Assembly (NCBI GenBank): GCA_900552365.1
Contig: URZP01000001.1
Coordinates: 1-57,013, forward strand
Direction: 5' to 3'
From: an uncultured Coriobacteriaceae bacterium
Lineage (GTDB): Bacteria; Actinomycetota; Coriobacteriia; Coriobacteriales; Eggerthellaceae
Length of the DNA: 57,013 bases
In this document: positions 1-57,013 of the stretch, piece after piece
Position numbering within the stretch: the stretch's first letter is position 1
Layout of the letters: each line of letters starts with the position of its first letter
Translations under genes and position numbers: made by a program
Notes under the pieces: generated by a model
The model's input: the letters and a program-made list of their open reading frames with translations, nothing else
What the model was told of the DNA's origin: nothing
Database searches by the model: none

Positions 1-1
1 C

Positions 2-1075
2 CTTTCAGAACGTTTTGCCGTGCTGTTCGAAAAGGTTCTATCGTCTTTCGATCCGTCAGAGACGCCTCTTGTGGTTCTTTCGCATACGCCGGTTGAGGAT
101 TGGCATCGTCCGGATACCCCGCTTGGCGATGCTATATATGTGAATGGACACACCCACCATCAGGAGTTTCTAGATGCCCCCCAAGGTCCTACGATTCTTG
201 CGAACAACCAGATAGGGTATGTGAAAGATGAAAGGGAAGTTCAAGGGATTAATGCATTTTGTTATCGCGTAACATATAAGAGCTACGAACCCCTAAAAGA
301 CATCGAAGATGGCATACGCAAAATAACAAAGCAGGAATACGCCCTGTATTTGAAGTGGTCTGGTGAACACTCCGAAGGATGCTCGTATCCAGGTGATCTG
401 TGGGTTATTCAGAATGAGGGCTATCGGATGTTCGTCTTGGAGACGTCTAGAAGCCGTTCTCTCTTGAACAAGGGTCAGCGAGTAGGGCCCTTAAAGCACC
501 CTTTAGACTACTATTACGATAATTTACCGAAGTACGCTCGCGCTGCGGAGAGATATACATGCAGGTATTTACAAGCAAGAGGAGAGATTTCAAAGCTGGT
601 GAAGAAGGCGGGGGGATCCGGAAATGAGCATGGCTGCATAGTTGACTTCGATGAATTGACGCATCTATTTTTCAACCCGTATGATGCTTCGCTTCATTGT
701 TATGCAGCAAGTAGCATTGTCTCTAAAAGATACTTCCAGAATTTCAGCAGCATGCTAAATGCTTGCGGTTCGCAAAGCTCAGCCATAAAACGTCGTGCTG
801 CGGAAAAGCTCGATGAGCTGTGCATTGCTGGAGATCATCGCGATTATGAATACTATGAGGGCACTGAGCAATACGCTCTTTCGAACCTGATGATGAAATT
901 AGAGAGGGTCGGGACGAAGCAAATCGTAACGGCATGGAGTGACGATTTGCTCAATAGCTCCCTCGACTCCGTTTTGTTGAAAACGGGTCTTATGCGGATA
1001 ACGGGAGATGCCAAACCCCACGAGAATTGCGGGTCGCAAAGAGGAGGTCACCAAGCCGCTTTGCCTGAAAACTAG
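2..1075 (+). CDS. Metallophosphoesterase-family protein, 5'-truncated by the window edge, with a roughly 270-aa C-terminal region of unknown function
   Basis: The frame is open from position 2, with no stop before the GTG at 20. 'VVLSHTP' and 'VNGHTHHQ' resemble the C-terminal calcineurin-like phosphoesterase motifs. I recognise no motif in the remainder. The gene is markedly AT-richer than the rest of the window. Confidence 0.5.
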   Translation, partial: LSERFAVLFEKVLSSFDPSETPLVVLSHTPVEDWHRPDTPLGDAIYVNGHTHHQEFLDAPQGPTILANNQIGYVKDEREVQGINAFCYRVTYKSYEPLKDIEDGIRKITKQEYALYLKWSGEHSEGCSYPGDLWVIQNEGYRMFVLETSRSRSLLNKGQRVGPLKHPLDYYYDNLPKYARAAERYTCRYLQARGEISKLVKKAGGSGNEHGCIVDFDELTHLFFNPYDASLHCYAASSIVSKRYFQNFSSMLNACGSQSSAIKRRAAEKLDELCIAGDHRDYEYYEGTEQYALSNLMMKLERVGTKQIVTAWSDDLLNSSLDSVLLKTGLMRITGDAKPHENCGSQRGGHQAALPEN

Positions 1076-1545
1076 CGCTTGCCGCAGGTCGCGTTGGCGG
1101 CTTCTTGCGCGATGCCCTCTTTCAGGGGGATGAGATTGGCGAACGAAGTCCGAGCCAAGTCGGCCAGCGTGACGCCGTCGACGTAGTTCTCGATGACCTC
1201 GTCAAGGCCTGCCCAGAACGCCACGGTGGAGCACATGCTTTCGCGCGGGCACATGTCGTCAAGGCCCGCGCATGCAACGGGGGCAGTGGTGCCCTCGGCG
1301 GCGCGGATGACGTCGCCGGCCTTGATATCGCCAGCTTCGCGTGCCAGGCGGTACCCGCCGCCGTGTCCGCGCACGCTTGCAAGCAGCTCGGCTTTCACCA
1401 GCGTGTGCGCGAGCTGTTCCAGGTATTTCAGCGAGATGTTCTCGGAATCGGCCACCTGGCGCAGCGTGACTTTTGCGCCTTCACCCGAGGCGGCAACGAA
1501 AATCATAAGGCGCAGCGCATAGCGACCTTTACTGGTGATGAGCAT
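1072..1545 (-). CDS. Rrf2-family transcriptional regulator (IscR-like, with three clustered Cys for an Fe-S cluster)
   Basis: The N-terminus 'MLITSKGRYALRLM...LKYLEQL' is a typical Rrf2 winged helix. 'CAGLDDMCPRESMC' matches the IscR-type Cys spacing. The gene is divergent from the suf operon. Confidence 0.85.
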   Translation of the reverse strand: MLITSKGRYALRLMIFVAASGEGAKVTLRQVADSENISLKYLEQLAHTLVKAELLASVRGHGGGYRLAREAGDIKAGDVIRAAEGTTAPVACAGLDDMCPRESMCSTVAFWAGLDEVIENYVDGVTLADLARTSFANLIPLKEGIAQEAANATCGKR

Positions 1546-1646
1546 TCGTTTCGCCCCTTTTTCGGCCGGTTCGTGGACTTTCAGAAGCGGTCCCTATCTG
1601 CGGTTTGCCCGCATTGCGACGCGGGTTGTTCGCCTACCGCTTAATT

Positions 1647-1661
1647 CTAGTATTTTACTAG
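1647..1661. promoter_or_regulatory. Perfect 15-bp palindrome CTAGTATTTTACTAG in the Rrf2/sufC divergent intergenic region (candidate Rrf2 operator)
   Basis: The inverted repeat CTAGTA-TTT-TACTAG was read directly. It sits just upstream of a TTGACT box. Confidence 0.4.
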
Positions 1662-1668
1662 GGAAAGG

Positions 1669-1696
1669 TTGACTATTCCCCCATGAAGCCTATCTT
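1669..1696 (+). promoter_or_regulatory. Candidate sigma70-type promoter of the suf operon
   Basis: TTGACT lies at 1669-1674 and TATCTT at 1691-1696, with a 16-nt spacer. This is about 50 nt upstream of the sufC ATG. Confidence 0.35.
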
Positions 1697-1745
1697 AAAC
1701 CCTAGTCAATTTATAGAGTTTCACGATTAGAACAGGAAAAGCCAA

Positions 1746-2504
1746 ATGACGAGAGATGCTTTGCTGGCTATTCAAAACCTCTCCGCTTCCGTGGATGAGA
1801 AACCCATCCTCGACGGCGTCAACCTTGAAGTCGCGCAGGGCGAGGTTCATGTTCTCATGGGCCCCAACGGCGCTGGCAAGTCCACCATGGGCCACGTTGC
1901 CATGGGCGACCCCACGTACACCGTCACCGACGGCAAGATCATCTTCGACGGCGTCGACATCACCGACCTTACCCCCGACAAGCGCTCGCGCGCAGGCCTG
2001 TTCCTGAGCTTTCAGGCGCCGGTCGAGATCCCTGGCGTGCCGCTGTCCAGTTTCCTTCGCGCAACCCTCGAGGGCCGCGAGGGCATGAAGATGAAGAACA
2101 AGGAGTTCCGCAAGCGCATCAAGTCGCTGGCCGAGGAGCTTGACTTCGGCACCGAGTGGCTCGACCGCGAGCTGGGCGTTGGCTTTTCGGGCGGCGAGAA
2201 GAAGAAGGTCGAGATGCTCCAGCTGCTTCTTCTGCAGCCGAAGCTGGCCATCCTTGACGAAACCGACTCGGGCCTCGATGTCGACGCTCTGTCCGTCGTT
2301 TCGAAGGGCATGGAGGCTTACCGCGAGTCCTGCGACGGCACCCTGCTCATCATCACGCACAACACGCGCATTCTCGAGCACCTTGATGTCGACCGCGTCC
2401 ACGTCATGCTGGGCGGCCATATCGTCGCCGAGGGCGATGCCGACATGATCGCAAACATCGACGCCAACGGCTTCGAGCAGTTCATGACCGACGCCCAGAA
2501 CTAA
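1746..2504 (+). CDS. sufC: Fe-S cluster assembly ATPase SufC
   Basis: Walker A 'GPNGAGKST', the ABC signature 'FSGGEKKK' and 'LAILDETDSGLD' are present. It is the first gene of the sufCBDSU order. Confidence 0.95.
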   Translation: MTRDALLAIQNLSASVDEKPILDGVNLEVAQGEVHVLMGPNGAGKSTMGHVAMGDPTYTVTDGKIIFDGVDITDLTPDKRSRAGLFLSFQAPVEIPGVPLSSFLRATLEGREGMKMKNKEFRKRIKSLAEELDFGTEWLDRELGVGFSGGEKKKVEMLQLLLLQPKLAILDETDSGLDVDALSVVSKGMEAYRESCDGTLLIITHNTRILEHLDVDRVHVMLGGHIVAEGDADMIANIDANGFEQFMTDAQN

Positions 2505-2513
2505 GGGGCAACC

Positions 2514-3923
2514 ATGGTAAAGCAACGTACCGAAGTCGCCGACATCGATCGTAGCCTGTACGATTTCCGCTACGACGACAACGACGCCGAGAAGCTTGAT
2601 GCGGGCCTGACGCCCGACATCGTGCGCGAGATTTCCGCGAAGAAAGACGAGCCCGAGTGGATGCTCGAGCATCGTCTGAAGTCGCTTGAGATTTACAACT
2701 CCATGCCCGTTTCCGACTGGGGTCCTTCCATCGCCGGCCTGGACATGGACAACATCATCACTTACGTAAAGCCCAACACCGAGCAGAAGAGCGACTGGGA
2801 AAGCGTCCCCGAAAACATCAAGGACACCTTCGAGCGTCTGGGCATTCCCCAAGCCGAGCGCTCCTACCTGGCTGGCGTTGGCGCTCAGTACGACTCCGAG
2901 CTGGTCTATCACTCCATGCAGGACTCCGCTGCCAAGCTTGGCATTGTGTACTCCGGCATCGAGGAGGCCCTTCACGGCGAGTACGCCGAGCTCATCCACG
3001 AGAAGTTCATGACGCTCATCACGCCTGAGGATCACAAGTTCGCCGCCCTTCATGGCGCTGTGTGGTCGGGTGGCTCGTTCGTGTACGTGCCGAAGGGCAC
3101 CAAGCTCGACTACCCGCTGCAAAGCTACTTCCGTCTGAACGCGAAGGGCGCCGGCCAGTTCGAGCACACGCTCATCATCGTCGAGGATGAGGCCGACTTG
3201 CACTTCATCGAGGGCTGCAGTGCCCCGAAGTACAACGTGGCTAACCTGCATGCAGGCGCCGTCGAGCTGTTCGTCGGCAAGAACGCGCACCTGCGCTACT
3301 CGACCATCGAGAACTGGTCGAAGAACATGTACAACCTGAATACTAAGCGCTCCATCGTCGACGAGGGCGGCGAGATCGAGTGGATCTCGGGTTCGTTCGG
3401 CAGTCATGTCGGCTACTTGTACCCCATGAGCATCCTGAACGGCCGCAAGGCGAAGTCCAGCTTCACGGGCATCACATTCGCCGGCCAGGGTCAGAACCTT
3501 GACACGGGCTGCAAAGTTGTTCTGAACGCCCCTGAAACCTCGGCGTTCATCGAGACTAAGTCCATCTCAAAGAGCGGTGGCATCTCCACGTTCCGCAGCT
3601 CGGTTGTCGCAACCCCGAAGGCAACGGGTTCGAAGGCAAGCGTTTCGTGTCAGTCCCTCATGCTGGATGACACCAGCCGCTCCGACACCATTCCCGCAAT
3701 GGACATTCGTTGCAAGAACGTCGACGTGGGACACGAGGCCACTATCGGCCGCATCGGCGACGACAAGGTCTTCTACCTGATGAGTCGCGGTCTTTCCGAA
3801 GAGGAAGCCCGCACCATGATCGTCAACGGCTTCGCGGAGCCCGTTTCCAAGGAGCTGCCGCTTGAGTATGCCGTTGAGATGAACAACCTGATCAAACTCG
3901 AGATGGAGGGGGCAATCGGCTAA
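2514..3923 (+). CDS. sufB: Fe-S cluster assembly scaffold SufB
   Basis: The 469-aa product carries typical SufB motifs ('FIEGCSAP', 'GHEATIGRI', 'FYLMSRGL'). Confidence 0.95.
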   Translation: MVKQRTEVADIDRSLYDFRYDDNDAEKLDAGLTPDIVREISAKKDEPEWMLEHRLKSLEIYNSMPVSDWGPSIAGLDMDNIITYVKPNTEQKSDWESVPENIKDTFERLGIPQAERSYLAGVGAQYDSELVYHSMQDSAAKLGIVYSGIEEALHGEYAELIHEKFMTLITPEDHKFAALHGAVWSGGSFVYVPKGTKLDYPLQSYFRLNAKGAGQFEHTLIIVEDEADLHFIEGCSAPKYNVANLHAGAVELFVGKNAHLRYSTIENWSKNMYNLNTKRSIVDEGGEIEWISGSFGSHVGYLYPMSILNGRKAKSSFTGITFAGQGQNLDTGCKVVLNAPETSAFIETKSISKSGGISTFRSSVVATPKATGSKASVSCQSLMLDDTSRSDTIPAMDIRCKNVDVGHEATIGRIGDDKVFYLMSRGLSEEEARTMIVNGFAEPVSKELPLEYAVEMNNLIKLEMEGAIG

Positions 3924-5185
3924 TGGAGGCAATTGTTTTCGATAAAGCCAACGCAATGCCCGCTCCGACGTGGCATCGCATGAAAACCAGCAGCACCACC
4001 ATCGAGATCCCCGCGGGTCTTGACGAGGCATACGCTGTTTCCGTTTCGGCAACCGACGGTGCGTTCGGCGAACCCGACGCGTTCGAGGCGGCCATCGCTT
4101 CGGCTCAGGCTGCATGGGAAGAAACCCACACTGAGCCGTACCTGACTACCGCACGCGTCGACGAGGCCAAAAACGATGACGACGGCCTGTACGGCGGCAC
4201 CGCGCTTTCCCGTTATCAGGCGGCGTCCGATGCCGTGGGCGAATCGCGCAGCCTTGCTGTCGCGTTCGAAACCGGCATCAGCACCGAGGTGTATTCCTTC
4301 ATGCGCGAGTACGCCGACGAACCTGTGGTCATCACCGCTTCGGCCGGCAAGTCGGTTAAGGCTACCCTTGACGTCACGGGCGTCGACGGGGCCATGAACT
4401 TTGCCGCGGTCGACGTCGTGGCCGGCGCTGGCTCCGACGTCACGCTCATCCTGAACGTCGATTCCCCCGATGGGGGCACCGGCGTGGTGGGCACGTCCGT
4501 TCGCGCCTTCGCCGATTCCGACGCGTCCATCCGCATTGTTCGCACTCAGACGCTTGACGACGGCTGGATCGACCTTGACGACATGGGTCTTTTCACCTGG
4601 GACGACGCAAAAATCGACGTGCGTCAGACCATCCTGGGCGCAAGCAACACCTTCACGGGCATCGGCGGCGATATCCGCGGCAATCGTTCGCGCATGGGCA
4701 TCGAGGCACGCTACCTGGGTCATGGCGAACAGGTTCACGACATCAACTACACCCTGCGCCACAATGGCGTGAAGACGCAGTGCAACATCAACTCCAACGG
4801 CGTTCTTGCTGGTAAAAGCAAGAAAACCCTGCGCGGCACCATCGACTTCGTCCGTGGCTGCAAGGGCGCTGAAGGCACCGAGCATGAAACCGTCCTGCTT
4901 GTCGACGACGACGTCGAGAACAAGTCGGTCCCTGTCATTCTATGCAACGAGGACGACGTCGCAGGCAATCACGGTGCGGCTATCGGCCACGTTCGCCCCG
5001 AGCAGATGTTCTATCTGGCAAGCCGTGGTCTTTCGCAGGAGGCGGCCGAGCAGATGTTCGTCCGCGCTATGCTCGAGCAGGCCGCAATCGATGCTCCTGA
5101 CCAGGCAAGCCGCGAGGGCGTTCTTCGTCTGGCAATCACGCTGGTCGACGGCTTCGACGCCGATTTCCTTGAAGAGGAGGCCTAA
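3923..5185 (+). CDS. sufD: Fe-S cluster assembly protein SufD
   Basis: The C-terminal beta-helix is a SufB paralogue ('AGNHGAAIGHVRPEQMFYLASRGL'). Its ATG overlaps the sufB stop by 1 nt. Confidence 0.9.
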   Translation: MEAIVFDKANAMPAPTWHRMKTSSTTIEIPAGLDEAYAVSVSATDGAFGEPDAFEAAIASAQAAWEETHTEPYLTTARVDEAKNDDDGLYGGTALSRYQAASDAVGESRSLAVAFETGISTEVYSFMREYADEPVVITASAGKSVKATLDVTGVDGAMNFAAVDVVAGAGSDVTLILNVDSPDGGTGVVGTSVRAFADSDASIRIVRTQTLDDGWIDLDDMGLFTWDDAKIDVRQTILGASNTFTGIGGDIRGNRSRMGIEARYLGHGEQVHDINYTLRHNGVKTQCNINSNGVLAGKSKKTLRGTIDFVRGCKGAEGTEHETVLLVDDDVENKSVPVILCNEDDVAGNHGAAIGHVRPEQMFYLASRGLSQEAAEQMFVRAMLEQAAIDAPDQASREGVLRLAITLVDGFDADFLEEEA

Positions 5186-5188
5186 GTC

Positions 5189-6439
5189 ATGGCATACCTG
5201 GTAAACGGTGTGGACATCGAGGCCAACCCGTACAAGAAGGACTTCCCGCTGTTCGGCCGTCATCCCGAGGTGGCGTTCCTTGACAGCGCCGCCACGGCTC
5301 AGCGCCCGGCTGCGGTGCTTGACGCTCAGCGCGAGTTCTACGAAACCATGAACGCCAACCCGCTGCGCGGTCTGTACGAGCTTTCCTACGAGGCCACCAA
5401 CGCCATCAACGACGCGCGAAAGCACATCGCTCGTTTCATCGGCGCGGGCGAGGACAACTGGCACGACATCGTTTTGTGCCGCAACACCTCCGAGGCCTTG
5501 AACCTGATCTCATTCTCGCTTTCCGAGATGGTGCTCAAGCCCGGCGACGAGGTTTGCATCACCATCATGGAGCATCATTCCAACTGCGTGCCATGGCAGC
5601 TTGCTTGCAAGCGCCATGGCGCCAAGCTGGTGTACATGTATCTTGACGAGGAAGGTCATCTGACCGAACAGGAGATGCGCGCGAAGATCGGCCCGAAGAC
5701 CAAGATCGTTTCCGCCATGCAGGTGTCGAACGTCTTGGGTGTTAAGAACGACGTCAAGCTGCTGGGTCAGATCGCCCACGAGTTCGGTGCGTACATGGTC
5801 GTCGACGGCGCTCAAAGCGTGCCGCATATGCCCGTGAACGTGACCGATCTTGACTGCGATTTCTTCGCCTTCAGCGGCCATAAGGTGTTCGGTCCCATGG
5901 GCATCGGCATCTTGTGGGGCAAGCACGAGCTGCTTGATGCAATGCCCCCGTTTCTGACGGGCGGCGAGATGATCGACTCCGTGTCCGAGCAGAGCGCCGT
6001 TTGGGCGCCCGTGCCCGAGAAGTTCGAGGCAGGCACGCAGGACGCTGCGGGCGCTTACGCCCTGGGCGCCGCGCTTACCTACGTCGAGCAGGTAGGTTGG
6101 GAGGCCATGCAGTCCCGTGAGGCCGCGCTGACCAAGTACTGCTTCGACGAGCTTTCGAAGCTCGACTTCATCAGCATTTACGGCCCCAAGGACCCCGCCG
6201 AGCACCATGGCGTTATCAGCTTCAACGTGAAGAACGTCCACCCGCACGACGTGTCGGGCATTCTTGATAGCGTTCACGTTGCCATTCGCGCCGGCCATCA
6301 CTGCGCGCAGCCGCTTATGTCCCAGCTGGGCTGCATGTCGAACTGCCGCGCGTCCATGGCCTTCTACAATGACAAAGCCGATATCGATCAGCTGATCGAC
6401 GGCCTGAAACTGGTTTGGAGCATGTTTGATGGCATCTAA
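5189..6439 (+). CDS. sufS: Cysteine desulfurase SufS (class II aminotransferase V)
   Basis: 'SGHKVFGPMGIG' marks the PLP lysine region and 'RAGHHCAQP' the active-site Cys loop. Confidence 0.95.
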   Translation: MAYLVNGVDIEANPYKKDFPLFGRHPEVAFLDSAATAQRPAAVLDAQREFYETMNANPLRGLYELSYEATNAINDARKHIARFIGAGEDNWHDIVLCRNTSEALNLISFSLSEMVLKPGDEVCITIMEHHSNCVPWQLACKRHGAKLVYMYLDEEGHLTEQEMRAKIGPKTKIVSAMQVSNVLGVKNDVKLLGQIAHEFGAYMVVDGAQSVPHMPVNVTDLDCDFFAFSGHKVFGPMGIGILWGKHELLDAMPPFLTGGEMIDSVSEQSAVWAPVPEKFEAGTQDAAGAYALGAALTYVEQVGWEAMQSREAALTKYCFDELSKLDFISIYGPKDPAEHHGVISFNVKNVHPHDVSGILDSVHVAIRAGHHCAQPLMSQLGCMSNCRASMAFYNDKADIDQLIDGLKLVWSMFDGI

Positions 6440-6863
6440 CATCTACACCGCGGCTCTTATGGAGCACAACGCGCACCCCGACTACAAGTACGACATTCAG
6501 GACGCTGACTTCGAGCACGAGGGCATCAACCCCAGCTGCGGCGACGAGATGGTCCTGAAGCTGAAGGTTGCCGACGGCGTCATCACCGAGGCTGCGTTCA
6601 CCGGCCACGGCTGCGCTGTCTCGCAGGCTTCCGCCGACATCATGGCCGACCTCATCACCGGTGAGACCGTCGAGGAGGCCAAGCGCCTGAGCGGCCTGTT
6701 CATCGGCATGATCCAGGGTAAGGAACTTTCCGACGACGATCGCGAGGACTTGGACGAGGCTGCCGAGCTCGAGAGCATTTCCCGCATGCCCGCCCGCGTC
6801 AAGTGCGCCGAGCTTGCATGGCGCACGCTCGATGGAATCATCGAAGAGAACAAGCTGCAGTAA
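6426..6863 (+). CDS. sufU: SufU-type (IscU-like) sulfur acceptor/scaffold
   Basis: Three conserved Cys contexts are present: 'NPSCGD', 'GHGCAVS' and 'RVKCAEL'. The gene overlaps the sufS 3' end. Confidence 0.9.
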   Translation: MMASNIYTAALMEHNAHPDYKYDIQDADFEHEGINPSCGDEMVLKLKVADGVITEAAFTGHGCAVSQASADIMADLITGETVEEAKRLSGLFIGMIQGKELSDDDREDLDEAAELESISRMPARVKCAELAWRTLDGIIEENKLQ

Positions 6864-6929
6864 TTCACCTGCAGTGACTCGCAGCTCGCCGATGCGCAGC
6901 GAGCGCTTCGCATGCTGTTTGAATCCGAG

Positions 6930-6965
6930 CGGCCCGTTCCCCCGCGATGGGAGGCGGGCCGTTTT
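6930..6965 (+). terminator. Rho-independent terminator after sufU
   Basis: A 7-bp stem CGGCCCG/CGGGCCG is followed by TTTT. Confidence 0.55.
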
Positions 6966-7107
6966 GCGTGCCGCCGCATGGTCCGATCATGTGCGCCCTT
7001 CCTTGAACCTCGCGTAAGCTTCCGCCGATTAGCCGTGCCCTCTACGCCGTGTTGTGCGAGAATAAGCCTCGACTAATACGAGCGAGTTTTTTCACGAGGT
7101 ACCATTC

Positions 7108-10100
7108 ATGCCGGCGCAATTCAACATCAGCGCGGCGGATCCGCATGCCGTCTCCCAGCTGCAGGGACATTTCGGATTGCCGCATTTCATCGCGACCACC
7201 ATGGCAAGCAGGGGAATAACCACCGTCGAGAAGGCGGAGCGGTTTTTGTCCCCATCGCTTGAGCGCGATTGGCTTGACCCATACCTTATCCCGCAAATCG
7301 ACAAAGTGGCCGATGCTCTTGAGGCCGCCGTCCGCGAGCACAAGCACATCGTGGTGTACGGCGACTTCGACGTTGACGGCATCTCGGCAACTGCCGTGCT
7401 CACACGCGGCTTGCGCACGCTGGGCGGTCATGTCACGCCGTTCATCCCGCGCCGTTTCGACGAGGGCTACGGCCTTTCCGCCGTGGCGTTCGAGCGCGTT
7501 CGCAAGCTCGATCCCGAGGTCATCGTCACGGTTGACTGCGGTATTTCCAGCAAGGTTGAAGTGGCCGACATCGTGGCGCAGGGCGTCGATGTGGTGATCA
7601 CCGACCACCACGAGCCCGCCGATTTGGTGCCCGATGGCGTGCCTGTGGCCGATCCTAAGTGCGGCTCGTCGTGTCCCAGCTCCATTCTTGCCGGCGTCGG
7701 CGTGGCGCTGAAGCTTGTCCAGGTGATGGGCGGCCGCTTCGGTTTTCCGCATTTGTGGCGCGACTACACCGACCTTGCCACCTTGGGCACGGTTGCCGAC
7801 CTTATGCCCATGCGCGACGAGAATCGCGCGCTGGTCAGCGACGGCCTTAAGCACATCAACGCGTCCCCGCGTCCCTGCATTGCGGCCCTTCTGGGCCGCT
7901 CGGGTGCGGCGGGCAAGCAGGTCACCGCAACCAACCTTAGTTTCTCGCTGATTCCGCGTTTGAACGCCGCCGGCCGCATGGGCGATGCGCAAATCGCCCT
8001 CGACCTGCTGATGACCGACGATTTCGATGAGGCATGCAAGCTTGCCGCCGAGCTTGAGACCGTGAACGACCGCCGCCGCGCAATCGAGGCCGAGCTTTCC
8101 GAGGTGGCTCGCGAGAAGGCCGCCGCCGTCTACCATGGCCAGCGTGTGCTGGTGGTGGCGGGCGAGGGCTGGCACGAGGGCGTGAAGGGCATCGTTGCCA
8201 GCCGCTTGGTGCACACTTACGGCGTTCCGTGCTTGCTGTTCACCATCGATGGCGACGAGGCGCGCGGAAGCGGCCGCACGGTTGGCCAGGTGAATCTGTT
8301 CGATGCCGTTGCTTCGACCGAAGACCTGCTCACCCGCTTCGGCGGCCATGGCGCCGCTGTGGGTGTCACGCTTCCTGTTGCGAACTTGGAAGAGTTCACC
8401 AAGCGCCTGTGCGATTACATGGACCAACTTCCTGAAGACGCGTTCCACCCGCTTATCGAGATCGACTCGATGGTCTCGCTTGACGAGCTGACCATCGAGA
8501 ACGTCGAGCTGATGGAGAAGTTGGCCCCGTTCGGCCAGGAAAACCGCGTGCCTTGCCTGTTGGCACGCGACGTCACCATGGCGAACTGCCGCGCGGTGGG
8601 CGCCGAGAAGAACCATTTCTCGTGCGCGCTTTCCGATGGCACGAACCGCGTGTCGGGCATTATGTTCCATTGCAATGACATCGATGAGCTCATGAAAACC
8701 TGCAACGTGGTGAATGCCGCGTTCGAGGTTCAGATTGACGAATGGCGCGGCCGTCGCACGGTGAAGGCCATGTTGAAGTCGCTTTCGCCCGCCGGCATGT
8801 GCGGCGCTCTTGCGGCCACGCTTGACCCGGGCAACACGCGTTTCGTCACCAGCCTGTTCGCCGCAAGCGACGAATCGCTGTGCGAGGACTGCATCGAAAG
8901 CTCGTCTGCCATCGAGGCGTACGAGGCCGATCGCACTTCGAACCGCGAGAAGTGGCAGCGCCGCGCGCAAAGCAATCCCGCCAAGCTGGAATCCGACATC
9001 ATCGGTGCCCTGATCGGCGACGGCTCGCTGCATGATTCGCAGCGCGAGGTGCTTGACCTGTTGGGCGAAGGCAAGTCGGTCATGGCCGTTATGGCCACAG
9101 GTCGCGGCAAATCGCTTACTTTCCATGTGCATGCCGCGATGACGGCGCTGCGCGATGGCAAGGCAAGCCTGTTCGTGTACCCGCTGCGTGCTCTTATCAC
9201 CGATCAGTCGTTCCACCTGAACGATGCGCTTTCCCGTTTCGGCCTTCAGATTGACGTGCTTACTGGCGAAAGCACCCCGAAGGAGCGCGAACACATTTAC
9301 CGCGCCATCGCCGACGGCTCAACCGACATGGTGCTGACCACGCCCGAGTTCTTGGAATACCACGTTGACGAGCTTGCCGTGGGCGATAGGTTCGGTTTCG
9401 TCGTGGTTGACGAGGCGCACCACATCGCGCAGTACCGTAACGGCAGCCGCGAGGCTTACGGCACCATTGGCAAGTCCATCGAGCGTTTGGGCAGCCCCAC
9501 GGTGCTGGCTCTTACCGCAACCGCCGACGGAAACGTGGCGCGTGACATCGCATCCATTCTGCCCATCGAGGCATGCGTTTTCGACCGAACCGCCCGTACC
9601 AACTTGGTGGTTGACGACAGGCGCGGCATGCGCGCCCGCGAGGACTACCTGGCGAAACTGGTGGCCACCGGCGAGAAGACCGTCGTGTATGTCAGCTCGC
9701 GCGAGCGTTCGATCACCGTTGCGCGCATCCTTCGCTCGAAGGTTGGCCAGCTTGCGCCGATGATCGGTTTCTACAACGCGGGCCTCGACCGCGCCGAGCG
9801 CACGCGCATCGAGGAGATGTTCCGCTCGGGCGCGCTTTCGGTTCTGGTGTCCACGTCTGCGTTCGGCGAAGGCGTGAACATCCCCGACATCAGGCACGTC
9901 GTGCTGTTCAATATGCCGTTCAACGAGATCGAGTTCAACCAGATGAGCGGCCGCGCGGGCCGCGACGGGCGCGAATCGTTCGTTCACCTGTTGTACAACC
10001 GCGGCGACGCCCAGCTGAACGAGACGGCGCTTGCCGGGGCGACGCCAGACCGCGACGTGCTGGTGCAGGTGTACCGCTATCTAACCGCGCGTCAGCGCAA

Positions 10101-10461
10101 CGCCGGTGACGTGTCGTTCGCGGCGGGCACTTCCGAGATCGCGTACGGCATCGATCCGAATAACCCGATGAGCGCCGACAGCGTCGAATGCGCCATCGCT
10201 GTCTTCCGCGAGTTGGGGCTTATCCAAACCCATGCCGAGTTCACCTCGGGTGAAGAGACGCGCACTGTCAGGGTGGAAAGCGGCCATCAGAAGGTCGACC
10301 TCACCGACAGTGTGCGTTACCGCGAGGGCATGGGCGAGCGCGCGATCTTCGACGAATACAAGCACCGCGCCATGGATGAGGACGCCTGCACCCTGCAGGG
10401 CCGCATTTCGGCTCCGATCGTTCCGGCCTGCGCCGAGACCGGCGACTGCCTGTGCTCGTAG
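7108..10461 (+). CDS. recJ: RecJ single-stranded-DNA exonuclease fused in one ORF to a RecQ-like SF2 helicase (1117 aa)
   Basis: N-terminal half: 'DFDVDG' and the DHH motif (nt 7603-7611), DHHA1 'GGHGAAVG', then an OB-like segment. C-terminal half: Walker A 'ATGRGKS' (about nt 9091), DEAH (9409-9420), 'LTATA', 'FGEGVNIPDIRHVV' and 'QMSGRAGRDG'. Confidence 0.85.
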   Translation: MPAQFNISAADPHAVSQLQGHFGLPHFIATTMASRGITTVEKAERFLSPSLERDWLDPYLIPQIDKVADALEAAVREHKHIVVYGDFDVDGISATAVLTRGLRTLGGHVTPFIPRRFDEGYGLSAVAFERVRKLDPEVIVTVDCGISSKVEVADIVAQGVDVVITDHHEPADLVPDGVPVADPKCGSSCPSSILAGVGVALKLVQVMGGRFGFPHLWRDYTDLATLGTVADLMPMRDENRALVSDGLKHINASPRPCIAALLGRSGAAGKQVTATNLSFSLIPRLNAAGRMGDAQIALDLLMTDDFDEACKLAAELETVNDRRRAIEAELSEVAREKAAAVYHGQRVLVVAGEGWHEGVKGIVASRLVHTYGVPCLLFTIDGDEARGSGRTVGQVNLFDAVASTEDLLTRFGGHGAAVGVTLPVANLEEFTKRLCDYMDQLPEDAFHPLIEIDSMVSLDELTIENVELMEKLAPFGQENRVPCLLARDVTMANCRAVGAEKNHFSCALSDGTNRVSGIMFHCNDIDELMKTCNVVNAAFEVQIDEWRGRRTVKAMLKSLSPAGMCGALAATLDPGNTRFVTSLFAASDESLCEDCIESSSAIEAYEADRTSNREKWQRRAQSNPAKLESDIIGALIGDGSLHDSQREVLDLLGEGKSVMAVMATGRGKSLTFHVHAAMTALRDGKASLFVYPLRALITDQSFHLNDALSRFGLQIDVLTGESTPKEREHIYRAIADGSTDMVLTTPEFLEYHVDELAVGDRFGFVVVDEAHHIAQYRNGSREAYGTIGKSIERLGSPTVLALTATADGNVARDIASILPIEACVFDRTARTNLVVDDRRGMRAREDYLAKLVATGEKTVVYVSSRERSITVARILRSKVGQLAPMIGFYNAGLDRAERTRIEEMFRSGALSVLVSTSAFGEGVNIPDIRHVVLFNMPFNEIEFNQMSGRAGRDGRESFVHLLYNRGDAQLNETALAGATPDRDVLVQVYRYLTARQRNAGDVSFAAGTSEIAYGIDPNNPMSADSVECAIAVFRELGLIQTHAEFTSGEETRTVRVESGHQKVDLTDSVRYREGMGERAIFDEYKHRAMDEDACTLQGRISAPIVPACAETGDCLCS

Positions 10462-10543
10462 CGTGCGCAGGCGGGTTGCTTGCGTTAGCTTGCTGAACGC
10501 GGCGGCCCGTGCGGGCGGCGTACGTCTTGTGCGGCTGCTGCGA

Positions 10544-10549
10544 TATAAT
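10544..10549 (+). promoter_or_regulatory. Perfect TATAAT box upstream of rel (candidate -10 element)
   Basis: A consensus hexamer in otherwise GC-rich DNA lies about 75 nt upstream of the rel ATG. I found no good -35 element. Confidence 0.3.
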
Positions 10550-10623
10550 GAACAGGTTACGTATAAACGAGGTGCGCGTTCGGTTTCTACCGTGCGAACA
10601 CGTGGGAAGGCAAGGGGATCATC

Positions 10624-12993
10624 ATGGCTGACGCGAAGGATTTGGCGGGCCTGACCTCCATCGCTTCCGATGCGCGCGGAAACGTGCTTGAGGAAAACGA
10701 CTACAAGGTTGGTCACGGTGCCCGCAGCAAGGGCGAAACCCCCGAAGAGCGTTTCGCTGTCCTGCAGGAAATGACCAAATCTTACCTTACCGAGGACGAG
10801 GAAGAGAAGCTCGTGGAGGCGTTCGCCTTTGCACGCAAGGTTCACAAGGGCCAGCTGCGCAAGAGCGGCGAGCCGTTCGTTGCTCACCCCGTTGAGGTTG
10901 CCATCATTTTGGCCGACCTGCGTATGGACGTCGAAACCCTGTGCGCCGCGCTTCTTCACGACACCATCGAGGACACCGAAACCACCGACCGCGATATCAC
11001 GCGCCTGTTCGGTGAGCGCGTCACCCAGCTGGTCGAGGGCGTCACCAAAATCACCCGCATCGAGGTGGAAAGCCTTTCCGACGAGCAAGCGGCAACCATC
11101 CGCAAGATGTTCGTGGCCATGAACCAGGACATCCGCGTGGTTGTCATCAAGCTCGCCGACCGTCTGCACAACATGCGCACGTTGTCGTCGCTTCGCGAGG
11201 ACCGTCGTATCTTCAAGTCGCGTGAGACGCTTGAGATCTACGCGCCCATCGCGCACCGTCTGGGCATCAACTCCATTAAGTGGGAACTAGAGGACCTGTC
11301 TTTCTACTACCTTGAGCCTGCGAAGTATCAGCAGGTCAAGCGCCTGGTTGCTGAAAGCCGCGCAACGCGCGAGGCATACTTGAAGCAGGTCATCGACCTT
11401 CTGCACGACGAGATGGAGAAGATCGGCGTCGAGGCCGAGATCATGGGCCGTCCCAAGCACTTGTACTCCATCTATCAGAAAATGACCAAGCGCGACAAGG
11501 AGTTCAGCGAGATCTTCGACCTGATCGCCGTGCGCTTGATCGTGAAGTCCGTCAAGGACTGCTACTCGGCGCTGGGCGCGGTGCATACGCTGTGGCACCC
11601 TATGCCCGGGCGTTTCAAAGATTACATCGCCATGCCGAAGTTCAACATGTACCAAAGCCTGCACACCACGGTTATCGGCCCGTCCGGCAAGCCGCTTGAG
11701 GTTCAGATCCGCACCGAGGAAATGCACCAGAAAAGCGAGTTCGGCGTCGCGGCTCACTGGCTGTACAAGGAAAACGGTGGCAAGCAGGGCAAGGACGTCG
11801 AGTTCGACAAACAGCTGGCGTGGCTTCGTCAGATGGTTGACTGGCAGGATGAAACCCAGGATTCGCGCGAGTTCCTGAAAGATCTGAAGGTCGACCTTGA
11901 TCCCGACGAGGTGTTCGTGTTCACCCCGAAGGGCGAGGTCAAGAGCCTGCGCTCGGGTTCCACTCCGGTCGACTTCGCCTACGCCATTCACACCGAGGTT
12001 GGCAACCACTGCGTTGGCGCCAAGGCCAATGGCAAGATCGTGCCGTTGTCGTACAAGCTGCAGATGGGCGACCGCGTTGAGATCCTCACGCAGAAAAGCG
12101 CCACGCCCTCGCGCGGCTGGCTGAGCATCGTCCGCACGCCGTCGGCGCGTTCGAAGATCAGGAACTACTTCTCGAAGGCAAACCGCGGCGACGATTTGCA
12201 GATGGGCCACGACAAGCTGATGCGCGAGATGCGCAAGCATGGCCTGGGCCTTTCGAACGCCCAGATGACGCGTGCGGTGAAAACCACCGCCGAGAGCATG
12301 GGCTACAAAGACGGCGACGACATGCTGGTGAACATCGGCGCCGGCAAGGAAAGCCCGCAGCATGTTGCCAACCGCATCCTGAAGCTGGTCGTCGACGACG
12401 GCAAGAAGGAAGCCGAGCGCCCCGCCATCGGCATGTCAACCATGGCAACGGGCAAGATGCCGCCCATGCTTACCAGCGTGAAGCGCCCGAAGCGTCGCGA
12501 GACGCATTCGGACACGGGCGTTGTGGTGAAGGGCTTGGACGACGTGCTGGTGCGTCTGTCGAAGTGCTGCAACCCGGTTCCCGGCGACGACATTTTGGGA
12601 TTCGTCACGCGTGGTCGAGGCGTTTCCGTTCACCGTGCCGACTGCCCGAACGCCAAGGATCTGCTGCGCGAGCCCGAGCGCATCATTCAGGTTGAATGGG
12701 AGAAAGATCCCGCTGTTTCGACGTCGTACAAGATCGACGTTTACATCGAGGCTCTTGACCGTATGAACCTGCTGCGCGATGTCGTTGCCGTTCTGTCCGA
12801 GGAGGGCGTCAACGTTTTGAACGCCTCCACTTCGACGCAGCGCGACGACATGGTTACCATGCGCTTCCTGTTCCAGGTTTCCGATGTCGAGCATGTTGAC
12901 GACATCATCGCCGAGCTTTACGACGTCGACGGTGTCTTCGAAGCCCGCCGCATGAAGCCCGGTGAGAGCGTGGGACGCCGAGACAGTAATTAA
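10624..12993 (+). CDS. relA: Bifunctional (p)ppGpp synthetase/hydrolase Rel (RelA/SpoT homologue)
   Basis: The HD domain 'HPVEVA...LHDTIEDT', the synthetase region 'YRSLHTTV'-like 'YQSLHTTVIGP', and TGS and ACT C-terminal regions are present. It follows recJ, as in many Gram-positives. Confidence 0.95.
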   Translation: MADAKDLAGLTSIASDARGNVLEENDYKVGHGARSKGETPEERFAVLQEMTKSYLTEDEEEKLVEAFAFARKVHKGQLRKSGEPFVAHPVEVAIILADLRMDVETLCAALLHDTIEDTETTDRDITRLFGERVTQLVEGVTKITRIEVESLSDEQAATIRKMFVAMNQDIRVVVIKLADRLHNMRTLSSLREDRRIFKSRETLEIYAPIAHRLGINSIKWELEDLSFYYLEPAKYQQVKRLVAESRATREAYLKQVIDLLHDEMEKIGVEAEIMGRPKHLYSIYQKMTKRDKEFSEIFDLIAVRLIVKSVKDCYSALGAVHTLWHPMPGRFKDYIAMPKFNMYQSLHTTVIGPSGKPLEVQIRTEEMHQKSEFGVAAHWLYKENGGKQGKDVEFDKQLAWLRQMVDWQDETQDSREFLKDLKVDLDPDEVFVFTPKGEVKSLRSGSTPVDFAYAIHTEVGNHCVGAKANGKIVPLSYKLQMGDRVEILTQKSATPSRGWLSIVRTPSARSKIRNYFSKANRGDDLQMGHDKLMREMRKHGLGLSNAQMTRAVKTTAESMGYKDGDDMLVNIGAGKESPQHVANRILKLVVDDGKKEAERPAIGMSTMATGKMPPMLTSVKRPKRRETHSDTGVVVKGLDDVLVRLSKCCNPVPGDDILGFVTRGRGVSVHRADCPNAKDLLREPERIIQVEWEKDPAVSTSYKIDVYIEALDRMNLLRDVVAVLSEEGVNVLNASTSTQRDDMVTMRFLFQVSDVEHVDDIIAELYDVDGVFEARRMKPGESVGRRDSN

Positions 12994-13059
12994 CGAAGTT
13001 GATTGCTGTCGACAGCGCCCATGTTTAAAGCTCGAGATAGCTAGCTAGAAAGGATCAGA

Positions 13060-13731
13060 ATGGATCTGCATAAAGTGAAAGATGGTTGCCTTCCCATTCA
13101 TTTCATGGTGATGGGCCCCATCGAGAACAACGTCTACATCATCTCTGACGATGCAGCCACCATCGTGGTCGATCCGACCTGCGATTCCGACGTCATCATC
13201 GGCGCACTTGAGAAGCTTGGCAAGAAGAAGCTCGACGCCATCATCCTCACCCATAGCCATTACGATCACGTGGGTGCCGCGGCTAAGCTGCGCAGGCTGA
13301 CGGGAGCAACCGTCGTTGCCTCGAAAGCCGACGCTCCCTACATCGAGCGCACGGTGAAGCCCTTCCGCGACGATCACGAGTTCCCGGCTTGCGAAGTCGA
13401 TCAGCCGATTGATGACGGCGACGTCGTCCAGATTGGCAACATGGCTTGGAAGGTCGTTCTTACGCCCGGCCACACGCCCGGAAGCATGTGTCTGTTCCTT
13501 GACCCGCAGTTCGGCGTCGTCAAGGGTGGCGCGCCGGTTCTTATCTCGGGCGACACGCTGTTCTACGGAGGCATCGGCCGCACCGACTTCGAGGGTGGCA
13601 GCATGCCCGACATGAGGGCATCTCTTAAGCGTCTTGCCGTGCTTCCCGATCAGACCGTCGTTTTGCCCGGCCACGGCGAGCAAACAACCATCGGTGCCGA
13701 AAGACGTCGCGTTTTCGCGTATTACGCTTAA
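13060..13731 (+). CDS. MBL-fold metallo-hydrolase (glyoxalase II-like)
   Basis: 'THSHYDHVGA' gives the HxHxDH motif, and 'TPGHTPGS' and 'GDTLF' are also present. Confidence 0.85.
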   Translation: MDLHKVKDGCLPIHFMVMGPIENNVYIISDDAATIVVDPTCDSDVIIGALEKLGKKKLDAIILTHSHYDHVGAAAKLRRLTGATVVASKADAPYIERTVKPFRDDHEFPACEVDQPIDDGDVVQIGNMAWKVVLTPGHTPGSMCLFLDPQFGVVKGGAPVLISGDTLFYGGIGRTDFEGGSMPDMRASLKRLAVLPDQTVVLPGHGEQTTIGAERRRVFAYYA

Positions 13732-13902
13732 GCTGCACCGAGGTTGTCCCGATCTGATGGGTAACGGTTTGGCGAACGAAGCGACGGCGTCCGTAAAAGC
13801 TGCCTTTGATCGCCCATAATGAGGCATAACGTCGTACGTTAAGCATGGTTGAGCTTGTTTCATGCAGTAGAATCTGTATATAGCCGACTGAAGGAGACCA
13901 TC

Positions 13903-14529
13903 GTGTCTAAGAAGCACAAGTCCGATTATTTTGACGCGTTCGAGAAGCAAGCGAAGATTGCGGTAGAGGAAGCCGAGCTTCTTGTCGAAGTCATCGAGGG
14001 TTTCACCACTACCGACGCGCTGAAGGAGCCTCTTGATAGGGCTCACGAGATCGAGCATCGCGGCGATCTTCTGGACGACCAGAACTTCCAGTGCGTTGCA
14101 GTCGACTTCATCACGCCTATCGAGCGCGGCGATATCCTTGAGCTTTCCCAGAACCTTGACAACGTCATTGACGGCATCGAAGAGGTCATGCAGCGCTTCT
14201 ACATGTACGACATCCACTACATGCATAAAGACGCGCTCGAGTTCGCGAAGATCATCCGTAAGGCAACCAAGGCCATTTACCGCGCCATGGATGACTTCCG
14301 CAACTTCAAGAAGTCCAAGAAGCTTCATTCCTTCCTTGACGAGGTCAGCGATCTCGAGGAACAGGGCGATAAGCTGTATCTCAAGGCCGTTCGCGAGCTG
14401 TTCCAGCATCCCGAAGATCCTATCGAGGTTATGGTTTGGGCCAATCTGTTCGACAGCCTCGAGGAAGTCTGCGACCTTACCGAAGACGTTGCCGATAGCA
14501 TGGGCAACATTTCGCTGAAGAACATGTAA
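13903..14529 (+). CDS. DUF47 (PhoU-like, YkaA/TIGR00153-type) protein
   Basis: 'FITPIERGDILELSQNLDNVIDGIEE' is typical of DUF47. I prefer the GTG at 13903, 7 nt after GAAGGAG, over the ORF-track start at 13849. Confidence 0.7.
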   Translation: MSKKHKSDYFDAFEKQAKIAVEEAELLVEVIEGFTTTDALKEPLDRAHEIEHRGDLLDDQNFQCVAVDFITPIERGDILELSQNLDNVIDGIEEVMQRFYMYDIHYMHKDALEFAKIIRKATKAIYRAMDDFRNFKKSKKLHSFLDEVSDLEEQGDKLYLKAVRELFQHPEDPIEVMVWANLFDSLEEVCDLTEDVADSMGNISLKNM

Positions 14530-14557
14530 CGCGTTCACGCGAACATCGAGCCTCGTT

Positions 14558-14594
14558 ATAACCGTCATCCATATGTGGTTGGCGGTTATTTTTA
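14558..14594 (+). terminator. Terminator-like hairpin after the DUF47 gene
   Basis: The stem ATAACCG/CGGTTAT is followed by TTTTT. The loop is long (18 nt). Confidence 0.4.
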
Positions 14595-14738
14595 TTGACC
14601 GAGGTAGATCGCTTGTGGGGCATGGGAGTCGAAAGCGGCTTCTCGCCGTTCGCGCGAATTCCCGCACGCGAAACACGCTGTTCACAGGCTTTTTGATATA
14701 GTCTTGCTAATTCACGTACCCGTACAGGGAGAGGATCC

Positions 14739-16019
14739 ATGGCTTTAATTGTCTGCAAATTCGGGGGCACGTCCGTCGCCTCGCCGGAGCGCATTCAGAA
14801 AGTCGCTAAGCGCCTGATCGCGCGCAAGCAAGCCGGAAACGACGTCGTCGCTGTCGTATCCGCCATGGGCAAAACCACCGACGAGCTTGTGGGCCTTGCG
14901 CGGGCCCTTAACCCCAACCCACCCGTGCGCGAGATGGACCGCCTTCTGTCCACGGGCGAGCAGGTGTCCATGTCTCTTTTGGCCATGGCCATCGAGGCTC
15001 GCGGTTACAAGGCCCTTAGCTTCACCGGCCGTCAGGCGGGCATCGAAACCGACGGTTCACATCAGCGCGCGAAAATCGTGAAGGTGCATTCCGAGCGCAT
15101 CATGGAGGCCATTGCCGAAGGGGCCATTCCCGTCATCGCCGGCTTCCAGGGCATCGACCCCAGCGGCGACATCACCACGCTTGGCCGTGGCGGCTCCGAC
15201 ACCACGGCCGTCGCCATTGCTTGGGGCATCAATGCCGACGTCTGCGAGATTTACTCCGACGTCGATGGCGTGTACTCGGCCGACCCGCGCGTGTGCCCTC
15301 ATGCGCGCAAGCTTGATCAAATCTCATACGACGACATGCTCGAGATGTCCGCTGCCGGCTCGGGCGTGCTGCAGATGCGCGCAGTCGAGTTCGCGCGCAA
15401 GTTCGGCGTCGTCATTCATTCTCGTTCTGCGTTCACGGAAACCGATGGCACGTTCGTCAAGGAGGCAACCGATATGATGGAAGAAGCCGTTATCACGGGC
15501 ATCGCTCACGATACGTCCGAGGTGAAGGTCACGATTCGCGGCGTTCCCGATGCCACCGGCGTTGCCGCCAAGGTGTTTGGCGCGCTTGCCGCGAACAGCG
15601 TGAACACTGACATGATCATTCAGAACGCATCCGAAGCAGGCGTCACTGACATTTCGTTCACCTGCCCCGATGCCGACCTTGCCCGCGCTCGCGAGACCGT
15701 TGACGTGGTCGCCCCGCAGATCGGCGCCCGCGAAGTGGTGGTTGACGAGGACATCGCCAAGGTCAGCTTGGTTGGCACCGGCATGAAGTCGTCGCCGGGC
15801 GTTGCCGCAAAGGCGTTCGCTGTTTTGGGCGAGAACCAGATCAACATCGACGCGATCTCCACGTCGCCCATTCGCCTTTCCGTTGTTGTTTCTGCAGCTC
15901 AGGCTGCAGAGGCGGTGCGCTGCTTGCATACCGCGTTCGGTTTGGACTCAGACGAGATTTTCGAGGAAACCCAGCTTTCCGCCGAAGAGATCGCTGCGAA
16001 AATGAACAAGGGCCGCTAG
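14739..16019 (+). CDS. lysC: Aspartate kinase (alpha subunit)
   Basis: 'LIVCKFGGTSV' and 'VVSAMGKTTDELV' mark the kinase domain, followed by two C-terminal ACT domains. Confidence 0.95.
   Translation: MALIVCKFGGTSVASPERIQKVAKRLIARKQAGNDVVAVVSAMGKTTDELVGLARALNPNPPVREMDRLLSTGEQVSMSLLAMAIEARGYKALSFTGRQAGIETDGSHQRAKIVKVHSERIMEAIAEGAIPVIAGFQGIDPSGDITTLGRGGSDTTAVAIAWGINADVCEIYSDVDGVYSADPRVCPHARKLDQISYDDMLEMSAAGSGVLQMRAVEFARKFGVVIHSRSAFTETDGTFVKEATDMMEEAVITGIAHDTSEVKVTIRGVPDATGVAAKVFGALAANSVNTDMIIQNASEAGVTDISFTCPDADLARARETVDVVAPQIGAREVVVDEDIAKVSLVGTGMKSSPGVAAKAFAVLGENQINIDAISTSPIRLSVVVSAAQAAEAVRCLHTAFGLDSDEIFEETQLSAEEIAAKMNKGR
15474..16019 (+). CDS. lysC: Nested in-frame aspartate kinase beta subunit (ACT domains only)
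   Basis: An internal AAGGAGG (15459-15465) lies 8 nt before an in-frame ATG ATG. The product starts 'MMEEAVITGIAHD', matching the position of the separately translated beta subunit known in Corynebacterium and Mycobacterium. Confidence 0.5.
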   Translation: MMEEAVITGIAHDTSEVKVTIRGVPDATGVAAKVFGALAANSVNTDMIIQNASEAGVTDISFTCPDADLARARETVDVVAPQIGAREVVVDEDIAKVSLVGTGMKSSPGVAAKAFAVLGENQINIDAISTSPIRLSVVVSAAQAAEAVRCLHTAFGLDSDEIFEETQLSAEEIAAKMNKGR

Positions 16020-16037
16020 GTCAGAAAGGGGAGCCAC

Positions 16038-17078
16038 ATGGCTTGGACGAAACAGATTCCCGCCAACCCGGTCGTTGCCGTTGCGGGTGCAACCGGCGCC
16101 GTTGGTTCGGAATTCATGCAGGTGCTGCACGACCTCGATTTCCCCGCGAGCAAGGTCATCCCTCTGGCATCGGCACGCTCTGCCGGCAAGGAGATCGATT
16201 TCCTTGGTTGCGGTCAGGTTCCCGCTGGCAAGCTTCTTGTTCAGGAAATGACCCCCGAGGCATTCGAGGGCGTCGACATCGCCCTGTTCTCCGCCGGTGC
16301 GGGCGTTTCCAAGGAGATGCGCGATGCTGTCGTCGGTGCCGGTGCGGTCATGATCGACAACTCCAGCGCCTTTCGCATGGAAGAGGACGTTCCGCTGGTT
16401 GTTCCTGAGGTCAACCCCCAGGACGTTACGTGGCATAACGGCGTTATCGCCAACCCCAACTGCTCCACCATCCAGATGGTCGTCGCGCTTCATGCGTTGG
16501 AGTCCGTGGCTCCCATCAAGCGCGTTGTCGCCTCCACGTACCAGGCTGCAAGCGGCGCGGGTGTCGCCGCCATGAACGAGCTGTACGATCAGACGCGCGA
16601 CTACCTTGATGGCAACGAGTTCGAGCCGCATGCCTTCAGCGATCAGATCGCGTTCAACATCATCCCTCATATCGATGTGTTCCTTGACGACGATTCCACG
16701 AAGGAAGAGTGGAAGATGATCGTTGAGACCAAGAAGATCATGGGCCACCCCGATCTGGGCGTTGCCGCCAACTGCGCTCGCGTCCCGGTTCTGCGTTGCC
16801 ACGCCGAGTACGTGAACGTCGAGTTCGATGGTCCTATCACGCTCGAGCAGGCGCGCGCTGCGTTCGAGGCTGAGCCGGGCGTTACCCTGAATGACGTTCC
16901 TGCCGAGAACGGCTATCCCATGCCCGGCCTGCTTGCCCACACCGACAAGGTGTATGTCGGCCGCGTGCGCAAGGACTACAGCGTCGAGAACGGCATTTCG
17001 TTCTGGTGCGTTATGGATCAGATCCGCAAGGGTGCTGCTCTGAACGCCGTTCAGATTGCCCAGCTGCTGCTTCCGTAA
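16038..17078 (+). CDS. asd: Aspartate-semialdehyde dehydrogenase
   Basis: 'VAVAGATGAVG' is the NAD(P)-binding motif and 'IANPNCSTIQMV' carries the active-site Cys. Confidence 0.95.
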   Translation: MAWTKQIPANPVVAVAGATGAVGSEFMQVLHDLDFPASKVIPLASARSAGKEIDFLGCGQVPAGKLLVQEMTPEAFEGVDIALFSAGAGVSKEMRDAVVGAGAVMIDNSSAFRMEEDVPLVVPEVNPQDVTWHNGVIANPNCSTIQMVVALHALESVAPIKRVVASTYQAASGAGVAAMNELYDQTRDYLDGNEFEPHAFSDQIAFNIIPHIDVFLDDDSTKEEWKMIVETKKIMGHPDLGVAANCARVPVLRCHAEYVNVEFDGPITLEQARAAFEAEPGVTLNDVPAENGYPMPGLLAHTDKVYVGRVRKDYSVENGISFWCVMDQIRKGAALNAVQIAQLLLP

Positions 17079-17221
17079 GCGGTTGAGGCGGGCGTCGGCC
17101 AGCTCGGGCGAGGTTCGCCTGGCGCGGGTTCGCTTGGCGCAGCTTTGGGCTTCATTTTGCTGGCTTGAAGTCTTGCACTGCGAAATGCGAGCCTGCATTG
17201 CCGATCAACTGGTTTCGACAT

Positions 17222-17251
17222 GGGCGCGACAACGGTCGCGCCCTTTCGTTT
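17222..17251 (+). terminator. Rho-independent terminator after asd
   Basis: A 9-bp stem GGGCGCGAC/GTCGCGCCC with loop AACG is followed by TTTCGTTT. Confidence 0.65.
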
Positions 17252-17256
17252 AGAAT
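17251..17256 (+). promoter_or_regulatory. TAGAAT -10 box positioned for a leaderless tlyA transcript
   Basis: The hexamer ends 6 nt before the A of the tlyA ATG (17263), and no Shine-Dalgarno sequence lies between them. Confidence 0.3.
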
Positions 17257-17262
17257 GACCGT

Positions 17263-18054
17263 ATGAGCAAACACAGTGACGTTCCCAACAACCTGAATCC
17301 TATGACTGCCAAACCGCCTAAACCCAAGAAGGTGCGCCTTGATGCGCTGTTGGTTGAGCGCGGTTATTTCGCCGACGCCCAGGCTGCGCTTCGTGCAGTG
17401 TTGGCGCACGAGGTGAAGGTGGGCGACGTGTACGCAACCAGCGCCGCGGTGAAGGTTCCGTCCGATGCGGACATCCAGGTGAAGGGCGGTATGCCCTATG
17501 TTTCGCGTGGCGGGTTCAAGCTGCGCGGTGCGCTTGACGCGTTCAATCAGAATGCGTCGGGGCTTCGCTGCATCGACATCGGTTCTTCCACCGGCGGTTT
17601 CTCCGACTGCTTGCTGCAGGCGGGAGCAGCTTCCGTTGCATGCGTCGACGTCAACTACGGGCAGCTTGCCTGGAAGGTGCGCCAAGACCCGCGCGTCGTC
17701 GTGTTCGAGCGCACCAACATTCGCACGGCCGATCCGGCCGATTTGGGCGCACCGTTCGATCTTGCTGTCGCCGATCTTAGTTTCATCGGCTTGGCAAGCT
17801 TGGCTCCCGTGTTCGCCAACTTGCTCGATGCGGGTGGCGTGTTCATTGGCTTGGTGAAACCTCAGTTCGAATCGGCTCACGACGAAACCGAACGCGGCGT
17901 GGTGCTTGACGAGGCGGTTCGCTTGCGCACCGTCGACGAGGTCAAGCAAGCGCTTGAGTCGGCGTCGTTCGACGTGACCGGTGTTGTGGAATCGTCGATC
18001 ACGGGTGCGAAGGGCCACAACGTCGAGTACCTGGTTCGCGCCGTGAAGCGATAG
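17263..18054 (+). CDS. tlyA: TlyA-family rRNA 2'-O-ribose methyltransferase (hemolysin A-like)
   Basis: An S4 domain ('RLDALLVERGYF') is followed by an FtsJ-like SAM motif ('CIDIGSSTGGFSDCLLQ'). Confidence 0.85.
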   Translation: MSKHSDVPNNLNPMTAKPPKPKKVRLDALLVERGYFADAQAALRAVLAHEVKVGDVYATSAAVKVPSDADIQVKGGMPYVSRGGFKLRGALDAFNQNASGLRCIDIGSSTGGFSDCLLQAGAASVACVDVNYGQLAWKVRQDPRVVVFERTNIRTADPADLGAPFDLAVADLSFIGLASLAPVFANLLDAGGVFIGLVKPQFESAHDETERGVVLDEAVRLRTVDEVKQALESASFDVTGVVESSITGAKGHNVEYLVRAVKR

Positions 18055-18059
18055 TTCGC

Positions 18060-18088
18060 AAACCGGCAAGTCGTCTTCTGCGGTTTTT
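18060..18088 (+). terminator. Weak terminator-like hairpin after tlyA
   Basis: The stem AAACCG/CGGTTT is followed by TT, with a 15-nt loop. Confidence 0.3.
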
Positions 18089-18150
18089 GAAAGCGCAGGC
18101 CGTAAGAACGAATCGGCTGCTACAGTGGCAAACAATAGACTGAAAAGGAA

Positions 18151-18170
18151 AGGCACCCCGCAGGGTGCCT
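18151..18170. terminator. Bidirectional terminator hairpin between tlyA and crcB
   Basis: An 8-bp stem AGGCACCC/GGGTGCCT with loop CGCA has an A-rich left flank and a T-containing right flank. Confidence 0.6.
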
Positions 18171-18200
18171 TTCGAGCGTTACAAGCTTGTTTTGCCTGGC

Positions 18201-18599
18201 TTAGCGGCCGGGAAACAGCGTGTGCACCAGCATGCGGCCGAACACGATGCCCAGCAGGCACGAGAACAACGTGAGCGTGACGTTCAGCAGTGCAACGCCG
18301 TAGCTGGCGTTGTCAATAAGGTGGATGGTCTCAAGGCCGAAGGTCGACAACGTGGTGAAGCCGCCCAGAAGGCCAACTGTGGCGAAGTTTTTCCAAACGG
18401 GCGTGTCGTGCCAGGTGAAGAAGCTTGCCAGAAAGCCCATCGCGAAGCAGCCGATGGTGTTGATGACCATCGTTGAGATGGGGAAGGGATAGAACGGGTT
18501 GGCTCCCGCTAGCAGATGCGCGAACCCCACGTTCGTGAGGTATCTGATCGAAGCGCCCAAAGCGCCGCCGATCGCAACTGCCAACAGATTGAGTCCCAT
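18201..18599 (-). CDS. crcB: Fluoride ion channel CrcB/FluC
   Basis: The 132-aa product has four TM segments, with 'GGALGASIRY' and 'GLLGGFTTLSTF' typical of CrcB. Confidence 0.9.
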   Translation of the reverse strand: MGLNLLAVAIGGALGASIRYLTNVGFAHLLAGANPFYPFPISTMVINTIGCFAMGFLASFFTWHDTPVWKNFATVGLLGGFTTLSTFGLETIHLIDNASYGVALLNVTLTLFSCLLGIVFGRMLVHTLFPGR

Positions 18600-18697
18600 T
18601 TTCTTCGCCTTCTTGCTTGTTCCGATAATAACTTGGTCGCGTGTGCGGCCTTATTCGTTTGCTGGTGCGAGCCGTGCACTCTGCTGCCGTGTCCGCT

Positions 18698-20062
18698 TTA
18701 GTTCTTCAGCGAGTTGAGCGGGGCGGGGATGCGGCCGCCACGGTGAGCGAACACCGAGCCGGCGTACTCGTTCACGGGGATGACGGGGGCGTAACCCAGC
18801 AGACCGCCGAAGTTCAGGCGGTCGCTCGGCTTCTTGCCGATTGCGGGGATCAGGCGAACGGCGGTGGTCTTGTTGTTGATCATGCCGATGGCTGCCTCGT
18901 CGGCGATGATGCCCAGGATGGCTTCGACCGAGGTGTCGCCGGGGATGGCGATCATGTCAAGGCCGACCGAGCAAACGCAGGTCATGGCCTCGAGTTTCTC
19001 AAGATGCAGCGCGCCCATCTCGGCGGCGCGGATCATGCCGGCATCCTCGGAAACGGGGATGAAAGCACCAGAAAGGCCGCCAACGCTGGAGCTTGCCATG
19101 ACGCCGCCTTTCTTAACAGCGTCGTTCAGCATGGCAAGGGCAGCCGTGGTGCCAGGGCCGCCGCAGGTGCCCACGCCGATTTCCTCAAGGATGTTGGCAA
19201 CCGAGTCGCCCGCAGCCGGGGTGGGGGCAAGAGACAGGTCAAGAATGCCTTTCTCGTAGCCCAAGCGGCTTGCGGCCTCGCGGGCCATAAGCTCGCCGGC
19301 GCGGGTGATCTTGAAGGCGGTGGACTTGATGGCCTCGGCCACGGTGGTGAGGTCGGCGTCCTTGGGAAGGTCGGCCAGAACCGCACGCACAACGCCCGGG
19401 CCAGACACGCCGACGTTGATGGTTTCATCGGCTTCGCCGGCGCCGTGGAATGCGCCTGCCATGAAGGGGTTGTCTTCGACGGCGTTGCAGAACACGACCA
19501 GTTTGCCTGCGCCGATGCACTCGCGATCGGCGGTAAGCTCGGCGGACTTCTTGATGATGCCGGCCATTTTCAGGGCGGCATCCATGTTGATGCCGGCGCG
19601 GGTGGAGCCCACGTTCACCGACGAGCAGACGATATCGGTTTTGGCCAGCGCCTCGGGGATGGAGTCCATCAGTTTTTCGTCGGCGCGGGTGGAACCCTTG
19701 TGAACCAAGGCCGAGAAACCGCCGACGAAGTTAACGCCAACTTCTTTGGCGGCCTTGTCCATGGCCTCGGCGATGGGCGAAAGGTCGGTTTCGGGAACGG
19801 CGTCGCACAGCTCGGCGATGGGAGTGACCGAGATGCGCTTGTTGACAATGGGGATGCCGTATTCGCGCTCGAGTTGCTCGGCGGTGGGAACCAGGTTCTC
19901 GGCGGCCGAGGTCATGCGGTCGTAGATTTTGCGCGAGATTCCGTCGACGCTGTCGGCGGCGCATGAGCGCAGGTTAAGACCCAGCGTGATGGTGCGGATA
20001 TCCAGGTTTTGCTCGGTGATCATCGCGGTGGTTGCGGCGACGTCGGCAGGCGTGATCTGCAT
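18698..20062 (-). CDS. UPF0210/DUF711 ('PFL family') protein
   Basis: '[13 protein letters not shown]' and '[13 protein letters not shown]' are characteristic of the conserved 450-aa UPF0210 family. GAGGAG lies 5 nt upstream of the ATG. Confidence 0.85.
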
Positions 20063-20199
20063 GGCTCCTCGTTTTCATTCGTGGTGTGCGATGCGCTTTT
20101 CTTGGCGCGCGGCGCTTGCGACCGCGATGCGCATCCGATTCTTCAAGAATAGCAAAGCCTGATGTGCCGCTTGTTACGAATGGGGATATCGACGAAAAG

Positions 20200-20505
20200 A
20201 TGACGGAACGCGTGGTTGGCGTGGCTGTTGGCGGTTTGCGTTCGACTATGGGTTGTACTCGCGGTAGCTGTCCATTGCGGTTCCCTCGTGGTTTTCTCGA
20301 ACCCGCTAATATAGGCAACATCCGCCGCAAAGGCGTGCATCTGGGTTATGTCCCGCGTGCCAGGAACGCCACCATCGCTCAGCTGTTTCGTTTCGGCCAC
20401 AACAACGTTTTCGAGTGCCGCGTTATGAAGGTGGACAAAAGCGCCGATCCGCGCAATCAGGTTCACGTGGGCATCTACGTGGTCGACAAGCGCAAGAAGA
20501 ACTAG
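20200..20505 (+). CDS. Small HIRAN-like domain protein (tentative)
   Basis: 'VVGV', 'LEPAN', 'HLGYVPRARNATIAQL' and 'VHVGIYV' follow the HIRAN pattern ([IV]xG[VT]...EPxN...lGYvPr..A..iA...). The start is uncertain, there is no clear RBS, and an antisense ORF of similar length exists. Confidence 0.35.
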   Translation: MTERVVGVAVGGLRSTMGCTRGSCPLRFPRGFLEPANIGNIRRKGVHLGYVPRARNATIAQLFRFGHNNVFECRVMKVDKSADPRNQVHVGIYVVDKRKKN

Positions 20506-20939
20506 TTCGAGCCCTTCTTCCTTAGAATCGTCGCTGGCTATTTTTCCTGGTAGCTGGCGACAATTTCTTTCAGGTACTCCTGATAGGCAACCTGAACGGA
20601 TTTCGGCGACTTCAGCCATGTTCGGTCCCTTCAGGTTGGCTTGATCTTTCGCTGAACCATTCTAAGCGTTGTCGGGTGTGCGCGCCGTCGGTCTTTCGCG
20701 AGGCGATCTGTGCCTGCCTTTCGCGTGGCGTTTTGCCCAACGAGGTTGTGCGGTCGTCGCTGCCGTGGAGCTATTTTGGGTGATGATCTGTGCCTTTTGA
20801 GCTACAGATGGCAAACAGCTCGGTAGCATCGCGAAATGCCTGTAAAATATAAGGTTGCATACACTCTGAGCCGCATGGGACGTTCGCGTTTCGGCTTGCT
20901 TCCATCGGTTTGTTTCGAGTGAGTTCGAGAGGAAACGAT

Positions 20940-23900
20940 ATGACGAACAACCAAGCCGCTCCGCTGCGAATCGGCATCGACGTCGGTTCGACCACGGTCA
21001 AACTTGCGATCTTGGATCAAGACAACACGGTTCTGTATTCCGTTTACCAACGTCACCACTCTGACGTGCGCGCCACGGTCGCCGAGGTTCTTGAGAAGGC
21101 CGCCGAGGAATTCGGCGATGCCCCCATGACCATTGCCATCACGGGCTCGGGCGGCTTGCTTCTGGCCAAGTGGCTTGGCGTCGAATTCGTCCAGGAAGTC
21201 ATCGCGTCGAAAACCGCGGTTGAGGCCTTCATCCCCGAAACCGACGTTGCCATCGAGCTTGGCGGCGAGGACGCGAAGATCATTTATTTCGATCAATCCA
21301 TCGAGCAGCGCATGAACGGTCAGTGCGCCGGCGGTACAGGCGCGTTCATCGATCAGATGGCCACCCTTCTGAACACCGATGCCGGCGGCCTGAACGAAAT
21401 GGCCAAGAAGCACACCACCATTTACCCCATCGCATCGCGCTGTGGCGTGTTCGCGAAAACCGACGTTCAGCCGCTGCTGAACGAAGGCGCCAACAGGGAC
21501 GACATCGCTGCGTCTATTTTCCAGGCCGTCGTCACGCAGACCATTTCCGGCTTGGCCTGCGGCAGGCCCATTCGCGGCCATGTGGCTTTCTTGGGCGGCC
21601 CGCTGCAGTACTTGTCCGAGCTGCGCGAGCGCTTTTACATCACGCTCGGCTTGGACGAAGAGCACATCATTTTGCCCGAGAACGCCCACCTGTTCGTGGC
21701 CAGCGGCTGTGCGGTTGCGGGTGCCGAGTCTATTCTGAAAAAGGCAAGCGACGCAGCTGAAGGTGCCCAGCCCAAGGTCGAGACGCTTTCCGCATTGGTC
21801 GAGCGCCTACATGGTCTGGGCAACATCCAGGGCTCCGAGGTCACGCGTTTGGCCCCGCTGTTCAAGGATGAGGCCGACTATCAGGAATTCAAGCAGCGTC
21901 ACGACCGCGAGCGCGTGCGTCGCGGCGACCTGGCAACCTACGAGGGCACGGCGTTTTTGGGCATCGACGCAGGCTCCACCACCTTCAAGGCCGCGCTTAT
22001 CGGCGAGGATGGCCAGATTCTGTGGACCCATTACGTCAGCAACAAGGGCGACGTTCTTGGTTGCGCTAAGGATGCGCTCGCCAAGCTGTACGCCGACCTG
22101 CCTAAAGACCCCGACACCGGCAGGCCGCTGGTTCGCATCGGCCATTCCACGGTAACAGGCTACGGCGAGGCTTTGCTGCTGCAGGCCTTGCGTGTTGATT
22201 CCGGCGAAATCGAGACCGTCGCGCATTTGCGCGGCGCGCGTGAAATGGTACCTGACGTCGAGTTCATTCTGGACATTGGCGGCCAGGACATGAAGTGCCT
22301 GCGCGTCAAAGACGGCGTTATCGACCACATCATGTTGAACGAAGCCTGCTCGTCGGGCTGCGGCAGCTTCATCGAAAGTTTCGCAAGTGGCCTGAACCTT
22401 GAGGTTGCCGACTTCGCAGAAACCGCCAATGCGGCGGAAAATCCCGTTGACCTGGGCAGTCGCTGCACTGTATTCATGAACAGCCGCGTCAAGCAGGCTC
22501 AGAAGGAAGGTGCCACGGTTGGCGACATCGCCGCCGGCCTGGCCATTTCCGTCATCAAGAACGCGCTGTTCAAGGTTATCAAGATCCGCGACCCGCATGA
22601 CGTTGGCAAGCATGTCATCGTGCAGGGCGGCACGTTCCTGAACGACTCGGTCCTTCGCGCCTTCGAACAGCTCGCCGGTGTGAATGCCGTGCGCCCCGAC
22701 ATCGCCGGCAACATGGGCGCGTATGGCGCGGCCCTTTTGGCGCGCGACCGTTTCCACGAGTCCGTCACCCGCAATGCTCGCGAGTACGCGGCCCGCGGCG
22801 AATCGGCCCCGGCAGTTGCATCCACGCTTCTTTCCGTTGACGAGCTTGCTGCGCTTAATCCCACGCATCGCACCACGCGCTGCAAGGGCTGCTCGAACAG
22901 CTGCCTGCTTACCGTCAACGACTTCGGCGTGGACGAGGAAACTGGCCGTCATCGTCGTTTCATCACCGGCAATCGCTGCGAACGCGGTGCCGGTAATGCG
23001 CTGGACAAGAAGAACGAGGTCCCGAACTTGTTCAAGTACAAGTCCGAGCGCTTGTTCGACTACTACACGCCGCTCGAGCCCGATCAGGCTACGCGCGGCA
23101 CGGTTGGCATGCCCCGCGCTCTGAACATGTACGAGAACTATCCGTTCTGGTTCACCTTCTTCACCAAGCTGGGCTTCAGGGTTGTTCTGTCTGACCAATC
23201 CACCAAGAAGGTGTTCGAGTCGGGCATCGAGTCCATGCCTTCCGAAAGCGTGTGCTACCCGGCCAAGATGTCGCATGGTCACGTTATGAATCTGCTGGCC
23301 AAGCATCCCGATTTCATCTGGATGCCCTGCAGCAAGTGGGAGCGCCAAGAGGACGAAGGCGCCGGCAACCACTTCAACTGCCCTATTGTTGCCAGCTACC
23401 CCGAGGCGTTGCGCCTGAACATCGACGAGCTGCGTACATCTGATGTGGCCTTCTTGTCGCCGTGGCTGCCCTACGACAAGCGCGATTACCTGAAGAAGCG
23501 CCTGTTCGTCGAGCTGTGCGAGAATTTCGGCAACGTTGTTGGCAAGAATGGCAGCCTGCCCACCAAGCGCGAGATCGACGCCGCCGTCGACGCCGCATGG
23601 GAAGAGGACGCGCGCTTCAAAGCCGACATCCGCGCCAAGGGCGAGGAGACGCTTGCGTGGATGGAGAAAACCAACACGCACGGCATCGTGTTGGCTGGCC
23701 GTCCCTACCACAACGACCCCGAGATCAACCACGCCATCCCCGAGCTGCTTACCAGCTTCGGCTTGGCTGTGCTTACCGAAGATTCCATCGCTCACCTGGG
23801 CACGCTCGAGCGCCCCATTCGCTTGGTTGACCAGTGGATGTTCCATACGCGCCTGTACGCCGCCGCCAAGGTGGCCACGCAGCGTCGCGACCTCGACCTT

Positions 23901-25682
23901 ATCCAGCTGAACAGCTTCGGCTGCGGCCTTGATGCCCTGACCACCGATCAGGTGCAGGAGATCCTCGAGGCTTCGGGCAAGATCTACACCGTTCTGAAGA
24001 TCGACGAGGTTTCCAACTTGGGCGCCGCTCGTATCCGTGTGCGCAGCTTGCTTGCCGCGCTTCGCGATCAGCAAGAGAAGGAAGCCGAGGCGATTCTCGA
24101 GGCCAACACCGGCTGTCCTGCCGCGCAGGCCGAAGAACTTGTCGCCAAGTTCGAGGCGCGCCGCGAGGCATCGGACGGCGCCGACGTTGCCACCGCTGCT
24201 GCCGAGATCGCCAGCAAGATGCGTGCGGCTGGCGCTGCCGAGTCCGAGGTGAACGCCCTGAAGAAGGTTGCGGCTGACCTTGAGGACGTGAATCGCGACG
24301 CCGAGTCCACCCAGTTCCCGCGCGCTGAGTTCACCAAGGAAATGAAGGATGCGGGCTACACCATCCTCGCCCCGCAGATGGCCCCGTACCACTTCGAGTT
24401 GCTGGCGCCCGTGTTCAAGGCAAACGGCTACAACATGGAACTTCTGCCGTCGGTTGACCATGGTGCGGTTGATGCCGGCTTGAAGTACGTCAACAATGAT
24501 ATCTGCTATCCGTCCATTCTGGTTACCGGCCAGATCATGGAGGCGGTCACCAGCGGTCGATACGACACGCACAAGCTGGCCGTCATCATCACGCAGACGG
24601 GCGGCGGCTGTCGTGCCACCAACTACATCTCGCTGATCCGCAAGGCTTTGAAGGCCGCGAACCTCGAGTACATCCCCGTTATCTCGCTGGCCCTGCAGGG
24701 CGGCTTGGACGAGAGCAACTCGGGCTTCAAGGTTACGCTGCCCATGCTCAAGCAGGCAATTTACGCGTTCTCGTACGGCGACCTTCTTATGACCGCGCTG
24801 TACCGCACGCGCCCCTACGAGGTCGAGCCTGGCAGTGCTCAGCGCTTGTTCGATTACTGGATGGCAACTTGCAAGCAGCAGCTGTACAGCGGCGTGAAGC
24901 AGGGCGTTTTCGCGAAGACCGTTCAAAAGATCGTCGAGGACTTCGACACCTTGCCGCTTCAGGGCGAGGGCACTAAACCCCGTGTTGGCGTTGTCGGTGA
25001 GATTTTGGTCAAGTTCCATCCTACGGCGAACAACCAGGTGGTTGACGTCATCGAGGCCGAGGGCTGCGAAGCCGTTGTCCCCGGCTTGATCGAGTTCTTC
25101 TTGTTTGGCATTGCGGGCCGCATTTTCCAGAAGGACCCGCTGGGCCGCTCGTCCAAGGGCGCGTTCGGCGCGAAGATGATCCTTGGCCTGCTAAAGACCA
25201 TGCGCAAGCCGGTTATCGACGCCATGGGGAAGTCCACGCGCTTCGAGGCCCCAACCGACATCTTCACGCTGGCCGGTTATGGCGAGGAGATCCTGAGCTT
25301 GTGCAACTCCATGGGTGAGGGTTGGCTGCTTACCGCCGAGATGGTTGAGCTGGTGCGTCATGGCGCTCCGAACGTCGTGTGCGCTCAACCGTTCGCGTGC
25401 CTGCCCAACCACGTGGTTGGCAGGGCCGTCATCAAGGAGATCCGCCGCCGTTACCCCATGGCCAACATCGTGGCCGTCGACTACGATCCTGGCTCGTCCG
25501 AAGTCAATCAGCTCAACCGCATCAAACTGATGATTTCGGTTGCTAAGGCTAACTTGGCCGAGAAGGAGGCCGAGGCGAAGGGTCAGCGCGATGCGCGCCT
25601 GGATGCTGCTGGCCCGCATGCGGTCCAGCAGGACATGGGCGATTTCGAGCTGGATGTTGAAACCGAAAAGGTTGAGAAGTAA
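20940..25682 (+). CDS. Giant fusion of two BcrA/BadF/HgdC-type activase ATPase domains, a CoA-enzyme-activase-associated domain and a 2-hydroxyacyl-CoA dehydratase (HgdB/D-like) module
   Basis: Two acetate/sugar-kinase-fold starts ('[14 protein letters not shown]', '[14 protein letters not shown]') are followed by the Cys cluster 'CKGCSNSC...GNRCERG'. Next come '[14 protein letters not shown]' and '[10 protein letters not shown]', an Ala/Glu-rich linker, and '[14 protein letters not shown]' and 'GGGCRATNY'. I prefer the ATG at 20940 (preceded by GAGAGGA) over 20910. Confidence 0.8.
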
Positions 25683-26714
25683 ATGATCTCTTTCCAGATC
25701 AAAAACGAAGAGAATGCGAAAGGTGCCGCCGTGTTTGGCGGCGCCTTCGTTGATGGCGCGGCGAACGCGGGCGACTACGAGGACGTTGCCGCTCAGACTA
25801 CTTGCGAGGACACCGCGAGCGAACATGCGCGTGGCGATCGCGAGGGCAAGCTGTACGTATGCCCCACGCCTATCGGTAACTTGGGCGATATCACGTTGCG
25901 TACGCTTGAAGCTCTGCGCGATGCCGACGTCGTGTGCGCCGAGGACACGCGCGTCACGGGCAAGCTTCTTGCTGCGCTTGGCATTGAGAAGCGCCTTGAG
26001 CGCTTGGATGAGAACACCATCGGCAAGCGCGCCGAAGCGGTGGCGCAGCGCATCGCCGCAGGCGAGCGCATCGCGTACTGTTCCGATGCCGGCATGCCGG
26101 GCGTTTCCGACCCGGGCATGCGCCTTGTTTCCGCAACGCGTGAGCTCGGCTGCGCGGTTGACGTTCTGCCTGGTCCCACGGCTTTCGCCACGGCGTTCGT
26201 GGCAAGCGGGTGCACCGATACCTCGTTCATGTTCGTTGGTTTCTTCCCGCGCAAGGGCGCTCAGCGTCGCGAGGCGCTTGAAAACCTGCGCGATTTGCAG
26301 GCTGCGCTTATCTTCTACGAAAGCCCCAACAGGCTGGCCGATGCGCTGAGCGTTATCGCTTCTGTTTTCCCGTTGCGCAAGGTCACGGTGTGCCGCGAGC
26401 TTACCAAGCTGCACGAAGAGGTTTACCGTGGCGATGCCCCGGCTGTTGCGCAGGAGTTTGCCAAGCGCGCCCAAGAAGGTCGCGTGAAGGGCGAGATCGT
26501 CATCGTCATTGACGGGCCCAGCGCTGAAGAAGGCGAGCAAGCTGCGTCGAATGCCGCCGCGCAGGCGGAAGACCGCGCGGCAGAGCTTGCCGCAGCGGGC
26601 GAGAAGGGCAAGCAGATCACGAAAACCCTGGTCGCAGAGTTCGGCATTCCCAAAAATGAGGCCTATCGCCTGGCTCTTGATGCCGTTGCCGCCGTTAAAG
26701 CGGAGCGATCTTAA
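25683..26714 (+). CDS. rsmI: 16S rRNA (cytidine1402-2'-O)-methyltransferase RsmI with an N-terminal extension of about 55 aa
   Basis: 'LYVCPTPIGNLGDITLRTLEALRDADVVCAEDTR' is present. The ATG immediately follows the TAA of the upstream gene. Confidence 0.85.
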   Translation: MISFQIKNEENAKGAAVFGGAFVDGAANAGDYEDVAAQTTCEDTASEHARGDREGKLYVCPTPIGNLGDITLRTLEALRDADVVCAEDTRVTGKLLAALGIEKRLERLDENTIGKRAEAVAQRIAAGERIAYCSDAGMPGVSDPGMRLVSATRELGCAVDVLPGPTAFATAFVASGCTDTSFMFVGFFPRKGAQRREALENLRDLQAALIFYESPNRLADALSVIASVFPLRKVTVCRELTKLHEEVYRGDAPAVAQEFAKRAQEGRVKGEIVIVIDGPSAEEGEQAASNAAAQAEDRAAELAAAGEKGKQITKTLVAEFGIPKNEAYRLALDAVAAVKAERS

Positions 26715-27296
26715 TTGGCAGGGAAGCGGTCGAAGGCGCTAGCCGCTGAACCCGAATGGATCGAGGTTGACGGCTTGCGCGTGTTGGTGCGTCGCAAGAG
26801 CGTGAAGAACATCACGCTGCGCGTGAAAGCCCCCGACGGTCACGCGGAGCTTTCTGTGCCGCTGCGCGAGCCCGTTTCAAATATACAGGCCATCGTACGC
26901 GATCGTCGTGACTGGATCGAGCGTCATGCGGTGATTGCGCGCGAATCGGTAGCGGCTAAGGCCGAGAGCGCGACCCCCGAAGAGGTTGCGCGTTGGCGCG
27001 CCAAAGTTCAGGCGCATGTGCCGGCGCTTATCGCGAAATGGGAGCCGGTGCTTGGGGTGAAGGCCGGCAAGCTTGCGTATCGCAACATGAAAACCAGGTG
27101 GGGAAGCTGCCAACCTGCGACGGGCCGTATTTGCATCAACGTGCGCCTGGCGTTGTATCCGCCAGAATGCCTTGAGTATGTGGTGGTGCATGAGCTGTGC
27201 CATCTTTTGGTTTCAGGGCACGGTCCGTCGTTCTACGCCTTGCTTGACCAGCATCTTCCTAATTGGCGCGCAGCTCGTAAGAAGCTTCGCTCGTAG
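26715..27296 (+). CDS. YgjP-like (DUF45/M48-related) zinc metallopeptidase
   Basis: 'WGSC...INVRL' and 'VVVHELCHLLVSGH' provide the HExxH motif. The start is a TTG directly after the rsmI stop. Confidence 0.7.
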   Translation: MAGKRSKALAAEPEWIEVDGLRVLVRRKSVKNITLRVKAPDGHAELSVPLREPVSNIQAIVRDRRDWIERHAVIARESVAAKAESATPEEVARWRAKVQAHVPALIAKWEPVLGVKAGKLAYRNMKTRWGSCQPATGRICINVRLALYPPECLEYVVVHELCHLLVSGHGPSFYALLDQHLPNWRAARKKLRS

Positions 27297-27302
27297 TACG
27301 AG

Positions 27303-27323
27303 GGGCGGCGGGCGCCGCTCTTT
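27303..27323. terminator. Short GC hairpin between convergent genes
   Basis: GGGCGGC-GGGC-GCCGCTC is followed by TTT. Confidence 0.35.
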
Positions 27324-27371
27324 AGCTCTTTCGGTGCCGAGGTCTAGCCGTATAGCCGCCTGCGTTTAGAG

Positions 27372-27944
27372 CTAGTCGTCCAGTTCGGCTTCGATCTTCG
27401 CACGGCGCTGCTTCGCTTCGAAGAACGCCAAGGCCAGCGCACCGAACACGGCGATGAAGATCACGACGCCGAACACCGCGCCCGTTGCCAGATTCGCCAC
27501 CCAAAAGACGTTTTCGAGCGGAACGATTTGCGCTTCGGCGATGCAGCGCATGGCGGCAATGGCAAGTGCGCTTGCGACGCCGGTGATGCCGGCGATAAGC
27601 AAGAAATAGCCTGTGGGTAGGTGATCGGTCTGGCCGAAGCGATTGGTGTCGACGTAACCCTTTCGCGTTTGCTGCACAGAACATATCAACATCACGACGA
27701 ACAGCCACGCGTACATGACGGCATCGACGGGGTTTGCGAAGAGCTTGAACGCGCCGTCGGCGCCGTTGTGCACCCAAGCAACTTGCTGAGCCATGATTTG
27801 GTAGACCAGCAGCACCAGCATTCCGAACGAGAGCAGCATGAATCCGAACTTGTAGATCTTGGCGTTCTCGGCTTCAAGACGTTCGTCTTTGGGACCTGCG
27901 TATTCACGCCATTTCCGTGCGAGTTTCGTATTCTGCAGTTTCAT
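27372..27944 (-). CDS. Integral membrane protein of unknown function (4 predicted TM segments), partner of an XRE regulator
   Basis: The hydrophobic segments were read from the translation. It lies 47 nt downstream of, and co-directional with, the small HTH gene. Confidence 0.6.
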   Translation of the reverse strand: MKLQNTKLARKWREYAGPKDERLEAENAKIYKFGFMLLSFGMLVLLVYQIMAQQVAWVHNGADGAFKLFANPVDAVMYAWLFVVMLICSVQQTRKGYVDTNRFGQTDHLPTGYFLLIAGITGVASALAIAAMRCIAEAQIVPLENVFWVANLATGAVFGVVIFIAVFGALALAFFEAKQRRAKIEAELDD

Positions 27945-27991
27945 GATTCGCTCCTAAAACGAGTGGGTTGGATTGAGTGAAGGAGGCTCGC

Positions 27992-28201
27992 TTAGTTTTC
28001 GCCATCCCAGAACAGATCGTTCAAGGTGACGTGCAGGGTTTTGCAAATTGCCACGCATAGGTTGAGCGTGGGGTTGTAGCCGCCTGCCTCGATAAGCCCG
28101 ATGGTCTGTCGCGTGACGCCTACGGCTTCGGCAAGGTCGGTTTGCGAAAGGCCGGCCGCCGCGCGTGCCGCCTTCATGCGAAGATTCTTTTCTCCAGGCA
28201 T
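27992..28201 (-). CDS. Small XRE-family helix-turn-helix transcriptional regulator (69 aa)
   Basis: 'LSQTDLAEAVGVTRQTIGLIEAGGYNPTLNLCVAICKTL' is a classic Cro/C1 HTH. Confidence 0.9.
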   Translation of the reverse strand: MPGEKNLRMKAARAAAGLSQTDLAEAVGVTRQTIGLIEAGGYNPTLNLCVAICKTLHVTLNDLFWDGEN

Positions 28202-28230
28202 GAGATCCCTTTCGTGAATAGACGGATATC

Positions 28231-28240
28231 TGTTGCAACA
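28231..28240. promoter_or_regulatory. 10-bp perfect palindrome TGTTGCAACA upstream of the XRE gene (candidate operator)
   Basis: It was read directly and lies 30 bp upstream of the XRE start, in an AT-rich divergent region that also contains two more TTGCA boxes. Confidence 0.3.
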
Positions 28241-28432
28241 TGACAGAAATATATTGCATCAATTTCGGAATGTCAAATATAAATTGCAAAATGAAAGAAA
28301 GAATTGTCGTTTCGAGGGCGCAGCTTGTCGCTCATGCGCCCTCGGCCGCGCTGCCGTGTGCCCATTTGGTGGGAACAGCCTGTGCGGAAGCCCCCTCTTT
28401 TATAATCGGAGTATCCAACGACAAGGATTGAT

Positions 28433-29557
28433 ATGCCGATTACCAAACAAACGAAGCTGGGCATACAAGGCCGCTTGCGCGCACTTGTCGCGGCGCTTCT
28501 TTCGATGTTGCTTGTGCTGGCAGGCACGTGGTCGTTCCCCGCGGCTTTGGGCGAGGACATCGATACCAATCCTCAGCCCGACGAGTTCCAGCAGCGGATC
28601 GAGGACAGCGCGACTGCGTACAACGACGCCATGGCTCGCGTTGACGAGCTGCAGAAGCAGATCGACGAGAACGCTCAGGCCATTGCCGAGCTTGAAGAGA
28701 AAATCCCTCTGCAGAAGGAACGCGCAAGCTCTGCGTGCGTTGACTTGTACAAGGCGCAGCAGGACACGGCTTCCATTCTGGACCTTATCCTGTCCTCCGA
28801 AAGCCTGAGCGATTTCATCACGCGTGTCGACTATTTCAACGCTGTCACACGCTCGAACCTCGAGCAGATCGAGTCGCTTTCCAGCATGCAAGATCAGCTT
28901 CTGCAGGCTCAAGATCAGCTGAATGCCAGCAAGCAGGAAGCTGCTGATCAGGCAGAAGCCGCGCAGGCAGCCCTGCAGCAGGCGCAAAACGCCCGCATCG
29001 AGGCGCAGCGTCGCGCCGTTGAGGAGGCCACGCGCCAGGCCGAGGAAGCCCAGGCTGCCAAAGCTGCGCAGGCTGCTAAGGCCGAGTCTGCCAATTCGCC
29101 TGCTCCTTCCGACTCCGAATCGGACGCGGGTTCTTCTTCGGGCAGCGCCGCCGAGCCTCCTGCGGCTTCTACCGACACCGCCGATTGGTCTTCCGACGAG
29201 GATATCTTCGTCTCCCAGTGGACCGCGCGCATCAACAACTATCTGGCCGGTTCGCCCCTTTCGGGCTATGGCGAGACGTTCGCGCGCGCTGCCTGGACTT
29301 ACGGCGTCGACCCGCGCTGGTCGCCCGCCATCTCGTGCGTCGAAAGCACCAAGGGCGCGTACTGCTTCGCTTCGCACAACGCCTGGGGTTGGGGCTCGGT
29401 TAGCTGGGACTCGTGGGAAGAGGCCATCAACGCGCACGTAGCGGGCCTGGCCCGCGGCTACGGCTACACGCTTACGTATGCCGCTGCGCAGAAGTACTGC
29501 CCGCCCAACGCCGATCACTGGTATAACTCCTGCCTTGCGCAGATGAACAGCATTTAG
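28433..29557 (+). CDS. Secreted PcsB/CwlO-like coiled-coil protein with a lysozyme/glucosaminidase-like C-terminal domain (tentative)
   Basis: An N-terminal signal/TM segment ('LVAALLSMLLVLAG') is followed by about 200 aa of heptad-rich Q/A/E sequence and a Ser/Ala/Pro linker. The C-terminus has 'GVDPRWSPAISCVESTKG...HNAWGWG'. Confidence 0.55.
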   Translation: MPITKQTKLGIQGRLRALVAALLSMLLVLAGTWSFPAALGEDIDTNPQPDEFQQRIEDSATAYNDAMARVDELQKQIDENAQAIAELEEKIPLQKERASSACVDLYKAQQDTASILDLILSSESLSDFITRVDYFNAVTRSNLEQIESLSSMQDQLLQAQDQLNASKQEAADQAEAAQAALQQAQNARIEAQRRAVEEATRQAEEAQAAKAAQAAKAESANSPAPSDSESDAGSSSGSAAEPPAASTDTADWSSDEDIFVSQWTARINNYLAGSPLSGYGETFARAAWTYGVDPRWSPAISCVESTKGAYCFASHNAWGWGSVSWDSWEEAINAHVAGLARGYGYTLTYAAAQKYCPPNADHWYNSCLAQMNSI

Positions 29558-29738
29558 CATGCTCGCTCCTGGTTGGCGTGGGTAACCGCCCCATCAGGTG
29601 ATAAAATGACGGGCGCTGTGCATTCGTGCACGGCGCCTGTTTTCGTGCATGGCGACCGATCAAACGTCGGCGCCTGCGTATATACGTGCCGCCCTTGCAT
29701 CATTCGCAAGCGTCGCGGCGAAAGAAGGAGCGAATCGC

Positions 29739-31322
29739 ATGTCTAAGGGAATGTACTCGATCACCACGCCCATCTACTACGTGAACGCGGCCCCGCACTT
29801 GGGAACCGCCTACACCACGGTGGCCGCCGATACCGTCGCGCGCTATCAGCGCATGAACGGCTACGACGTCGCCCTGGTCACCGGAATGGACGAGCACGGC
29901 CAGAAGGTCGCCGAAACCGCTGAGGCTCATGGCATGACCCCGCAGGAGTGGTGCGATTCGATGGAGCCCGCATTCCGCGATGCATGGGACCTGCTCAATA
30001 TCACCTACACCGACTTCGTGCGCACCACCGACCCCCGTCAGACGCGCACCGTGCAGCAGTTCTGGCAGAAGCTTTACGACGCCGGCTATCTGTACAAAAG
30101 CGCTTACGAGGGTTGGTACTGCGTTCACGAGGAAACCTATTATGCTGAATCCGACCTGCTGAAGAACGAGGACGGCGAGTTCGTGTGCCCCGACTGCAAG
30201 CGTCCCGTGCGCCGCATGTCCTCGGGCGAGGAGAATTGGTTCTTCAAGCTGTCCGAGTTTCAGGAACCGCTGCTGAAGTACTACGCCGAGCATCCTGATT
30301 TCGTTCGTCCCGAAACTCGCAAGAACGAGATCGTCTCGTTCGTCGAGGGCGGTCTGCAGGACCTGTCCATCAGCCGTTCCACGTTCGATTGGGGCGTTCC
30401 CTTCACCTTCGACGAGGGCCACGTCGCCTACGTTTGGGCTGACGCGCTGCTGGCGTATTTCACCGGTCTTGGCTACGCCGACCCCGAGCGCGGCGACGAG
30501 TTCGATCGTCGTTGGCCCCTTCAGTACCACTTCGTGGGCAAGGACATCACGCGCTTCCACTGCGTGATCTGGCCCGCCATGCTGATGGCTGCTGGTCTGC
30601 CTGTTGCCAACACCGTGTTCGGTCACGGCTTCCTTATGACCAAGGGCGAGAAGATGTCCAAGTCCAAGGGCAACGGCATCATGCCCGCTGACCTGGTCAA
30701 GGTGTACGGCGTCGACGCTTACCGCTACTACTTCATGAGCGACGTCCAGTTCGGTCATGACGGCAACATCTCCATCGAGCGCATGACGCAGGTTTACAAC
30801 GCCGACCTTGCCAACACGTGGGGCAACCTGGTCAGCCGCGTGTGCAACATGGTGAAGAAGTACTACGACTTCAAGGTGCCCCAGGCTCCCGAGTCTGCCG
30901 TCCAGAACCCGCTGCGCGAGATCGCCGAGGGCTTGTACGCCGAGTACGACAAGTGCATGACCGATGTTGACTTCACTGGTGCCGTTGCCGCAGTTCAGAA
31001 GCTTGCTGGCCGCGCCAACCTGTACGTCGAGGAATCGGCTCCGTGGAACCTTGCCAAGTCCGAGGAAACCGCCGGCGAGCTTGCTGCGGTCATTTACAAC
31101 ACCCTCGAGGCCATCCGTATCATCGCACTGTACCTGGCTCCGTTCATGCCCAACACTTCCGCCGAGGTCTTCCGCCGTCTGGGCTTGGGCGACATCGCCG
31201 CCATCACCGACATCGAGGCCGCAACCACGTGGGGCCAGCTGCCCGCCGGCAACACCGTCGAGATCGGCGATCCGCTGTTCCCGCGCCTTGATGTTGACGC
31301 AATCGACCTGGGCATCGAGTAA
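29739..31322 (+). CDS. metG: Methionyl-tRNA synthetase
   Basis: 'YYVNAAPHLGTAYT' is the HIGH region and 'KMSKSKGN' the KMSKS motif. The ATG at 29739 is preceded by AAGGAG, and the ORF-track start at 29649 adds 30 unlikely residues. Confidence 0.95.
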   Translation: MSKGMYSITTPIYYVNAAPHLGTAYTTVAADTVARYQRMNGYDVALVTGMDEHGQKVAETAEAHGMTPQEWCDSMEPAFRDAWDLLNITYTDFVRTTDPRQTRTVQQFWQKLYDAGYLYKSAYEGWYCVHEETYYAESDLLKNEDGEFVCPDCKRPVRRMSSGEENWFFKLSEFQEPLLKYYAEHPDFVRPETRKNEIVSFVEGGLQDLSISRSTFDWGVPFTFDEGHVAYVWADALLAYFTGLGYADPERGDEFDRRWPLQYHFVGKDITRFHCVIWPAMLMAAGLPVANTVFGHGFLMTKGEKMSKSKGNGIMPADLVKVYGVDAYRYYFMSDVQFGHDGNISIERMTQVYNADLANTWGNLVSRVCNMVKKYYDFKVPQAPESAVQNPLREIAEGLYAEYDKCMTDVDFTGAVAAVQKLAGRANLYVEESAPWNLAKSEETAGELAAVIYNTLEAIRIIALYLAPFMPNTSAEVFRRLGLGDIAAITDIEAATTWGQLPAGNTVEIGDPLFPRLDVDAIDLGIE

Positions 31323-31330
31323 GCGCGAAC

Positions 31331-32416
31331 GTGGACGAGTTCGATCAGCCCAGCTTCTACGACGCGCTGTATCGTCAGAAGCGCAAGCACGGGAAGTTCC
31401 GCTTCGTCCTTCCGCCCAAGGCGGAAGGACCGATAGCCGATACGCATGCCCATGTTCACCTGCTGCCCGATCCGCCGTTGGCGTTTGCTCGGGCGGCAGT
31501 GTGGGGCATCGACTTCGTGTGCAACATCATTGATATCCATGGCGGCGAGCCTGCGACGTTCGACAAGTTGGACGGCTGGCTTGATGAGGCTACGTCGCGC
31601 ATTCCGCAGTTGCTTGACGACACGCAGGATGTTGTTGCCGCAGGTGGTAGTGAGGCGACGTCAAGCCATTTCCCGGAGGGGGACGACTTGACCGCGTTCG
31701 CCCCTGCGTGCCCCGACGTGAGCGAACTTCGTGTGCCGCGCGTGCGCTTGGCGGTTGGATGCCATCCGCATAACGCCAGCCATTATGACGAAGCGCTTGA
31801 GGTTGCGCTGCTTGAGCGTCTTGCCGACCCGCGTGTGTGCGCTATCGGCGAGATCGGTCTTGATTACCACTACGATCTGTCGCCGCGCGACGTTCAGCGC
31901 GATGTGTTCCGTCGTCAGCTTCGCCTTGCCCACAAAACGGGGCTTCCCGTGGCGCTTCATATCCGCGAGGCGCATGACGAGGCGTTTCAGATTCTTCAGG
32001 AAGAGGGATTGCCCAAGGCGGGCGTGCTTCTGCATTGCTTCGATCTTGATTGGGAAACGCTTGAGCCGTGGGTGAACGCCGGGTGTTATGTTGCGTTCGG
32101 CGGAGCGCTTACGTTCAAGAAAGCCGACTACACGCGCGACGCCGCGGTGCGTGCGCCCATGAGCTTGCTGCTTACCGAGACGGATTCGCCGTACATGACG
32201 CCCGAGCCTATGCGCGGCATGGTGTGCGAGCCGTTCCATACGCTGTTCACGGCTGATTGCCTGGCCGAAGCTCGCGTTTCGGCGGACGAAGGCGCTGATG
32301 CAGGCGATATTTTCGCAGCTAAGGCACGGGTTCTCGCCCAGCTGCACGACAATGCGCTTGCGTTGCTCGACCGACAGCCCACCTTGTGGCAGCTTGAACG
32401 GGCGGCGCTTCAATAA
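31331..32416 (+). CDS. tatD: TatD-family metal-dependent hydrolase with internal insertion
   Basis: 'DTHAHV', 'IGEIGLDYHY', 'LHIREA', 'LLHCF' and 'LLTETDSPYM' are present. Confidence 0.85.
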   Translation: MDEFDQPSFYDALYRQKRKHGKFRFVLPPKAEGPIADTHAHVHLLPDPPLAFARAAVWGIDFVCNIIDIHGGEPATFDKLDGWLDEATSRIPQLLDDTQDVVAAGGSEATSSHFPEGDDLTAFAPACPDVSELRVPRVRLAVGCHPHNASHYDEALEVALLERLADPRVCAIGEIGLDYHYDLSPRDVQRDVFRRQLRLAHKTGLPVALHIREAHDEAFQILQEEGLPKAGVLLHCFDLDWETLEPWVNAGCYVAFGGALTFKKADYTRDAAVRAPMSLLLTETDSPYMTPEPMRGMVCEPFHTLFTADCLAEARVSADEGADAGDIFAAKARVLAQLHDNALALLDRQPTLWQLERAALQ

Positions 32417-32493
32417 CGATTCCAACAGGTTGCCGCCGGCCTTGGGGCTTGGCGGCAATCGATTCAGATGTGGTTCCAGAGAGGGAAAACTGC

Positions 32494-33363
32494 ATGAAAC
32501 GACTGATCATAGTGGGTTCGCCCAGGTCGAACGGCCGCAGCGCCCATTTGGCGGAGATGCTGTTCGAGGCATGCATCGACGAGTGCCCCGATGACGAGGT
32601 CTCGCTGGCTCCCGTGTCCGAGCTTGCCATCTCGGCGTGTGTGGGATGCGACGGCTGCAAGAACAGCGAGGGCCATGCGTGCGTCTTCGAGGACGACATG
32701 GACGAGATCCGCGAGATTCTTGACGAGTCCGACGAGCTGATCGTTGTTTCGCCGGTGTATTTCTCGGGCGCTCCCGCCCCGATGAAGGCCTTGCTTGATA
32801 GGTTGCAGCCCTACTTCTGGACCTGGGAAGCCGGCGGCAACCGTCGTCCCATGACCTTGCATATCATCGGCGAGGGTGCGGGCCCGAACGGTTATGACGC
32901 GCTGATCGACGAGGTTCGCGCGGCGGGCGCCGTGGCCGGTTTCCGCTTGGATCGCATTGTCGACTGGGTGGGCAAGATCGATGCCGACGGCCAGATCACG
33001 GCCGAAGGCGAGGAATACGTGCCCGAAGGCCGCAAGGTCGGCTTCGCGCGCATCGCTGCGGACGACATCGAGAGCATTCACGTCGTTCACGCTGAGAACC
33101 TTCGTCAGGCGCGCAAGGCGAAAAAGGCCGAGAAAGCCACAGGCACAAAGCCCCAGGCCGGCAAGCAGGCGGGGAGGGGTGTCGCTTCTGCAGATGCCTC
33201 TTCGGATGCGAAGCCCGAGTCTCAGCCTGCGAATGCCGACGATAGGAACGCCCCCGGCGTGCAGAACGCTCAGGGTCGCCCCAAGCTGAACATCCATTCA
33301 ACCTCGAAGAACCAGGGCAAGCGCGGTTCGGGCCCGTCGGGGAAGCGAGGCGGCCGTGGTTAG
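32494..33363 (+). CDS. Iron-sulfur flavoprotein (Isf/NADPH-dependent FMN reductase-like) with a basic, low-complexity C-terminal tail of about 100 aa
   Basis: 'IIVGSPRSNGRS' marks the flavodoxin fold, and 'CVGCDGCKNSEGHAC' gives the compact CX2CX2CX7C motif. The tail is rich in K/A/G/Q/S. The ATG at 32494 follows GAGAGGGA. Confidence 0.75.
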   Translation: MKRLIIVGSPRSNGRSAHLAEMLFEACIDECPDDEVSLAPVSELAISACVGCDGCKNSEGHACVFEDDMDEIREILDESDELIVVSPVYFSGAPAPMKALLDRLQPYFWTWEAGGNRRPMTLHIIGEGAGPNGYDALIDEVRAAGAVAGFRLDRIVDWVGKIDADGQITAEGEEYVPEGRKVGFARIAADDIESIHVVHAENLRQARKAKKAEKATGTKPQAGKQAGRGVASADASSDAKPESQPANADDRNAPGVQNAQGRPKLNIHSTSKNQGKRGSGPSGKRGGRG

Positions 33364-34288
33364 TTCCGAGAGGCTTTCATCGCTTGCCGCCGTGGGTGCC
33401 ACGCGTGAGGTCCTTCAGGCGCATGGGTTGGCTACGAAGCATGCGCTTGGTCAGAACTTCCTGGTCAATGACGATGTCATCAAGAAGATCGCCGATCTTG
33501 CGGGCTTGGTGCCGGATGATTTCGTTTTGGAGGTTGGCCCGGGTATCGGAACGCTCACCGAGGCTTTGCTGAAGTGCAGCGGTCATGTGATTTCGATTGA
33601 GCGCGACCGCGACCTTCCTGCGGTGCTGGAAGGAACGCTGGCCGAATGGGCCGATCGTTTCGCGCTTATCCAGAAAGACGCGCTTGACCTGCAGGAAACC
33701 GATCTTGATGCGGTTTGTTCGCAGCTGGGTCTTTCTGCGGACGAGCGTCCGAACAAGTTCGTCTCGAACCTTCCGTACGCGGTGGCCGCAACCATCATCC
33801 TTGACTTCTTTGAGCGCTTCTCGTTTGTGGACAGCGCCACGGTCATGGTCCAGCGCGAGGTGGGCGAGCGTATCATGGCGATGCCCGGAACCAAGAACTA
33901 CGGCGCTTACACGGTGAAGCTGTCGTTGTTTGCCAAACCCGTTGACAAGTTCTTGGTGTCGCCCGGGAATTTCTTCCCGCCGCCCCACGTTGAGAGTATG
34001 GTGGTCAGGCTCGATCGTCATCAGGTGGTCGATGCGGACGGCAGTGCTTTGTCGCCCGAGCAGCGCGCGGCTGCGTGCGTTATGGCCGATGCCTCGTTCA
34101 CGAACAGGCGCAAGACCATCGCGAACTCCTGCAAGGCGTATTTCGCCAGCCGCGGGGATGATGTTGCGACGAAGGCGTTGCCCCAGATGTTCGCCACATG
34201 CGGTATCGAGCCGTCTCGCCGCGGCGAGACGCTTTCGCAGGCCGAGTTCGTTGCGTTGGGTAAGGCGTATCTTGCCCTGGAGCGCTGA
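33356..34288 (+). CDS. rsmA: 16S rRNA (adenine1518/1519-N6)-dimethyltransferase RsmA/KsgA
   Basis: 'LGQNFLVNDDV' and 'VLEVGPGIGTLT' are present. The GTG start overlaps the preceding gene, and the exact start is uncertain. Confidence 0.9.
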   Translation: MVSSERLSSLAAVGATREVLQAHGLATKHALGQNFLVNDDVIKKIADLAGLVPDDFVLEVGPGIGTLTEALLKCSGHVISIERDRDLPAVLEGTLAEWADRFALIQKDALDLQETDLDAVCSQLGLSADERPNKFVSNLPYAVAATIILDFFERFSFVDSATVMVQREVGERIMAMPGTKNYGAYTVKLSLFAKPVDKFLVSPGNFFPPPHVESMVVRLDRHQVVDADGSALSPEQRAAACVMADASFTNRRKTIANSCKAYFASRGDDVATKALPQMFATCGIEPSRRGETLSQAEFVALGKAYLALER

Positions 34289-34458
34289 TTCGAGGCGCTG
34301 GCGCCGGGCTTCAAGTTAGCCGTTTTTCACAAGTTACTGGTCAGAGATTCCTGTGGTGGGGTGCGCTTTCGTGCCTTGATATGGGGTTTCCATGATGTTC
34401 GCAACTTGCGTGTTAGAATTCCGAACGATTGTTTTCGTACCGCAGAAAGAAGCACAGC

Positions 34459-34812
34459 ATGGATTTGGAGCAGCAGGCAAATCTCGTTAATACCATTCAC
34501 GACACGCTTAGCAACTACGTTGACCAGCGCCTGAAGGTTCGCGCGAACATGGGTCGCTCGAAGATCGTCGAGAGCGAGGGCGTCCTTACGCAGGTTCACC
34601 CCCGTCTGTTCGTGATGGAAGTCGATCGCAAGCGCGGCCGCACCGCCCGTCAGTCGTATCAGTACGTTGATATTCTTACCGGCGCCGTTGAGCTTTCTCA
34701 GAACGGCGAGCCCATCTTCGAGCCGTTCGTTCCTCAGGCCGAAGAGGACGAGCTTGGTACTGCTTCTTCCGACGCTTCTGAAGAGGCTCCCGAGGAAGAA
34801 GTTCTTGCTTAG
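34459..34812 (+). CDS. veg: Veg-family protein with an acidic C-terminal extension
   Basis: 'RLKVRANMGRSKIVESEGVLTQVHPRLFVMEV...QSYQYVDILTGAVEL' parallels B. subtilis Veg. The gene follows ksgA, as in Bacillus. Confidence 0.8.
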   Translation: MDLEQQANLVNTIHDTLSNYVDQRLKVRANMGRSKIVESEGVLTQVHPRLFVMEVDRKRGRTARQSYQYVDILTGAVELSQNGEPIFEPFVPQAEEDELGTASSDASEEAPEEEVLA

Positions 34813-34905
34813 CGCGTAGGGTTCTTTTGAAGACGCGGCACCTTGTTTGACAAAACGGGGAGCAAACCGCACAATACTTTCTTGCGCAGGACAGCGCATT
34901 TACGT

Positions 34906-34981
34906 GGGGATGTAGCTCAGCTGGGAGAGCATTACGTTCGCAACGTAGGGGTCGTGGGTTCGAATCCCATCATCTCCACCA
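34906..34981 (+). tRNA. tRNA-Ala (anticodon CGC)
   Basis: A 76-nt cloverleaf was folded by hand: acceptor GGGGATG/CATCTCC with the G3:U70 alanine identity pair, D arm GCTC/GAGC, anticodon loop TTCGCAA, T arm GTGGG-TTCGAAT-CCCAT, and an encoded CCA. Confidence 0.95.
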
Positions 34982-34992
34982 CGGAAACTGCA

Positions 34993-35023
34993 GGTCAGGG
35001 GGTTATTCCTCCTGACCTTTTTC
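34993..35023 (+). terminator. Rho-independent terminator after tRNA-Ala
   Basis: A 10-bp stem GGTCAGGGGG/CCTCCTGACC (one G.U pair) with loop TTATT is followed by TTTTTC. Confidence 0.8.
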
Positions 35024-35144
35024 TTTACGGGAAGGCATTTTTCGCCTCCGTCTGCAAACCGCGTGCGAACGATACGCGAAAGCGCGGTCTTGTTGGGGGA
35101 TCGCGGCTAAGTCGCAGCGCTTCCGGGCAATCGGGAGTTAATGA

Positions 35145-36362
35145 GTGAAAGGTCGAATCGCGCATATGAATGAGGGCGCTTCTTCGAAATCGTCGAACGG
35201 GCTGGTTTGGCTTCTTGCCGTGTGCTGCTTCATCTTGGGCAGCGCTCAGCAGTATCTGTTGGGCGTGCCTGACCAAATCGCTTCCGATACCGGCGTCTCG
35301 CTTTCGGCGATCAGCCTTCTTATGACGGCGTATGCACTGGTCAATGCCTTACTTGCGCCAGTTGCCATCATGGTTACGGCGAAGTGGTCGCAGCGCAGGC
35401 AGCTTATTGGGGGCATGGTACTTATTGTTGCCGGTTTGGCTTTGATGGGTTTGACGAACAACTTCGGCCTGCTCATCTTCTCGCGCGGCCTTGTCGGCTT
35501 GGGTAACGGCGTCTTTGTGGTAACCGCTTACGCGCTTGCGCAGTCGCTGGCGGCTCCCGGCAAGCAGGCGTCCGCTATGGCGGATGTTGCACTGGGCTTC
35601 AGCGCCTCGTCGGTTTTGGCCATGCCCATCGCTCGCGCCCTTCGCGACATCATCAGCTGGCATTCTGCCTATTTGGCGCTCGCTGTGCTCGGCGTGGTGG
35701 GCATCGCGGCCGTCATGCGTTTGATTCCCGAGATCAAATCCGCCAACGCCTCGTCTTCGGCCAAGGATCGCTTGACGCCGCTTGCCAACAAGGCGGTCGT
35801 ATCGGCGCTGGCCGGATCGCTGTTCGTCTTCATGGCCTTCAGCGTGTTCTACACCTACATCACCCCGTTTATCGACACGGCCATGCCCGAGCTGGGTTCG
35901 GGCACCAGCGTTGTCCTGTTCGGCCTGGGAATCATGAGCCTGATCGGTACGAAGCTTTGCGGCGTCATCGCCGACCGCTTCAGCCCGCGCACGGCTATCG
36001 AGTTCTGCCTGGTCTCCATCGCGCTTATGCTTGCGGCGACATTCGCGCTTGAAGGCGCCGGCTGCGGCGTTATTCCGCCGTTGCTGCTGTGGATGGGCGC
36101 GGCGTGGATGTTCGTCCCTGTCCAAAACGTGGTGCTAACCGACCTTGCCGGCGAGGGTTCGGCCATGGCTCTTTCGCTTTCGAATTCCTTCATGCAGATG
36201 GGCAACGCGCTTGGTGCGCCCATCGCAGGTATGGTCATTGCGGTTGCTCCCGTTATGGTCTTGCCGTTGGTTGCCGTTCCCTTCATTTTAGGCGCGTTCG
36301 GCTTTGAGGAGTTCGCGTTTCGAAAGGGACAGTTGCCCCGTCGTTCGGGGAAGAGGGCGTAA
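35145..36362 (+). CDS. MFS transporter (12 TM), paralogue 1
   Basis: It has a hydrophobic 12-TM pattern, and GGGAG lies 7 nt before the GTG. It is closely related to the protein at 37778-38983. Confidence 0.8.
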   Translation: MKGRIAHMNEGASSKSSNGLVWLLAVCCFILGSAQQYLLGVPDQIASDTGVSLSAISLLMTAYALVNALLAPVAIMVTAKWSQRRQLIGGMVLIVAGLALMGLTNNFGLLIFSRGLVGLGNGVFVVTAYALAQSLAAPGKQASAMADVALGFSASSVLAMPIARALRDIISWHSAYLALAVLGVVGIAAVMRLIPEIKSANASSSAKDRLTPLANKAVVSALAGSLFVFMAFSVFYTYITPFIDTAMPELGSGTSVVLFGLGIMSLIGTKLCGVIADRFSPRTAIEFCLVSIALMLAATFALEGAGCGVIPPLLLWMGAAWMFVPVQNVVLTDLAGEGSAMALSLSNSFMQMGNALGAPIAGMVIAVAPVMVLPLVAVPFILGAFGFEEFAFRKGQLPRRSGKRA

Positions 36363-36427
36363 AGCCGCAGTTTGCGGGCCCGCGGCTTGTTTGGTGCTAG
36401 CGTGCGGCTGCCTGGTTGTTTGCGGGA

Positions 36428-37681
36428 TTACAGCGCGAACGGGTCATCGTCCTGCTCGGCATCGCGTTTCAGTTGAAGCAGCTGCGCCACCATGGCGGTG
36501 TCGCCTTCGTCGGTTGCCTGGTCAATCACCTTGGTGAACGTTTCGGCGTCCAACACTCCCGTATCGACGAGTTTCTTGAAGCCGTCGGCGTTCCCGCGAT
36601 CGCGGAATAGACCGCAAACGGTCCAGATCTTGTTGCGCAGAAAAGCCGTGAACTGCTCGCGCATGGTCGGGCTGAGGAAGATGGGGTCGGCTAGGCGGTT
36701 GACCATTGTTCCGTAGCGTGCAAAGTGGTCGTTCTGGTTGAGCGTGGCGCGGTCCATCTCGGCCATGATGAGCGTGGGGTCGATGATGTCCGTTTTGAAC
36801 ATGCGGTTCACGGCGTTCAGGCCCGCCTCGTTGCGCGGCGGTTCGATCTTAAGCCGATCGTGTCCGTCTACCGCGGGCGAAAGCCCGATGACGATGCGGC
36901 GCGGAGGCTCGCTGAGCGCAAGTGCCGACGGTCCCAGCTTTTTCACGCCGCCGTGCACGACCAGTTCTTCCAACGTGGACGCGTTCGCGAACGCCATGGG
37001 GCCGATCTCAGTTACTTCCTTGGGGATGGCCACGTTGGTGGCGGGGCCGATGTACAACACAGCCACGTCGCCGCCGTCGGCCGCCGCCTTGCGTGCGCAC
37101 AGAACGTCGGATGCCAGGTAGAAGCTGTCGTTTTCGGGGTCGATCGAGATCTCGTACAGGTTGAGCGATCGTCCGCTGGTCCACATTTCCGATTTGCCGC
37201 CGCCGTCGGCCACCAACGCGCACGACCCTATGTGGTTGCAAGCCGCGGGAATGTGAAGCGACTCGATGGACGATCCGAAGAACGCCCAGTCCTCGATGCG
37301 CTCAAGGGAATCGGGAAGAACCTCGGTTGTCAGGTTCTCGCAGGCGCTGAAAGCGGAATCGCCGATCCAGCGAACACCCTGGGGAATGGCGATCATCTCG
37401 AGGGCCGTGTTGCCGGCGAAGGCCAGGTTGCCTATGCCGATGGTTCCGTCCATCGCGCGGTAGGCGCGCGCTTGGCTTTCCGATGCGTCCTCAAGCACCA
37501 GCCCGTCGGGTGTTTTCCGGTAGACCACGCCATCGGCGTCGACGATGGTTTCGGGCGCGTTGTTCGCGTGCGCCTTGCTGGTAGGGACTGGCGCGTCGCT
37601 CGCTTCGCCCCCTTCGGCCGCCGCGTCTTGTTGTACGGCTGCATCTTGTGTGGCAAGTTTGGTTTCGGGGTGGTCGGCCAT
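36428..37681 (-). CDS. BspA-type leucine-rich-repeat protein with a helical C-terminal domain and no signal peptide
   Basis: It carries repeats of the 'I(P/G)xxVxxIGxxAFxxCxxL' type ('IPQGVRWIGDSAFSACENL', 'LPDSLERIEDWAFFGSSI', 'IPKEVTEIGPMAFANASTL'). The N-terminus is acidic and Ala-rich. Confidence 0.65.
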   Translation of the reverse strand: MADHPETKLATQDAAVQQDAAAEGGEASDAPVPTSKAHANNAPETIVDADGVVYRKTPDGLVLEDASESQARAYRAMDGTIGIGNLAFAGNTALEMIAIPQGVRWIGDSAFSACENLTTEVLPDSLERIEDWAFFGSSIESLHIPAACNHIGSCALVADGGGKSEMWTSGRSLNLYEISIDPENDSFYLASDVLCARKAAADGGDVAVLYIGPATNVAIPKEVTEIGPMAFANASTLEELVVHGGVKKLGPSALALSEPPRRIVIGLSPAVDGHDRLKIEPPRNEAGLNAVNRMFKTDIIDPTLIMAEMDRATLNQNDHFARYGTMVNRLADPIFLSPTMREQFTAFLRNKIWTVCGLFRDRGNADGFKKLVDTGVLDAETFTKVIDQATDEGDTAMVAQLLQLKRDAEQDDDPFAL

Positions 37682-37777
37682 GTGCGCTTTGCTCCTTGTC
37701 GTTTTGCTCCTTTAAAATATACCGTTGGATTTGCATCGCGCCGCACACGCGGCGTTTTTTCTTGAAAGGGGCCTTGC

Positions 37778-38983
37778 ATGGGCGAAGCGCGCGACGAAGC
37801 TAAGGGCATGGGATCTGAAAAGGGCTCTTCGAGGTTGATCTGGCTTTTGGCTCTTTGCTGCTTTGTTCTAGGTTGCTCTCAGCAGTATATCTTGGGTGTG
37901 CCCGACCAGGTTGCCGCAACGCTTGACATCTCGCTTGGTCAGGTTAGCCTTCTTATGACGGCGTTCGGCCTGATCAACGCCTTCCTGGCGCCCGTCATCG
38001 TTATGCTGACTGCGCGCTATTCGGCTCGCGTCCAGCTTCTGATTGGCTTGGCGTGCATGGCAGTCGGCCTTCTTATGACCGCAGTTACCAGTATCTTTCC
38101 GCTTCAGATGGTTGCGCGCGGCATCATGGGAATGGGCAACGGCGCGTTCGTGGCCACGGCGTATTCCGCTTCGCAGAAGCTTGCTGCGCCCGGAAAGCAG
38201 GCAAGCGCCATGGCCAACGTGGCCCTGGGCTTCAGCGCGGCGTCGGTTTTGGCCATGCCCATTGCCCGCGCATTGCGCGAGAGCGTTAACTGGCAGAACG
38301 CGTACCTGGTCATCGCTATCTTCGCGGTGGCGGCCTTCCTTGTCATCGCTAAGGTGTTCCCGAACACGGCTCCCGACACCGAGGACCTTACCGTCAAACA
38401 GCGCCTTGCTCCGCTGGCGAACAAGGCGGTGATGTTCGCCTATGCTGGCACGACTTTCATGGTTTGCGCTTTCGCCTGCTTCTACACGTACGTCACGCCG
38501 TTCCTGGATGCGTTCGCGCCGCAATTCAACGCGTATCTGAGCGTCGTCTTGCTGGTTGTCGGCCTGATGAGCATGCTGGGCACAAAGCTTCACGGTTGGC
38601 TTGCCGACCGTGTTGGCCTTCGCATTGCGATTATGACCAGCTTCATCTGCTCGACGTTGTCGCTGCTTTTGATCTTCTTCTGCGAGGGTGCGGGCTTGGG
38701 CCTTGTTGGCGCCCTTTGCCTGTATCAGCTGTTCGCATGGGCGTTTCTGCCTGTTCAGAACACGCTTTTGGCGTCCATTGCGGGCGATGGCGCGCGTATG
38801 GCCATTGCTCTTTCGAGCTCGTTCTTGCAGCTGGGCAATGCCATCGGTGCGGCCATTGCCGGCATCGCCGTTTCGTCGGCCCCGTTCGGTGCGCTTCCGC
38901 TGATCGCTTTCCCGTTCGCGCTGCTCGCCATTGCGGCCGAAGTCACGGCGCTTACGTTTGCTGCTAAGAAGATGGCGAGGTAA
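37778..38983 (+). CDS. MFS transporter (12 TM), paralogue 2
   Basis: 'LIWLLALCCFVLGCSQQYILGVPDQVA' here compares with 'LVWLLAVCCFILGSAQQYLLGVPDQIA' in paralogue 1. The similarity continues along the whole length. Confidence 0.8.
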   Translation: MGEARDEAKGMGSEKGSSRLIWLLALCCFVLGCSQQYILGVPDQVAATLDISLGQVSLLMTAFGLINAFLAPVIVMLTARYSARVQLLIGLACMAVGLLMTAVTSIFPLQMVARGIMGMGNGAFVATAYSASQKLAAPGKQASAMANVALGFSAASVLAMPIARALRESVNWQNAYLVIAIFAVAAFLVIAKVFPNTAPDTEDLTVKQRLAPLANKAVMFAYAGTTFMVCAFACFYTYVTPFLDAFAPQFNAYLSVVLLVVGLMSMLGTKLHGWLADRVGLRIAIMTSFICSTLSLLLIFFCEGAGLGLVGALCLYQLFAWAFLPVQNTLLASIAGDGARMAIALSSSFLQLGNAIGAAIAGIAVSSAPFGALPLIAFPFALLAIAAEVTALTFAAKKMAR

Positions 38984-39154
38984 CTCGGCTTTCCCTATAC
39001 GTTCGGGTTTGTCGTGCTTGCTGCTTTATGATTCGGGTTTTGATCTGCAGATGGTTTGAATCGGTCGAAGCCCGCTTGCTTCTCGATTAATCTACCCCCT
39101 ATGGGTTAATATGCCGGCGTGCGCCACGCGCGACGTTGGCTGGGAGGTAGCTAC

Positions 39155-39829
39155 ATGAATACGAAAACCAAGCGCAGAATGATGGCGGTCACCGGCGTCG
39201 TTGTCATCGCTCTTGTTGTCGTGCTTGCCGTTGTGGGCGGAAGCTCTGCGGCGCGCAACGTCTCCGTTGCCGAAGCTGCTTCGGGTTCGGTTCACGACGC
39301 CAAGGTCAAGGTTTCCGGCAAGGTCGTGCCCAACTCGTTCTCCACCGACAACAACGTGCTTGTCTTCTCGATTTACGATTCCGAGGTCGACCCCGATGCA
39401 CAGACCGCTTTGAAGGTTCGTTACGACGGTGGCGTTTCCTCCACGTTCGGCAACGACGTCGAGGCTATCTGCACCGGAAAGGTTGGTTCCGACGGCGTGC
39501 TGCAGTGCACCGAGTTGGTCACGAAGTGCCCCTCGAAGTACGAGAACGCGTCCGAGGCCCTTTCGGTTGAGAAACTGCTTTCGTACGGTGCCGATGTCTA
39601 CGACAAGCCGGTCAAGATCGTGGGAACGGTTGCAGCGGGTTCGATCGCCTCTGCGACTGCTGATCAGCGCTTCGTTGTGCAAGATTCCGCCACGCCCGAC
39701 GTTCAGCTTCCCGTTTCGTTCGAGGGTGGCTTGCCTGACAACCTTTCCGAGGGATCGTCCGTCGTTCTTACCGGTGCGCTCTCTTCTGAGGGCAAGTTCG
39801 TTGCGACCGAGGTCGCTCTGGAGGGATAA
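39155..39829 (+). CDS. ccmE: Cytochrome c maturation heme chaperone CcmE, variant CxxxY type, with a second CcmE-like OB domain
   Basis: A TM anchor is followed by 'VKVSGKVVPNSF...VFSIYDSE...VRYDGGVSSTFGNDVEAICTGKV...ELVTKCPSKYE', which parallels E. coli 'LRVGGMVMPGS...FTIYDAEG...[23 protein letters not shown]...EVLAKHDENY'. Cys125 (nt 39527-39529) replaces the heme-binding His. Residues from about 140 to 224 repeat the OB pattern without the motif. Confidence 0.8.
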   Translation: MNTKTKRRMMAVTGVVVIALVVVLAVVGGSSAARNVSVAEAASGSVHDAKVKVSGKVVPNSFSTDNNVLVFSIYDSEVDPDAQTALKVRYDGGVSSTFGNDVEAICTGKVGSDGVLQCTELVTKCPSKYENASEALSVEKLLSYGADVYDKPVKIVGTVAAGSIASATADQRFVVQDSATPDVQLPVSFEGGLPDNLSEGSSVVLTGALSSEGKFVATEVALEG

Positions 39830-39834
39830 CCAGC

Positions 39835-42078
39835 ATGTCCATGTTCGGCTACGGATGTTTGATCGTTTCTCTTGTTGCCGCAATCGCGGCAACGGTTCTG
39901 CTTGCAGCGGGCCAGGTTCTTTCTGCCCGATCCGGTAAGGCGGGCACGGCGGAAGGGCAGGGGGAAAGCGACCGCGCTGCCGCGCTTTCGAGGTTTGGTC
40001 GCGCGCTGTCCGTGGTCGTTGCGGCGGCCTTGTTCGTTTGCTGCGCTATTCTGGTTTACTGTTTCTTCGCGGGTGACTACTCCATTCTGTACGTGCTGCA
40101 GGAGCGCTCGCTTTCCACCAGCAACCTTGCTTGGCTCTACAAGTTGTCGGGCCTGTGGGCGGGTCGTGCGGGTTCGTTGATGTTCTGGGCCTTCATCATC
40201 TCGCTGTTCGTGGTTGCGCTGTGCGTTCGCGCGCGCAAGGACGCTTCGACGATGGACAACATGGCCATCCTGGTCATGAACGTGGTCCTGCTTGCGTTCT
40301 TGGGCGTTCTTGTGTTCTCGGAAAGCAACATGCCCTTTACGGCAACCCCGGCAAGCTACTTCAATTCCGATGGCTCTCTTACCGCTGTCGCTTCGATGAG
40401 CGGCATGAACTCGCTGCTTGAGCATTGGGCCATGGCCATTCACCCGCCTGTTCTGTTCGTGGGCTACGCTGGCATGGCAGTGCCGTTCGCGTACGCCATC
40501 GCCACGCTCATCGTTGGTGACTCGTCGGCGAAGTGGGTCGAGCGTTCCTCTCGCTTCACGCTGTTCAGCTGGCTTTTCCTGGGCGCGGGCATCGGCCTTG
40601 GCGCCGTGTGGGCTTACGTTGTGCTGGGCTGGGGCGGCTACTGGGGCTGGGACCCGGTCGAGAACGCCAGCTTGCTTTCGTGGTTGGTGGGCGTTGCCTT
40701 AATCCACACGTTCACGGTTTACCGCCAGCGCGGTGCGTTCAAGCGTTGGGCTGTTATGTGCGCCTGCCTTGCGTTCGCGTTCGTCATCGTGGGCACGTTC
40801 ATTTCCCGTTCGGGCATCGTTCAGTCCGTTCATGCATTCGAGGGCGATCCCGTTTCGCTCGCGCTGTTCGGCTCGCTGATCGCGCTTGCGGTTCTGGCTG
40901 GCATCGTTGGCTTGGCAATTCGTTGGAAGCAGTTCGACGCCGAGACCGAGGGTGGCGACGACGTCGAGAACATGGTCTCCAAGGACGCTGCTTACTACTT
41001 CAACAACGTGATCATGATCGTATTCACGCTTCTGCTTACCTACATGACCGTTTCGTCCGCGTTGCCGTCGTGGCTTCCGTTCGGCGGTCAGTCGCTGGGT
41101 ACCACGTCGTATGATTCCATCGCGCGCCCGCTGGGCATCGTGTACCTGTTCATTTTGGCGGTGTGCCCCCTGCTTGCCTGGGGAAAGACCGACCCGAAGA
41201 AGTTCTTCAAGCAGGCGAAGGTTCCAGGCATCTGCGCTTTGGCTCTGTTCGCGGTTTTGCTGGCGTATTACGTGACCACGTTGATGCCTGCGTACTTCGA
41301 CATGCTTTCTCTTGACAACAGCAAGTCCGCCGCACTGGCCGAGGCGGGCCCCTCGTGGTACTACGTCGGTCTTTCCGTTGTCGGCTTGTTCGTGGCCAGC
41401 CTGCTGTTCTTCAACGCGCTGTTCATGATCGGTCGCGGCATTTCGCGCTATGCGAAGGTGCACAAGACGAACGTGCTCTCTTCGGCTATTGGCCTGTTCC
41501 GCAATCATGCGGCAACGTACGGCGGCGCATTGGCCCATGTCAGCATGGCGATCATCTTGGTCGGCCTTATCGGCTCGTCCATGTACGTTACCGAGAAGAC
41601 GGGCTATCTGCCTTACGATTCCCAGACGGACACCTCGTCTGCCGAGTTCACCATTCAGGATTACACGCTTAAGATGGCAGGCACCGCCGACTCCGCAAAC
41701 CAGGCGACTTACACCGTCTCGTCGCAGCTTGATTTCGATGTGTACCGCGGCGGCGAGTACGTCGGCCAGGTTCATCCGTCTGTTCAGCAAAACGTGATGA
41801 CCCAGCAGCAGAAGCTCGACGCTGGCGTTATCAGCTTCGCCGACGAGGATCTCTTCGTGGTTTACCGCGGCTTGAGCGCCACGGGTTCGCTGTCGCTTGA
41901 CGTTCGTGTGAACCCGTTGATCTCGCTTGTGTGGTCTGGCTTCGGTTTGTTGATGGTTGCCATCGTGCTTGCGCTGGCAGGTCGTCGTGGTTCGGGCGAG
42001 CTGCTTGCTACGTCTGGCGCCGCGGGTTCCGACGTGAAGCAGGGCGAATCTGCCAATGCGAAAGCTTGCGAGGCGTAA
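39835..42078 (+). CDS. ccmF: Cytochrome c-type biogenesis protein CcmF (heme lyase component)
   Basis: The 747-aa polytopic protein carries the WWD motif 'WGGYWGWDPVEN' (about nt 40629-40664). Confidence 0.9.
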   Translation: MSMFGYGCLIVSLVAAIAATVLLAAGQVLSARSGKAGTAEGQGESDRAAALSRFGRALSVVVAAALFVCCAILVYCFFAGDYSILYVLQERSLSTSNLAWLYKLSGLWAGRAGSLMFWAFIISLFVVALCVRARKDASTMDNMAILVMNVVLLAFLGVLVFSESNMPFTATPASYFNSDGSLTAVASMSGMNSLLEHWAMAIHPPVLFVGYAGMAVPFAYAIATLIVGDSSAKWVERSSRFTLFSWLFLGAGIGLGAVWAYVVLGWGGYWGWDPVENASLLSWLVGVALIHTFTVYRQRGAFKRWAVMCACLAFAFVIVGTFISRSGIVQSVHAFEGDPVSLALFGSLIALAVLAGIVGLAIRWKQFDAETEGGDDVENMVSKDAAYYFNNVIMIVFTLLLTYMTVSSALPSWLPFGGQSLGTTSYDSIARPLGIVYLFILAVCPLLAWGKTDPKKFFKQAKVPGICALALFAVLLAYYVTTLMPAYFDMLSLDNSKSAALAEAGPSWYYVGLSVVGLFVASLLFFNALFMIGRGISRYAKVHKTNVLSSAIGLFRNHAATYGGALAHVSMAIILVGLIGSSMYVTEKTGYLPYDSQTDTSSAEFTIQDYTLKMAGTADSANQATYTVSSQLDFDVYRGGEYVGQVHPSVQQNVMTQQQKLDAGVISFADEDLFVVYRGLSATGSLSLDVRVNPLISLVWSGFGLLMVAIVLALAGRRGSGELLATSGAAGSDVKQGESANAKACEA

Positions 42079-42808
42079 GTTGGATTCCGTTCAGGGCAAA
42101 CCCGCAATCGAAGTAAAGCACCTGAGCAAGGTGTTCGGCACGCGTCGCGCTGTTGACGACGTCAGCTTCGTTTTGCCACAAGGTGCTTTCTTGTCGATCT
42201 TCGGCCCCAACGGTGCCGGCAAAACCACGCTCTTGCGCGTGTTATCCACGCTTGCGCGCGCTTCGTCTGGCGAGGCGCGCGTCATGGGCGTCAACGTGAA
42301 GGAAGAGCCCGACGCCGCGCGCAACTTCATCGGTTTGATCTCGCATCAGCCCATGCTGTACCCCGACCTCACGGCCGAGGAGAATCTGCTGTTGTATGCC
42401 GAGCTGTACGGCGTTGCCGATCCGCAAAAGCGCGTGAACGAATTGCTTGATGTGGTGGGCCTTTCGCATCGCAGGCTCGACCCGGTGCGCACGTTCTCGA
42501 AGGGAATGACGCAGCGCGTGGCCATCGCCCGCGCTATCGTCCACGACCCGGCGGTCGTGTTTCTTGACGAGCCGTATTCCGGGCTTGACCCGCATGCGGT
42601 CGACATCTTCGATAGTCTGATCGCCGATATCCGCGACGAGCACACGTTCGTCATGGTCAGTCATGATTTACGGAAGGGTTTCGCCATGTGCTCGCATGCG
42701 TTGGTTCTGGCTCGCGGCCGCGTGGTTTCCTTCGACGATAAAAACGCGTTGGATTTCAGTGAGTTCTCGCAGCTGTATCGCGAGACTGTTGGAATGGGGG
42801 TTGCCTGA
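42056..42808 (+). CDS. ccmA: Heme exporter ATP-binding protein CcmA
   Basis: ABC motifs 'GPNGAGKTT', 'FSKGMTQR' and 'VFLDEPYSGLD' are present. The assignment rests on context between ccmF and ccmB. The start (ATG 42056 or TTG 42080) is uncertain. Confidence 0.75.
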   Translation: MRKLARRKLDSVQGKPAIEVKHLSKVFGTRRAVDDVSFVLPQGAFLSIFGPNGAGKTTLLRVLSTLARASSGEARVMGVNVKEEPDAARNFIGLISHQPMLYPDLTAEENLLLYAELYGVADPQKRVNELLDVVGLSHRRLDPVRTFSKGMTQRVAIARAIVHDPAVVFLDEPYSGLDPHAVDIFDSLIADIRDEHTFVMVSHDLRKGFAMCSHALVLARGRVVSFDDKNALDFSEFSQLYRETVGMGVA

Positions 42809-43515
42809 TGTTGCAGACGCCTTCAACTTTCCAACAGTACAAGACGCTTCTTCGCAAGGATCTCCAACAGGAATTCCGCACGCACGACATGGTCGTGTCC
42901 ATGGGGCTGTTCGCGCTGTTGGTCATCATCGTGTACGGCGCTGCGCTTGCTCAGACCGCGGCAAGCCTGGACATCGTGCGCATGTCGGGTGGTCTTATCT
43001 GGGCGCTCATCGTGTTCACGTCGCTGTTGGGCTTGAACCGCTCGTTCTCGCACGAGAAGGAGCAAGGCTGCCTTGAGGGCATCTTGCTGGTTCCGCTTGA
43101 TCGTTCGGTTGTTTACCTGGCGAAGGCCACATCTAACTTCCTGTTCCTGCTTGCGGTCGAGATCATCGCCGTGCCGCTGTTCGTGTTTTTCTTCATGACC
43201 ACCGAGACGTTCTCGGATTCGTTCTTGTTCTTAGTGTTTCCGCTGCTTTTGGGCACCGTGGGAATCGCGGGCATCGGCACCATGCTTTCGACCATCACCG
43301 TCAACACGCGTGGCAAGGACGTCATGCTGGCGGTGCTGTTCATCCCGCTGATCTACCCGCTGCTGTACGCATGCGTGACCGCAACGACGGCGGCCATCTG
43401 CGGTGGCGAGTTTTGGATGGATTCGTATACGATGCCGCTTGTCATGGCGGCAGGATATGATGTGATCATGTTGGCCCTTTGTTGGGTTTTGTACAACTTC
43501 ATCATTTCGGCTTAG
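42808..43515 (+). CDS. ccmB: Heme exporter membrane protein CcmB
   Basis: It is a six-TM protein with a CcmB-like N-terminus ('LLRKDLQQEFRTHD') and 'FSHEKEQGCLEG'. Its ATG shares one nt with the ccmA TGA. Confidence 0.8.
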   Translation: MLQTPSTFQQYKTLLRKDLQQEFRTHDMVVSMGLFALLVIIVYGAALAQTAASLDIVRMSGGLIWALIVFTSLLGLNRSFSHEKEQGCLEGILLVPLDRSVVYLAKATSNFLFLLAVEIIAVPLFVFFFMTTETFSDSFLFLVFPLLLGTVGIAGIGTMLSTITVNTRGKDVMLAVLFIPLIYPLLYACVTATTAAICGGEFWMDSYTMPLVMAAGYDVIMLALCWVLYNFIISA

Positions 43516-43603
43516 CTTGCGGTTTAAGACGCGAGAGCCGCGAAGACCGATCTTTAAATTGATCGGAAGTAACTTGCAATACCGAACCTAGGTTAGGAGC
43601 AGG

Positions 43604-44368
43604 ATGGCGAACAATAAGAACGTGAAGATCCCCGAAGCGGGGCAGTGGCCCGACAAGCTGCTTGTTCCGGCGCTGATCGCGGGCCTTGTGCTTACCACCG
43701 TGGGCTTTCTGCTGGCGTTTTTGTGGGTAGGGCCGGTCAACGGTGCCGCGGTGAACGGGTTCGCCCTTATCGGCGGTCGCATGGTCACCAACATCCAGCT
43801 GCTTTCGCAGAAGATCTTCTACTTCCACATGCCGGTGGCTATCACCTCGTTCGTGCTGATGGGCTTCGCGGGGTATTACGCTGTCCGCTTTCTTATGACG
43901 AAGAACCAGCGTTTCGACACCTGCTCGCGCGTTGCCCTTGAGGGGTCGCTGCTGTTTATCATCATGACTATGTTCACGGGCGACCTGTGGACCCGTTTCG
44001 AATGGGGCGTGTGGTGGACGTGGGACCCTAGGCTTACCACGTACCTTATCCTGATGCTCATCGTCATTGCATGCTTCGTGCTGCGCAACTCCATTGACGA
44101 GCCCGAGCGTCGCGCGACGTATTGCTCGGTTATCACCATCATCGCGTTCGTCGATGTGCCGATTTGCATGATGATCACGCGTATGATCCCGTCGAGCCTT
44201 CATCCCGTGGTGACTCGCGAGGGCGGAATGACGGGCGACATGGCCATCACGCTCGTGCTTATCGTCGTCGGTATGCTGCTTATCGGGTTCGCGTTGTACC
44301 GCACGCGCTTCCGCCAGCTTCGCGTTGCCGAGCGCATCCAATCCATCACCGACCAGCTTGAAGACTAA
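43604..44368 (+). CDS. ccmC: Heme exporter/heme-handling protein CcmC
   Basis: The WWD motif 'WGVWWTWDPRLTT' is present, and the RBS AGGAGC precedes the ATG. Confidence 0.9.
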   Translation: MANNKNVKIPEAGQWPDKLLVPALIAGLVLTTVGFLLAFLWVGPVNGAAVNGFALIGGRMVTNIQLLSQKIFYFHMPVAITSFVLMGFAGYYAVRFLMTKNQRFDTCSRVALEGSLLFIIMTMFTGDLWTRFEWGVWWTWDPRLTTYLILMLIVIACFVLRNSIDEPERRATYCSVITIIAFVDVPICMMITRMIPSSLHPVVTREGGMTGDMAITLVLIVVGMLLIGFALYRTRFRQLRVAERIQSITDQLED

Positions 44369-44379
44369 GGGGAACGAAT

Positions 44380-44580
44380 ATGGATCCTATTTTGCAAGAG
44401 ATTTACAGCACCGTCGTTCCGTCTGCGCCGTTTTTGATTGCGGCCTACGCGCTTCTGTGGGCGGCGCTTTTGGTGTACGTCGTCGTCATGCAGCGCGGCC
44501 TTAAGAACTCAGAGAAGCGATTGGATCTGCTTGAAACCGAGTTGGCTTCAAAGAAGCCAAGCGACAGCCTCCAGGGTTAA
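44380..44580 (+). CDS. ccmD: CcmD-like small single-TM protein
   Basis: The 66-aa product has one TM segment ('FLIAAYALLWAALLVYVVVM') followed by a basic segment. It sits directly after ccmC. Confidence 0.6.
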   Translation: MDPILQEIYSTVVPSAPFLIAAYALLWAALLVYVVVMQRGLKNSEKRLDLLETELASKKPSDSLQG

Positions 44581-44752
44581 AGCCGAGCTGGCTTCGAAGA
44601 GCTCAATTTCCGGCCGCTAAATTCGCGCTGAAACCGAAAACCAAGCTCAAGTAACGGTAGCGGAGCCGTTTGCCCGTGCGGCGAGCGGCTCTGCTTGTCC
44701 GTGGTATCCTGAGACAGTTGCTTTGACATCCAACGAACCGAAAGGGAATCGT

Positions 44753-45565
44753 ATGAAGGCACTTATTCCTGCAGCCGGTTTGGGCACGCGTTTCCTGCCC
44801 GTCACCAAGGCTCAGCCGAAGGAAATGCTCCTGGTCGTTGACAGACCGGTCATCCAATACGTCGTCGAAGAGGGCCTTGCCTCTGCCGCCGACGAAGTCG
44901 TCATCATCAACAGCCACTCCAAGAAGGCCATCGAGGATCACTTCACCCCCGATCCCGAGCTGGTTGCCACGCTGCGCGCTCGCGGCAAGGACGCTTATGC
45001 CGACGAAGTCGAGCGCGTTGGCAACATGAACGTTAGCTACGTGTACCAGGAAGAGGCCCTTGGTCTTGGCCATGCTATCCATTGCGCCGCTGAAAAGACC
45101 GGCGACGAGCCCTTCTACGTGCTGCTGGGCGACGTCATCGTCCCCGACAACAAGATGCTTCCGCGCATGCAGGAAGTTTCTGACGCGCACGGTGGTGCCA
45201 GCGTCATCGCCGTCATGCCCGTTCCCGACGATCAGGTTCACCGTTTCGGCATCATCGCCGGCTCCGAGGTTTCCGAGAACGTTTGGAAGGTCGACTCCCT
45301 GGTTGAGAAGCCTGCTTTGGAAGATGCTCCCTCCAACCTGGCCGTCTTCGGCCGCTACCTGCTGTCTCCGCGCGTCATGGAGCTTCTGGCTACCGTGAAG
45401 CCCGGCGTTGGCGGCGAGATCCAGCTTACCGACGCTCTTGATGAGGTTCTGAAGGAAGAAGAGATGTATGCGCTCGTCATCGATCCTTCCGACGGCTTTG
45501 ACACCGGCACCGTTGCCAGCTGGCTCGAGACGAACAACATCCTTTTCCAGCGTAAGAATTCGTAG
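44753..45565 (+). CDS. galU: UTP-glucose-1-phosphate uridylyltransferase
   Basis: 'KALIPAAGLGTRFLPVTKAQPKEML' and 'VEKP' are present. I prefer the ATG at 44753, after AAAGGGA. Confidence 0.9.
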   Translation: MKALIPAAGLGTRFLPVTKAQPKEMLLVVDRPVIQYVVEEGLASAADEVVIINSHSKKAIEDHFTPDPELVATLRARGKDAYADEVERVGNMNVSYVYQEEALGLGHAIHCAAEKTGDEPFYVLLGDVIVPDNKMLPRMQEVSDAHGGASVIAVMPVPDDQVHRFGIIAGSEVSENVWKVDSLVEKPALEDAPSNLAVFGRYLLSPRVMELLATVKPGVGGEIQLTDALDEVLKEEEMYALVIDPSDGFDTGTVASWLETNNILFQRKNS

Positions 45566-45605
45566 CGATCGTCGGTCGATCCATTCGCGTGCTAAGGAGC
45601 CGTTC

Positions 45606-46493
45606 ATGCCGGATATCGCACTCCGTTTCAACAAGGACATGCTGACGTTGTCGACGCCCGTTCAAAACGCGCTCGCGCGTCAGGGCGTCGATGTCGATGC
45701 CGATCTTGAATACCAGCTTCTGATGGAGCCCGAGGCTATCGTCGATGCCATTCGCCTTGAAGCCGCTGCGGGCGCCCAGTGCCTGGTTGTGCCCACCGAT
45801 GGCATCACCGCCGCGCGCTTGTCGCACAAGCGCATGGAAGGCAAGGCTCATGACCTGGCGCACGCCGCTTGCGCTTGCGCCAACGAGGTGAAGCCCCAGC
45901 ACGTCGTTGCCGCGATCGGCCCCAGCGGTTTGCCCATCGATCCTTCGTCGAAGGCGTCGCTCAACGAGAACCGCGCGCAATACGCCGACGCCGCCAGGGC
46001 ATTCCAGGGCGAGACGTTCGACGCCTTCCTTCTTGATGGCTTCACGCGCAAGGAAGACTTGATGTGCGCGCTTATGGGCCTTGCCCAGGTGGGCGACACC
46101 CCGGTGCTCGCTTCGGTCGTCGTCGATTCCGATGGCGTTACCCCACGCGGCGACACCATCGAGGACGTGTGCGCGCTCATGCAGGAATACGGCGCAAGCG
46201 TCGTCGGCTTCTCCACGTCTGCGGCGCCTGCCGTCGCGGCTAAGCTGGTCCGCCGTGCTGCTTCGGCATGCAGCCTTCCTATCTTGGTTCAGCTTGACGT
46301 GCGCGAGGTCAACCCGCGTCAATTCGAGACCACCGACCAAAACCCGTACTACCGACCCGATGAGATGGTCACCGCCGCAGCGCATCTTCATGCTGCGGGC
46401 GCTCAGTTCATTCGCGCCATCGGCGCGGCGACTCCGTCTTATACGGGTGCCATCGCCGCAACCACGGGCGGTCTTGACGTGCGTCTTTCCTAG
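45606..46493 (+). CDS. Homocysteine S-methyltransferase-fold protein lacking the zinc-ligand cysteines
   Basis: It follows the overall Hcy-binding TIM-barrel pattern ('AAGAQCLVVPTDGIT', 'VVAAIGPSG', 'FDAFLLDGF'). The positions of 'GxNC' and 'GGCCGTTP' read 'VGFSTSA' and 'AIGAATPSY'. The ATG at 45606 follows TAAGGAG. Confidence 0.5.
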   Translation: MPDIALRFNKDMLTLSTPVQNALARQGVDVDADLEYQLLMEPEAIVDAIRLEAAAGAQCLVVPTDGITAARLSHKRMEGKAHDLAHAACACANEVKPQHVVAAIGPSGLPIDPSSKASLNENRAQYADAARAFQGETFDAFLLDGFTRKEDLMCALMGLAQVGDTPVLASVVVDSDGVTPRGDTIEDVCALMQEYGASVVGFSTSAAPAVAAKLVRRAASACSLPILVQLDVREVNPRQFETTDQNPYYRPDEMVTAAAHLHAAGAQFIRAIGAATPSYTGAIAATTGGLDVRLS

Positions 46494-46509
46494 TTCGCGA
46501 GGTGCACGT

Positions 46510-46794
46510 ATGGGCGAATTCATGAGCGATTTTCAAACGAACACGACGCGCAGCGAGTCGTACGGTGCCCTTCAGGACATCGTCGACTCGCTTTTCGTGA
46601 ACAAGGGGCCGCTTGACGAGGTCCGTCGTCTTGATGTCATCGTCGCCGGCGAATCGGGTGACCTTCCCGCCGACCTGCAGGAAGTCATCGCGCTTCTGCC
46701 GCCGGGAAATTATTCGCGTCAGCGCTTGTGCGACCAGCTGAACTCGTCGATCGGCGGTCACGCATGGGGCCAGGTGTACGGAACGGTGGAATAG
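46510..46794 (+). CDS. Small DUF2795-like protein (94 aa)
   Basis: 'DLPADLQEVIALLPPGNYSRQRLCDQLN' resembles the DUF2795 pattern. Only the last 94 codons of ORF 46081-46794 are taken, and the gene is tightly packed with its neighbours. Confidence 0.45.
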   Translation: MGEFMSDFQTNTTRSESYGALQDIVDSLFVNKGPLDEVRRLDVIVAGESGDLPADLQEVIALLPPGNYSRQRLCDQLNSSIGGHAWGQVYGTVE

Positions 46795-46795
46795 C

Positions 46796-47605
46796 ATGCA
46801 AGATGTGTTGGATTTCTTCGAGAGGGTGACCGCCTCGGAGTTCGCAGGAACGGTGATCACCGCGGTCATCATTCTTGCCGCAACGGCAATTTGCGTTCGC
46901 GTTGCCACGCGCCTGATCAGGGGGTTCGTCAAGCACAGCGGCCATGACCTGCCGTCCAGCTCGATCTTCGTCAATATCGCTCGCGCGACTATCTGGCTGA
47001 TCGGCTTCAGCTTGCTGTTGTCCACGTGTTTCGGTATCGACGTCAGCGCGCTTGTCGCTGCACTGGGCGTTGGCGGCATTGCCGTGTCGCTTGGCTTCAG
47101 GGACACCATTTCCAATCTCATCGGCGGCTTGCAGGTGTCGATGCTCGGCATTGTGGCCCCGGGCGACAATATCGCCGTGGGCTCGCTGAAGGGCGTCGTT
47201 CAGGACGTCACATGGCGTCAAACCGTGGTGCGCGCAGGCGACGGCCACGACGTGGTCGTTCCCAACTCGGTCATCAATGCGCAGACCGTCGAGAAGTTCC
47301 CGCCGGTGAACGTCGTTCGCGTTCCCGTTTCACTTGCCACGGACGGGCGCGATTTGGATGAGGTTGCCAAGGCGGTCGAAAGCAAAGCCAGCGCCGCTGC
47401 GCACGGGGTCGGCACGGTCGCCTGCGAGCCTCGCTTGCTTTTCACGGGGATCAGCGAAATGGCCGTGAACGGCGTTTTGACGTATGAGATGGGGCAGGCT
47501 GAAACCGTGTCCGCCGCAACTGATGCCATCATTCGCGCGATCGCGCCGTATGCGCGCAATTCGTTCAAGGAAGCGGCGGCAGAAGATACCGCCCAAGAGT
47601 CCTGA
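46796..47605 (+). CDS. Small-conductance mechanosensitive channel (MscS family)
   Basis: Three TM segments are followed by 'SNLIGGLQVSM...PGDNIAVGSLKGVVQDVTWRQTVVRAGDGHDVVVPNSV'. Confidence 0.85.
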   Translation: MQDVLDFFERVTASEFAGTVITAVIILAATAICVRVATRLIRGFVKHSGHDLPSSSIFVNIARATIWLIGFSLLLSTCFGIDVSALVAALGVGGIAVSLGFRDTISNLIGGLQVSMLGIVAPGDNIAVGSLKGVVQDVTWRQTVVRAGDGHDVVVPNSVINAQTVEKFPPVNVVRVPVSLATDGRDLDEVAKAVESKASAAAHGVGTVACEPRLLFTGISEMAVNGVLTYEMGQAETVSAATDAIIRAIAPYARNSFKEAAAEDTAQES

Positions 47606-47616
47606 TTTCGGGCATG

Positions 47617-47790
47617 AAAAATCCCGCCCCCTGCCCGCAGGGTGAACCCACCTTAAGTTAAGGTGGGTGCTCGCAGCTTGCTTCCTGGCTTTCGTGTCGA
47701 CAGACGCGAATCCCCATTTCACAGGCGATTAGAGCTCCCTGAGAAAGAATGTCGGTCCACCACAAAAAGCGGCATTGGGAACGGGACCAA
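47617..47790 (-). ncRNA. ssrS: Candidate 6S RNA
   Basis: The region is non-coding. On the minus strand, 5' UCCCGUUCCCAAUGCCGC (47769-47786) pairs with 3' GCGGGCAGGGGGCGGGA (47622-47638), followed by UUUUU. A second helix forms between GGUGGACC and GGUUCACC, and there is a perfect 10-bp hairpin at 47647-47667. The 3' half (CACCUUAACUUAAGG..GUUCA..CCUGCGG, and GAAAGCC..CUGCGAGCAC) resembles E. coli 6S as I recall it. Confidence 0.6.
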
Positions 47791-47944
47791 CTAGTACACT
47801 ATCCCTGCGTCAATGCGAAATAAAGTCTTGACTTAGATTTTGCCGTGCTGTTTCGTTTTTTGGTGCGGCATCGTGTTTTTCGGTTGTCGCATTTCAGGCG
47901 CGAAAACGCGCTGAAACGCCCCTCGCAAACCAGAAGGCTTCTCC

Positions 47945-49366
47945 ATGGATACTCTATTTACCGAAATGGAAAATGCTCAAAAATCAAAGGTCGCGCCCCT
48001 GGCTGTTCGTATGAGGCCGGCGTCCCTTGACGATTTTGTGGGGCAGTCCGAAGCGGTGGGGCCCGGCAGTTGGCTTCGCTCCGCCATACAGAACGATACG
48101 TTAAGCTCGGTCATCCTGTTCGGGCCGGCGGGAACCGGCAAGACGTCCATCGCGCACATCATCGCCGAGAGCACCGCCGCCACGTTTGTCGAGGTATCGG
48201 CCATTGGCGGAACCGTCTCCGACCTGCGTCGTGAGATTGCCGCCGCCGAGACGCGCTTGCTGCAGGGCAGGCGAACCATCCTGTTCGTCGATGAGATCCA
48301 TCGTTTCAATCGCGCGCAGCAGGACTCGCTTCTTCATGCCGTCGAGAACCGCACGGTTGTCCTTATCGGCGCTACTACCGAGAACCCTTATTTCGAGGTG
48401 AATTCCGCCTTGATCTCGCGTTCGCGCATCGTCGAGCTGGGACATCTTTCCGATTTCGATATCGCCGAGCTTATCTCTCGTGCGCTTGTCGACGAGCGCG
48501 GCTTGGCGGGGAAGTACGAGCTTGCGTCCGACGCCCTTGACGCGCTGGTCGTCATGGCCGGCGGCGACGCGCGCTCGGCTTTGACGTCGCTTGAGCTTTC
48601 CGCCGGCATGGTTTCGCCCGGCACTAAGGACGCCCCTGCTCCGATCGGCGCCAAGGTCGTCGAAACGGCCAACCTCCATCGCGGTTTGCCATACGACAAG
48701 AACAAGGACATGCACTACGACATCATCTCGGCGTTCATCAAGTCGATGCGCGGCAGCGACCCCGATGCGGCCTTGTACTGGCTCGCTCGCATGATCGACG
48801 GCGGCGAGGATCCGAAATTCATCGCACGCCGCATTTTCATCTGCGCATCCGAGGACGTGGGCAACGCCGATCCGCAGGCTCTTTTGGTGGCGGAGGCCGC
48901 GTTCAAGTCGGCCGAGGTCATCGGCTACCCCGAATGCGCTTTGAACCTTGCCCAGGCTGCCACGTACATCGCGCTGGCTCCGAAGAGCAACGCTGCTTCC
49001 GCGGGTTATTTTGCGGCGCTGGCCGAGGTTCGCAAGGGCCCCGTCCGCGAGGTTCCCAGCTATTTGCGCGATCGTCATCGTCCCGGCTCCGAGAACTACG
49101 GCACCTACCGCTACCCGCACGACTATCCCGGTGGATGGGTCGATCAGCGTTATCTTCCCGAGGGTTTGGAGCGCGGCGCGTTCTATCATCCCACCGACCG
49201 TGGTTGGGAGGCTTATCGCGTCGATTCGACCGCAGGCGACCGAGCGGGTCGCATCGATTTGGGGCTCAATGCCAAGGACGGCAAGAAAGGCCATCCTCAG
49301 CCGAAGAGCACGTGGGAGAAAATCCACGACGATGCGGGAAAGCCTCTTCCGAACAACGGGAAATAG
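47945..49366 (+). CDS. rarA: Replication-associated recombination protein A (RarA/MgsA AAA+ ATPase)
   Basis: 'LFGPAGTGKTS', 'ILFVDEIHRFN', 'ATTENPYFEV' and the C-terminal 'HYD..SAFIKSMRGSDPDAALYWLARM' are present. Confidence 0.95.
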   Translation: MDTLFTEMENAQKSKVAPLAVRMRPASLDDFVGQSEAVGPGSWLRSAIQNDTLSSVILFGPAGTGKTSIAHIIAESTAATFVEVSAIGGTVSDLRREIAAAETRLLQGRRTILFVDEIHRFNRAQQDSLLHAVENRTVVLIGATTENPYFEVNSALISRSRIVELGHLSDFDIAELISRALVDERGLAGKYELASDALDALVVMAGGDARSALTSLELSAGMVSPGTKDAPAPIGAKVVETANLHRGLPYDKNKDMHYDIISAFIKSMRGSDPDAALYWLARMIDGGEDPKFIARRIFICASEDVGNADPQALLVAEAAFKSAEVIGYPECALNLAQAATYIALAPKSNAASAGYFAALAEVRKGPVREVPSYLRDRHRPGSENYGTYRYPHDYPGGWVDQRYLPEGLERGAFYHPTDRGWEAYRVDSTAGDRAGRIDLGLNAKDGKKGHPQPKSTWEKIHDDAGKPLPNNGK

Positions 49367-49570
49367 CCTTTCGGTCGACGCGGCACTGAGGCAACTTGCA
49401 TGCCGATTCCTCTTCAAGATCCCCCGCCGGCGACTGCGCGCCACAACGTTTCGCGATGTGTGGCGTGACGTGCTTTGACGGTAGATGAAAAAGGAAACGA
49501 AGGCGTAGCACGTGCGAATAGACGCCTTTTCGCATGCTATAGTTGTCCCTGTAGAACAAGGAGGTTTCCC

Positions 49571-50173
49571 ATGGACATCAATATGATCCTTGCCGTGGTT
49601 TTCATTTGCGTCGGCATCGCGCTGATCGTTTTCCTTATCGAGCTCGTTCGCACCGTGCGCAGCGCTCGCACGACCATCGATAACGTGCAGAAGCAACTTG
49701 AGCCTACGCTCGCCCATGTCGAGCAGATCACCAACGAGATCAAGCCGGCCATTGCCAAGGTCGATCCGCTGATGGACCGCGTTTCGCTTACCATTGACGC
49801 CGCGAATCTCGAGATGATGCGTGTCGATCAGATCCTCGAAGATGTCACCGCCATCACCGACACCGCCTCCAATGCCGTTGAGGCCGTTGACAATGTGGCC
49901 AATGCGCCGCTGGAGCTGATGAACAACGTTTCCAGTAAAGTTCGCAAGGTTTTGAAGCCCAAGGCCGCCAGCGACGAGGCGCAGATGCTCGAGCAGCAGC
50001 GCGTTGCTGCGGCGAAGGCCCTTGACGAGCTTCGCGCGGCCGAGAAAGAGACGGGCCTGACCGGCGTCTCTTCTGCTCAGGTCGACGGCGCGGCTCCTGC
50101 AACCGAGGCTGCCGACGCGAAGTCCGCGGGTGAAAACGCGTACTTCACGTACGAGGCAACTTCAAGCAAATAG
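49571..50173 (+). CDS. DUF948-family membrane-anchored coiled-coil protein
   Basis: An N-terminal TM segment ('ILAVVFICVGIALIVFLI') is followed by helical repeats. The ATG at 49571 follows AAGGAGG. Confidence 0.65.
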   Translation: MDINMILAVVFICVGIALIVFLIELVRTVRSARTTIDNVQKQLEPTLAHVEQITNEIKPAIAKVDPLMDRVSLTIDAANLEMMRVDQILEDVTAITDTASNAVEAVDNVANAPLELMNNVSSKVRKVLKPKAASDEAQMLEQQRVAAAKALDELRAAEKETGLTGVSSAQVDGAAPATEAADAKSAGENAYFTYEATSSK

Positions 50174-50190
50174 TGCGAAGGCGATAGCGC

Positions 50191-51498
50191 ATGTCTTCAA
50201 GCTCGGCTGATCAACGGGAAGCATCAGGCTCTTCTCTGCATGAAGCGGTTCGCGAGGATCGCAAGATGCACGCTGCAAAGCGTCATTTCCTGCAGGTCTG
50301 GACGCTGGTGGGAGCCTGTGTACTCACCGCGGTCGTCGTTTATCTTCTCAATGTCCTTGCCATACCCGTCGGCATCATCATCTGGACCGTCATCATCTGC
50401 TTCATCTTGTCCGGCCCGGTGAACTTTTTCGAGCAGTATGGCATAAAGCGCGCATGGGGCACGCTGCTGGCGTACGTCCTTATGTTCGCCGTGCTCGCCT
50501 TGCTGCTTTTCATCACGTTCTCGCCGACCTTCGGCATCAGCGAGCAGTTCCAGAACATGGTCATGTCGCTTCCCGACTACGCGCAATCGGTCATGGCGGC
50601 CGCGAACGGGTTCTACGATCGCTACGCCGACGTCCTTTCCAACTACAAGGTGCGCGAGGCGCTTGACTCCATCGCGCAATCGTTTGCCAGCTGGGCTTCG
50701 GGTGTTGCTGCCAGCAGCGCAAGCGGCGTGGTTTCCGCAGGCGCGGCTATCGGCAACGTCTGCCTGGTGGTTGGCTTCGCGTTCGTCGTGGCTTTCTGGA
50801 TGCTTATGGAAGCACCTGGTCTGGGACGTGAGGTTCGTCGCATCGTCGGCGACGATCGCCATGAGGAGCTTGCCATGCTGCACGCCACCGTCACCCGCGT
50901 GATGGGCGGCTACATCAAGGGCACGCTTATCCAATGCGCCATCATCGGCGTGGGCTGCGGCGTCCTGTTCGCCATTGTCGGCACGCCTAATGCGGCCGCG
51001 TTCGGCGTGATCACCGGTCTTCTGAACATCATCCCCGTCGTCGGCCCGTGGCTGGGCGGTTTCGTGGCGGCGCTCGGCAGTTTGTTCATCAGCCCCTTCA
51101 CCGCGTTCGTGGCCCTTATCGGCACCATTGCCATTCAGCAGGCTGTCTACACCTTCGTGTCGCCTAAGCTGGTCGGCAACGCCGTCGACATCCATCCGGC
51201 GCTCACTTTCATCGCCCTGATGGCCGGCAGCGGAATCGGCGCCGCTATGAGTGGCCTTTCGGGTTCGCTTGTCGGCGCGCTTCTGTCCATTCCCGCTGTT
51301 GCAGTGATGAAGTCGGTGTTCGTTTACTACTTCGAGAAACGCACCGGCCGTCGCATCGTTTCGCCCGATGGTGTGTTCTTCTGCGGCAAAGATATCGGCG
51401 ATGGGCAGATCGATCCCATGGTCGACGCCACTGGTCTTACCCTTGCCGACGCCGAAGCCGAGGCCGAAGCGCGCGAGCGTGCGGGGCTTGGCCTATAG
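50191..51498 (+). CDS. AI-2E family transporter (PerM/UPF0118)
   Basis: The polytopic protein has 'GLLNIIPVVGPWLG', typical of the family. Confidence 0.8.
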   Translation: MSSSSADQREASGSSLHEAVREDRKMHAAKRHFLQVWTLVGACVLTAVVVYLLNVLAIPVGIIIWTVIICFILSGPVNFFEQYGIKRAWGTLLAYVLMFAVLALLLFITFSPTFGISEQFQNMVMSLPDYAQSVMAAANGFYDRYADVLSNYKVREALDSIAQSFASWASGVAASSASGVVSAGAAIGNVCLVVGFAFVVAFWMLMEAPGLGREVRRIVGDDRHEELAMLHATVTRVMGGYIKGTLIQCAIIGVGCGVLFAIVGTPNAAAFGVITGLLNIIPVVGPWLGGFVAALGSLFISPFTAFVALIGTIAIQQAVYTFVSPKLVGNAVDIHPALTFIALMAGSGIGAAMSGLSGSLVGALLSIPAVAVMKSVFVYYFEKRTGRRIVSPDGVFFCGKDIGDGQIDPMVDATGLTLADAEAEAEARERAGLGL

Positions 51499-51723
51499 CT
51501 TCGGGTGGTGAACCCGGGCGTGCGCATCCGCGCGTGCGGGCTTGGGATTGTAAATCTGGCTTGTAGTTATTCGGGGTTGCGCCGATGATCTGCTGCGTTC
51601 TGCGCAAATAGGGGTAGAATTATCGGCACCGTTTTCGGGCGCCGCCTGGGAACGCGTTCATGGAATCGAATGCACGGGCAGATCGAGCACGTGAGCAAAT
51701 AGCAGATAGCGAGGATTCAACAC

Positions 51724-54396
51724 ATGCAGTACATGACTTCGGCTGAGATCCGCGAGAAGTACCTCAGCTTCTTCGAAAGCAAGGGGTGCAAGCGCCTGCC
51801 TTCGTCGTCCCTTATCCCCGACGATCCGTCGTTGCTTCTTACCAGCGCCGGCATGGTGCAGTTCAAGCCGTACTTCCTGCATGTGAAGGAGTTCGACCCC
51901 AACTACATCGGCGCCACCACCGTCCAGAAGTGCGTGCGCACCAACGACATCGACATCATCGGCACCGACGGCCGTCATCTGAGCTTCTTCGAGATGCTGG
52001 GCAACTTCAGCTTCGGCAAGTACTTCAAGAAGGAGATGTGCACCTGGGCCATGGAGTTCTCCACCGAGGTTTTGGGCCTTCCGAAAGAGAAACTCTACTT
52101 CACCGTGTTCCTTGACGACGACGAGACCATCGAGATCTGGAAGAGCCTCGGCGTCGATGAAAGCCACATCACCCGTTTGGGCGAGGACGACAACTTCTGG
52201 CGCGCCGGTCCCACCGGCCCTTGCGGTCCCTGCTCCGAACTGTACTACGACCAGGGTCCCGAGTTCGGCTGCGGCAAGGAAGACTGCGGCCCCGGCTGCG
52301 AGTGCGACCGCTTCCTTGAGTACTGGAACCTTGTTTTCACCCAGTACGATGGCCAGGAAGACGGCACGCTCGCCCCACTTCCCACCAAGAACATCGACAC
52401 CGGTCTGGGCCTCGAGCGCATGGCCGCCATCATGCAGGGCGTTCAGGGCAACTTCGAAACCAACGAGCTGCGCGGCCTTATCTCTTTGGGCGAGCAGCTT
52501 TCCGGCAAGAAGTACGTCGGCTCCGCCAACACCGCCGCCATCAAGGGCGAGCAGGGCGCCATCAACACCAGCCTGCGCATCATCTCCGACCATGCTCGCA
52601 GCGTTTCGTTCATGATCGCCGACGGCATCCTGCCTTCCAACGAGGGTCGCGGATACGTTCTGCGCCGTCTTCTGCGCCGCGCCGTCATGCACGGCCATAA
52701 GCTGGGCATCGAGGGCCCGTTCTTGGGCACGTACCTGGCTCAGATCGTCGACACCATGGGCGGCGTTTATCCCGAGCTGGTTGCAAACCGCGAGCTTATC
52801 GAGCGCGTCATCCTTTCCGAGGAAGAGCGCTTCGGCAAGACGCTGCGCACCGGCCAGACCTACCTTGAGGGCGCACTGCGCGACCTTTCCGCAGGCGACG
52901 TCCTTTCGGGCGAGCAGGCATTCACCCTGCATGACACCTATGGTTTCCCCATCGAGCTTACCGAGGAGATCTGCGCTGAAAGCGGCATCGGCGTGGATAA
53001 GGACGGCTTTGACGTGTGCATGGCCGCTCAGCGTGACCGCGCCCGTGCTGCAACCAAGGACGACGCCGAGGCCGCATGGTCCACGTTCGGCGGCGTTCAT
53101 GCCGAGCTGTTGAAGCAGGAAGGCGCCACGAACTTCGTGGGCTACGACAAGCTTCAGGCCAACGCCCGCATCATCGCAGTCATCAAGGACGGCAAGCGCG
53201 TTGCCTCGCTTTCCGAGGGCGACGAGGGCGAGATCATCCTTGACACCACGCCGTTTTATGCGGAAATGGGCGGCGAGGTTGGCGACACCGGCGTTATCGA
53301 GACGTCCGACGCCGCCGCTCAGGTTGTGAACACCAAGGCTCCCGAGAAGGGCCTTATCAGCCACTACGTGAAGGTCATGCGCGGCACTCTGGTCGAGGGC
53401 GAGTCTGCAACGGCTTCCGTCGACGCGCTTCGCCGTGCTCAGGTTGCCCGTAATCACACCGCTACCCATATCCTGCATGCTTCGCTTCGCAAGGTTCTGG
53501 GCGATCATGTGAACCAGGCCGGCTCCTACGTCGGTCCCGACCGCCTGCGTTTCGACTTCACCCACTTCTCGCCGGTCACCCGCGAGGAGATCGAGCAGAT
53601 CGAGCTCATCGCCAACCAGGCAATCATGAGCGCCATGCCCATGAATATCTACGAAACTTCGCTTGACGAGGCGCGCGCTTCAGGCGTTACCGCCCTGTTT
53701 GGTGAAAAGTACGGCGAGAAGGTCCGTGTTGTCGAGGCTGGCGAGTTCTCTCGCGAGCTGTGCGGCGGCTGCCATGTTGCCAACACCGCCGAGATCGGCT
53801 TCCTGAAGGTTGTTTCCGAGTCCAGCGTCGCTGCCAACACGCGCCGCATCGAGGCCGTCACCAGCTTTGGCGCCCTTGAGTACGTCAACAAGATCGAGGC
53901 CGAGCTTCGCGTTGCGGCCGATGGCCTGCATGTTGCGATGTTCGAGGTTGCCGACCGCGCTGCCGCTAACGCTCAGGCTCTTAAGGAAGCTCAGCAGAAG
54001 GCTAAGGCGGGTCAGCAGGCCGCTGCAGCCGAGGGCCTGGACGCCGTGCTGAAGAACGCTTTCGAAAGCGCTGCCGGCTACCCGGTAGTCGTTGCTCATA
54101 TCGCTGGCGCCGAGACCAGCGCGCTGCGCAACGCCTGGGACATCCTCCGTGCCCGCATGGAGGCTCCCGGCGCCGCTGTTCTTGCAGGCGATAAGGATGG
54201 CAAGCCCATCATCATGGCCGCAGGCACTGACGAGGCAGTTGCCGCAGGCTTTAATGCCGGCGCCATCATCAAGGCCGTTGCCCCTGCCGTTAAGGGCGGC
54301 GGTGGTGGCAAGCCCACCATGGCTCAGGCTGGCGGTAAGGACGTCGCGGGCATTCCAGCTGCGCTTGAGCAGGCTCGCGAGATTCTGACCAAGTAG
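51724..54396 (+). CDS. alaS: Alanyl-tRNA synthetase
   Basis: 'FFESKGCKRLPSSSL', 'FEMLGNFSFG', 'WNLVFTQY' and the editing-domain 'HTATHILH' are present, followed by a C-terminal DHHA1-like region. Confidence 0.97.
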   Translation: MQYMTSAEIREKYLSFFESKGCKRLPSSSLIPDDPSLLLTSAGMVQFKPYFLHVKEFDPNYIGATTVQKCVRTNDIDIIGTDGRHLSFFEMLGNFSFGKYFKKEMCTWAMEFSTEVLGLPKEKLYFTVFLDDDETIEIWKSLGVDESHITRLGEDDNFWRAGPTGPCGPCSELYYDQGPEFGCGKEDCGPGCECDRFLEYWNLVFTQYDGQEDGTLAPLPTKNIDTGLGLERMAAIMQGVQGNFETNELRGLISLGEQLSGKKYVGSANTAAIKGEQGAINTSLRIISDHARSVSFMIADGILPSNEGRGYVLRRLLRRAVMHGHKLGIEGPFLGTYLAQIVDTMGGVYPELVANRELIERVILSEEERFGKTLRTGQTYLEGALRDLSAGDVLSGEQAFTLHDTYGFPIELTEEICAESGIGVDKDGFDVCMAAQRDRARAATKDDAEAAWSTFGGVHAELLKQEGATNFVGYDKLQANARIIAVIKDGKRVASLSEGDEGEIILDTTPFYAEMGGEVGDTGVIETSDAAAQVVNTKAPEKGLISHYVKVMRGTLVEGESATASVDALRRAQVARNHTATHILHASLRKVLGDHVNQAGSYVGPDRLRFDFTHFSPVTREEIEQIELIANQAIMSAMPMNIYETSLDEARASGVTALFGEKYGEKVRVVEAGEFSRELCGGCHVANTAEIGFLKVVSESSVAANTRRIEAVTSFGALEYVNKIEAELRVAADGLHVAMFEVADRAAANAQALKEAQQKAKAGQQAAAAEGLDAVLKNAFESAAGYPVVVAHIAGAETSALRNAWDILRARMEAPGAAVLAGDKDGKPIIMAAGTDEAVAAGFNAGAIIKAVAPAVKGGGGGKPTMAQAGGKDVAGIPAALEQAREILTK

Positions 54397-54550
54397 CTTT
54401 GCTTCGGCTGCATACGCGCTGATAAACCCCATATTGTTCAAAGGCGGGGAGTAACTGGAAACGGTTGCTCCCCGCTTCTTTTTCGGGCCCGTTTAGGGCG
54501 TCTGCGTTTTGTATAATGGCGCAAAGTTTGCAAGGTGGAAGGAGAGCAAG

Positions 54551-55870
54551 ATGGGGAAGAACGCTTCCTTTGAAATCGCGCCCGATGCTAAAACGGCGTA
54601 CATCAACGCCCATGTGCTTGACGGAACCGAGAACATGGAGGTTCTTGAAAACCATGCGGTTGTTGTCGAAGGCCAACATATCGCGGCCGTGTCGCCTATG
54701 GCCGAGGCTGATCTGGACGGCTGTAAAACGGTTGACCTGAAGGGTGCGTATTTGCTTCCCGGTCTTGTCAATATGCATGTTCATCTTGCCGGCAACGGAA
54801 AGCCTCAGAAGAAGCAACGTGACAACGAAGCGCTGGTCAAGAAGGTTATGGCCAACGGGTTGACGCGCGCCGTTGCTTATCGACTGGTTTCCGAATACGC
54901 GCGTTTGGAGTTGCACAGCGGCGTCACGACCATCCGTACAGTGGGCGGTCTTGGCGATTTTGACACGCGCGTGCGCGATGCCGGCCTTGCGGGCCAGCTC
55001 GAGGCCCCGCGCATCCTTGCCGCCAACGAGGGCATCTCGGTTCCCGGCGGTCACATGGCAGGTTCCGTTGCCATTGCTGCGCACAGCATTCCCGAGGCGC
55101 TTGTGCAGGTGGACATCGCCAAGTCGCAGGGAGCCGACCTTATCAAGCTCATGATCACCGGCGGCGTGCTTGATGCAACGGAGAAGGGTACCCCAGGCGA
55201 GATGAAGATGGACCCAGCCATGGTTCGCGTGGTGTGCGACAAGGCTCACGAGCTTGGGTTCCTTGTTGCCGCCCATGTCGAATCGACCGAAGGCGTTCGC
55301 GTGGCGCTTGAGGGCGGCGTCGATTCCATCGAGCACGGTGCTGCGCCCACCGACGAGATCATGGATCTATTCAAGAAGAATCAGTCGTTCCTGTGCACCA
55401 CGATCTCACCCGCTTTGCCGTACGCGTTGTTCGATCGTTCGGTTTCCAATGCGAGCGAGGTCGAGCAATACAACGGCAACATGGTCTTCGAGGGTGTCAT
55501 CGCCAATTCGAAGGCGGCTTTGGAGCAAGGCGTGCCCGTTGCCCTGGGCAACGACGTCGGTTGCCCTTGGATCACTCAGTACGACTTCTGGCGCGAGCTT
55601 CGCTACTTCGAGAAGTACGTGGGCGTGTCGCGTCAGTTCGCCCTTCATACGGCGACGCTGCGCAACGCCGAGCTTGCGGGGGTGGGCGACATCACCGGTT
55701 CCATCGAGGTGGGGAAGTGCGCCGACATGATCGTGGTGGATTCCAACCCGCTCGACGACTTGTGCGCACTGCGCACGGTGAAGCATGTGGTTCATCGCGG
55801 GCGTTTCATCGCCGCTCCGAAGGTGAAACGAAACGCCGCGGTTGACCGCGAACTGGATAAATTCCTGTAG
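54551..55870 (+). CDS. Amidohydrolase-family metal-dependent hydrolase
   Basis: 'LPGLVNMHVHL', 'IKLMITGGV', 'AAHVES', 'SIEHG' and 'KCADMIVVDSNPL' are present. The ATG at 54551 follows GGAAGGAG. Confidence 0.8.
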   Translation: MGKNASFEIAPDAKTAYINAHVLDGTENMEVLENHAVVVEGQHIAAVSPMAEADLDGCKTVDLKGAYLLPGLVNMHVHLAGNGKPQKKQRDNEALVKKVMANGLTRAVAYRLVSEYARLELHSGVTTIRTVGGLGDFDTRVRDAGLAGQLEAPRILAANEGISVPGGHMAGSVAIAAHSIPEALVQVDIAKSQGADLIKLMITGGVLDATEKGTPGEMKMDPAMVRVVCDKAHELGFLVAAHVESTEGVRVALEGGVDSIEHGAAPTDEIMDLFKKNQSFLCTTISPALPYALFDRSVSNASEVEQYNGNMVFEGVIANSKAALEQGVPVALGNDVGCPWITQYDFWRELRYFEKYVGVSRQFALHTATLRNAELAGVGDITGSIEVGKCADMIVVDSNPLDDLCALRTVKHVVHRGRFIAAPKVKRNAAVDRELDKFL

Positions 55871-55970
55871 GGCGGCGCGACAGCACGAATCATCGGTGCT
55901 ATGGGCGCCTGGGTTGAGAGGGCGATATACGGGGTCGAAGCGATTCGACTGACATAGTCGTATATGACAG

Positions 55971-56003
55971 GCGGGACGATGTTGTTTTTCAACCTCGTCC
56001 CGC
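55971..56003. terminator. 9-bp hairpin between convergent amidohydrolase and nitroreductase genes
   Basis: The stem GCGGGACGA/TCGTCCCGC has a 15-nt loop. There is no clear U-run, so a terminator function is uncertain. Confidence 0.3.
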
Positions 56004-56093
56004 TCTCGTGTTCTATAGCCGCCGGTTCCCAAATTGGAAACGCTGGAGATCATCGGCACTGGAAATGGGGGGGGCGAAACGCCGCAAGCGCGT

Positions 56094-56603
56094 TTAACGC
56101 TCGTGAACGCGCGAGGCGTCAAAGCGGCTGGGCCCTTGGGCATTTACTTCGCCGTCGGGGGTGCCGCAGGGGACAAGTGCGAACGGCGTCAGGTCCGAAG
56201 GAATGTCGAGCGCGGCGCGCACGCCTTCGATACGGTCGGGATAACCCTCGATGGCCATCCAAACGCCGCCAAGACCCTGATTCACGCACTCAAGAAGCAG
56301 GTTCTCTATAGCTGCCGACATGTCCATCGGAGCACACTCGGGCAGCGGGATATCTTCGCGTACGCATGGCACGATCACGATGGGCGCGGTTGCGGCGCAC
56401 TTGGCGTAAGGCGACGCGGCGGCAAGTCGAGCGCGCACATCGGCGTCGCGCACGACGTAGAATTCCCAAGGCTGCTGGTTGCCGCCCGAGGGCGCGGCCA
56501 TAGCCGCGCGAAGAAGTTCGGTCACTGCTTCGGCGCTGACGGGCTCGTCTTTGAAACTGCGCACGCTTGCTCGCTTGGCGATCTGGTCGATCATGGCGAT
56601 CAC
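56094..56603 (-). CDS. Nitroreductase-family protein
   Basis: 'RASVRSF', 'AAPSGGNQQPWEF' and 'ENLLLECVNQGLGGVW' are present. Confidence 0.85.
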   Translation of the reverse strand: MIAMIDQIAKRASVRSFKDEPVSAEAVTELLRAAMAAPSGGNQQPWEFYVVRDADVRARLAAASPYAKCAATAPIVIVPCVREDIPLPECAPMDMSAAIENLLLECVNQGLGGVWMAIEGYPDRIEGVRAALDIPSDLTPFALVPCGTPDGEVNAQGPSRFDASRVHER

Positions 56604-56846
56604 GCTTCCTTTCTTCGGTTCATGATCTTCAGGTGCATTCTACTTCTATTCTGCTGTCTTCGTTATCATCGGAGTTTCCGAATAAAACAAACAGGTTACA
56701 GTCGTTCCTATAGCTCTTTTTTATAGCAACATCACTAGAACCTGCGGTAATATGCAGGTGTCTCAAACGATGCAAAACAAAAAACATCGGTATAGCCGAT
56801 GCAAAAGGGAGATTTGCACCGTGGCAATTTAGGGGAAAGGTACGTT

Positions 56847-57013
56847 ATGGGACGTCCAACTATCTATCCCACCGGCACCACTGTCTATGATCCCGAAAAG
56901 TGCCAGAACGGTTACACCGTTCTGTCCGTCCCGCCCCTGGGCGTCATTTTGCTTGACATGAACGGCAAGGTCGTTCGTCGTTGGAAGGATTGCTATGGCT
57001 TTCCGCCCAAGAT
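56847..57013 (+). CDS. 3'-truncated gene, N-terminus resembles arylsulfotransferase (ASST)-family proteins
   Basis: The ATG is preceded by AGGGGAAAGG. 'MGRPTIYPTGTTVYDPEKCQNGYTVLS' resembles ASST N-termini as I recall them. The ORF runs off the window, which is why the track omits it. Confidence 0.4.
   Translation, partial: MGRPTIYPTGTTVYDPEKCQNGYTVLSVPPLGVILLDMNGKVVRRWKDCYGFPPK

Follow-up and report, generated by a model that had tools for sequence, protein, structure and literature searches.

Textbooks present RecQ and RecJ as the prime example of a helicase–nuclease partnership in which two separate proteins cooperate to process gaps and ends, and together they serve the RecF(OR) pathway of Escherichia coli, Deinococcus radiodurans and Bacillus subtilis. 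Closer physical arrangements of the two kinds of activity are also known: WRN is a eukaryotic RecQ helicase fused N-terminally to a DnaQ-like 3′–5′ exonuclease, while Dna2 combines a PD-(D/E)XK nuclease with an SF1 helicase and pairs with Sgs1. Mycobacterial RqlH represents a RecQ-like clade that lacks the classical C-terminal arrangement (PMC3378886). It is reportedly a stand-alone protein of 691 aa that keeps its Zn-binding module and carries no RecJ fusion.

We analyzed a gene in a 57,013-nt stretch of bacterial DNA (hereafter, the window) that encodes a RecJ exonuclease and a RecQ-like helicase on one chain. Like the RecF(OR) pair, this fusion brings together an SF2 RecQ-type motor and a DHH-family 5′–3′ ssDNA exonuclease, and both RecO and RecR are encoded in the source genome; unlike that pair, it does not distribute the activities over separate chains, and its helicase is paralogous and devoid of Zn, RQC and HRDC signatures. 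WRN and Sgs1–Dna2 likewise couple a RecQ-type or SF1 motor to a nuclease working on a common substrate, in one chain or as a closely associated pair, in resection and fork processing, but neither WRN nor Dna2 shares a common origin with the fusion. AddAB, AdnAB and RecBCD are comparable in what they are presumed to produce, a 3′-tailed end after processive resection, and differ in being multi-subunit enzymes built from SF1 motors and PD-(D/E)XK nucleases. Among solved structures, the RecJ half best matches (E 1.5e-93) the Bacilli-type long RecJ with a PF10141 “ssDNA-exonuc_C” tail (757 aa, PDB 8y30), which shares the recJ–relA locus and a homologous C-terminal winged-helix domain, whereas a stub of ~85 aa replaces the two-lobe helicase. 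A further relative is the RecJ–HIRAN–helicase long form found in other Coriobacteriia orders, Ca. Aquicultoria, Peptococcaceae and other MAGs; it belongs to the same gene family and has the same RecJ, helicase and C-terminal parts, and the source protein differs from it in lacking the ~100-aa HIRAN domain.

The fusion gene comprises 1117 codons in one frame with zero stops (Table 1) and is the housekeeping recJ of the source genome, its only one. Its Pfam matches to DHH, DHHA1, RecJ_OB, DEAD and Helicase_C all lie far above the cut-offs. Residues 25–558 score 481 bits against the NCBIfam recJ model TIGR00644 (cut-off 396.9), and by this measure the RecJ half is a complete RecJ, a full TIGR00644 equivalog. 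These results bear out the first-pass annotation, made from the letters alone, which had described a single polypeptide with a complete RecJ. They also agree with its placement of DHH at nt 7603–7611 (aa 166–168) and DEAH at nt 9409–9420 (aa 768–771), and its other motifs were all located: GGHGAAVG (412), ATGRGKS (663), TATA (803), SAFGEGVNIPDIRHVV (917) and QMSGRAGRDG (945). In an alignment of 33 diverse fusions sharing 25–83% identity, the RecJ residues D86, D88, D90, D143, D166, H167, H168, D231 and G412–H414 were invariant, and helicase motifs 0, I, II and VI were at least 90% conserved. Judged by these residues, both the RecJ nuclease and the helicase motor are predicted to be catalytically intact. 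No in-frame start with a convincing Shine-Dalgarno sequence, from which the helicase might be expressed separately, was found between aa 540 and 665, and a promoter and terminator scan around the gene returned nothing exceeding shuffles.

Table 1. Features of the fusion gene and its neighbor (nucleotide positions refer to the window, amino-acid positions to the fusion protein).
Feature	Position (nt)	Strand	Details
RecJ-(linker)-RecQ-like helicase-CTD gene	7108..10461	+	1117 aa + stop
Shine-Dalgarno-like GAGG			9-12 nt upstream of the ATG of the fusion gene
RecJ DHH catalytic domain	7345..7791	+	aa 80-228; PF01368, E 2.7e-20
DHH-domain motifs			DFDVDG (86), VDCG (142), TDHH (165), GTVAD (227)
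RecJ DHHA1 domain	8140..8421	+	aa 345-438; PF02272, E 1.6e-12; GGH 412-414
RecJ_OB domain (OB fold)	8461..8778	+	aa 452-557; PF17768, E 3.3e-24
Linker	8779..9036	+	aa 558-643 (86 aa); no Pfam match
Helicase RecA-like lobe 1	9037..9537	+	aa 644-810; PF00270 (DEAD), E 3e-22
Lobe 1 motifs			motif 0 Gln 645, Walker A ATGRGKS 663-669, Ia YPLRALITDQ, DEAH 768-771, TATA 803
Helicase RecA-like lobe 2	9643..9969	+	aa 846-954; PF00271 (Helicase_C), E 2.7e-24
Lobe 2 motifs			V SAFGEGVNIPDIRHVV (917), VI QMSGRAGRDG (945)
C-terminal domain (CTD)	9970..10458	+	aa 955-1117 (163 aa); AF2, Foldseek, hhalign, hmmsearch
relA/spoT-family gene	10624..12993	+	directly downstream of the fusion gene

The architecture is not peculiar to the source genome. 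The helicase half was found in 294 of 301 sampled Coriobacteriia genomes (245 of 247 among the high-quality ones), nearly always within open frames of ~1100–1300 aa, and seven genomes from the phylum’s other classes have it too. More than 100 protein clusters of 1104–1138 aa, some of them on contigs of 0.9–3.9 Mb, have the fusion architecture, which also occurs outside Coriobacteriia in Ca. Aquicultoria and in Peptococcaceae/Bacillota MAGs; named carriers include Adlercreutzia, Slackia, Senegalimassilia, Collinsella, Gordonibacter, Ca. Oleimmundimicrobium and Peptococcaceae. The RecJ–helicase fusion is old and conserved throughout this class of gut bacteria. In 58 of the 80 named recJ loci, a RelA homolog follows downstream in the same orientation, and the fusion gene occupies this conserved, ancestral recJ–relA neighborhood. 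In Bacteroidota, recJ is followed immediately by a separate RecQ-family gene; matches from this group were rejected as fusions, being two adjacent genes, and the pair is an independent link of recJ with RecQ-type helicases.

The first-pass annotation had called the helicase motifs RecQ-like rather than generic SF2, and the structural database agrees: the best 37 PDB sequence matches of the helicase were all RecQ-family proteins, among them RecQ 4tmu (4.7e-34), 1oyw, RECQ1, WRN, RECQ4, RECQ5 and BLM, and Hel308 appeared only after these. Alignment to RecQ 4tmu revealed the RecQ-type core motifs (0, Ia PLxxLxxDQ, DEAH, V and VI) and a partly conserved aromatic-rich loop (HHIAQYRNGSREAY versus HCISQWGHDFRPEY). 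The fused helicase nevertheless scores below the family cut-offs, with 177.1 bits against 219.8 for TIGR00614 (recQ_fam) and 182.6 against 640.2 for TIGR01389, and matches the RecQ models at model positions 8–343/349 only. Pfam RQC, HRDC and RecQ_Zn_bind gave no match in the fusion even at E ≤ 1, the four-Cys Zn-binding subdomain PF16124 included; the fusions share no conserved Cys beyond aa 955, while neighboring canonical RecQs have a Cys cluster. The HRDC domain (PF00570), optional in the RecQ family, was likewise unmatched, and the fusion ends ~60 aa past its winged helix. It is this module, below the RecQ-family cut-off and free of Zn, RQC and HRDC signatures, that is assumed to unwind 3′–5′. 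Phylogenetically, the fused helicases form one clade (SH-aLRT 94) apart from canonical RecQ, and are paralogs rather than orthologs of the lineage’s RecQ.

The C-terminal domain (CTD) was modeled with AF2 (pLDDT 84) as a helical hairpin, a winged helix, two helices and a disordered tail, and contains the conserved motifs D-S-x-R-Y-x-E-G and R-P-I-x-P. The first-pass impression that the C-terminus is unlike RQC/HRDC held for the sequence, as the CTD has no similarity to the RQC winged helix PF09382 by Pfam or profile (hhalign 1.9%), and we rejected a diverged RecQ Zn/RQC/HRDC region at this level. For the fold, the picture is mixed. Foldseek matches of the CTD model alone were at the top all wHTH proteins, a generically winged-helix fold, but a model of lobe 2 plus CTD (aa 835–1117, pLDDT 86.8) matched best RECQL5, RECQL4, the RECQ1 D2-Zn-WH region and bacterial RecQ over 210–310 columns (~290 for RECQ1, with high rmsd). 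The modeled CTD thus resembles the hairpin-plus-winged-helix layout of the RecQ core.

By sequence, the CTD leads elsewhere. Pfam PF10141 scored 14.3–17.6 bits on the fusion (gathering threshold 26.4, E 0.0034) and 18–21 bits on relatives. Profile–profile comparison aligned the CTD with the C-terminal half of PF10141 (hhalign 98%, E 3e-13) and lobe 2 with its N-terminal half, the Bacilli stub, which is weakly lobe-2-like (81%, E 1.2e-5) and has no helicase motifs; mismatched control pairs were negative (E 0.07–0.2). A CTD HMM matched ~25 Bacillota RecJ tails with E down to 4e-15 (hmmsearch), and reciprocal HMM matches were obtained. On these profile matches, the CTD is a homolog both of many Clostridia RecJ tails and of the C-terminal half of PF10141, which forms the tail of Bacilli RecJ. 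The link to 8y30 consists of profile–profile and reciprocal HMM matches: an earlier match of the CTD profile to this entry was not independent, as that profile included L086, and a profile built without PF10141 members did not match 8y30 among PDB sequences. Nor was 8y30 among the top 50 Foldseek matches of either model. A literature search returned no paper on PF10141 or on entry 8y30.

HIRAN, a 3′-end-binding domain, accounts for the difference between the source protein and the long form. HIRAN (PF08797) was present between RecJ_OB and the helicase in 13 of the 13 long relatives tested. The linker of the source protein (aa 558–643) gave no Pfam match to it, and alignment with HIRAN-bearing forms showed a clean deletion that left only the HIRAN-flanking helices; on both grounds, a cryptic HIRAN was rejected. 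A small ORF at 20200–20505 was also considered as a split-off HIRAN and rejected, its Pfam match being weak and below the cut-off (E 0.007–0.017), and an HMM of the fusion-type HIRAN matched no frame of the 57,013-nt window. The HIRAN-bearing form is the usual and probably the ancestral one, with HIRAN lost in the source lineage.

Degraded helicase modules occur in other lineages. Petrotogaceae have a RecJ of 1055 aa in which the helicase is full-length but motif-dead (hhalign 98.9%, E 1.6e-17), and the PF10141 tail of Bacilli RecJ, like the short C-terminal tails seen in many Clostridia and Negativicutes RecJ, looks like a remnant left by stepwise loss of the helicase module. We tentatively propose, with less than even confidence, that the fusion is the ancestral RecJ in much of the Gram-positive and allied bacteria (Bacillota, Actinomycetota, Thermotogota), that the PF10141 tail (Bacillus, Staphylococcus and Lactococcus type; in 8y30) and the Clostridia/Negativicutes tails would have been left behind in succession as a RecQ-like motor and its winged helix were lost, and that the intact form would be a self-sufficient, single-chain, ATP-driven 5′-strand resection enzyme. 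In a RecJ-core tree, fused and unfused forms were interleaved; its deep nodes are weakly supported, which leaves room for horizontal spread of the fusion.

We probably deal, then, with a gene of the recJ–relA locus encoding a single-chain helicase–nuclease composed of RecJ, an ex-HIRAN linker, a RecQ-like motor and a zinc-less hairpin/winged-helix CTD. A mis-assembly, or a missed stop or frameshift, could merge adjacent recJ and helicase genes into such a frame; the source genome is a fragmented MAG of 166 contigs, and the Bacteroidota genes are truly adjacent yet separate. This explanation has a negligible chance of being correct, since the same single-frame architecture recurs in hundreds of independent assemblies, including single-contig genomes; moreover, the linker sequence is conserved between close relatives, and composition does not break across 8500–9300. 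Very unlikely, too, is that the organism’s own RecQ, the RecFOR-pathway helicase, was fused to RecJ and replaced a stand-alone recQ, a version of the initial reading. No stand-alone RecQ was indeed found in the source assembly, its other recQ_fam matches being two RhlE/CshA-type DEAD-box RNA helicases, and ~45% of the family’s genomes lack a RecQ match over the cut-off. The assembly is, however, just 85% complete, and a stand-alone RecQ is encoded by one of the genus’s two other genomes. Among 121 genomes of the family, 69 have matches over the recQ_fam cut-off, a count that includes a few fusions or other long helicase frames, so that canonical RecQ stands beside the fusion in about half of the family. 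Such coexistence was documented in G046, G062, G002, G048, G050, a Peptococcaceae MAG and the same-genus G759, with canonical RecQs of 439–471 bits and 630–690 aa recorded in relatives; this coexistence and the separation of the two clades in the tree largely refute replacement, and the sub-threshold score and unrelated C-terminal sequence of the fused helicase also speak against it.

A further alternative makes the helicase module mainly an accessory of RecJ and not a partner that unwinds duplexes. It might be an ssDNA translocase that clears SSB or secondary structure ahead of RecJ, or else a platform that binds DNA or a partner and so directs RecJ to gaps and forks. Such a role would account for Petrotogaceae, which retain the module at full length although its Walker A, DExH and motif VI residues are lost, for Bacilli, which retain just the lobe-2-like stub and CTD, and for the many Clostridia with the CTD alone. 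Since these lineages keep them, the non-catalytic parts of the module appear to be maintained by selection, and the persistence of motif-dead or truncated modules implies that RecJ can do without a working motor and that the module may have some role other than that of a motor; many fusion-carrying genomes also still have a canonical RecQ. Against this, the at least 90% conservation of every ATPase/helicase motif in Coriobacteriia-type fusions of such divergent sequence argues for an active motor, and RecQ-type cores with a hairpin and winged helix are typical unwinding enzymes. We consider a mainly accessory module unlikely, albeit a more serious contender than either alternative above.

The helicase–nuclease that we favor would likely couple 3′–5′ unwinding to 5′–3′ degradation for end or gap resection, with polarity and duplex unwinding assumed from membership of the motor in its family. 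The motor would bind the 3′-ended or template strand and translocate 3′–5′ like RecQ-family motors, assisted in duplex splitting by the hairpin/winged-helix module. The displaced 5′-ended strand would pass in cis to the OB domain and be threaded into the RecJ active site, and the product would be a 3′ ssDNA tail or a widened gap on which RecO and RecR could load RecA. Stalled forks are another place where this activity could act, by trimming nascent strands. We infer the coupling of the two activities and the pathway, and the “hard-wired” resection machine proposed at first sight is a reasonable inference. An AddAB/AdnAB-like two-gene PDDEXK locus is present in the source genome and its relatives, so the fusion is not the sole possible resection machine.

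A literature search found no paper on a RecJ–helicase or RecJ–HIRAN fusion, which seems to be unstudied and labeled plain “RecJ” in databases; the helicase is consequently missed in pathway reconstructions. Prominent human-gut Actinomycetota (Eggerthella, Gordonibacter, Adlercreutzia and Collinsella relatives) have no RecJ other than the fusion. As a natural, class-wide covalent fusion, it offers a ready single-chain system for studying how 3′–5′ unwinding is coupled to 5′–3′ degradation, and comparison of forms with and without HIRAN could show how 3′-end recognition by this domain fits in. Beyond these organisms, the homology to PF10141 suggests, in a form open to testing, where the RecJ C-terminal domain of Bacillus-type model organisms came from and what it does, whose unexplained tail the fusion may explain.

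As the first-pass annotation had proposed, the RecJ-helicase fusion is encoded by a single open frame of 1117 codons. Its N-terminal 558 residues match the full RecJ equivalog model (NCBIfam TIGR00644, 481 bits versus a cut-off of 396.9). The DHH and DEAH coordinates given there proved exact, and mapping of motif positions located all the remaining motifs that it quoted. We compared both catalytic centres over 33 fusions sharing 25–83% identity: the Asp, His and GGH residues of RecJ do not vary, and conservation is 90% or higher in helicase motifs 0, I, II and VI, so that, judged from sequence, both centres look intact. Close to the extreme C-terminus, nearly all fusions also share a conserved R-P-I-x-P motif, and P1106 is nearly invariant. 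Disorder is predicted for this segment, which may be a peptide that binds a partner. The Cys-rich tail CAETGDCLCS was found in the window species alone.

Coordinates of the fusion gene, its domains and motifs, and other loci discussed in the text
Feature	Protein (aa)	Nucleotides	Strand	Source
Fusion gene	1–1117	window 7108–10461	+	
DHH	80–228		+	Pfam
DHH motif	166–168	window 7603–7611	+	
DHHA1	345–438		+	Pfam
RecJ_OB	452–557		+	Pfam
DEAD	644–810		+	Pfam
DEAH motif	768–771	window 9409–9420	+	
Helicase_C	846–954		+	Pfam
R-P-I-x-P region	1104–1117	window 10417–10458	+	
TATAAT hexamer		window 10543–10548		
Small ORF (L159)		window 20200–20505	+	
AddAB/AdnAB-like pair		C55:2482–7079		
855-aa frame (L039)		G175:C5, 4521–7085		
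Petrotogaceae recJ		L100:5953–9117		

Base composition shows no break across the RecJ/helicase junction. Used as query against 5.8 billion proteins, the helicase half recovered more than 100 clusters with the same Pfam string (1104–1138 aa, 57–98% identical), several of them on contigs of 0.2–3.9 Mb; named members (Gordonibacter, Eggerthellaceae, Coriobacteriaceae) are annotated solely as "single-stranded-DNA-specific exonuclease RecJ". As to the phyletic distribution, a point raised by the first-pass annotation, the helicase half was detected in 294 of 301 sampled Coriobacteriia genomes and in 245 of the 247 of high quality, almost always within an open frame of about 1100–1300 aa, with named loci in Adlercreutzia, Slackia, Senegalimassilia and Collinsella. 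Since the fusion is conserved across hundreds of independent assemblies, an assembly join or frameshift is very unlikely to be its source. At one locus of the class (L039, on a 415-kb contig), an 855-aa frame alone covers the gene; this copy may carry a frameshift or a disrupted N-terminus.

Searching 1.84 billion representatives yielded 791 proteins at E ≤ 1e-30, and most of the best 150 of these measure 1077–1309 aa with the helicase at the C-terminal end. All 13 long forms tested (about 1200–1290 aa), including proteins from other Coriobacteriia orders, Ca. Oleimmundimicrobium (class Ca. Aquicultoria), a Peptococcaceae MAG and further MAGs, contain a HIRAN domain, placed after RecJ_OB and ahead of the helicase. 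HIRAN is absent from the window fusion and its close relatives, where the alignment reveals a clean deletion with the flanking helices kept. HIRAN-less forms are nested among HIRAN-bearing ones in the helicase tree, which means more than one loss of the domain. A small ORF in the window gave a weak sub-threshold HIRAN match (E 0.007–0.017, profile positions 46–85); an HMM built from RecJ-fusion HIRAN did not detect it, so there is no clear sign that it is the HIRAN "lost" from the fusion.

In a sequence search, the 37 best PDB matches of the fusion helicase all belonged to the RecQ family, among them Cronobacter RecQ (4tmu, 4.7e-34), E. coli RecQ (1oyw), RECQ1, WRN, RECQ4, RECQ5 and BLM, followed by a clear score drop to Hel308; the earlier description "RecQ-like rather than generic" is therefore correct. 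The PDB alignment ends at aa 969, just past motif VI. The best NCBIfam models, recQ and recQ_fam, scored below cut-off (177 versus 219.8 bits), with the recQ_fam match restricted to model positions 8–343, corresponding to the two RecA lobes. Pfam matched neither RQC, HRDC nor RecQ_Zn_bind even at E ≤ 1, in agreement with the initial impression that the C-terminus lacks canonical RQC/HRDC domains.

That the fused helicase is simply the lineage's own RecQ is largely ruled out by coexisting canonical RecQ and by the phylogeny. Five relatives from three families encode both a canonical RecQ (439–471 bits, 652–693 aa, with the Cys cluster) and the fusion (166–189 bits), a pairing also found in a Peptococcaceae MAG; within the window's genus, one genome has both and another the fusion alone. 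Across the family, nearly all genomes carry the fusion and 69 of 121 have a RecQ-family match above cut-off, although a few of these matches sit in frames of about 1100–1350 aa, the fusion included, so that the stand-alone RecQ count is somewhat below 69. No stand-alone recQ, which the first-pass annotation had suggested looking for, was seen in the window's own assembly (85% complete), where the other recQ_fam matches are two RhlE/CshA-type DEAD-box RNA helicases. In a maximum-likelihood tree of helicase cores, all fused helicases form one clade with a long stem (SH-aLRT 94), and canonical RecQ groups in a separate clade (97) with three N-terminal-helicase proteins and recJ-adjacent Bacteroidota helicases.

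The fusion gene, the sole recJ of the genome, is preceded by a suf/iscU cluster and followed by relA/spoT. Of 80 named recJ loci, fused and unfused, from Actinomycetota and Bacillota, 58 have a RelA homologue immediately downstream in the same orientation; the fusion therefore sits at the ancestral recJ locus. A TATAAT hexamer, at which a consensus scan called no full promoter, falls within the 162 nt that separate the fusion gene from relA; relA may have its own promoter. Two recJ loci carry labels at odds with their content: L051 ("Treponemataceae bacterium") has the length and identity to the query of Collinsella loci, and L091 ("Bacteroidaceae bacterium") is Clostridium-like, the RecJ tree grouping it with one from Clostridium; both contigs look mis-binned or mislabelled. 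RecO and RecR are encoded in the window genome, and RecF gave no match above cut-off in its incomplete assembly. This genome and four relatives encode an AddAB/AdnAB-like pair of large PDDEXK proteins; here, the pair lies outside the window as adjacent ORFs of about 943 and 1292 aa, each with a PDDEXK_1 nuclease domain, one of the two matches reading through a TGA. In Bacteroidota (Muribaculaceae, Alloprevotella and Tannerella; L068, L069, L070, L072), a distinct RecQ-family gene follows recJ after 3–65 nt, which links the two activities in the genome independently of the fusion. The helicase encoded there has a RecQ_Zn_bind match at an unusual spacing, about 200 aa downstream of Helicase_C, and the Alloprevotella genome has a second, canonical RecQ elsewhere.

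We modelled the 163-residue C-terminal domain (CTD, residues 955–1117) with AlphaFold2 from 11 sequences (pLDDT 84). The model comprises a helical hairpin, a three-helix winged helix with a β-hairpin wing, two more helices and a disordered tail; its Foldseek matches are all winged-helix proteins (PadR, MarR, TFE-alpha, Cdt1) with weak E-values of 0.03–0.3. When lobe 2 was included (pLDDT 86.8), the best matches were RECQL5, RECQL4, RECQ1 "D2-Zn-WH" and bacterial RecQ, over up to 290–312 aligned columns with high rmsd, suggesting a layout that mimics the RecQ catalytic core without zinc. Profile comparison (hhalign 1.9%) showed no relationship of the CTD to the Zn/WH/HRDC part of the neighbouring canonical RecQs.

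Pfam repeatedly matched the CTD, below threshold, to positions about 98–185 of PF10141, which forms the as yet unexplained C-terminus of Bacilli RecJ. Against an alignment of PF10141 domains from Bacilli genomes, hhalign paired the CTD with the C-terminal half (probability 98%, E 3e-13) and helicase lobe 2 with the N-terminal half (81%, E 1.2e-5), compared with E 0.07–0.2 for mismatched control pairs. The CTD HMM also matched the extreme C-terminus of about 25 Bacillota RecJ proteins of 666–795 aa (Clostridia, Negativicutes and others; E down to 4e-15) and, reciprocally, the Bacilli-derived PF10141 HMM matched two fusions. By these profile comparisons, the CTD and PF10141 are homologous. PDB entry 8y30, a solved 757-aa RecJ with a PF10141 domain, is the best structural relative of the window RecJ half (E 1.5e-93); an HMM-to-sequence search with a CTD profile built without any PF10141 member did not match it. 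Several Clostridia RecJ proteins (L073, L114, L115, L125, L084 and L088; 684–832 aa) carry C-terminal extensions of 100–250 aa with no or merely partial match to Pfam, the fusion modules or PF10141, which may be further decayed or different appendages.

A 1055-aa RecJ from a Petrotogaceae MAG can be aligned with the fusions through both helicase lobes and the CTD (hhalign 98.9%, E 1.6e-17) and has lost all Walker A, DExH and motif VI residues; this Thermotogota RecJ bears a full-length pseudo-helicase. The modules form a graded series: active helicase, dead helicase, lobe-2 stub plus CTD (PF10141), and CTD only. In the RecJ-core tree, whose deep nodes are weak, the fused forms do not cluster but intermingle with unfused ones from Bacillota, and the fused helicases are monophyletic in the helicase-core tree. 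Together with the graded series, this speaks for an old fusion that decayed repeatedly; horizontal spread is a possible alternative to a single old event. The persistence of motor-dead and truncated modules in other lineages suggests an additional function of the helicase module in binding or targeting, the main rival to a reading centred on its motor.

Our literature search found no publication on a RecJ-helicase fusion or on the origin of PF10141, and databases label the fusion simply RecJ. It belongs to known kinds, namely RecJ, RecQ-like helicases and helicase-nuclease machines. Particular to this window are the HIRAN-less variant, the finding that a canonical RecQ coexists at the level of both family and genus, the profile tests with controls, the intermediate with a dead helicase and the CTD fold.

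RecQ-family motors move 3′-5′ on ssDNA, and RecJ degrades ssDNA 5′-3′. Under the reading of a coupled motor and nuclease, the two activities would travel along the duplex in one direction at either a duplex end or a gap's 5′ edge, so that the tethered pair could unwind DNA and pass the freed 5′ strand in cis to the OB domain and RecJ active site. The modelled hairpin/winged-helix CTD probably binds duplex DNA or serves as a separation element, and HIRAN would add 3′-OH end recognition in the long forms. The product would be 3′ ssDNA left for RecOR-RecA.

Follow-up and report, generated by a model that had tools for sequence, protein, structure and literature searches.

A ccmEFABCD operon with a cysteine-type, two-domain CcmE in a gut bacterium of the Eggerthellaceae

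Gene content and layout of the ccm operon

The window analysed here is a 57,013-nt (57-kb) stretch of contig DNA, and its positions 39155-44580 hold a real and intact six-gene operon for haem attachment to c-type cytochromes in a gut Gram-positive of the Eggerthellaceae. Profile matches identified the products as CcmE, CcmF, CcmA, CcmB, CcmC and a CcmD-family peptide, and the co-directional open reading frames lie on the + strand in the order ccmE-F-A-B-C-D, as the initial annotation had described. CcmA, CcmB, CcmC, CcmE and CcmF miss the NCBIfam equivalog cut-offs and are divergent members of their families. The host had been proposed to be a monoderm actinobacterium, and it does belong to the Eggerthellaceae (Coriobacteriia, Actinomycetota); the flanking genes metG, tatD, ksgA, veg, recJ and rel were likewise recovered in a Pfam scan.

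Three of the junctions were found as first read: the ccmE stop at 39829 precedes the ccmF ATG at 39835, ccmA and ccmB overlap by 1 nt within TGATG (42806-42810), and ccmC and ccmD are separated by 11 nt. The supposed 23-nt overlap of ccmF and ccmA (42056-42078), which rests on the longest ORF starting from ATG 42056, is probably not real, because a GAGG ribosome-binding site serves the TTG at 42080, one base past the ccmF stop, and this TTG is equivalent to the ccmA start in a 95%-identical relative (L081) and gives a product that fits the 237-243 aa of CcmA in relatives.

The largest gene, ccmF (39835-42078, + strand), encodes a cytochrome c synthetase of 747 aa with 14 hydrophobic segments by hydropathy, which matches PF01578 (E = 3e-33) and PF16327 (E = 4e-21) and aligns to Thermus thermophilus CcmF (6zmq) with E = 1.6e-50. 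Its WWD haem-handling motif, WGGYWGWDPVENAS (40630-40671, + strand), differs from that of 6zmq in one residue. Conserved histidines lie in HWAMAIHPP (40423-40449, + strand), the candidate P-His1, and further on the + strand in LIHTF (40699-40713), QSVHAF (40822-40839) and LAHVS (41530-41544); the first three align with histidines of 6zmq, and the four are presumably E. coli H173, H261, H303 and H491. The sole trace of ResB in the Pfam scan was a 17-bit sub-threshold echo within the C-terminus of CcmF.

Downstream, ccmA (42080-42808, + strand) encodes an ABC ATPase of 242 aa when read from TTG 42080, with matches to ABC_tran (E = 6e-30) and TIGR01189 (ccmA; 120.7 bits versus a cut-off of 131.6) and with Walker A (GPNGAGKT), signature (SKGMTQR) and Walker B (VVFLDEP) sequences present. 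The ABC permease gene ccmB (42808-43515, + strand; 235 aa, 6 hydrophobic segments) matches PF03379 with E = 5.6e-30. The haem-handling WWD protein CcmC (43604-44368, + strand; PF01578 E = 2e-22, TIGR01191 E = 5.5e-26) carries the motif WGVWWTWDPRLT (44003-44038, + strand), and its only two histidines, H75 (43820-43834 region) and H200 (44195-44209 region), have their aligned counterparts in the two histidines of E. coli CcmC (7f02_C). The last gene, ccmD (44380-44580, + strand), encodes a single-pass peptide of 66 aa with one TM helix, which scores 26.0 bits against TIGR04391 (CcmD_alt_fam; cut-off 24), and 13 Coriobacteriia loci have a CcmD in the corresponding position, with 50-88 bits.

A cysteine-type CcmE with two OB domains

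The leading gene, ccmE (39155-39829, + strand), encodes a membrane-anchored haem chaperone of 224 aa. A GGGAGG ribosome-binding site lies 7 nt 5' of its ATG at 39155, and the longest ORF begins at GTG 39119. The protein matches PF03100 with E = 2.5e-32, in two stretches. Its N-terminal transmembrane anchor (residues ~9-27, 39179-39235, + strand; hydropathy 3.05, AF2 helix at residues 3-27) is followed by OB domain 1 (residues ~30-120, 39242-39514, + strand; AF2 strands at residues 50-124) and then by the haem-binding motif CPSKY (Cys125...Tyr129, 39527-39541, + strand) in place of the HxxxY of canonical CcmE. This substitution of cysteine for the haem-binding histidine, within KCPSKY, had been missed in the initial annotation. 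Residues K124, C125, P126, S127, K128, Y129 and E130 do not vary among 34 homologues, and the same CPSKY motif occurs in Cys-CcmE of Aquicultor, Anaerolineae and ANME-2. Since KCPSKY is the hallmark of the variant CcmE, whose Cys motif is defined in PMC3601427, we assign the operon to System I*.

Directly after the motif lies a second, CcmE-like barrel, OB domain 2 (residues ~151-224, 39605-39826, + strand), which has no haem-binding tail and ends in ...ATEVALEG. In an internal BLASTP comparison it is 30% identical to OB domain 1 (E = 3e-8), and residues 152-221 match the PDB CcmE entries 1j6q, 1sr3 and 2kct. The AF2 model shows two barrels with a mean pLDDT of 83 (strands of the second at 152-223, block pLDDT 83-94), the relative orientation of the two being uncertain (pTM 0.47), and Foldseek returned CcmE structures as top matches to it. 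Among the 34 homologues, mean pairwise identity is 0.66 in OB domain 1 and 0.58 in OB domain 2, the second domain being nearly as well conserved as the first.

More than 100 homologue clusters of ~221 aa each were found in Eggerthellaceae, and the two-domain form is common to the Eggerthellaceae and Collinsella branches; every non-Coriobacteriia Cys-CcmE retrieved has one domain only and its motif close to the C-terminus. The Coriobacteriia CcmE has gained its second OB domain by internal duplication. This tandem-domain CcmE, overlooked in the first reading, is the one unusual feature of the locus and appears to be the only one so far unreported. Our best guess is that the second domain shields or positions haem held between the barrels, at a cell surface left exposed by the lack of an outer membrane.

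Conservation, origin and candidate clients

The best CcmF matches, 56-73% identical, came from Eggerthellaceae, Gordonibacter, Raoultibacter and Slackia. The full EFABCD set is present in 13 Coriobacteriia loci whose contigs span the cluster, and 3 further contigs break off within it. Its place in most Eggerthellaceae loci is between veg/tRNA-Ala and galU. Here tRNA-Ala(CGC) (34906-34981, + strand; ARAGORN, Rfam) bounds on the upstream side a variable islet that runs as far as ccmE, and in Gordonibacter (L001) the same tRNA-Ala stands ~310 bp upstream of ccmE.

A horizontal origin had been put forward for testing, with CcmF and CcmC phylogenies as the proposed check. Recent acquisition with a diderm (Desulfobacterota) or Chloroflexota donor, as an exception within Gram-positives, could draw on the textbook rarity of System I in Gram-positives (PMC3884852), on the adjoining tRNA-linked islet, and on the frequent inter-domain transfer of ccm genes inferred in an eLife study (PMC9084895). 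However, the islet stops upstream of ccmE and is variable, whereas ccm itself is constant and keeps the same flanks in most Eggerthellaceae loci. The cluster GC of 0.583 does not deviate from the 0.597 of the whole window. Moreover, the CcmF sequences of Coriobacteriia form a single clade, a result that speaks against recent transfer, and the sister group of this clade is Aquicultor plus another Actinomycetota MAG; the Eggerthellaceae and the Collinsella-type Coriobacteriia that hold the cluster all share the derived two-domain CcmE. With conserved position, matching GC and monophyly, no sign of recent transfer was seen and such an event is very unlikely; the operon is ancestral to Coriobacteriia.

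Cytochromes c are encoded directly upstream of ccmE in relatives. They include NrfA with CxxCK plus four CxxCH motifs and a lipoprotein-like signal, and membrane-anchored pentahaem proteins, among them a PF14537 protein in the 95%-identical relative. From these neighbours we infer that NrfH/Cgr1-like pentahaem quinol dehydrogenases and NrfA are the likely clients in the lineage. By blastn, that relative has a 4.7-kb cassette, with genes for a LuxR-type regulator, a flavoprotein reductase and a pentahaem cytochrome c, at a site corresponding to 37752-37761 (no strand assigned), where this genome has none. Because this cassette is missing and the 57-kb window holds no c-type cytochrome gene, the substrates in this genome are putative.

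The proximity of nrfA with its CxxCK motif to ccmE in Gordonibacter, Raoultibacter and related loci, together with TIGR03145 (NrfE) as best NCBIfam match of CcmF, would fit a dedicated NrfE-type lyase for the CxxCK haem of NrfA rather than general maturation. We find this hardly credible: the match reaches 296 bits, far short of the cut-off of 927, and a closely similar score comes from the generic CcmF/NrfE model, no NrfF or NrfG is present, and the operon includes all of CcmABCDE, the module for haem delivery that NrfEFG systems borrow. In a Collinsella-type locus the operon is linked to haem biosynthesis genes and not to nrfA.

The missing cassette and cytochrome genes might instead suggest that the operon in this strain is a decaying relic left after loss of its clients. 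But the six ORFs are intact, the catalytic motifs checked in CcmE, CcmC and CcmF are kept, and against L081 every ccm gene has a dN/dS of 0.05-0.11 and no stops (ccmE 0.05, ccmD 0.10). The operon is thus under purifying selection, which holds although neither the window nor the 95%-identical relative has an adjacent nrfA, a further point against the NrfA-dedicated lyase. Eggerthellaceae typically carry many Cgr1-like cytochromes, which also speaks against decay, and we regard a relic as highly improbable. For Cgr1-like cytochromes, see PMC5953540.

Proposed maturation pathway and comparison with known systems

We consider it very probable that the locus is a functional cytochrome c maturation operon, a System I* Ccm ancestral in Coriobacteriia whose CcmE has a duplicated OB domain. 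The haem chemistry, and the sufficiency of the set without CcmG and CcmH, are proposed by homology. CcmC, via its WWD motif and two histidines, would present haem b at the external side of the membrane to anchored CcmE, which would hold it via Cys125 of KCPSKY instead of the canonical histidine. CcmAB and the small CcmD peptide would then spend ATP to free holo-CcmE, and CcmF, by means of the WWD motif and conserved histidines, would ligate the haem to CXXCH-type motifs in cytochromes that are exported by Sec and anchored through the membrane or a lipid. Because covalent haem binding by D. vulgaris CcmE is disputed (PMC3884852), the Cys-haem chemistry is unsettled even in model organisms.

Maturation would proceed without a dedicated CcmH or CcmG in the operon. 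Their reported absence in or beside the cluster was confirmed and extends to the rest of the window: the Pfam scan, which took in 45 of 46 likely genes selected, as well as the CDS at 45468-46493, and stopped short of the partial 3' ORF at 56799-57013, gave no CcmH (PF03918), thioredoxin/redoxin or DsbD/CcdA family, and a motif scan of all 46 genes gave no LRCxxC or WCxxC. Nor were ccmG or ccmH found in flanks of related Coriobacteriia, which spanned at most 10 kb on either side, as far as each contig reached. The system could nevertheless be an ordinary split System I, with CcdA and a ResA/CcmG-like thioredoxin, or CcmH, elsewhere in the genome, of which only 57 kb is visible; other Cys-CcmE lineages (L021, L025) have CcmH (PF03918) and a thioredoxin-like gene between ccmF and ccmA, and about one third of bacteria with Cys-type CcmE do have CcmH (PMC3601427). 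We regard this as possible but doubtful, given that no such thiol-redox or CcmH partner recurs in Coriobacteriia flanks and that Cys-CcmE systems without CcmH/G have been shown to function (PMC3601427, PMC9084895): the Desulfovibrio operon works in E. coli without them (PMC3601427), and CcmG/CcdA are dispensable in Methanosarcina acetivorans (PMC9084895). A dedicated disulfide reductase may be needless in strict anaerobes.

System II (ResB/ResC, CcdA, ResA) performs the same task in monoderms, and its ResC has the PF01578 haem-handling domain in common with CcmF and CcmC, but it has no CcmE or CcmAB, and ResB is not present in the window; a parallel System II may be encoded elsewhere in the genome. 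Canonical System I (E. coli ccmABCDEFGH; 7f02, 8ce8, 6zmq) is built from the same families of proteins, and the WWD motifs and His ligands of its CcmC and CcmF are kept here, as is the CcmE OB fold; the present system differs in the Cys for His and the tandem OB domains of CcmE, the lack of CcmG/CcmH, the order E-F-A-B-C-D and the monoderm host. Archaeal Ccm (CcmABCEF of M. acetivorans) also has a CxxxY CcmE and no CcmH/I, and the nearest 80 homologues of our CcmF include one from ANME-2; Archaea, however, are without CcmD, often have a split CcmF, and disperse the genes (PMC9084895). Our locus encodes a CcmD and an unsplit CcmF, and its genes are packed closely together in one operon.

System I* was described between 2006 and 2011 (Allen et al. 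2006, FEBS Lett 580:4827; Goddard et al. 2010, JBC 285:22882; review in PMC3601427). Desulfovibrio probably has its operon in the order ccmEFABCD. Cys-CcmE loci retrieved from Actinomycetota, Chloroflexota and Acidobacteriota usually show the order E-F-A-B-C, which was initially called rearranged. This variant often lacks CcmH/CcmG and was known earlier from Firmicutes and Chloroflexi (PMC3601427), and no mention of Coriobacteriia as a host was found in the literature searched. Thus a complete Ccm cluster without CcmG/H in a monoderm, as first reported, holds true, but it matches a described variant, and the view of it as an anomaly is only in part correct. Shared features are the cysteine in CPSKY of CcmE, the presence of CcmA, CcmB, CcmC, CcmD and CcmF, the lack of CcmH/CcmG in the operon, and the leading position of ccmE-ccmF. 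The difference is in CcmE, which in D. vulgaris (PDB 2kct) is single-domain and has its motif close to the C-terminus, whereas in Coriobacteriia it has ~221 aa and a second OB domain after the motif.

The ccm operon, its neighbours and its ancestry

Six open reading frames in one direction occupy 39119/39155-44580, and ORF calling combined with family profile searches placed every one of them in a Ccm family, confirming the order ccmE-F-A-B-C-D proposed in the initial annotation. All six lie on the forward strand. CcmE (39155-39829) matched PF03100 (E=2.5e-32), CcmF (39835-42078) matched both PF01578 and PF16327, CcmB (42808-43515) matched PF03379, and CcmC (43604-44368) matched PF01578 and TIGR01191. 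The ABC ATPase CcmA, whose gene ends at 42808, scored 120.7 bits with the CcmA model, slightly below the cut-off of 131.6, while the single-pass peptide CcmD (44380-44580, 66 aa) reached 26.0 bits with TIGR04391 ('CcmD_alt_fam'), above the curated cut-off of 24. For five adjacent ccm genes the E-values of the profile searches ranged from 1e-20 to 1e-33, far beyond chance, and the full set for haem delivery and ligation (CcmA, B, C, D, E and F) is present in the operon. The cytoplasmic C-terminal tail of CcmD (44545-44580) differs by an indel from that of L081 (15391-15438), a contig from a ∼95% identical relative; the peptides measure 66 and 70 aa, and their last ∼15 residues are unrelated, while the transmembrane part is kept.

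The junctions between these genes were as first described except at ccmF/ccmA, where an overlap of 23 nt had been reported. This overlap arose because the longest ORF was chosen. A TTG at 42080, one base past the ccmF stop, is preceded by GAGG as ribosome-binding site, is the ccmA start called in the 95%-identical relative and agrees with the CcmA length of relatives. For ccmE, the start is likely ATG 39155, judging from the GGGAGG ribosome-binding site upstream and from the residues MNTKTKRR, which open all homologues. Scans for promoters and terminators around the operon gave none above shuffled expectation, and Rfam found no regulatory RNA nearby, the tRNA-Ala being the only hit.

Of the 46 likely genes selected in the window, 45 were annotated by Pfam scan, as was the CDS at 45468-46493, and the annotated genes are housekeeping ones: suf genes, a recJ-helicase fusion, rel, ask and asd in the upstream part, metG, tatD, ksgA and veg nearer the cluster, and galU, an MscS-type channel gene, an MgsA/RarA-type ATPase gene and alaS downstream of it. 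The best genome matches of CcmF were Eggerthellaceae, Gordonibacter, Raoultibacter and Slackia (56-73% identity), named CcmE homologues came from Berryella, Arabiibacter, Adlercreutzia and Gordonibacter, and L081 originated from a Hadza gut metagenome. Therefore the host is a gut member of the Eggerthellaceae (Coriobacteriia), and the monoderm actinobacterial host suggested earlier holds. Three other features of the window were recorded. The fusion upstream of rel (7108-10461) is an unusual single-polypeptide nuclease-helicase of 1117 aa, joining RecJ (DHH, DHHA1 and RecJ_OB) to a DEAD/Helicase_C module. In a giant activase-like protein of 1590 aa (20910-25682), two BcrAD_BadFG ATPase modules are joined to DUF2229; its type is that of the activators of (R)-2-hydroxyacyl-CoA dehydratase/benzoyl-CoA reductase, and a TP_methylase gene follows. 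The third feature is a candidate ORF of 546 aa on the reverse strand (13045-14685), located between rel and the gene for aspartate kinase, with coding-like GC3 and without a Pfam match, which is overlapped by smaller ORFs of the forward strand.

As far as sequence can tell, the catalytic signatures of CcmC, CcmF and CcmA are intact. CcmC carries WGVWWTWD, and its two histidines, and no others, align to the two histidines of E. coli CcmC. CcmF carries the WGGYWGWDPVENAS motif and the histidines of HPP, LIHTF, SVHAF and LAHVS, the first three of which align to the T. thermophilus structure, and CcmA has the Walker A, signature and Walker B motifs. Given these motifs, dN/dS values of 0.05-0.11 for every ccm gene relative to L081, and zero stop codons, a relic operon was rejected.

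The EFABCD block was present in 13 Coriobacteriia loci, i.e. all whose contigs span it, and three more contigs end within the cluster. In most Eggerthellaceae loci the block lies between veg/tRNA-Ala(CGC) and galU, and the GC content of the cluster (0.583) matches that of the window (0.597). The initial annotation had suggested that CcmF phylogeny be used to look for a horizontal origin; in a rough neighbour-joining tree, midpoint-rooted and without bootstrap, Coriobacteriia CcmF was monophyletic and sister to that of Aquicultor and another Actinomycetota MAG. A divergent branch comprising Collinsella and other Coriobacteriia (33% CcmE identity) has the same operon, then a hemX-like gene, sirC, hemA and hemC. 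Recent horizontal transfer was rejected in view of the matched GC, the kept synteny and the monophyly of CcmF. Taken with the intact motifs, the dN/dS values, the 13-locus block and the operon of the Collinsella branch, these data argue for an old, vertically inherited ccm operon that is class-wide in Coriobacteriia. In the Collinsella-type locus L084 (8001-16684), ccmEFABCD is directly followed by the hemX-like PF01578 gene, a sirohaem-synthase-type precorrin-2 dehydrogenase gene, hemA (GluTR) and hemC, a string that joins genes for haem synthesis and haem attachment.

A second OB domain in CcmE

The Pfam match of CcmE was split into two stretches, corresponding to a first domain (OB1, residues about 30-120) and a second CcmE-like domain (OB2, residues about 151-224) with the CPSKY motif between them. 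The CcmE sequences of PDB entries 1j6q, 1sr3 and 2kct aligned best to residues 152-221, and OB2 ends with ATEVALEG, the exact point at which canonical CcmE runs on into its haem-binding tail. Aligned with each other, the two halves share 30% identity (E=3e-8). In an AlphaFold2 model based on 34 homologues (mean pLDDT 83), the order is transmembrane helix, first barrel (50-124), CPSKY segment, helix (138-148) and second barrel (152-223), with uncertain geometry between the domains (pTM 0.47). The top Foldseek matches were CcmE structures, and other proteins with OB or tandem-OB folds came after them.

Conservation of OB2 comes close to that of OB1 (mean pairwise identity 0.58 versus 0.66). Two-domain CcmE was found throughout Eggerthellaceae, in >100 clusters at 90% identity, and a second homologue search found it also in the divergent branch of Collinsella and other Coriobacteriia. 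All retrieved non-Coriobacteriia CcmE with the cysteine motif are single-domain proteins of 129-187 aa, within the limits of start-codon calling, with the motif near the C-terminus. In a library of representatives at 50% identity, full-length two-domain matches extended down to about 32% identity, and lower ones spanned only query residues 1-133. Two divergent two-domain homologues, P0152 and P0233 in alignment A2, have NQPAEY and KVPVTY in place of KCPSKY and hence no haem-binding cysteine; judged from sequence, both may be paralogues that have decayed or taken on a new function. Neither Ccm in Coriobacteriia nor a CcmE of two domains was found described in the open-access literature searched, which is absence of evidence only.

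Since the model places the predicted haem-binding cysteine between two barrels, it is plausible that OB2 shields haem, or docks to CcmF or to the apocytochrome. A bolder reading, which we consider rather improbable, is that OB2 is an innovation letting a Ccm system free of CcmH and CcmG work on the exposed monoderm surface, either by clamping the cysteine-linked haem between the barrels or as an apocytochrome-binding or CcmF-docking element of the sort that CcmH/CcmI provide elsewhere.

Candidate substrates and the variable region upstream of ccmE

Many dietary, host and drug molecules are respired or transformed by Eggerthellaceae, whose reductases for this purpose are coupled to multihaem c-type cytochromes of the membrane; Cgr1, of the digoxin reductase, is one such cytochrome. 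CXXCH counting found no multi-CXXCH ORF in the window; three ORFs contain a single CXXCH each, two of them inside the MgsA-type ATPase and alaS genes. The region from tRNA-Ala(CGC), downstream of veg, to ccmE forms a variable islet, which in the window (34906-39154, 4.2 kb) holds an MFS gene, a BspA-type LRR protein gene and a further MFS gene. It shrinks to about 0.3 kb in Gordonibacter (L001, 8864-9252) and spans 3.4-8.9 kb in relatives such as L009, L011 and L081, several of these relatives having multihaem cytochromes in it.

In other Gordonibacter loci, in Raoultibacter and in related loci, NrfA (PF02335; one CxxCK and four CxxCH, lipoprotein-type signal) is encoded directly upstream of ccmE, and the same slot encodes a membrane-anchored pentahaem cytochrome with the sites CX3CH, CXXCH, CX4CH, CXXCH and CXXCH. 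The NrfA signal reads LAACAP, and the partner cytochrome has CNAICH (CX3CH) and CLNEGCH (CX4CH), as seen in L010 (6727-9037), L002 (6643-8964), L004 (6936-9092) and L008. In Gordonibacter and Raoultibacter, one CcmF would need to handle CXXCH, CX3CH, CX4CH and CXXCK sites. L081 has a 4.7-kb cassette (3912-8598) that is cleanly absent from the corresponding window position (∼37752-37761); it encodes a GerE/LuxR-type regulator, a TAT-signal FAD_binding_2 flavoprotein reductase and a pentahaem PF14537 cytochrome with CX4CH. Upstream of ccmE, its site is flanked by the LRR_5 gene and the MFS gene, and the junction falls just past a terminator-like hairpin (GCGCCGCACACGCGGCG, then T6). Together, the NrfA and pentahaem genes upstream of ccmE and the L081 cassette in relatives indicate at the gene level that c-type cytochromes are indeed made in the species group.

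The L081 cassette matches the E. lenta cgr locus in its parts, Cgr1 being an NapC/NrfH-like cytochrome of PF14537 (PMC5953540). In no heterologous host could Koppel et al. obtain Cgr1 with haem c inserted, and they suspected that the maturation factors were incompatible (PMC5953540). With the native machinery being a System I* operon with two-domain CcmE, a concrete six-gene cassette is available for co-expression, and the ccm operon is an obvious candidate partner when Eggerthella cytochromes such as Cgr1 are to be matured. If OB2 were indeed the innovation considered for the monoderm surface, it might supply the compatibility that has been lacking when multihaem Eggerthella cytochromes such as Cgr1 are produced in heterologous hosts.

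Relation to known cytochrome c maturation systems

CcmE residues 124-130 read KCPSKYE, the predicted haem-binding position, and are invariant in 34 homologues. The haem-binding histidine of the canonical HxxxY motif is not in the window CcmE, which has Cys125 instead, and neither domain contains an H...Y motif. The window protein thus has the CxxxY (mostly CPSKY) that stands for HxxxY in System I*, a variant defined by this CcmE cysteine, most often within CPSKY (review PMC3601427; PMC9084895).

A ccm operon with neither CcmH nor CcmG, as in System I*, was also found within the window. CcmH (PF03918), thioredoxin-like CcmG/ResA and CcdA were absent among the 45 scanned window genes (46 selected) and the CDS at 45468-46493, and a motif scan found neither LRCxxC nor WCxxC, as CcmH or thioredoxin motifs, in any of the 46 selected genes. 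CcmH and CcmG were also not found in the fetched flanks of related Coriobacteriia loci, and scattered matches to these motifs over the window and the Coriobacteriia loci were mostly spurious overlapping ORFs without recurrence. PF03918 was easily picked up in the non-Coriobacteriia loci L021 and L025, which served as the positive control. Hence the earlier claim that no CcmG/CcmH lies in or beside the cluster was borne out. System II (ResBC/CcsBA) was ruled out at the locus: the window has no separate ResB ORF or ResB/CcsB protein, and PF05140 gave 17 bits, below the cut-off of 24.6, within the CcmF C-terminus. A dedicated NrfEFG lyase was rejected as well, with TIGR03145 at 295.8 bits against a cut-off of 927.3 and no CcmH-like (NrfF) or TPR (NrfG) gene in the window.

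CcmE adjoining the 80 nearest CcmF homologues was of the cysteine type throughout, from Aquicultor and other Actinomycetota, Anaerolineae, Acidobacteriota and ANME-2, and the usual order in those loci is ccmE-ccmF, then ccmA-B-C. The Desulfovibrio ccm operon has the order ccmEFABCD. By its sequence features, then, the window operon is a System I* operon, and what looked 'reordered, without G/H' is how this known variant normally occurs. Because the operon is of this known kind, its reading as an anomalous System I was only partly supported: the order and the lack of G/H are real, and the anomaly is not, both being typical of System I*. According to PMC3601427 and PMC9084895, Allen et al. (2006) found System I* in archaea and Desulfovibrio, and Goddard et al. 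(2010) showed that in E. coli it yields holocytochromes with neither CcmH nor CcmG. Its occurrence in delta-proteobacteria, Chloroflexi and Firmicutes was on record by 2011, and CcmH is missing in about two thirds of bacterial examples, an absence that is frequent, not universal (PMC3601427; PMC9084895).

What is new here is the documented host class, Coriobacteriia, and the tandem-OB CcmE; the kind of system was already known. The documented range of the CcmH/G-free variant now takes in a whole class of Actinomycetota, and a natural CcmE whose motif is sandwiched by two OB folds offers a probe of haem holding and hand-over. The annotation side is ordinary, public Coriobacteriia genomes already auto-annotating these genes as Ccm proteins.

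Compared with canonical System I (CcmABCDEFGH), the window CcmF and CcmC keep the WWD motif and the conserved histidine ligands in alignments to 6zmq (T. thermophilus CcmF) and 7f02 (E. coli CcmC), whereas CcmH (LRCxxC) and the CcmG thioredoxin, obligatory there, are absent from the window and the Coriobacteriia flanks. Among cysteine-type loci, those of Anaerolineae have CcmH and a thioredoxin-like gene between ccmF and ccmA, and those of Acidobacteria have CcmH there (L021, L025), whereas in Coriobacteriia these genes are contiguous without an insert. In System I*, CcmE comprises a transmembrane anchor, one OB barrel and a flexible C-terminal tail with the motif, whereas the window CcmE adds OB2; because of this second barrel after the motif, we call the window system a variant of System I*.

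Follow-up and report, generated by a model that had tools for sequence, protein, structure and literature searches.

Current models of System I have the haem residue of the chaperone CcmE on a free, flexible C-terminal tail, which would enter CcmC at its WWD site and CcmF thereafter through a lateral gate (PMC10457321, PMC6204919). The locus described here raises the question of how a CcmE might work in which the haem-binding residue lies in the middle of the polypeptide, with a further folded domain behind it. The gene occupies positions 39155..39829 (forward strand) of a 57,013-nucleotide stretch of DNA from an uncultured gut Coriobacteriia bacterium, the whole of which we refer to as the window, and it encodes a protein of 224 amino acids (aa). 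A sequence-only reading had claimed that a Cys replaces the haem-binding His in a CxxxY motif, that an extension of about 95 aa forms a second OB domain without an H/CxxxY tail, that the surrounding ccm cluster lacks ccmH and resembles the variant System I, and that no description of a tandem CcmE was known. It had proposed a CcmE profile search, a structure prediction and a survey of homologues, and had named two ways in which it could be wrong, namely that residues 140-224 were not OB/CcmE-like or that a conserved His elsewhere was the haem ligand. As set out below, we consider it likely (with a probability of roughly 0.8) that this protein is the haem chaperone of a streamlined System I operon, ccmE-F-A-B-C-D, and that haem travels to CcmF by way of its Cys125.

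The reading frame starts with an ATG at 39155, ends with a stop codon at 39827-39829 and is preceded by a Shine-Dalgarno-like GGGAGG (39142..39147, forward strand) 7 nt 5' of the ATG. This start was preferred over a GTG at 39119 because the homologues all share the N-terminus MN(T/A)K(T/M)K(R/K)R, and GCA_900762835.1 carries the same gene in its public annotation. The GC content per codon position (0.61/0.44/0.71) resembles that of the adjoining genes. An antisense ORF opposite ccmE (39092-39892) was rejected as a high-GC shadow ORF, given its shadow codon-position GC pattern. Scans for promoters and terminators between 38850 and 44800 gave matches no commoner than by chance, and the sole match of an Rfam scan of the 34-46 kb region was a tRNA. 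As the window is a metagenome-type assembly, we considered whether the tandem could be an artefact, with mis-assembly, a frameshift or read-through joining two adjoining ccmE genes. No point in favour of this explanation was found and its probability is negligible: 8 independent contigs carry a gene for exactly this 224-aa protein, the gene-like codon-position GC pattern extends along the whole of ccmE, and a single ORF of 202-252 aa is present in the best 80 GTDB species genomes (with one over-extended call of 354 aa, at locus L052), some of which come from isolates, namely Collinsella intestinalis DSM 13280, Slackia equolifaciens DSM 24851, Slackia piriformis YIT 12062 and Hugonella massiliensis AT8. 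The artefact reading is thus already refuted.

Is the extension a second CcmE domain? The Pfam CcmE profile (PF03100; gathering score 24.6) matches the whole protein at 111.9 bits with two separate matches, and each half is recognized on its own: residues 1-133 score 60.3 bits (E=2.4e-16, profile positions 6-98 of 99) and residues 134-224 score 56 bits (E=5.2e-15, positions 6-89 of 99). The NCBIfam CcmE equivalog models match below their full-length cut-offs (64.5 vs 126), which fits a divergent CcmE subfamily. Comparing the two halves with each other by BLASTP gave 30% identity (E=4e-8), which is far beyond chance, and both BLASTP and MAFFT showed that the segment 131-150 repeats the 'VSVAEAA' stretch found N-terminal to the first barrel. 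The full-length AlphaFold model comprises a helix at residues 3-29, strands at 50-124, a helix at 138-148 and strands at 152-222; its pTM of 0.45 leaves the relative orientation of the barrels without confidence. Accordingly, we delimit the following parts, all on the forward strand: an N-terminal membrane anchor at residues ~3-29 (39161..39241; AlphaFold helix and hydrophobic run), equivalent to the single transmembrane (TM) helix N2-S32 of E. coli CcmE (PMC10457321); OB barrel 1 at residues 35-124 (39257..39526; Pfam match 37-131), with the invariant F98-G99; a linker with the N-terminal helix of the second unit at residues 131-150 (39545..39604); and OB barrel 2 at residues 135-224 (39557..39826), which derives from CcmE and carries no haem motif. 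The single N-terminal anchor followed by a predicted extracytoplasmic OB beta-barrel is a feature of the CcmE family. Modelled alone with AF2, domain 2 reached a pLDDT of 93.9 and a pTM of 0.81, and its best PDB matches in Foldseek were all CcmE chains (8ce8_E, 2kct, 1lm0, 1sr3 and 1j6q), with a TM score of 0.69 and an rmsd of 2.5 Angstrom for the top match, 8ce8_E. A phmmer search likewise matched the CcmE structures 1j6q, 1sr3, 8ce8_E and 2kct over residues 152-221. Profile searches and structure prediction therefore agree on two OB barrels, and residues 135-224 do form another OB domain of the CcmE type that lacks the haem motif, just as the sequence-only reading had supposed.

The putative haem-attachment motif, C125-P-S-K-Y129-E130 (39527..39544, forward strand), lies in the linker between the domains. 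Direct reading of the sequence gives TGC at 39527-39529 for C125 and TAC at 39539-39541 for Y129, and a MAFFT alignment to E. coli CcmE places these residues in the columns of H130 and Y134, respectively, so that the proposed replacement of the haem-binding His by Cys is borne out. CPSKYE is 100% conserved among 112 sequences. The protein has one family feature, namely C125 and a Tyr four residues on, right after the last strand of barrel 1, and lacks another, the free C-terminal tail that carries the motif; here, residues 125-130 of 224 are internal and a folded barrel follows. With a pLDDT below 50, residues 127-132 are predicted to be flexible, and the linker between the barrels comprises roughly 12 residues. 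At the end of domain 2, 'ATEVALEG' aligns with 'AKEVLAKH' of E. coli CcmE, which puts Gly224 opposite His130 and immediately before the stop codon, so that domain 2 indeed ends without a C/HxxxY tail. In the homologue alignment, domain 2 has no conserved column of H, M or C, and many homologues lack histidine altogether, which disposes of a conserved His elsewhere as alternative haem ligand; neither of the two ways in which the sequence-only reading could have been wrong thus applies. The Cys of CPSKY is the only one of the whole protein in many basal homologues.

The gene heads a cluster in the order ccmE-F-A-B-C-D, with ccmFABCD directly downstream, and nearly all of the best 80 species loci share this order. 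On the forward strand, ccmF (39835..42078) encodes an unsplit haem lyase of 747 aa (Pfam Cytochrom_C_asm and CcmF_C; NCBIfam NrfE/CcmF) whose alignment with the CcmF of Thermus thermophilus (6zmq) takes in the WWD segment and which is ~100 aa longer. It is followed by the ABC ATPase gene ccmA (42056..42808; ABC_tran, with TIGR01189 at 120.7 bits, below the cut-off of 131.6), ccmB (42808..43515; Pfam CcmB, 104.8 bits), ccmC (43604..44368) and a gene for a ccmD-like small membrane protein (44380..44580; TIGR04391 CcmD_alt_fam, 26 bits vs a cut-off of 24), all in the same orientation. The public gene call puts the ccmA start at 42080. In CcmC, H75 corresponds to E. coli H60 and K70 to E. coli R55, and both Q69 and K70 are invariant; WWD motifs and His residues are present in both CcmC and CcmF. 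Only genes for E, F, A, B, C and D were found in the cluster. A regular-expression search for CcmH (LRCxxC) and CcmG (WCxxC) across the 57-kb window and the flanks (<=8 kb per side) of the best 80 loci returned none in a plausible ORF, all matches falling in off-frame junk ORFs; the claimed lack of ccmH is therefore upheld for the cluster and the window.

A CxxxY-type CcmE together with no nearby ccmH matches what has been described for the variant System I in Desulfovibrio and archaea (PMC9084895 and PMC3884852, which refer to Allen 2006 and Goddard 2010), which agrees with the likeness suggested earlier. The CcmD-like gene and the unsplit 747-aa CcmF, when set against the archaeal system (PMC9084895), are features of the bacterial sub-type. 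The Cys-type CcmE of Desulfovibrio desulfuricans and D. vulgaris (PDB 2KCT; Goddard 2010 and Aramini 2012, as cited in PMC3884852) also has CxxxY in place of HxxxY, and its Ccm system lacks CcmG besides CcmH and retains CcmD, as seems to be the case here from the window and flank searches. The Desulfovibrio OB barrel (2kct) resembles barrel 2 with TM scores of 0.67-0.69; unlike our protein, it is a single barrel and has its motif on a C-terminal tail without structure (PMC3884852), whereas here the motif is internal and barrel 2 follows. CcmE of Methanosarcina acetivorans shares the CXXXY Cys (C120), which is required there for holo-CcmE, and belongs to a comparably streamlined CcmABCEF system without CcmH/I; in contrast to the situation here, that CcmE has a single domain, CcmD is absent and CcmF is split in two genes (PMC9084895). 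E. coli CcmE (H130/Y134; 1SR3 and chain E of 8CE8) has in common with the window protein the N-terminal TM anchor, the OB barrel, the axial Tyr at +4 and the partnership with CcmC and CcmF, and its D101/E105-type acidic loop is kept in barrel 2, but it uses His, has one barrel and a free flexible C-terminal tail (PMC10457321) and needs CcmH. By profile score, the closest non-tandem relatives are the CcmEs of Ca. Aquicultor (Actinomycetota) and Kyrpidia (Bacillota), which carry the identical TKCPSKYE and a barrel-1-type FGxD loop, yet are only 138-153 aa long and end soon after the motif, without a second barrel. Several Pfam CcmE domains in one protein also occur in a triple-domain protein of a Chloroflexota metagenome-assembled genome (P0298 / P0228; locus L084), which has a Cys motif (CASKY) and heads a ccmE-F...A-B-C-D cluster; there, the extra barrels precede the motif-bearing barrel and the motif is on the C-terminal tail. 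Given that only 2 such sequences were found, this arrangement appears to be independent and rare.

The tandem layout is widespread in the class. The survey of homologues that had been proposed showed the same succession of TM anchor, CcmE barrel, CPSKYE and second barrel without C/HxxxY in the window protein and in 80/80 best GTDB species loci, with CPSKYE invariant and each locus having exactly one internal motif and zero tail motif. Anaerosomatales, Collinsella, Slackia, Adlercreutzia and Senegalimassilia are represented among these 80 loci, none of which lacks barrel 2, and about 60 full-length clusters at 50% identity have the tandem layout. As judged from these sequences, Coriobacteriia as a class have the tandem as their standard form of CcmE, and it is not peculiar to one genome. 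Both barrels are under purifying selection, with dN/dS values of about 0.27 for barrel 1 and about 0.29 for barrel 2; the latter value and the retention across the class suggest that barrel 2 is functional. Among the 112 aligned sequences, F98, G99, G55, S61, G108 and T123 of barrel 1 are 99-100% conserved, while R172 (codon 39668..39670, forward strand) is the only polar residue of barrel 2 that is 100% conserved; the R-F pair to which it belongs also occurs in some single-domain CxxxY CcmEs (P0261 and P0234). For the origin of barrel 2, we considered an internal duplication or the fusion of a second ccmE. Scored by HMM, barrel 2 resembles certain single-domain CcmEs (72 bits for P0261) more closely than it does the barrel 1 to which it is joined (median 42 bits), and a neighbour-joining tree (200 bootstraps, 91 columns), whose 'single-domain' set included contig-end tandem fragments, gave no support for monophyly of barrel 1, barrel 2 or both.

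How would such a protein handle haem? By homology, CcmABCD would present haem on the outer side of the membrane, after which it would be attached covalently to Cys125 of CPSKYE, in parallel to the Cys-type CcmEs of Desulfovibrio and archaea, with Tyr129 as the likely axial ligand. The membrane-tethered holo-CcmE would then hand haem over to CcmF without CcmH; there is a precedent for Cys-type CcmEs that work without CcmH (PMC9084895, PMC3884852). The covalent nature of the bond at C125 is uncertain, since D. vulgaris CcmE is reported to hold haem non-covalently via its Cys (PMC3884852). For barrel 2, we tentatively favour the possibility that the jobs of the usual single barrel have been split, with barrel 1 presenting the motif and barrel 2, whose own haem residue has been lost but whose acidic loop is the canonical one, being the place where CcmC, and perhaps also CcmF, docks. 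In E. coli, D101 and E105 of CcmE are the CcmC-docking residues and pair with Q50 and R55 of CcmC (PMC6204919). The equivalent loop in the alignment is D195-N-L-S-E199 of barrel 2 (39737..39751, forward strand), in which an acidic residue (D/E) is found at position 195 in 84% and at position 199 in 93% of the 112 sequences; at the corresponding positions of barrel 1 the figures are 0% and 26%. On the side of the partner, CcmC K70 is invariant in 57/57 loci. Nevertheless, barrel 1 may be wholly capable of the task by itself, and barrel 2 may simply have inherited its acidic loop, because the single-domain CxxxY CcmEs of the Ca. Aquicultor type, which have the barrel-1-type FGxD loop, presumably dock on CcmC as well. 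An extension of the split-jobs idea, to which we attach less credence, is that the haem loop is held between two OB modules that each dock a different partner, for example barrel 2 on CcmC and barrel 1 on CcmF, so that a hinge motion rather than a diffusing free tail would pass on the haem.

Other roles for barrel 2 have to be weighed against this division of labour. The two barrels could close like a lid over both faces of the linker-tethered haem and thereby shield a reactive cofactor on an exposed Gram-positive surface, a somewhat unlikely scenario with which the position of the motif in a flexible stretch exactly between the barrels, the purifying selection on barrel 2 and the tandem in all of the best 80 loci of a class described as Gram-positive (PMC8778435) would be compatible. 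Yet none of the residues of barrel 2 that might ligate haem (H, M, C or Y) is conserved, and E. coli F103, which aligns with the invariant F98 in barrel 1, is matched in barrel 2 by a variable aliphatic residue. Moreover, the closest single-domain relatives, Kyrpidia and Ca. Aquicultor, belong to other Gram-positive lineages, from which it follows that life with a single membrane needs no lid. Finally, NMR work on E. coli is reported to have revealed no haem site on the barrel core (PMC6204919); for the same reason, an argument for a haem platform on the barrel built on F98/F103 was set aside.

It seems more improbable still that barrel 2 stands in for the missing CcmH/CcmI by binding or positioning the apocytochrome or by contacting CcmF during haem ligation. 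OB folds often bind extended ligands, RPA and POT1 were among the Foldseek neighbours, and the additional ~100 aa of CcmF and the lack of a CcmH-like LRCxxC protein in the window and locus flanks would suit such a role; however, the Desulfovibrio and archaeal systems run without CcmH on a single-barrel CcmE (PMC9084895, PMC3884852), which argues that no substitute is needed, and CcmH forms a bundle of three helices bearing a redox CxxC (PMC3884852), whereas barrel 2 of many basal homologues has no Cys. Slightly less doubtful, but unlikely too, is a passive relic or spacer left by an old duplication or fusion and serving folding, stability or reach without any specific interaction. The conserved residues of barrel 2 are mostly the structural Gly, Phe and Val that define the CcmE fold, its mean pairwise identity is somewhat lower than that of barrel 1 (43% vs 50%), and the extra OB copies of the Chloroflexota CcmE, even though arranged otherwise, suggest that such domains multiply easily. 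Against mere persistence speak a dN/dS as low as that of barrel 1, the loss of barrel 2 in 0 of the best 80 Coriobacteriia loci, the invariant R172 and the conservation of the acidic pair 195/199 (84-93%).

What is new in this locus is the motif between two CcmE barrels, which departs from all characterised CcmEs; the Cys-type, CcmH-less System I itself was already known from Desulfovibrio and archaea. The claim that a tandem CcmE is undescribed stands with respect to the open-access full-text literature, which yielded no publication dealing with tandem or duplicated CcmEs or with the Ccm systems of Coriobacteriia, but not with respect to databases, which already name such proteins 'CcmE'. Should barrel 2 turn out to be dispensable, the finding would shrink to an annotation note. 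A whole class with its haem residue in a loop closed by a second barrel amounts to a natural experiment on the free-tail assumption and, if the hinge hand-over were true, this System I would work without CcmH by a mechanism distinct from that of the known forms. Members of the Eggerthellaceae are important in the gut for metabolising drugs and components of the diet, and they have many multihaem cytochromes. Haem loading of Cgr1 from E. lenta failed in heterologous hosts, and incompatible maturation factors were raised as a possible cause (PMC5953540). The hinge, if real, would explain why Eggerthellaceae cytochromes c resist maturation by E. coli Ccm, and the native ccmEFABCD with its tandem CcmE is an obvious candidate for co-expression with these cytochromes.

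The ccmE gene lies at 39155-39829 on the forward strand and encodes a protein of 224 aa, with an ATG start and GGGAGG upstream. A longer start at GTG 39119 is unlikely, since every homologue begins with MN(T/A)K(T/M)K(R/K)R, which fits the ATG at 39155. An antisense ORF (39092-39892) was rejected as a shadow ORF on the basis of its codon-position GC pattern.

The sequence-only reading had proposed a second CcmE-like OB domain in this protein. Indeed, two matches to the Pfam CcmE family (PF03100) were found and, scanned alone, residues 1-133 scored 60.3 bits (profile 6-98 of 99) and residues 134-224 scored 56 bits (profile 6-89 of 99), against a gathering score of 24.6. The two halves align with each other at 30% identity (E=4e-8), and a sequence search of the PDB aligned residues 152-221 with the CcmE structures 1j6q, 1sr3, 8ce8_E and 2kct. 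Two OB folds were likewise predicted by AlphaFold, whose whole-protein model (pLDDT 81.5) comprises a helix (3-29), the strands of barrel 1 (50-124), a disordered stretch (127-132), a further helix (138-148) and the strands of barrel 2 (152-222); at a pTM of 0.45, the model does not define how the two barrels are oriented to each other. Foldseek matches of this model included CcmE chains, RPA-type OB folds and tandem-OB proteins. Modelled alone, domain 2 reached a pLDDT of 93.9 and a pTM of 0.81, and its top PDB match was E. coli CcmE in the CcmABCDE complex (8ce8_E; TM 0.69, rmsd 2.5 Angstrom), the next CcmE entries being D. vulgaris CcmE 2kct, then 1lm0, 1sr3 and 1j6q, with RPA-type OB folds interspersed.

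The protein has a single haem motif, C125-P-S-K-Y129-E130, situated between the barrels. A MAFFT alignment that included E. coli CcmE and single-domain relatives places C125 in the column of H130 of the E. coli protein and Y129 in that of Y134, which bears out the earlier proposal of a Cys in place of the haem-binding His, as well as the codons then assigned to these residues (TGC at 39527-39529 and TAC at 39539-39541), which we read directly from the sequence. The motif is 100% conserved in 112 sequences, and CPSKY occurs exactly once in each of 80 GTDB proteins, at about position 99-151 (position 245 for locus L052, whose ORF call is over-extended). There is no other conserved His that could serve as an alternative ligand; His is lacking altogether in many homologues, and in basal homologues the only Cys is that of the motif. 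As for the end of domain 2, 'ATEVALEG' aligns on E. coli 'AKEVLAKH' and the protein stops there, so that Gly224 occupies the place of the haem-binding residue; the H/CxxxY tail, already reported missing here, is absent from all 80 GTDB tandem proteins (80/80).

Both barrels carry conserved positions across the 112 sequences: G55, S61, F98, G99, G108 and T123 are invariant in barrel 1, and R172 and G207 are 100% conserved in barrel 2, where G157 and F215 are also conserved. Median dN/dS in barrels 1 and 2 was 0.27 and 0.29, respectively (pairwise Nei-Gojobori, 151 locus pairs), with values of ~0.02-0.3 for the closest pairs, and barrel 2 is therefore kept by selection. A possible role emerges from E. 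coli, where CcmE R73, D101 and E105 dock on CcmC D47, Q50 and R55 (PMC6204919). In the tandem proteins, barrel 2 carries D/E at the counterparts of D101 and E105 in 84% and 93% of sequences, and barrel 1 an acidic residue in 0% and 26%; on the CcmC side, the counterpart of R55 is Lys (K70) and, like Q69, is invariant (57/57 loci). These residue patterns suggest, weakly, that presentation of the motif falls to barrel 1 and that barrel 2 retains the canonical CcmC-docking loop; the suggestion is tempered by single-domain Aquicultor-type CcmEs, which have a barrel-1-type loop and must still dock.

The identical 224-aa protein occurs on 8 contigs, including one of the NCBI MAG GCA_900762835.1. A search of 5.8 billion proteins returned 1456 relatives, the best 120 of which were all 213-252 aa long and 57-98% identical, with named members belonging to Berryella, Arabiibacter, Gordonibacter and Adlercreutzia. 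When 1.84 billion cluster representatives were searched with a profile, ~60 full-length tandem clusters (209-238 aa) ranked above single-domain CxxxY CcmEs of 130-160 aa; the nearest named single-domain relatives are from Ca. Aquicultor, other Actinomycetota MAGs and Kyrpidia. The homologue survey proposed earlier was carried out on GTDB, with each species represented by one genome; it confirmed 546 loci, and in each of the best 80 the match spans essentially the whole tandem. These 80 belong to Anaerosomatales, Collinsella, Slackia, Senegalimassilia, Adlercreutzia, Hugonella and many unnamed Coriobacteriia, isolate genomes included. Four contigs with a tandem-ccmE operon typical of Coriobacteriia (L053, L072, L073 and L075) are filed under 'cleanbin' assemblies of Akkermansia muciniphila, a Methanomethylophilaceae archaeon, Anaerovoracaceae and Butyrivibrio, labels that probably reflect bin contamination rather than horizontal transfer. 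Among individual homologues, P0186 (193 aa) has an unrelated Ig/Cna-B-like segment in place of barrel 1 and the motif, followed by a normal barrel 2, and may be an assembly chimera; P0127 (305 aa) and P0137 (244 aa) carry Ala/Gly-rich low-complexity insertions within the barrels, and P0127 also an Ala/Pro-rich C-terminal tail.

Directly 3' of ccmE, on the same strand, follow ccmF (39835-42078; 747 aa, unsplit), ccmA, ccmB, ccmC and a CcmD-family gene, and this order, ccmE-F-A-B-C-D, holds in nearly all complete loci of the GTDB set (E-A-B-C-D-F in two). CcmC aligns with its E. coli counterpart, including both haem-ligand His residues and the WWD motif, and the alignment of CcmF to its T. thermophilus counterpart (6zmq) covers the WWD segment; phmmer aligned residues 55-470 only, and the C-terminal half is divergent. 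CcmF is also ~90-100 aa longer than the T. thermophilus protein (660 aa in 6zmq), and its top NCBIfam match is the NrfE subfamily, under the cut-off; the extra length and divergent half might co-vary with the tandem CcmE. Two starts are possible for ccmA: the longest ORF begins at 42056 (23-nt overlap with the end of ccmF), the public gene call at 42080, just past the ccmF stop. Scanned with regular expressions only, the credible ORFs of the window and of the flanks of the loci (up to 8 kb on each side in the 80 best GTDB loci) contained neither LRCxxC (CcmH) nor WCxxC (CcmG/ResA), in agreement with the initial remark that ccmH is missing from the cluster.

Upstream of ccmE lie rsmA, veg, tRNA-Ala (anticodon CGC; 34906-34981, +) and, just before the operon, two paralogous MFS transporter genes (35145-36362 and 37778-38983, both +) around a BspA-type leucine-rich-repeat gene (36428-37681, -); a GalU-type nucleotidyltransferase gene lies downstream of the operon. 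The MFS paralogues closely resemble each other at their N-termini ('LIWLLALCCF.LG..QQY.LGVPDQ'), and the arrangement recurs on public contigs L081-L083. Elsewhere in the window, a large ORF (20910-25682, +; 1590 aa) opens with an ATPase-type motif that would make its product a candidate BadF/BcrA/HgdC-like activator. None of the window's candidate ORFs is a multi-CXXCH cytochrome gene. Multihaem cytochrome c genes with 3-4 CXXCH motifs, resembling NrfA and NrfH/NapC, do occur in many genomes of Eggerthellaceae, Slackia and Hugonella, where they immediately precede the tandem ccmE on its strand, ~0.2-3 kb away (L039, L043, L044, L046, L051, L057, L063, L069, L070, L076 and L077).

A CxxxY CcmE without CcmH matches, as first suggested, the variant System I published for archaea and Desulfovibrio (PMC9084895; PMC3884852); having CcmD and an unsplit CcmF, this operon is of the bacterial sub-type. 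A multi-barrel CcmE of another layout, with three CcmE domains and CASKY on a C-terminal tail, was found in a Chloroflexota MAG (GCA_040754215.1; L084:556-1473). This type, found in only two sequences (P0298/P0228; 302-305 aa, three Pfam CcmE stretches), is an independent form; ccmE heads the L084 cluster, which continues with ccmF, genes for a zinc-ribbon and a CarboxypepD_reg-like protein, ccmA, ccmB, ccmC and a small ORF. Within the open-access literature searched we found no paper describing a tandem CcmE, in line with the first impression that none was known; the sequences are abundant in databases, labeled merely 'CcmE' or 'CcmE domain-containing protein'. The tandem CcmE is thus a genuine variant of a known haem chaperone that extends across the class; its novelty lies in architecture and not in kind, and homology makes its assignment to the core haem-chaperone function secure. 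In described CcmEs the haem residue sits on a flexible C-terminal tail (PMC10457321), whereas here it does not, which challenges the 'free tail' picture of haem hand-over and may bear on the failed maturation of Eggerthella cytochromes c in heterologous hosts (PMC5953540).
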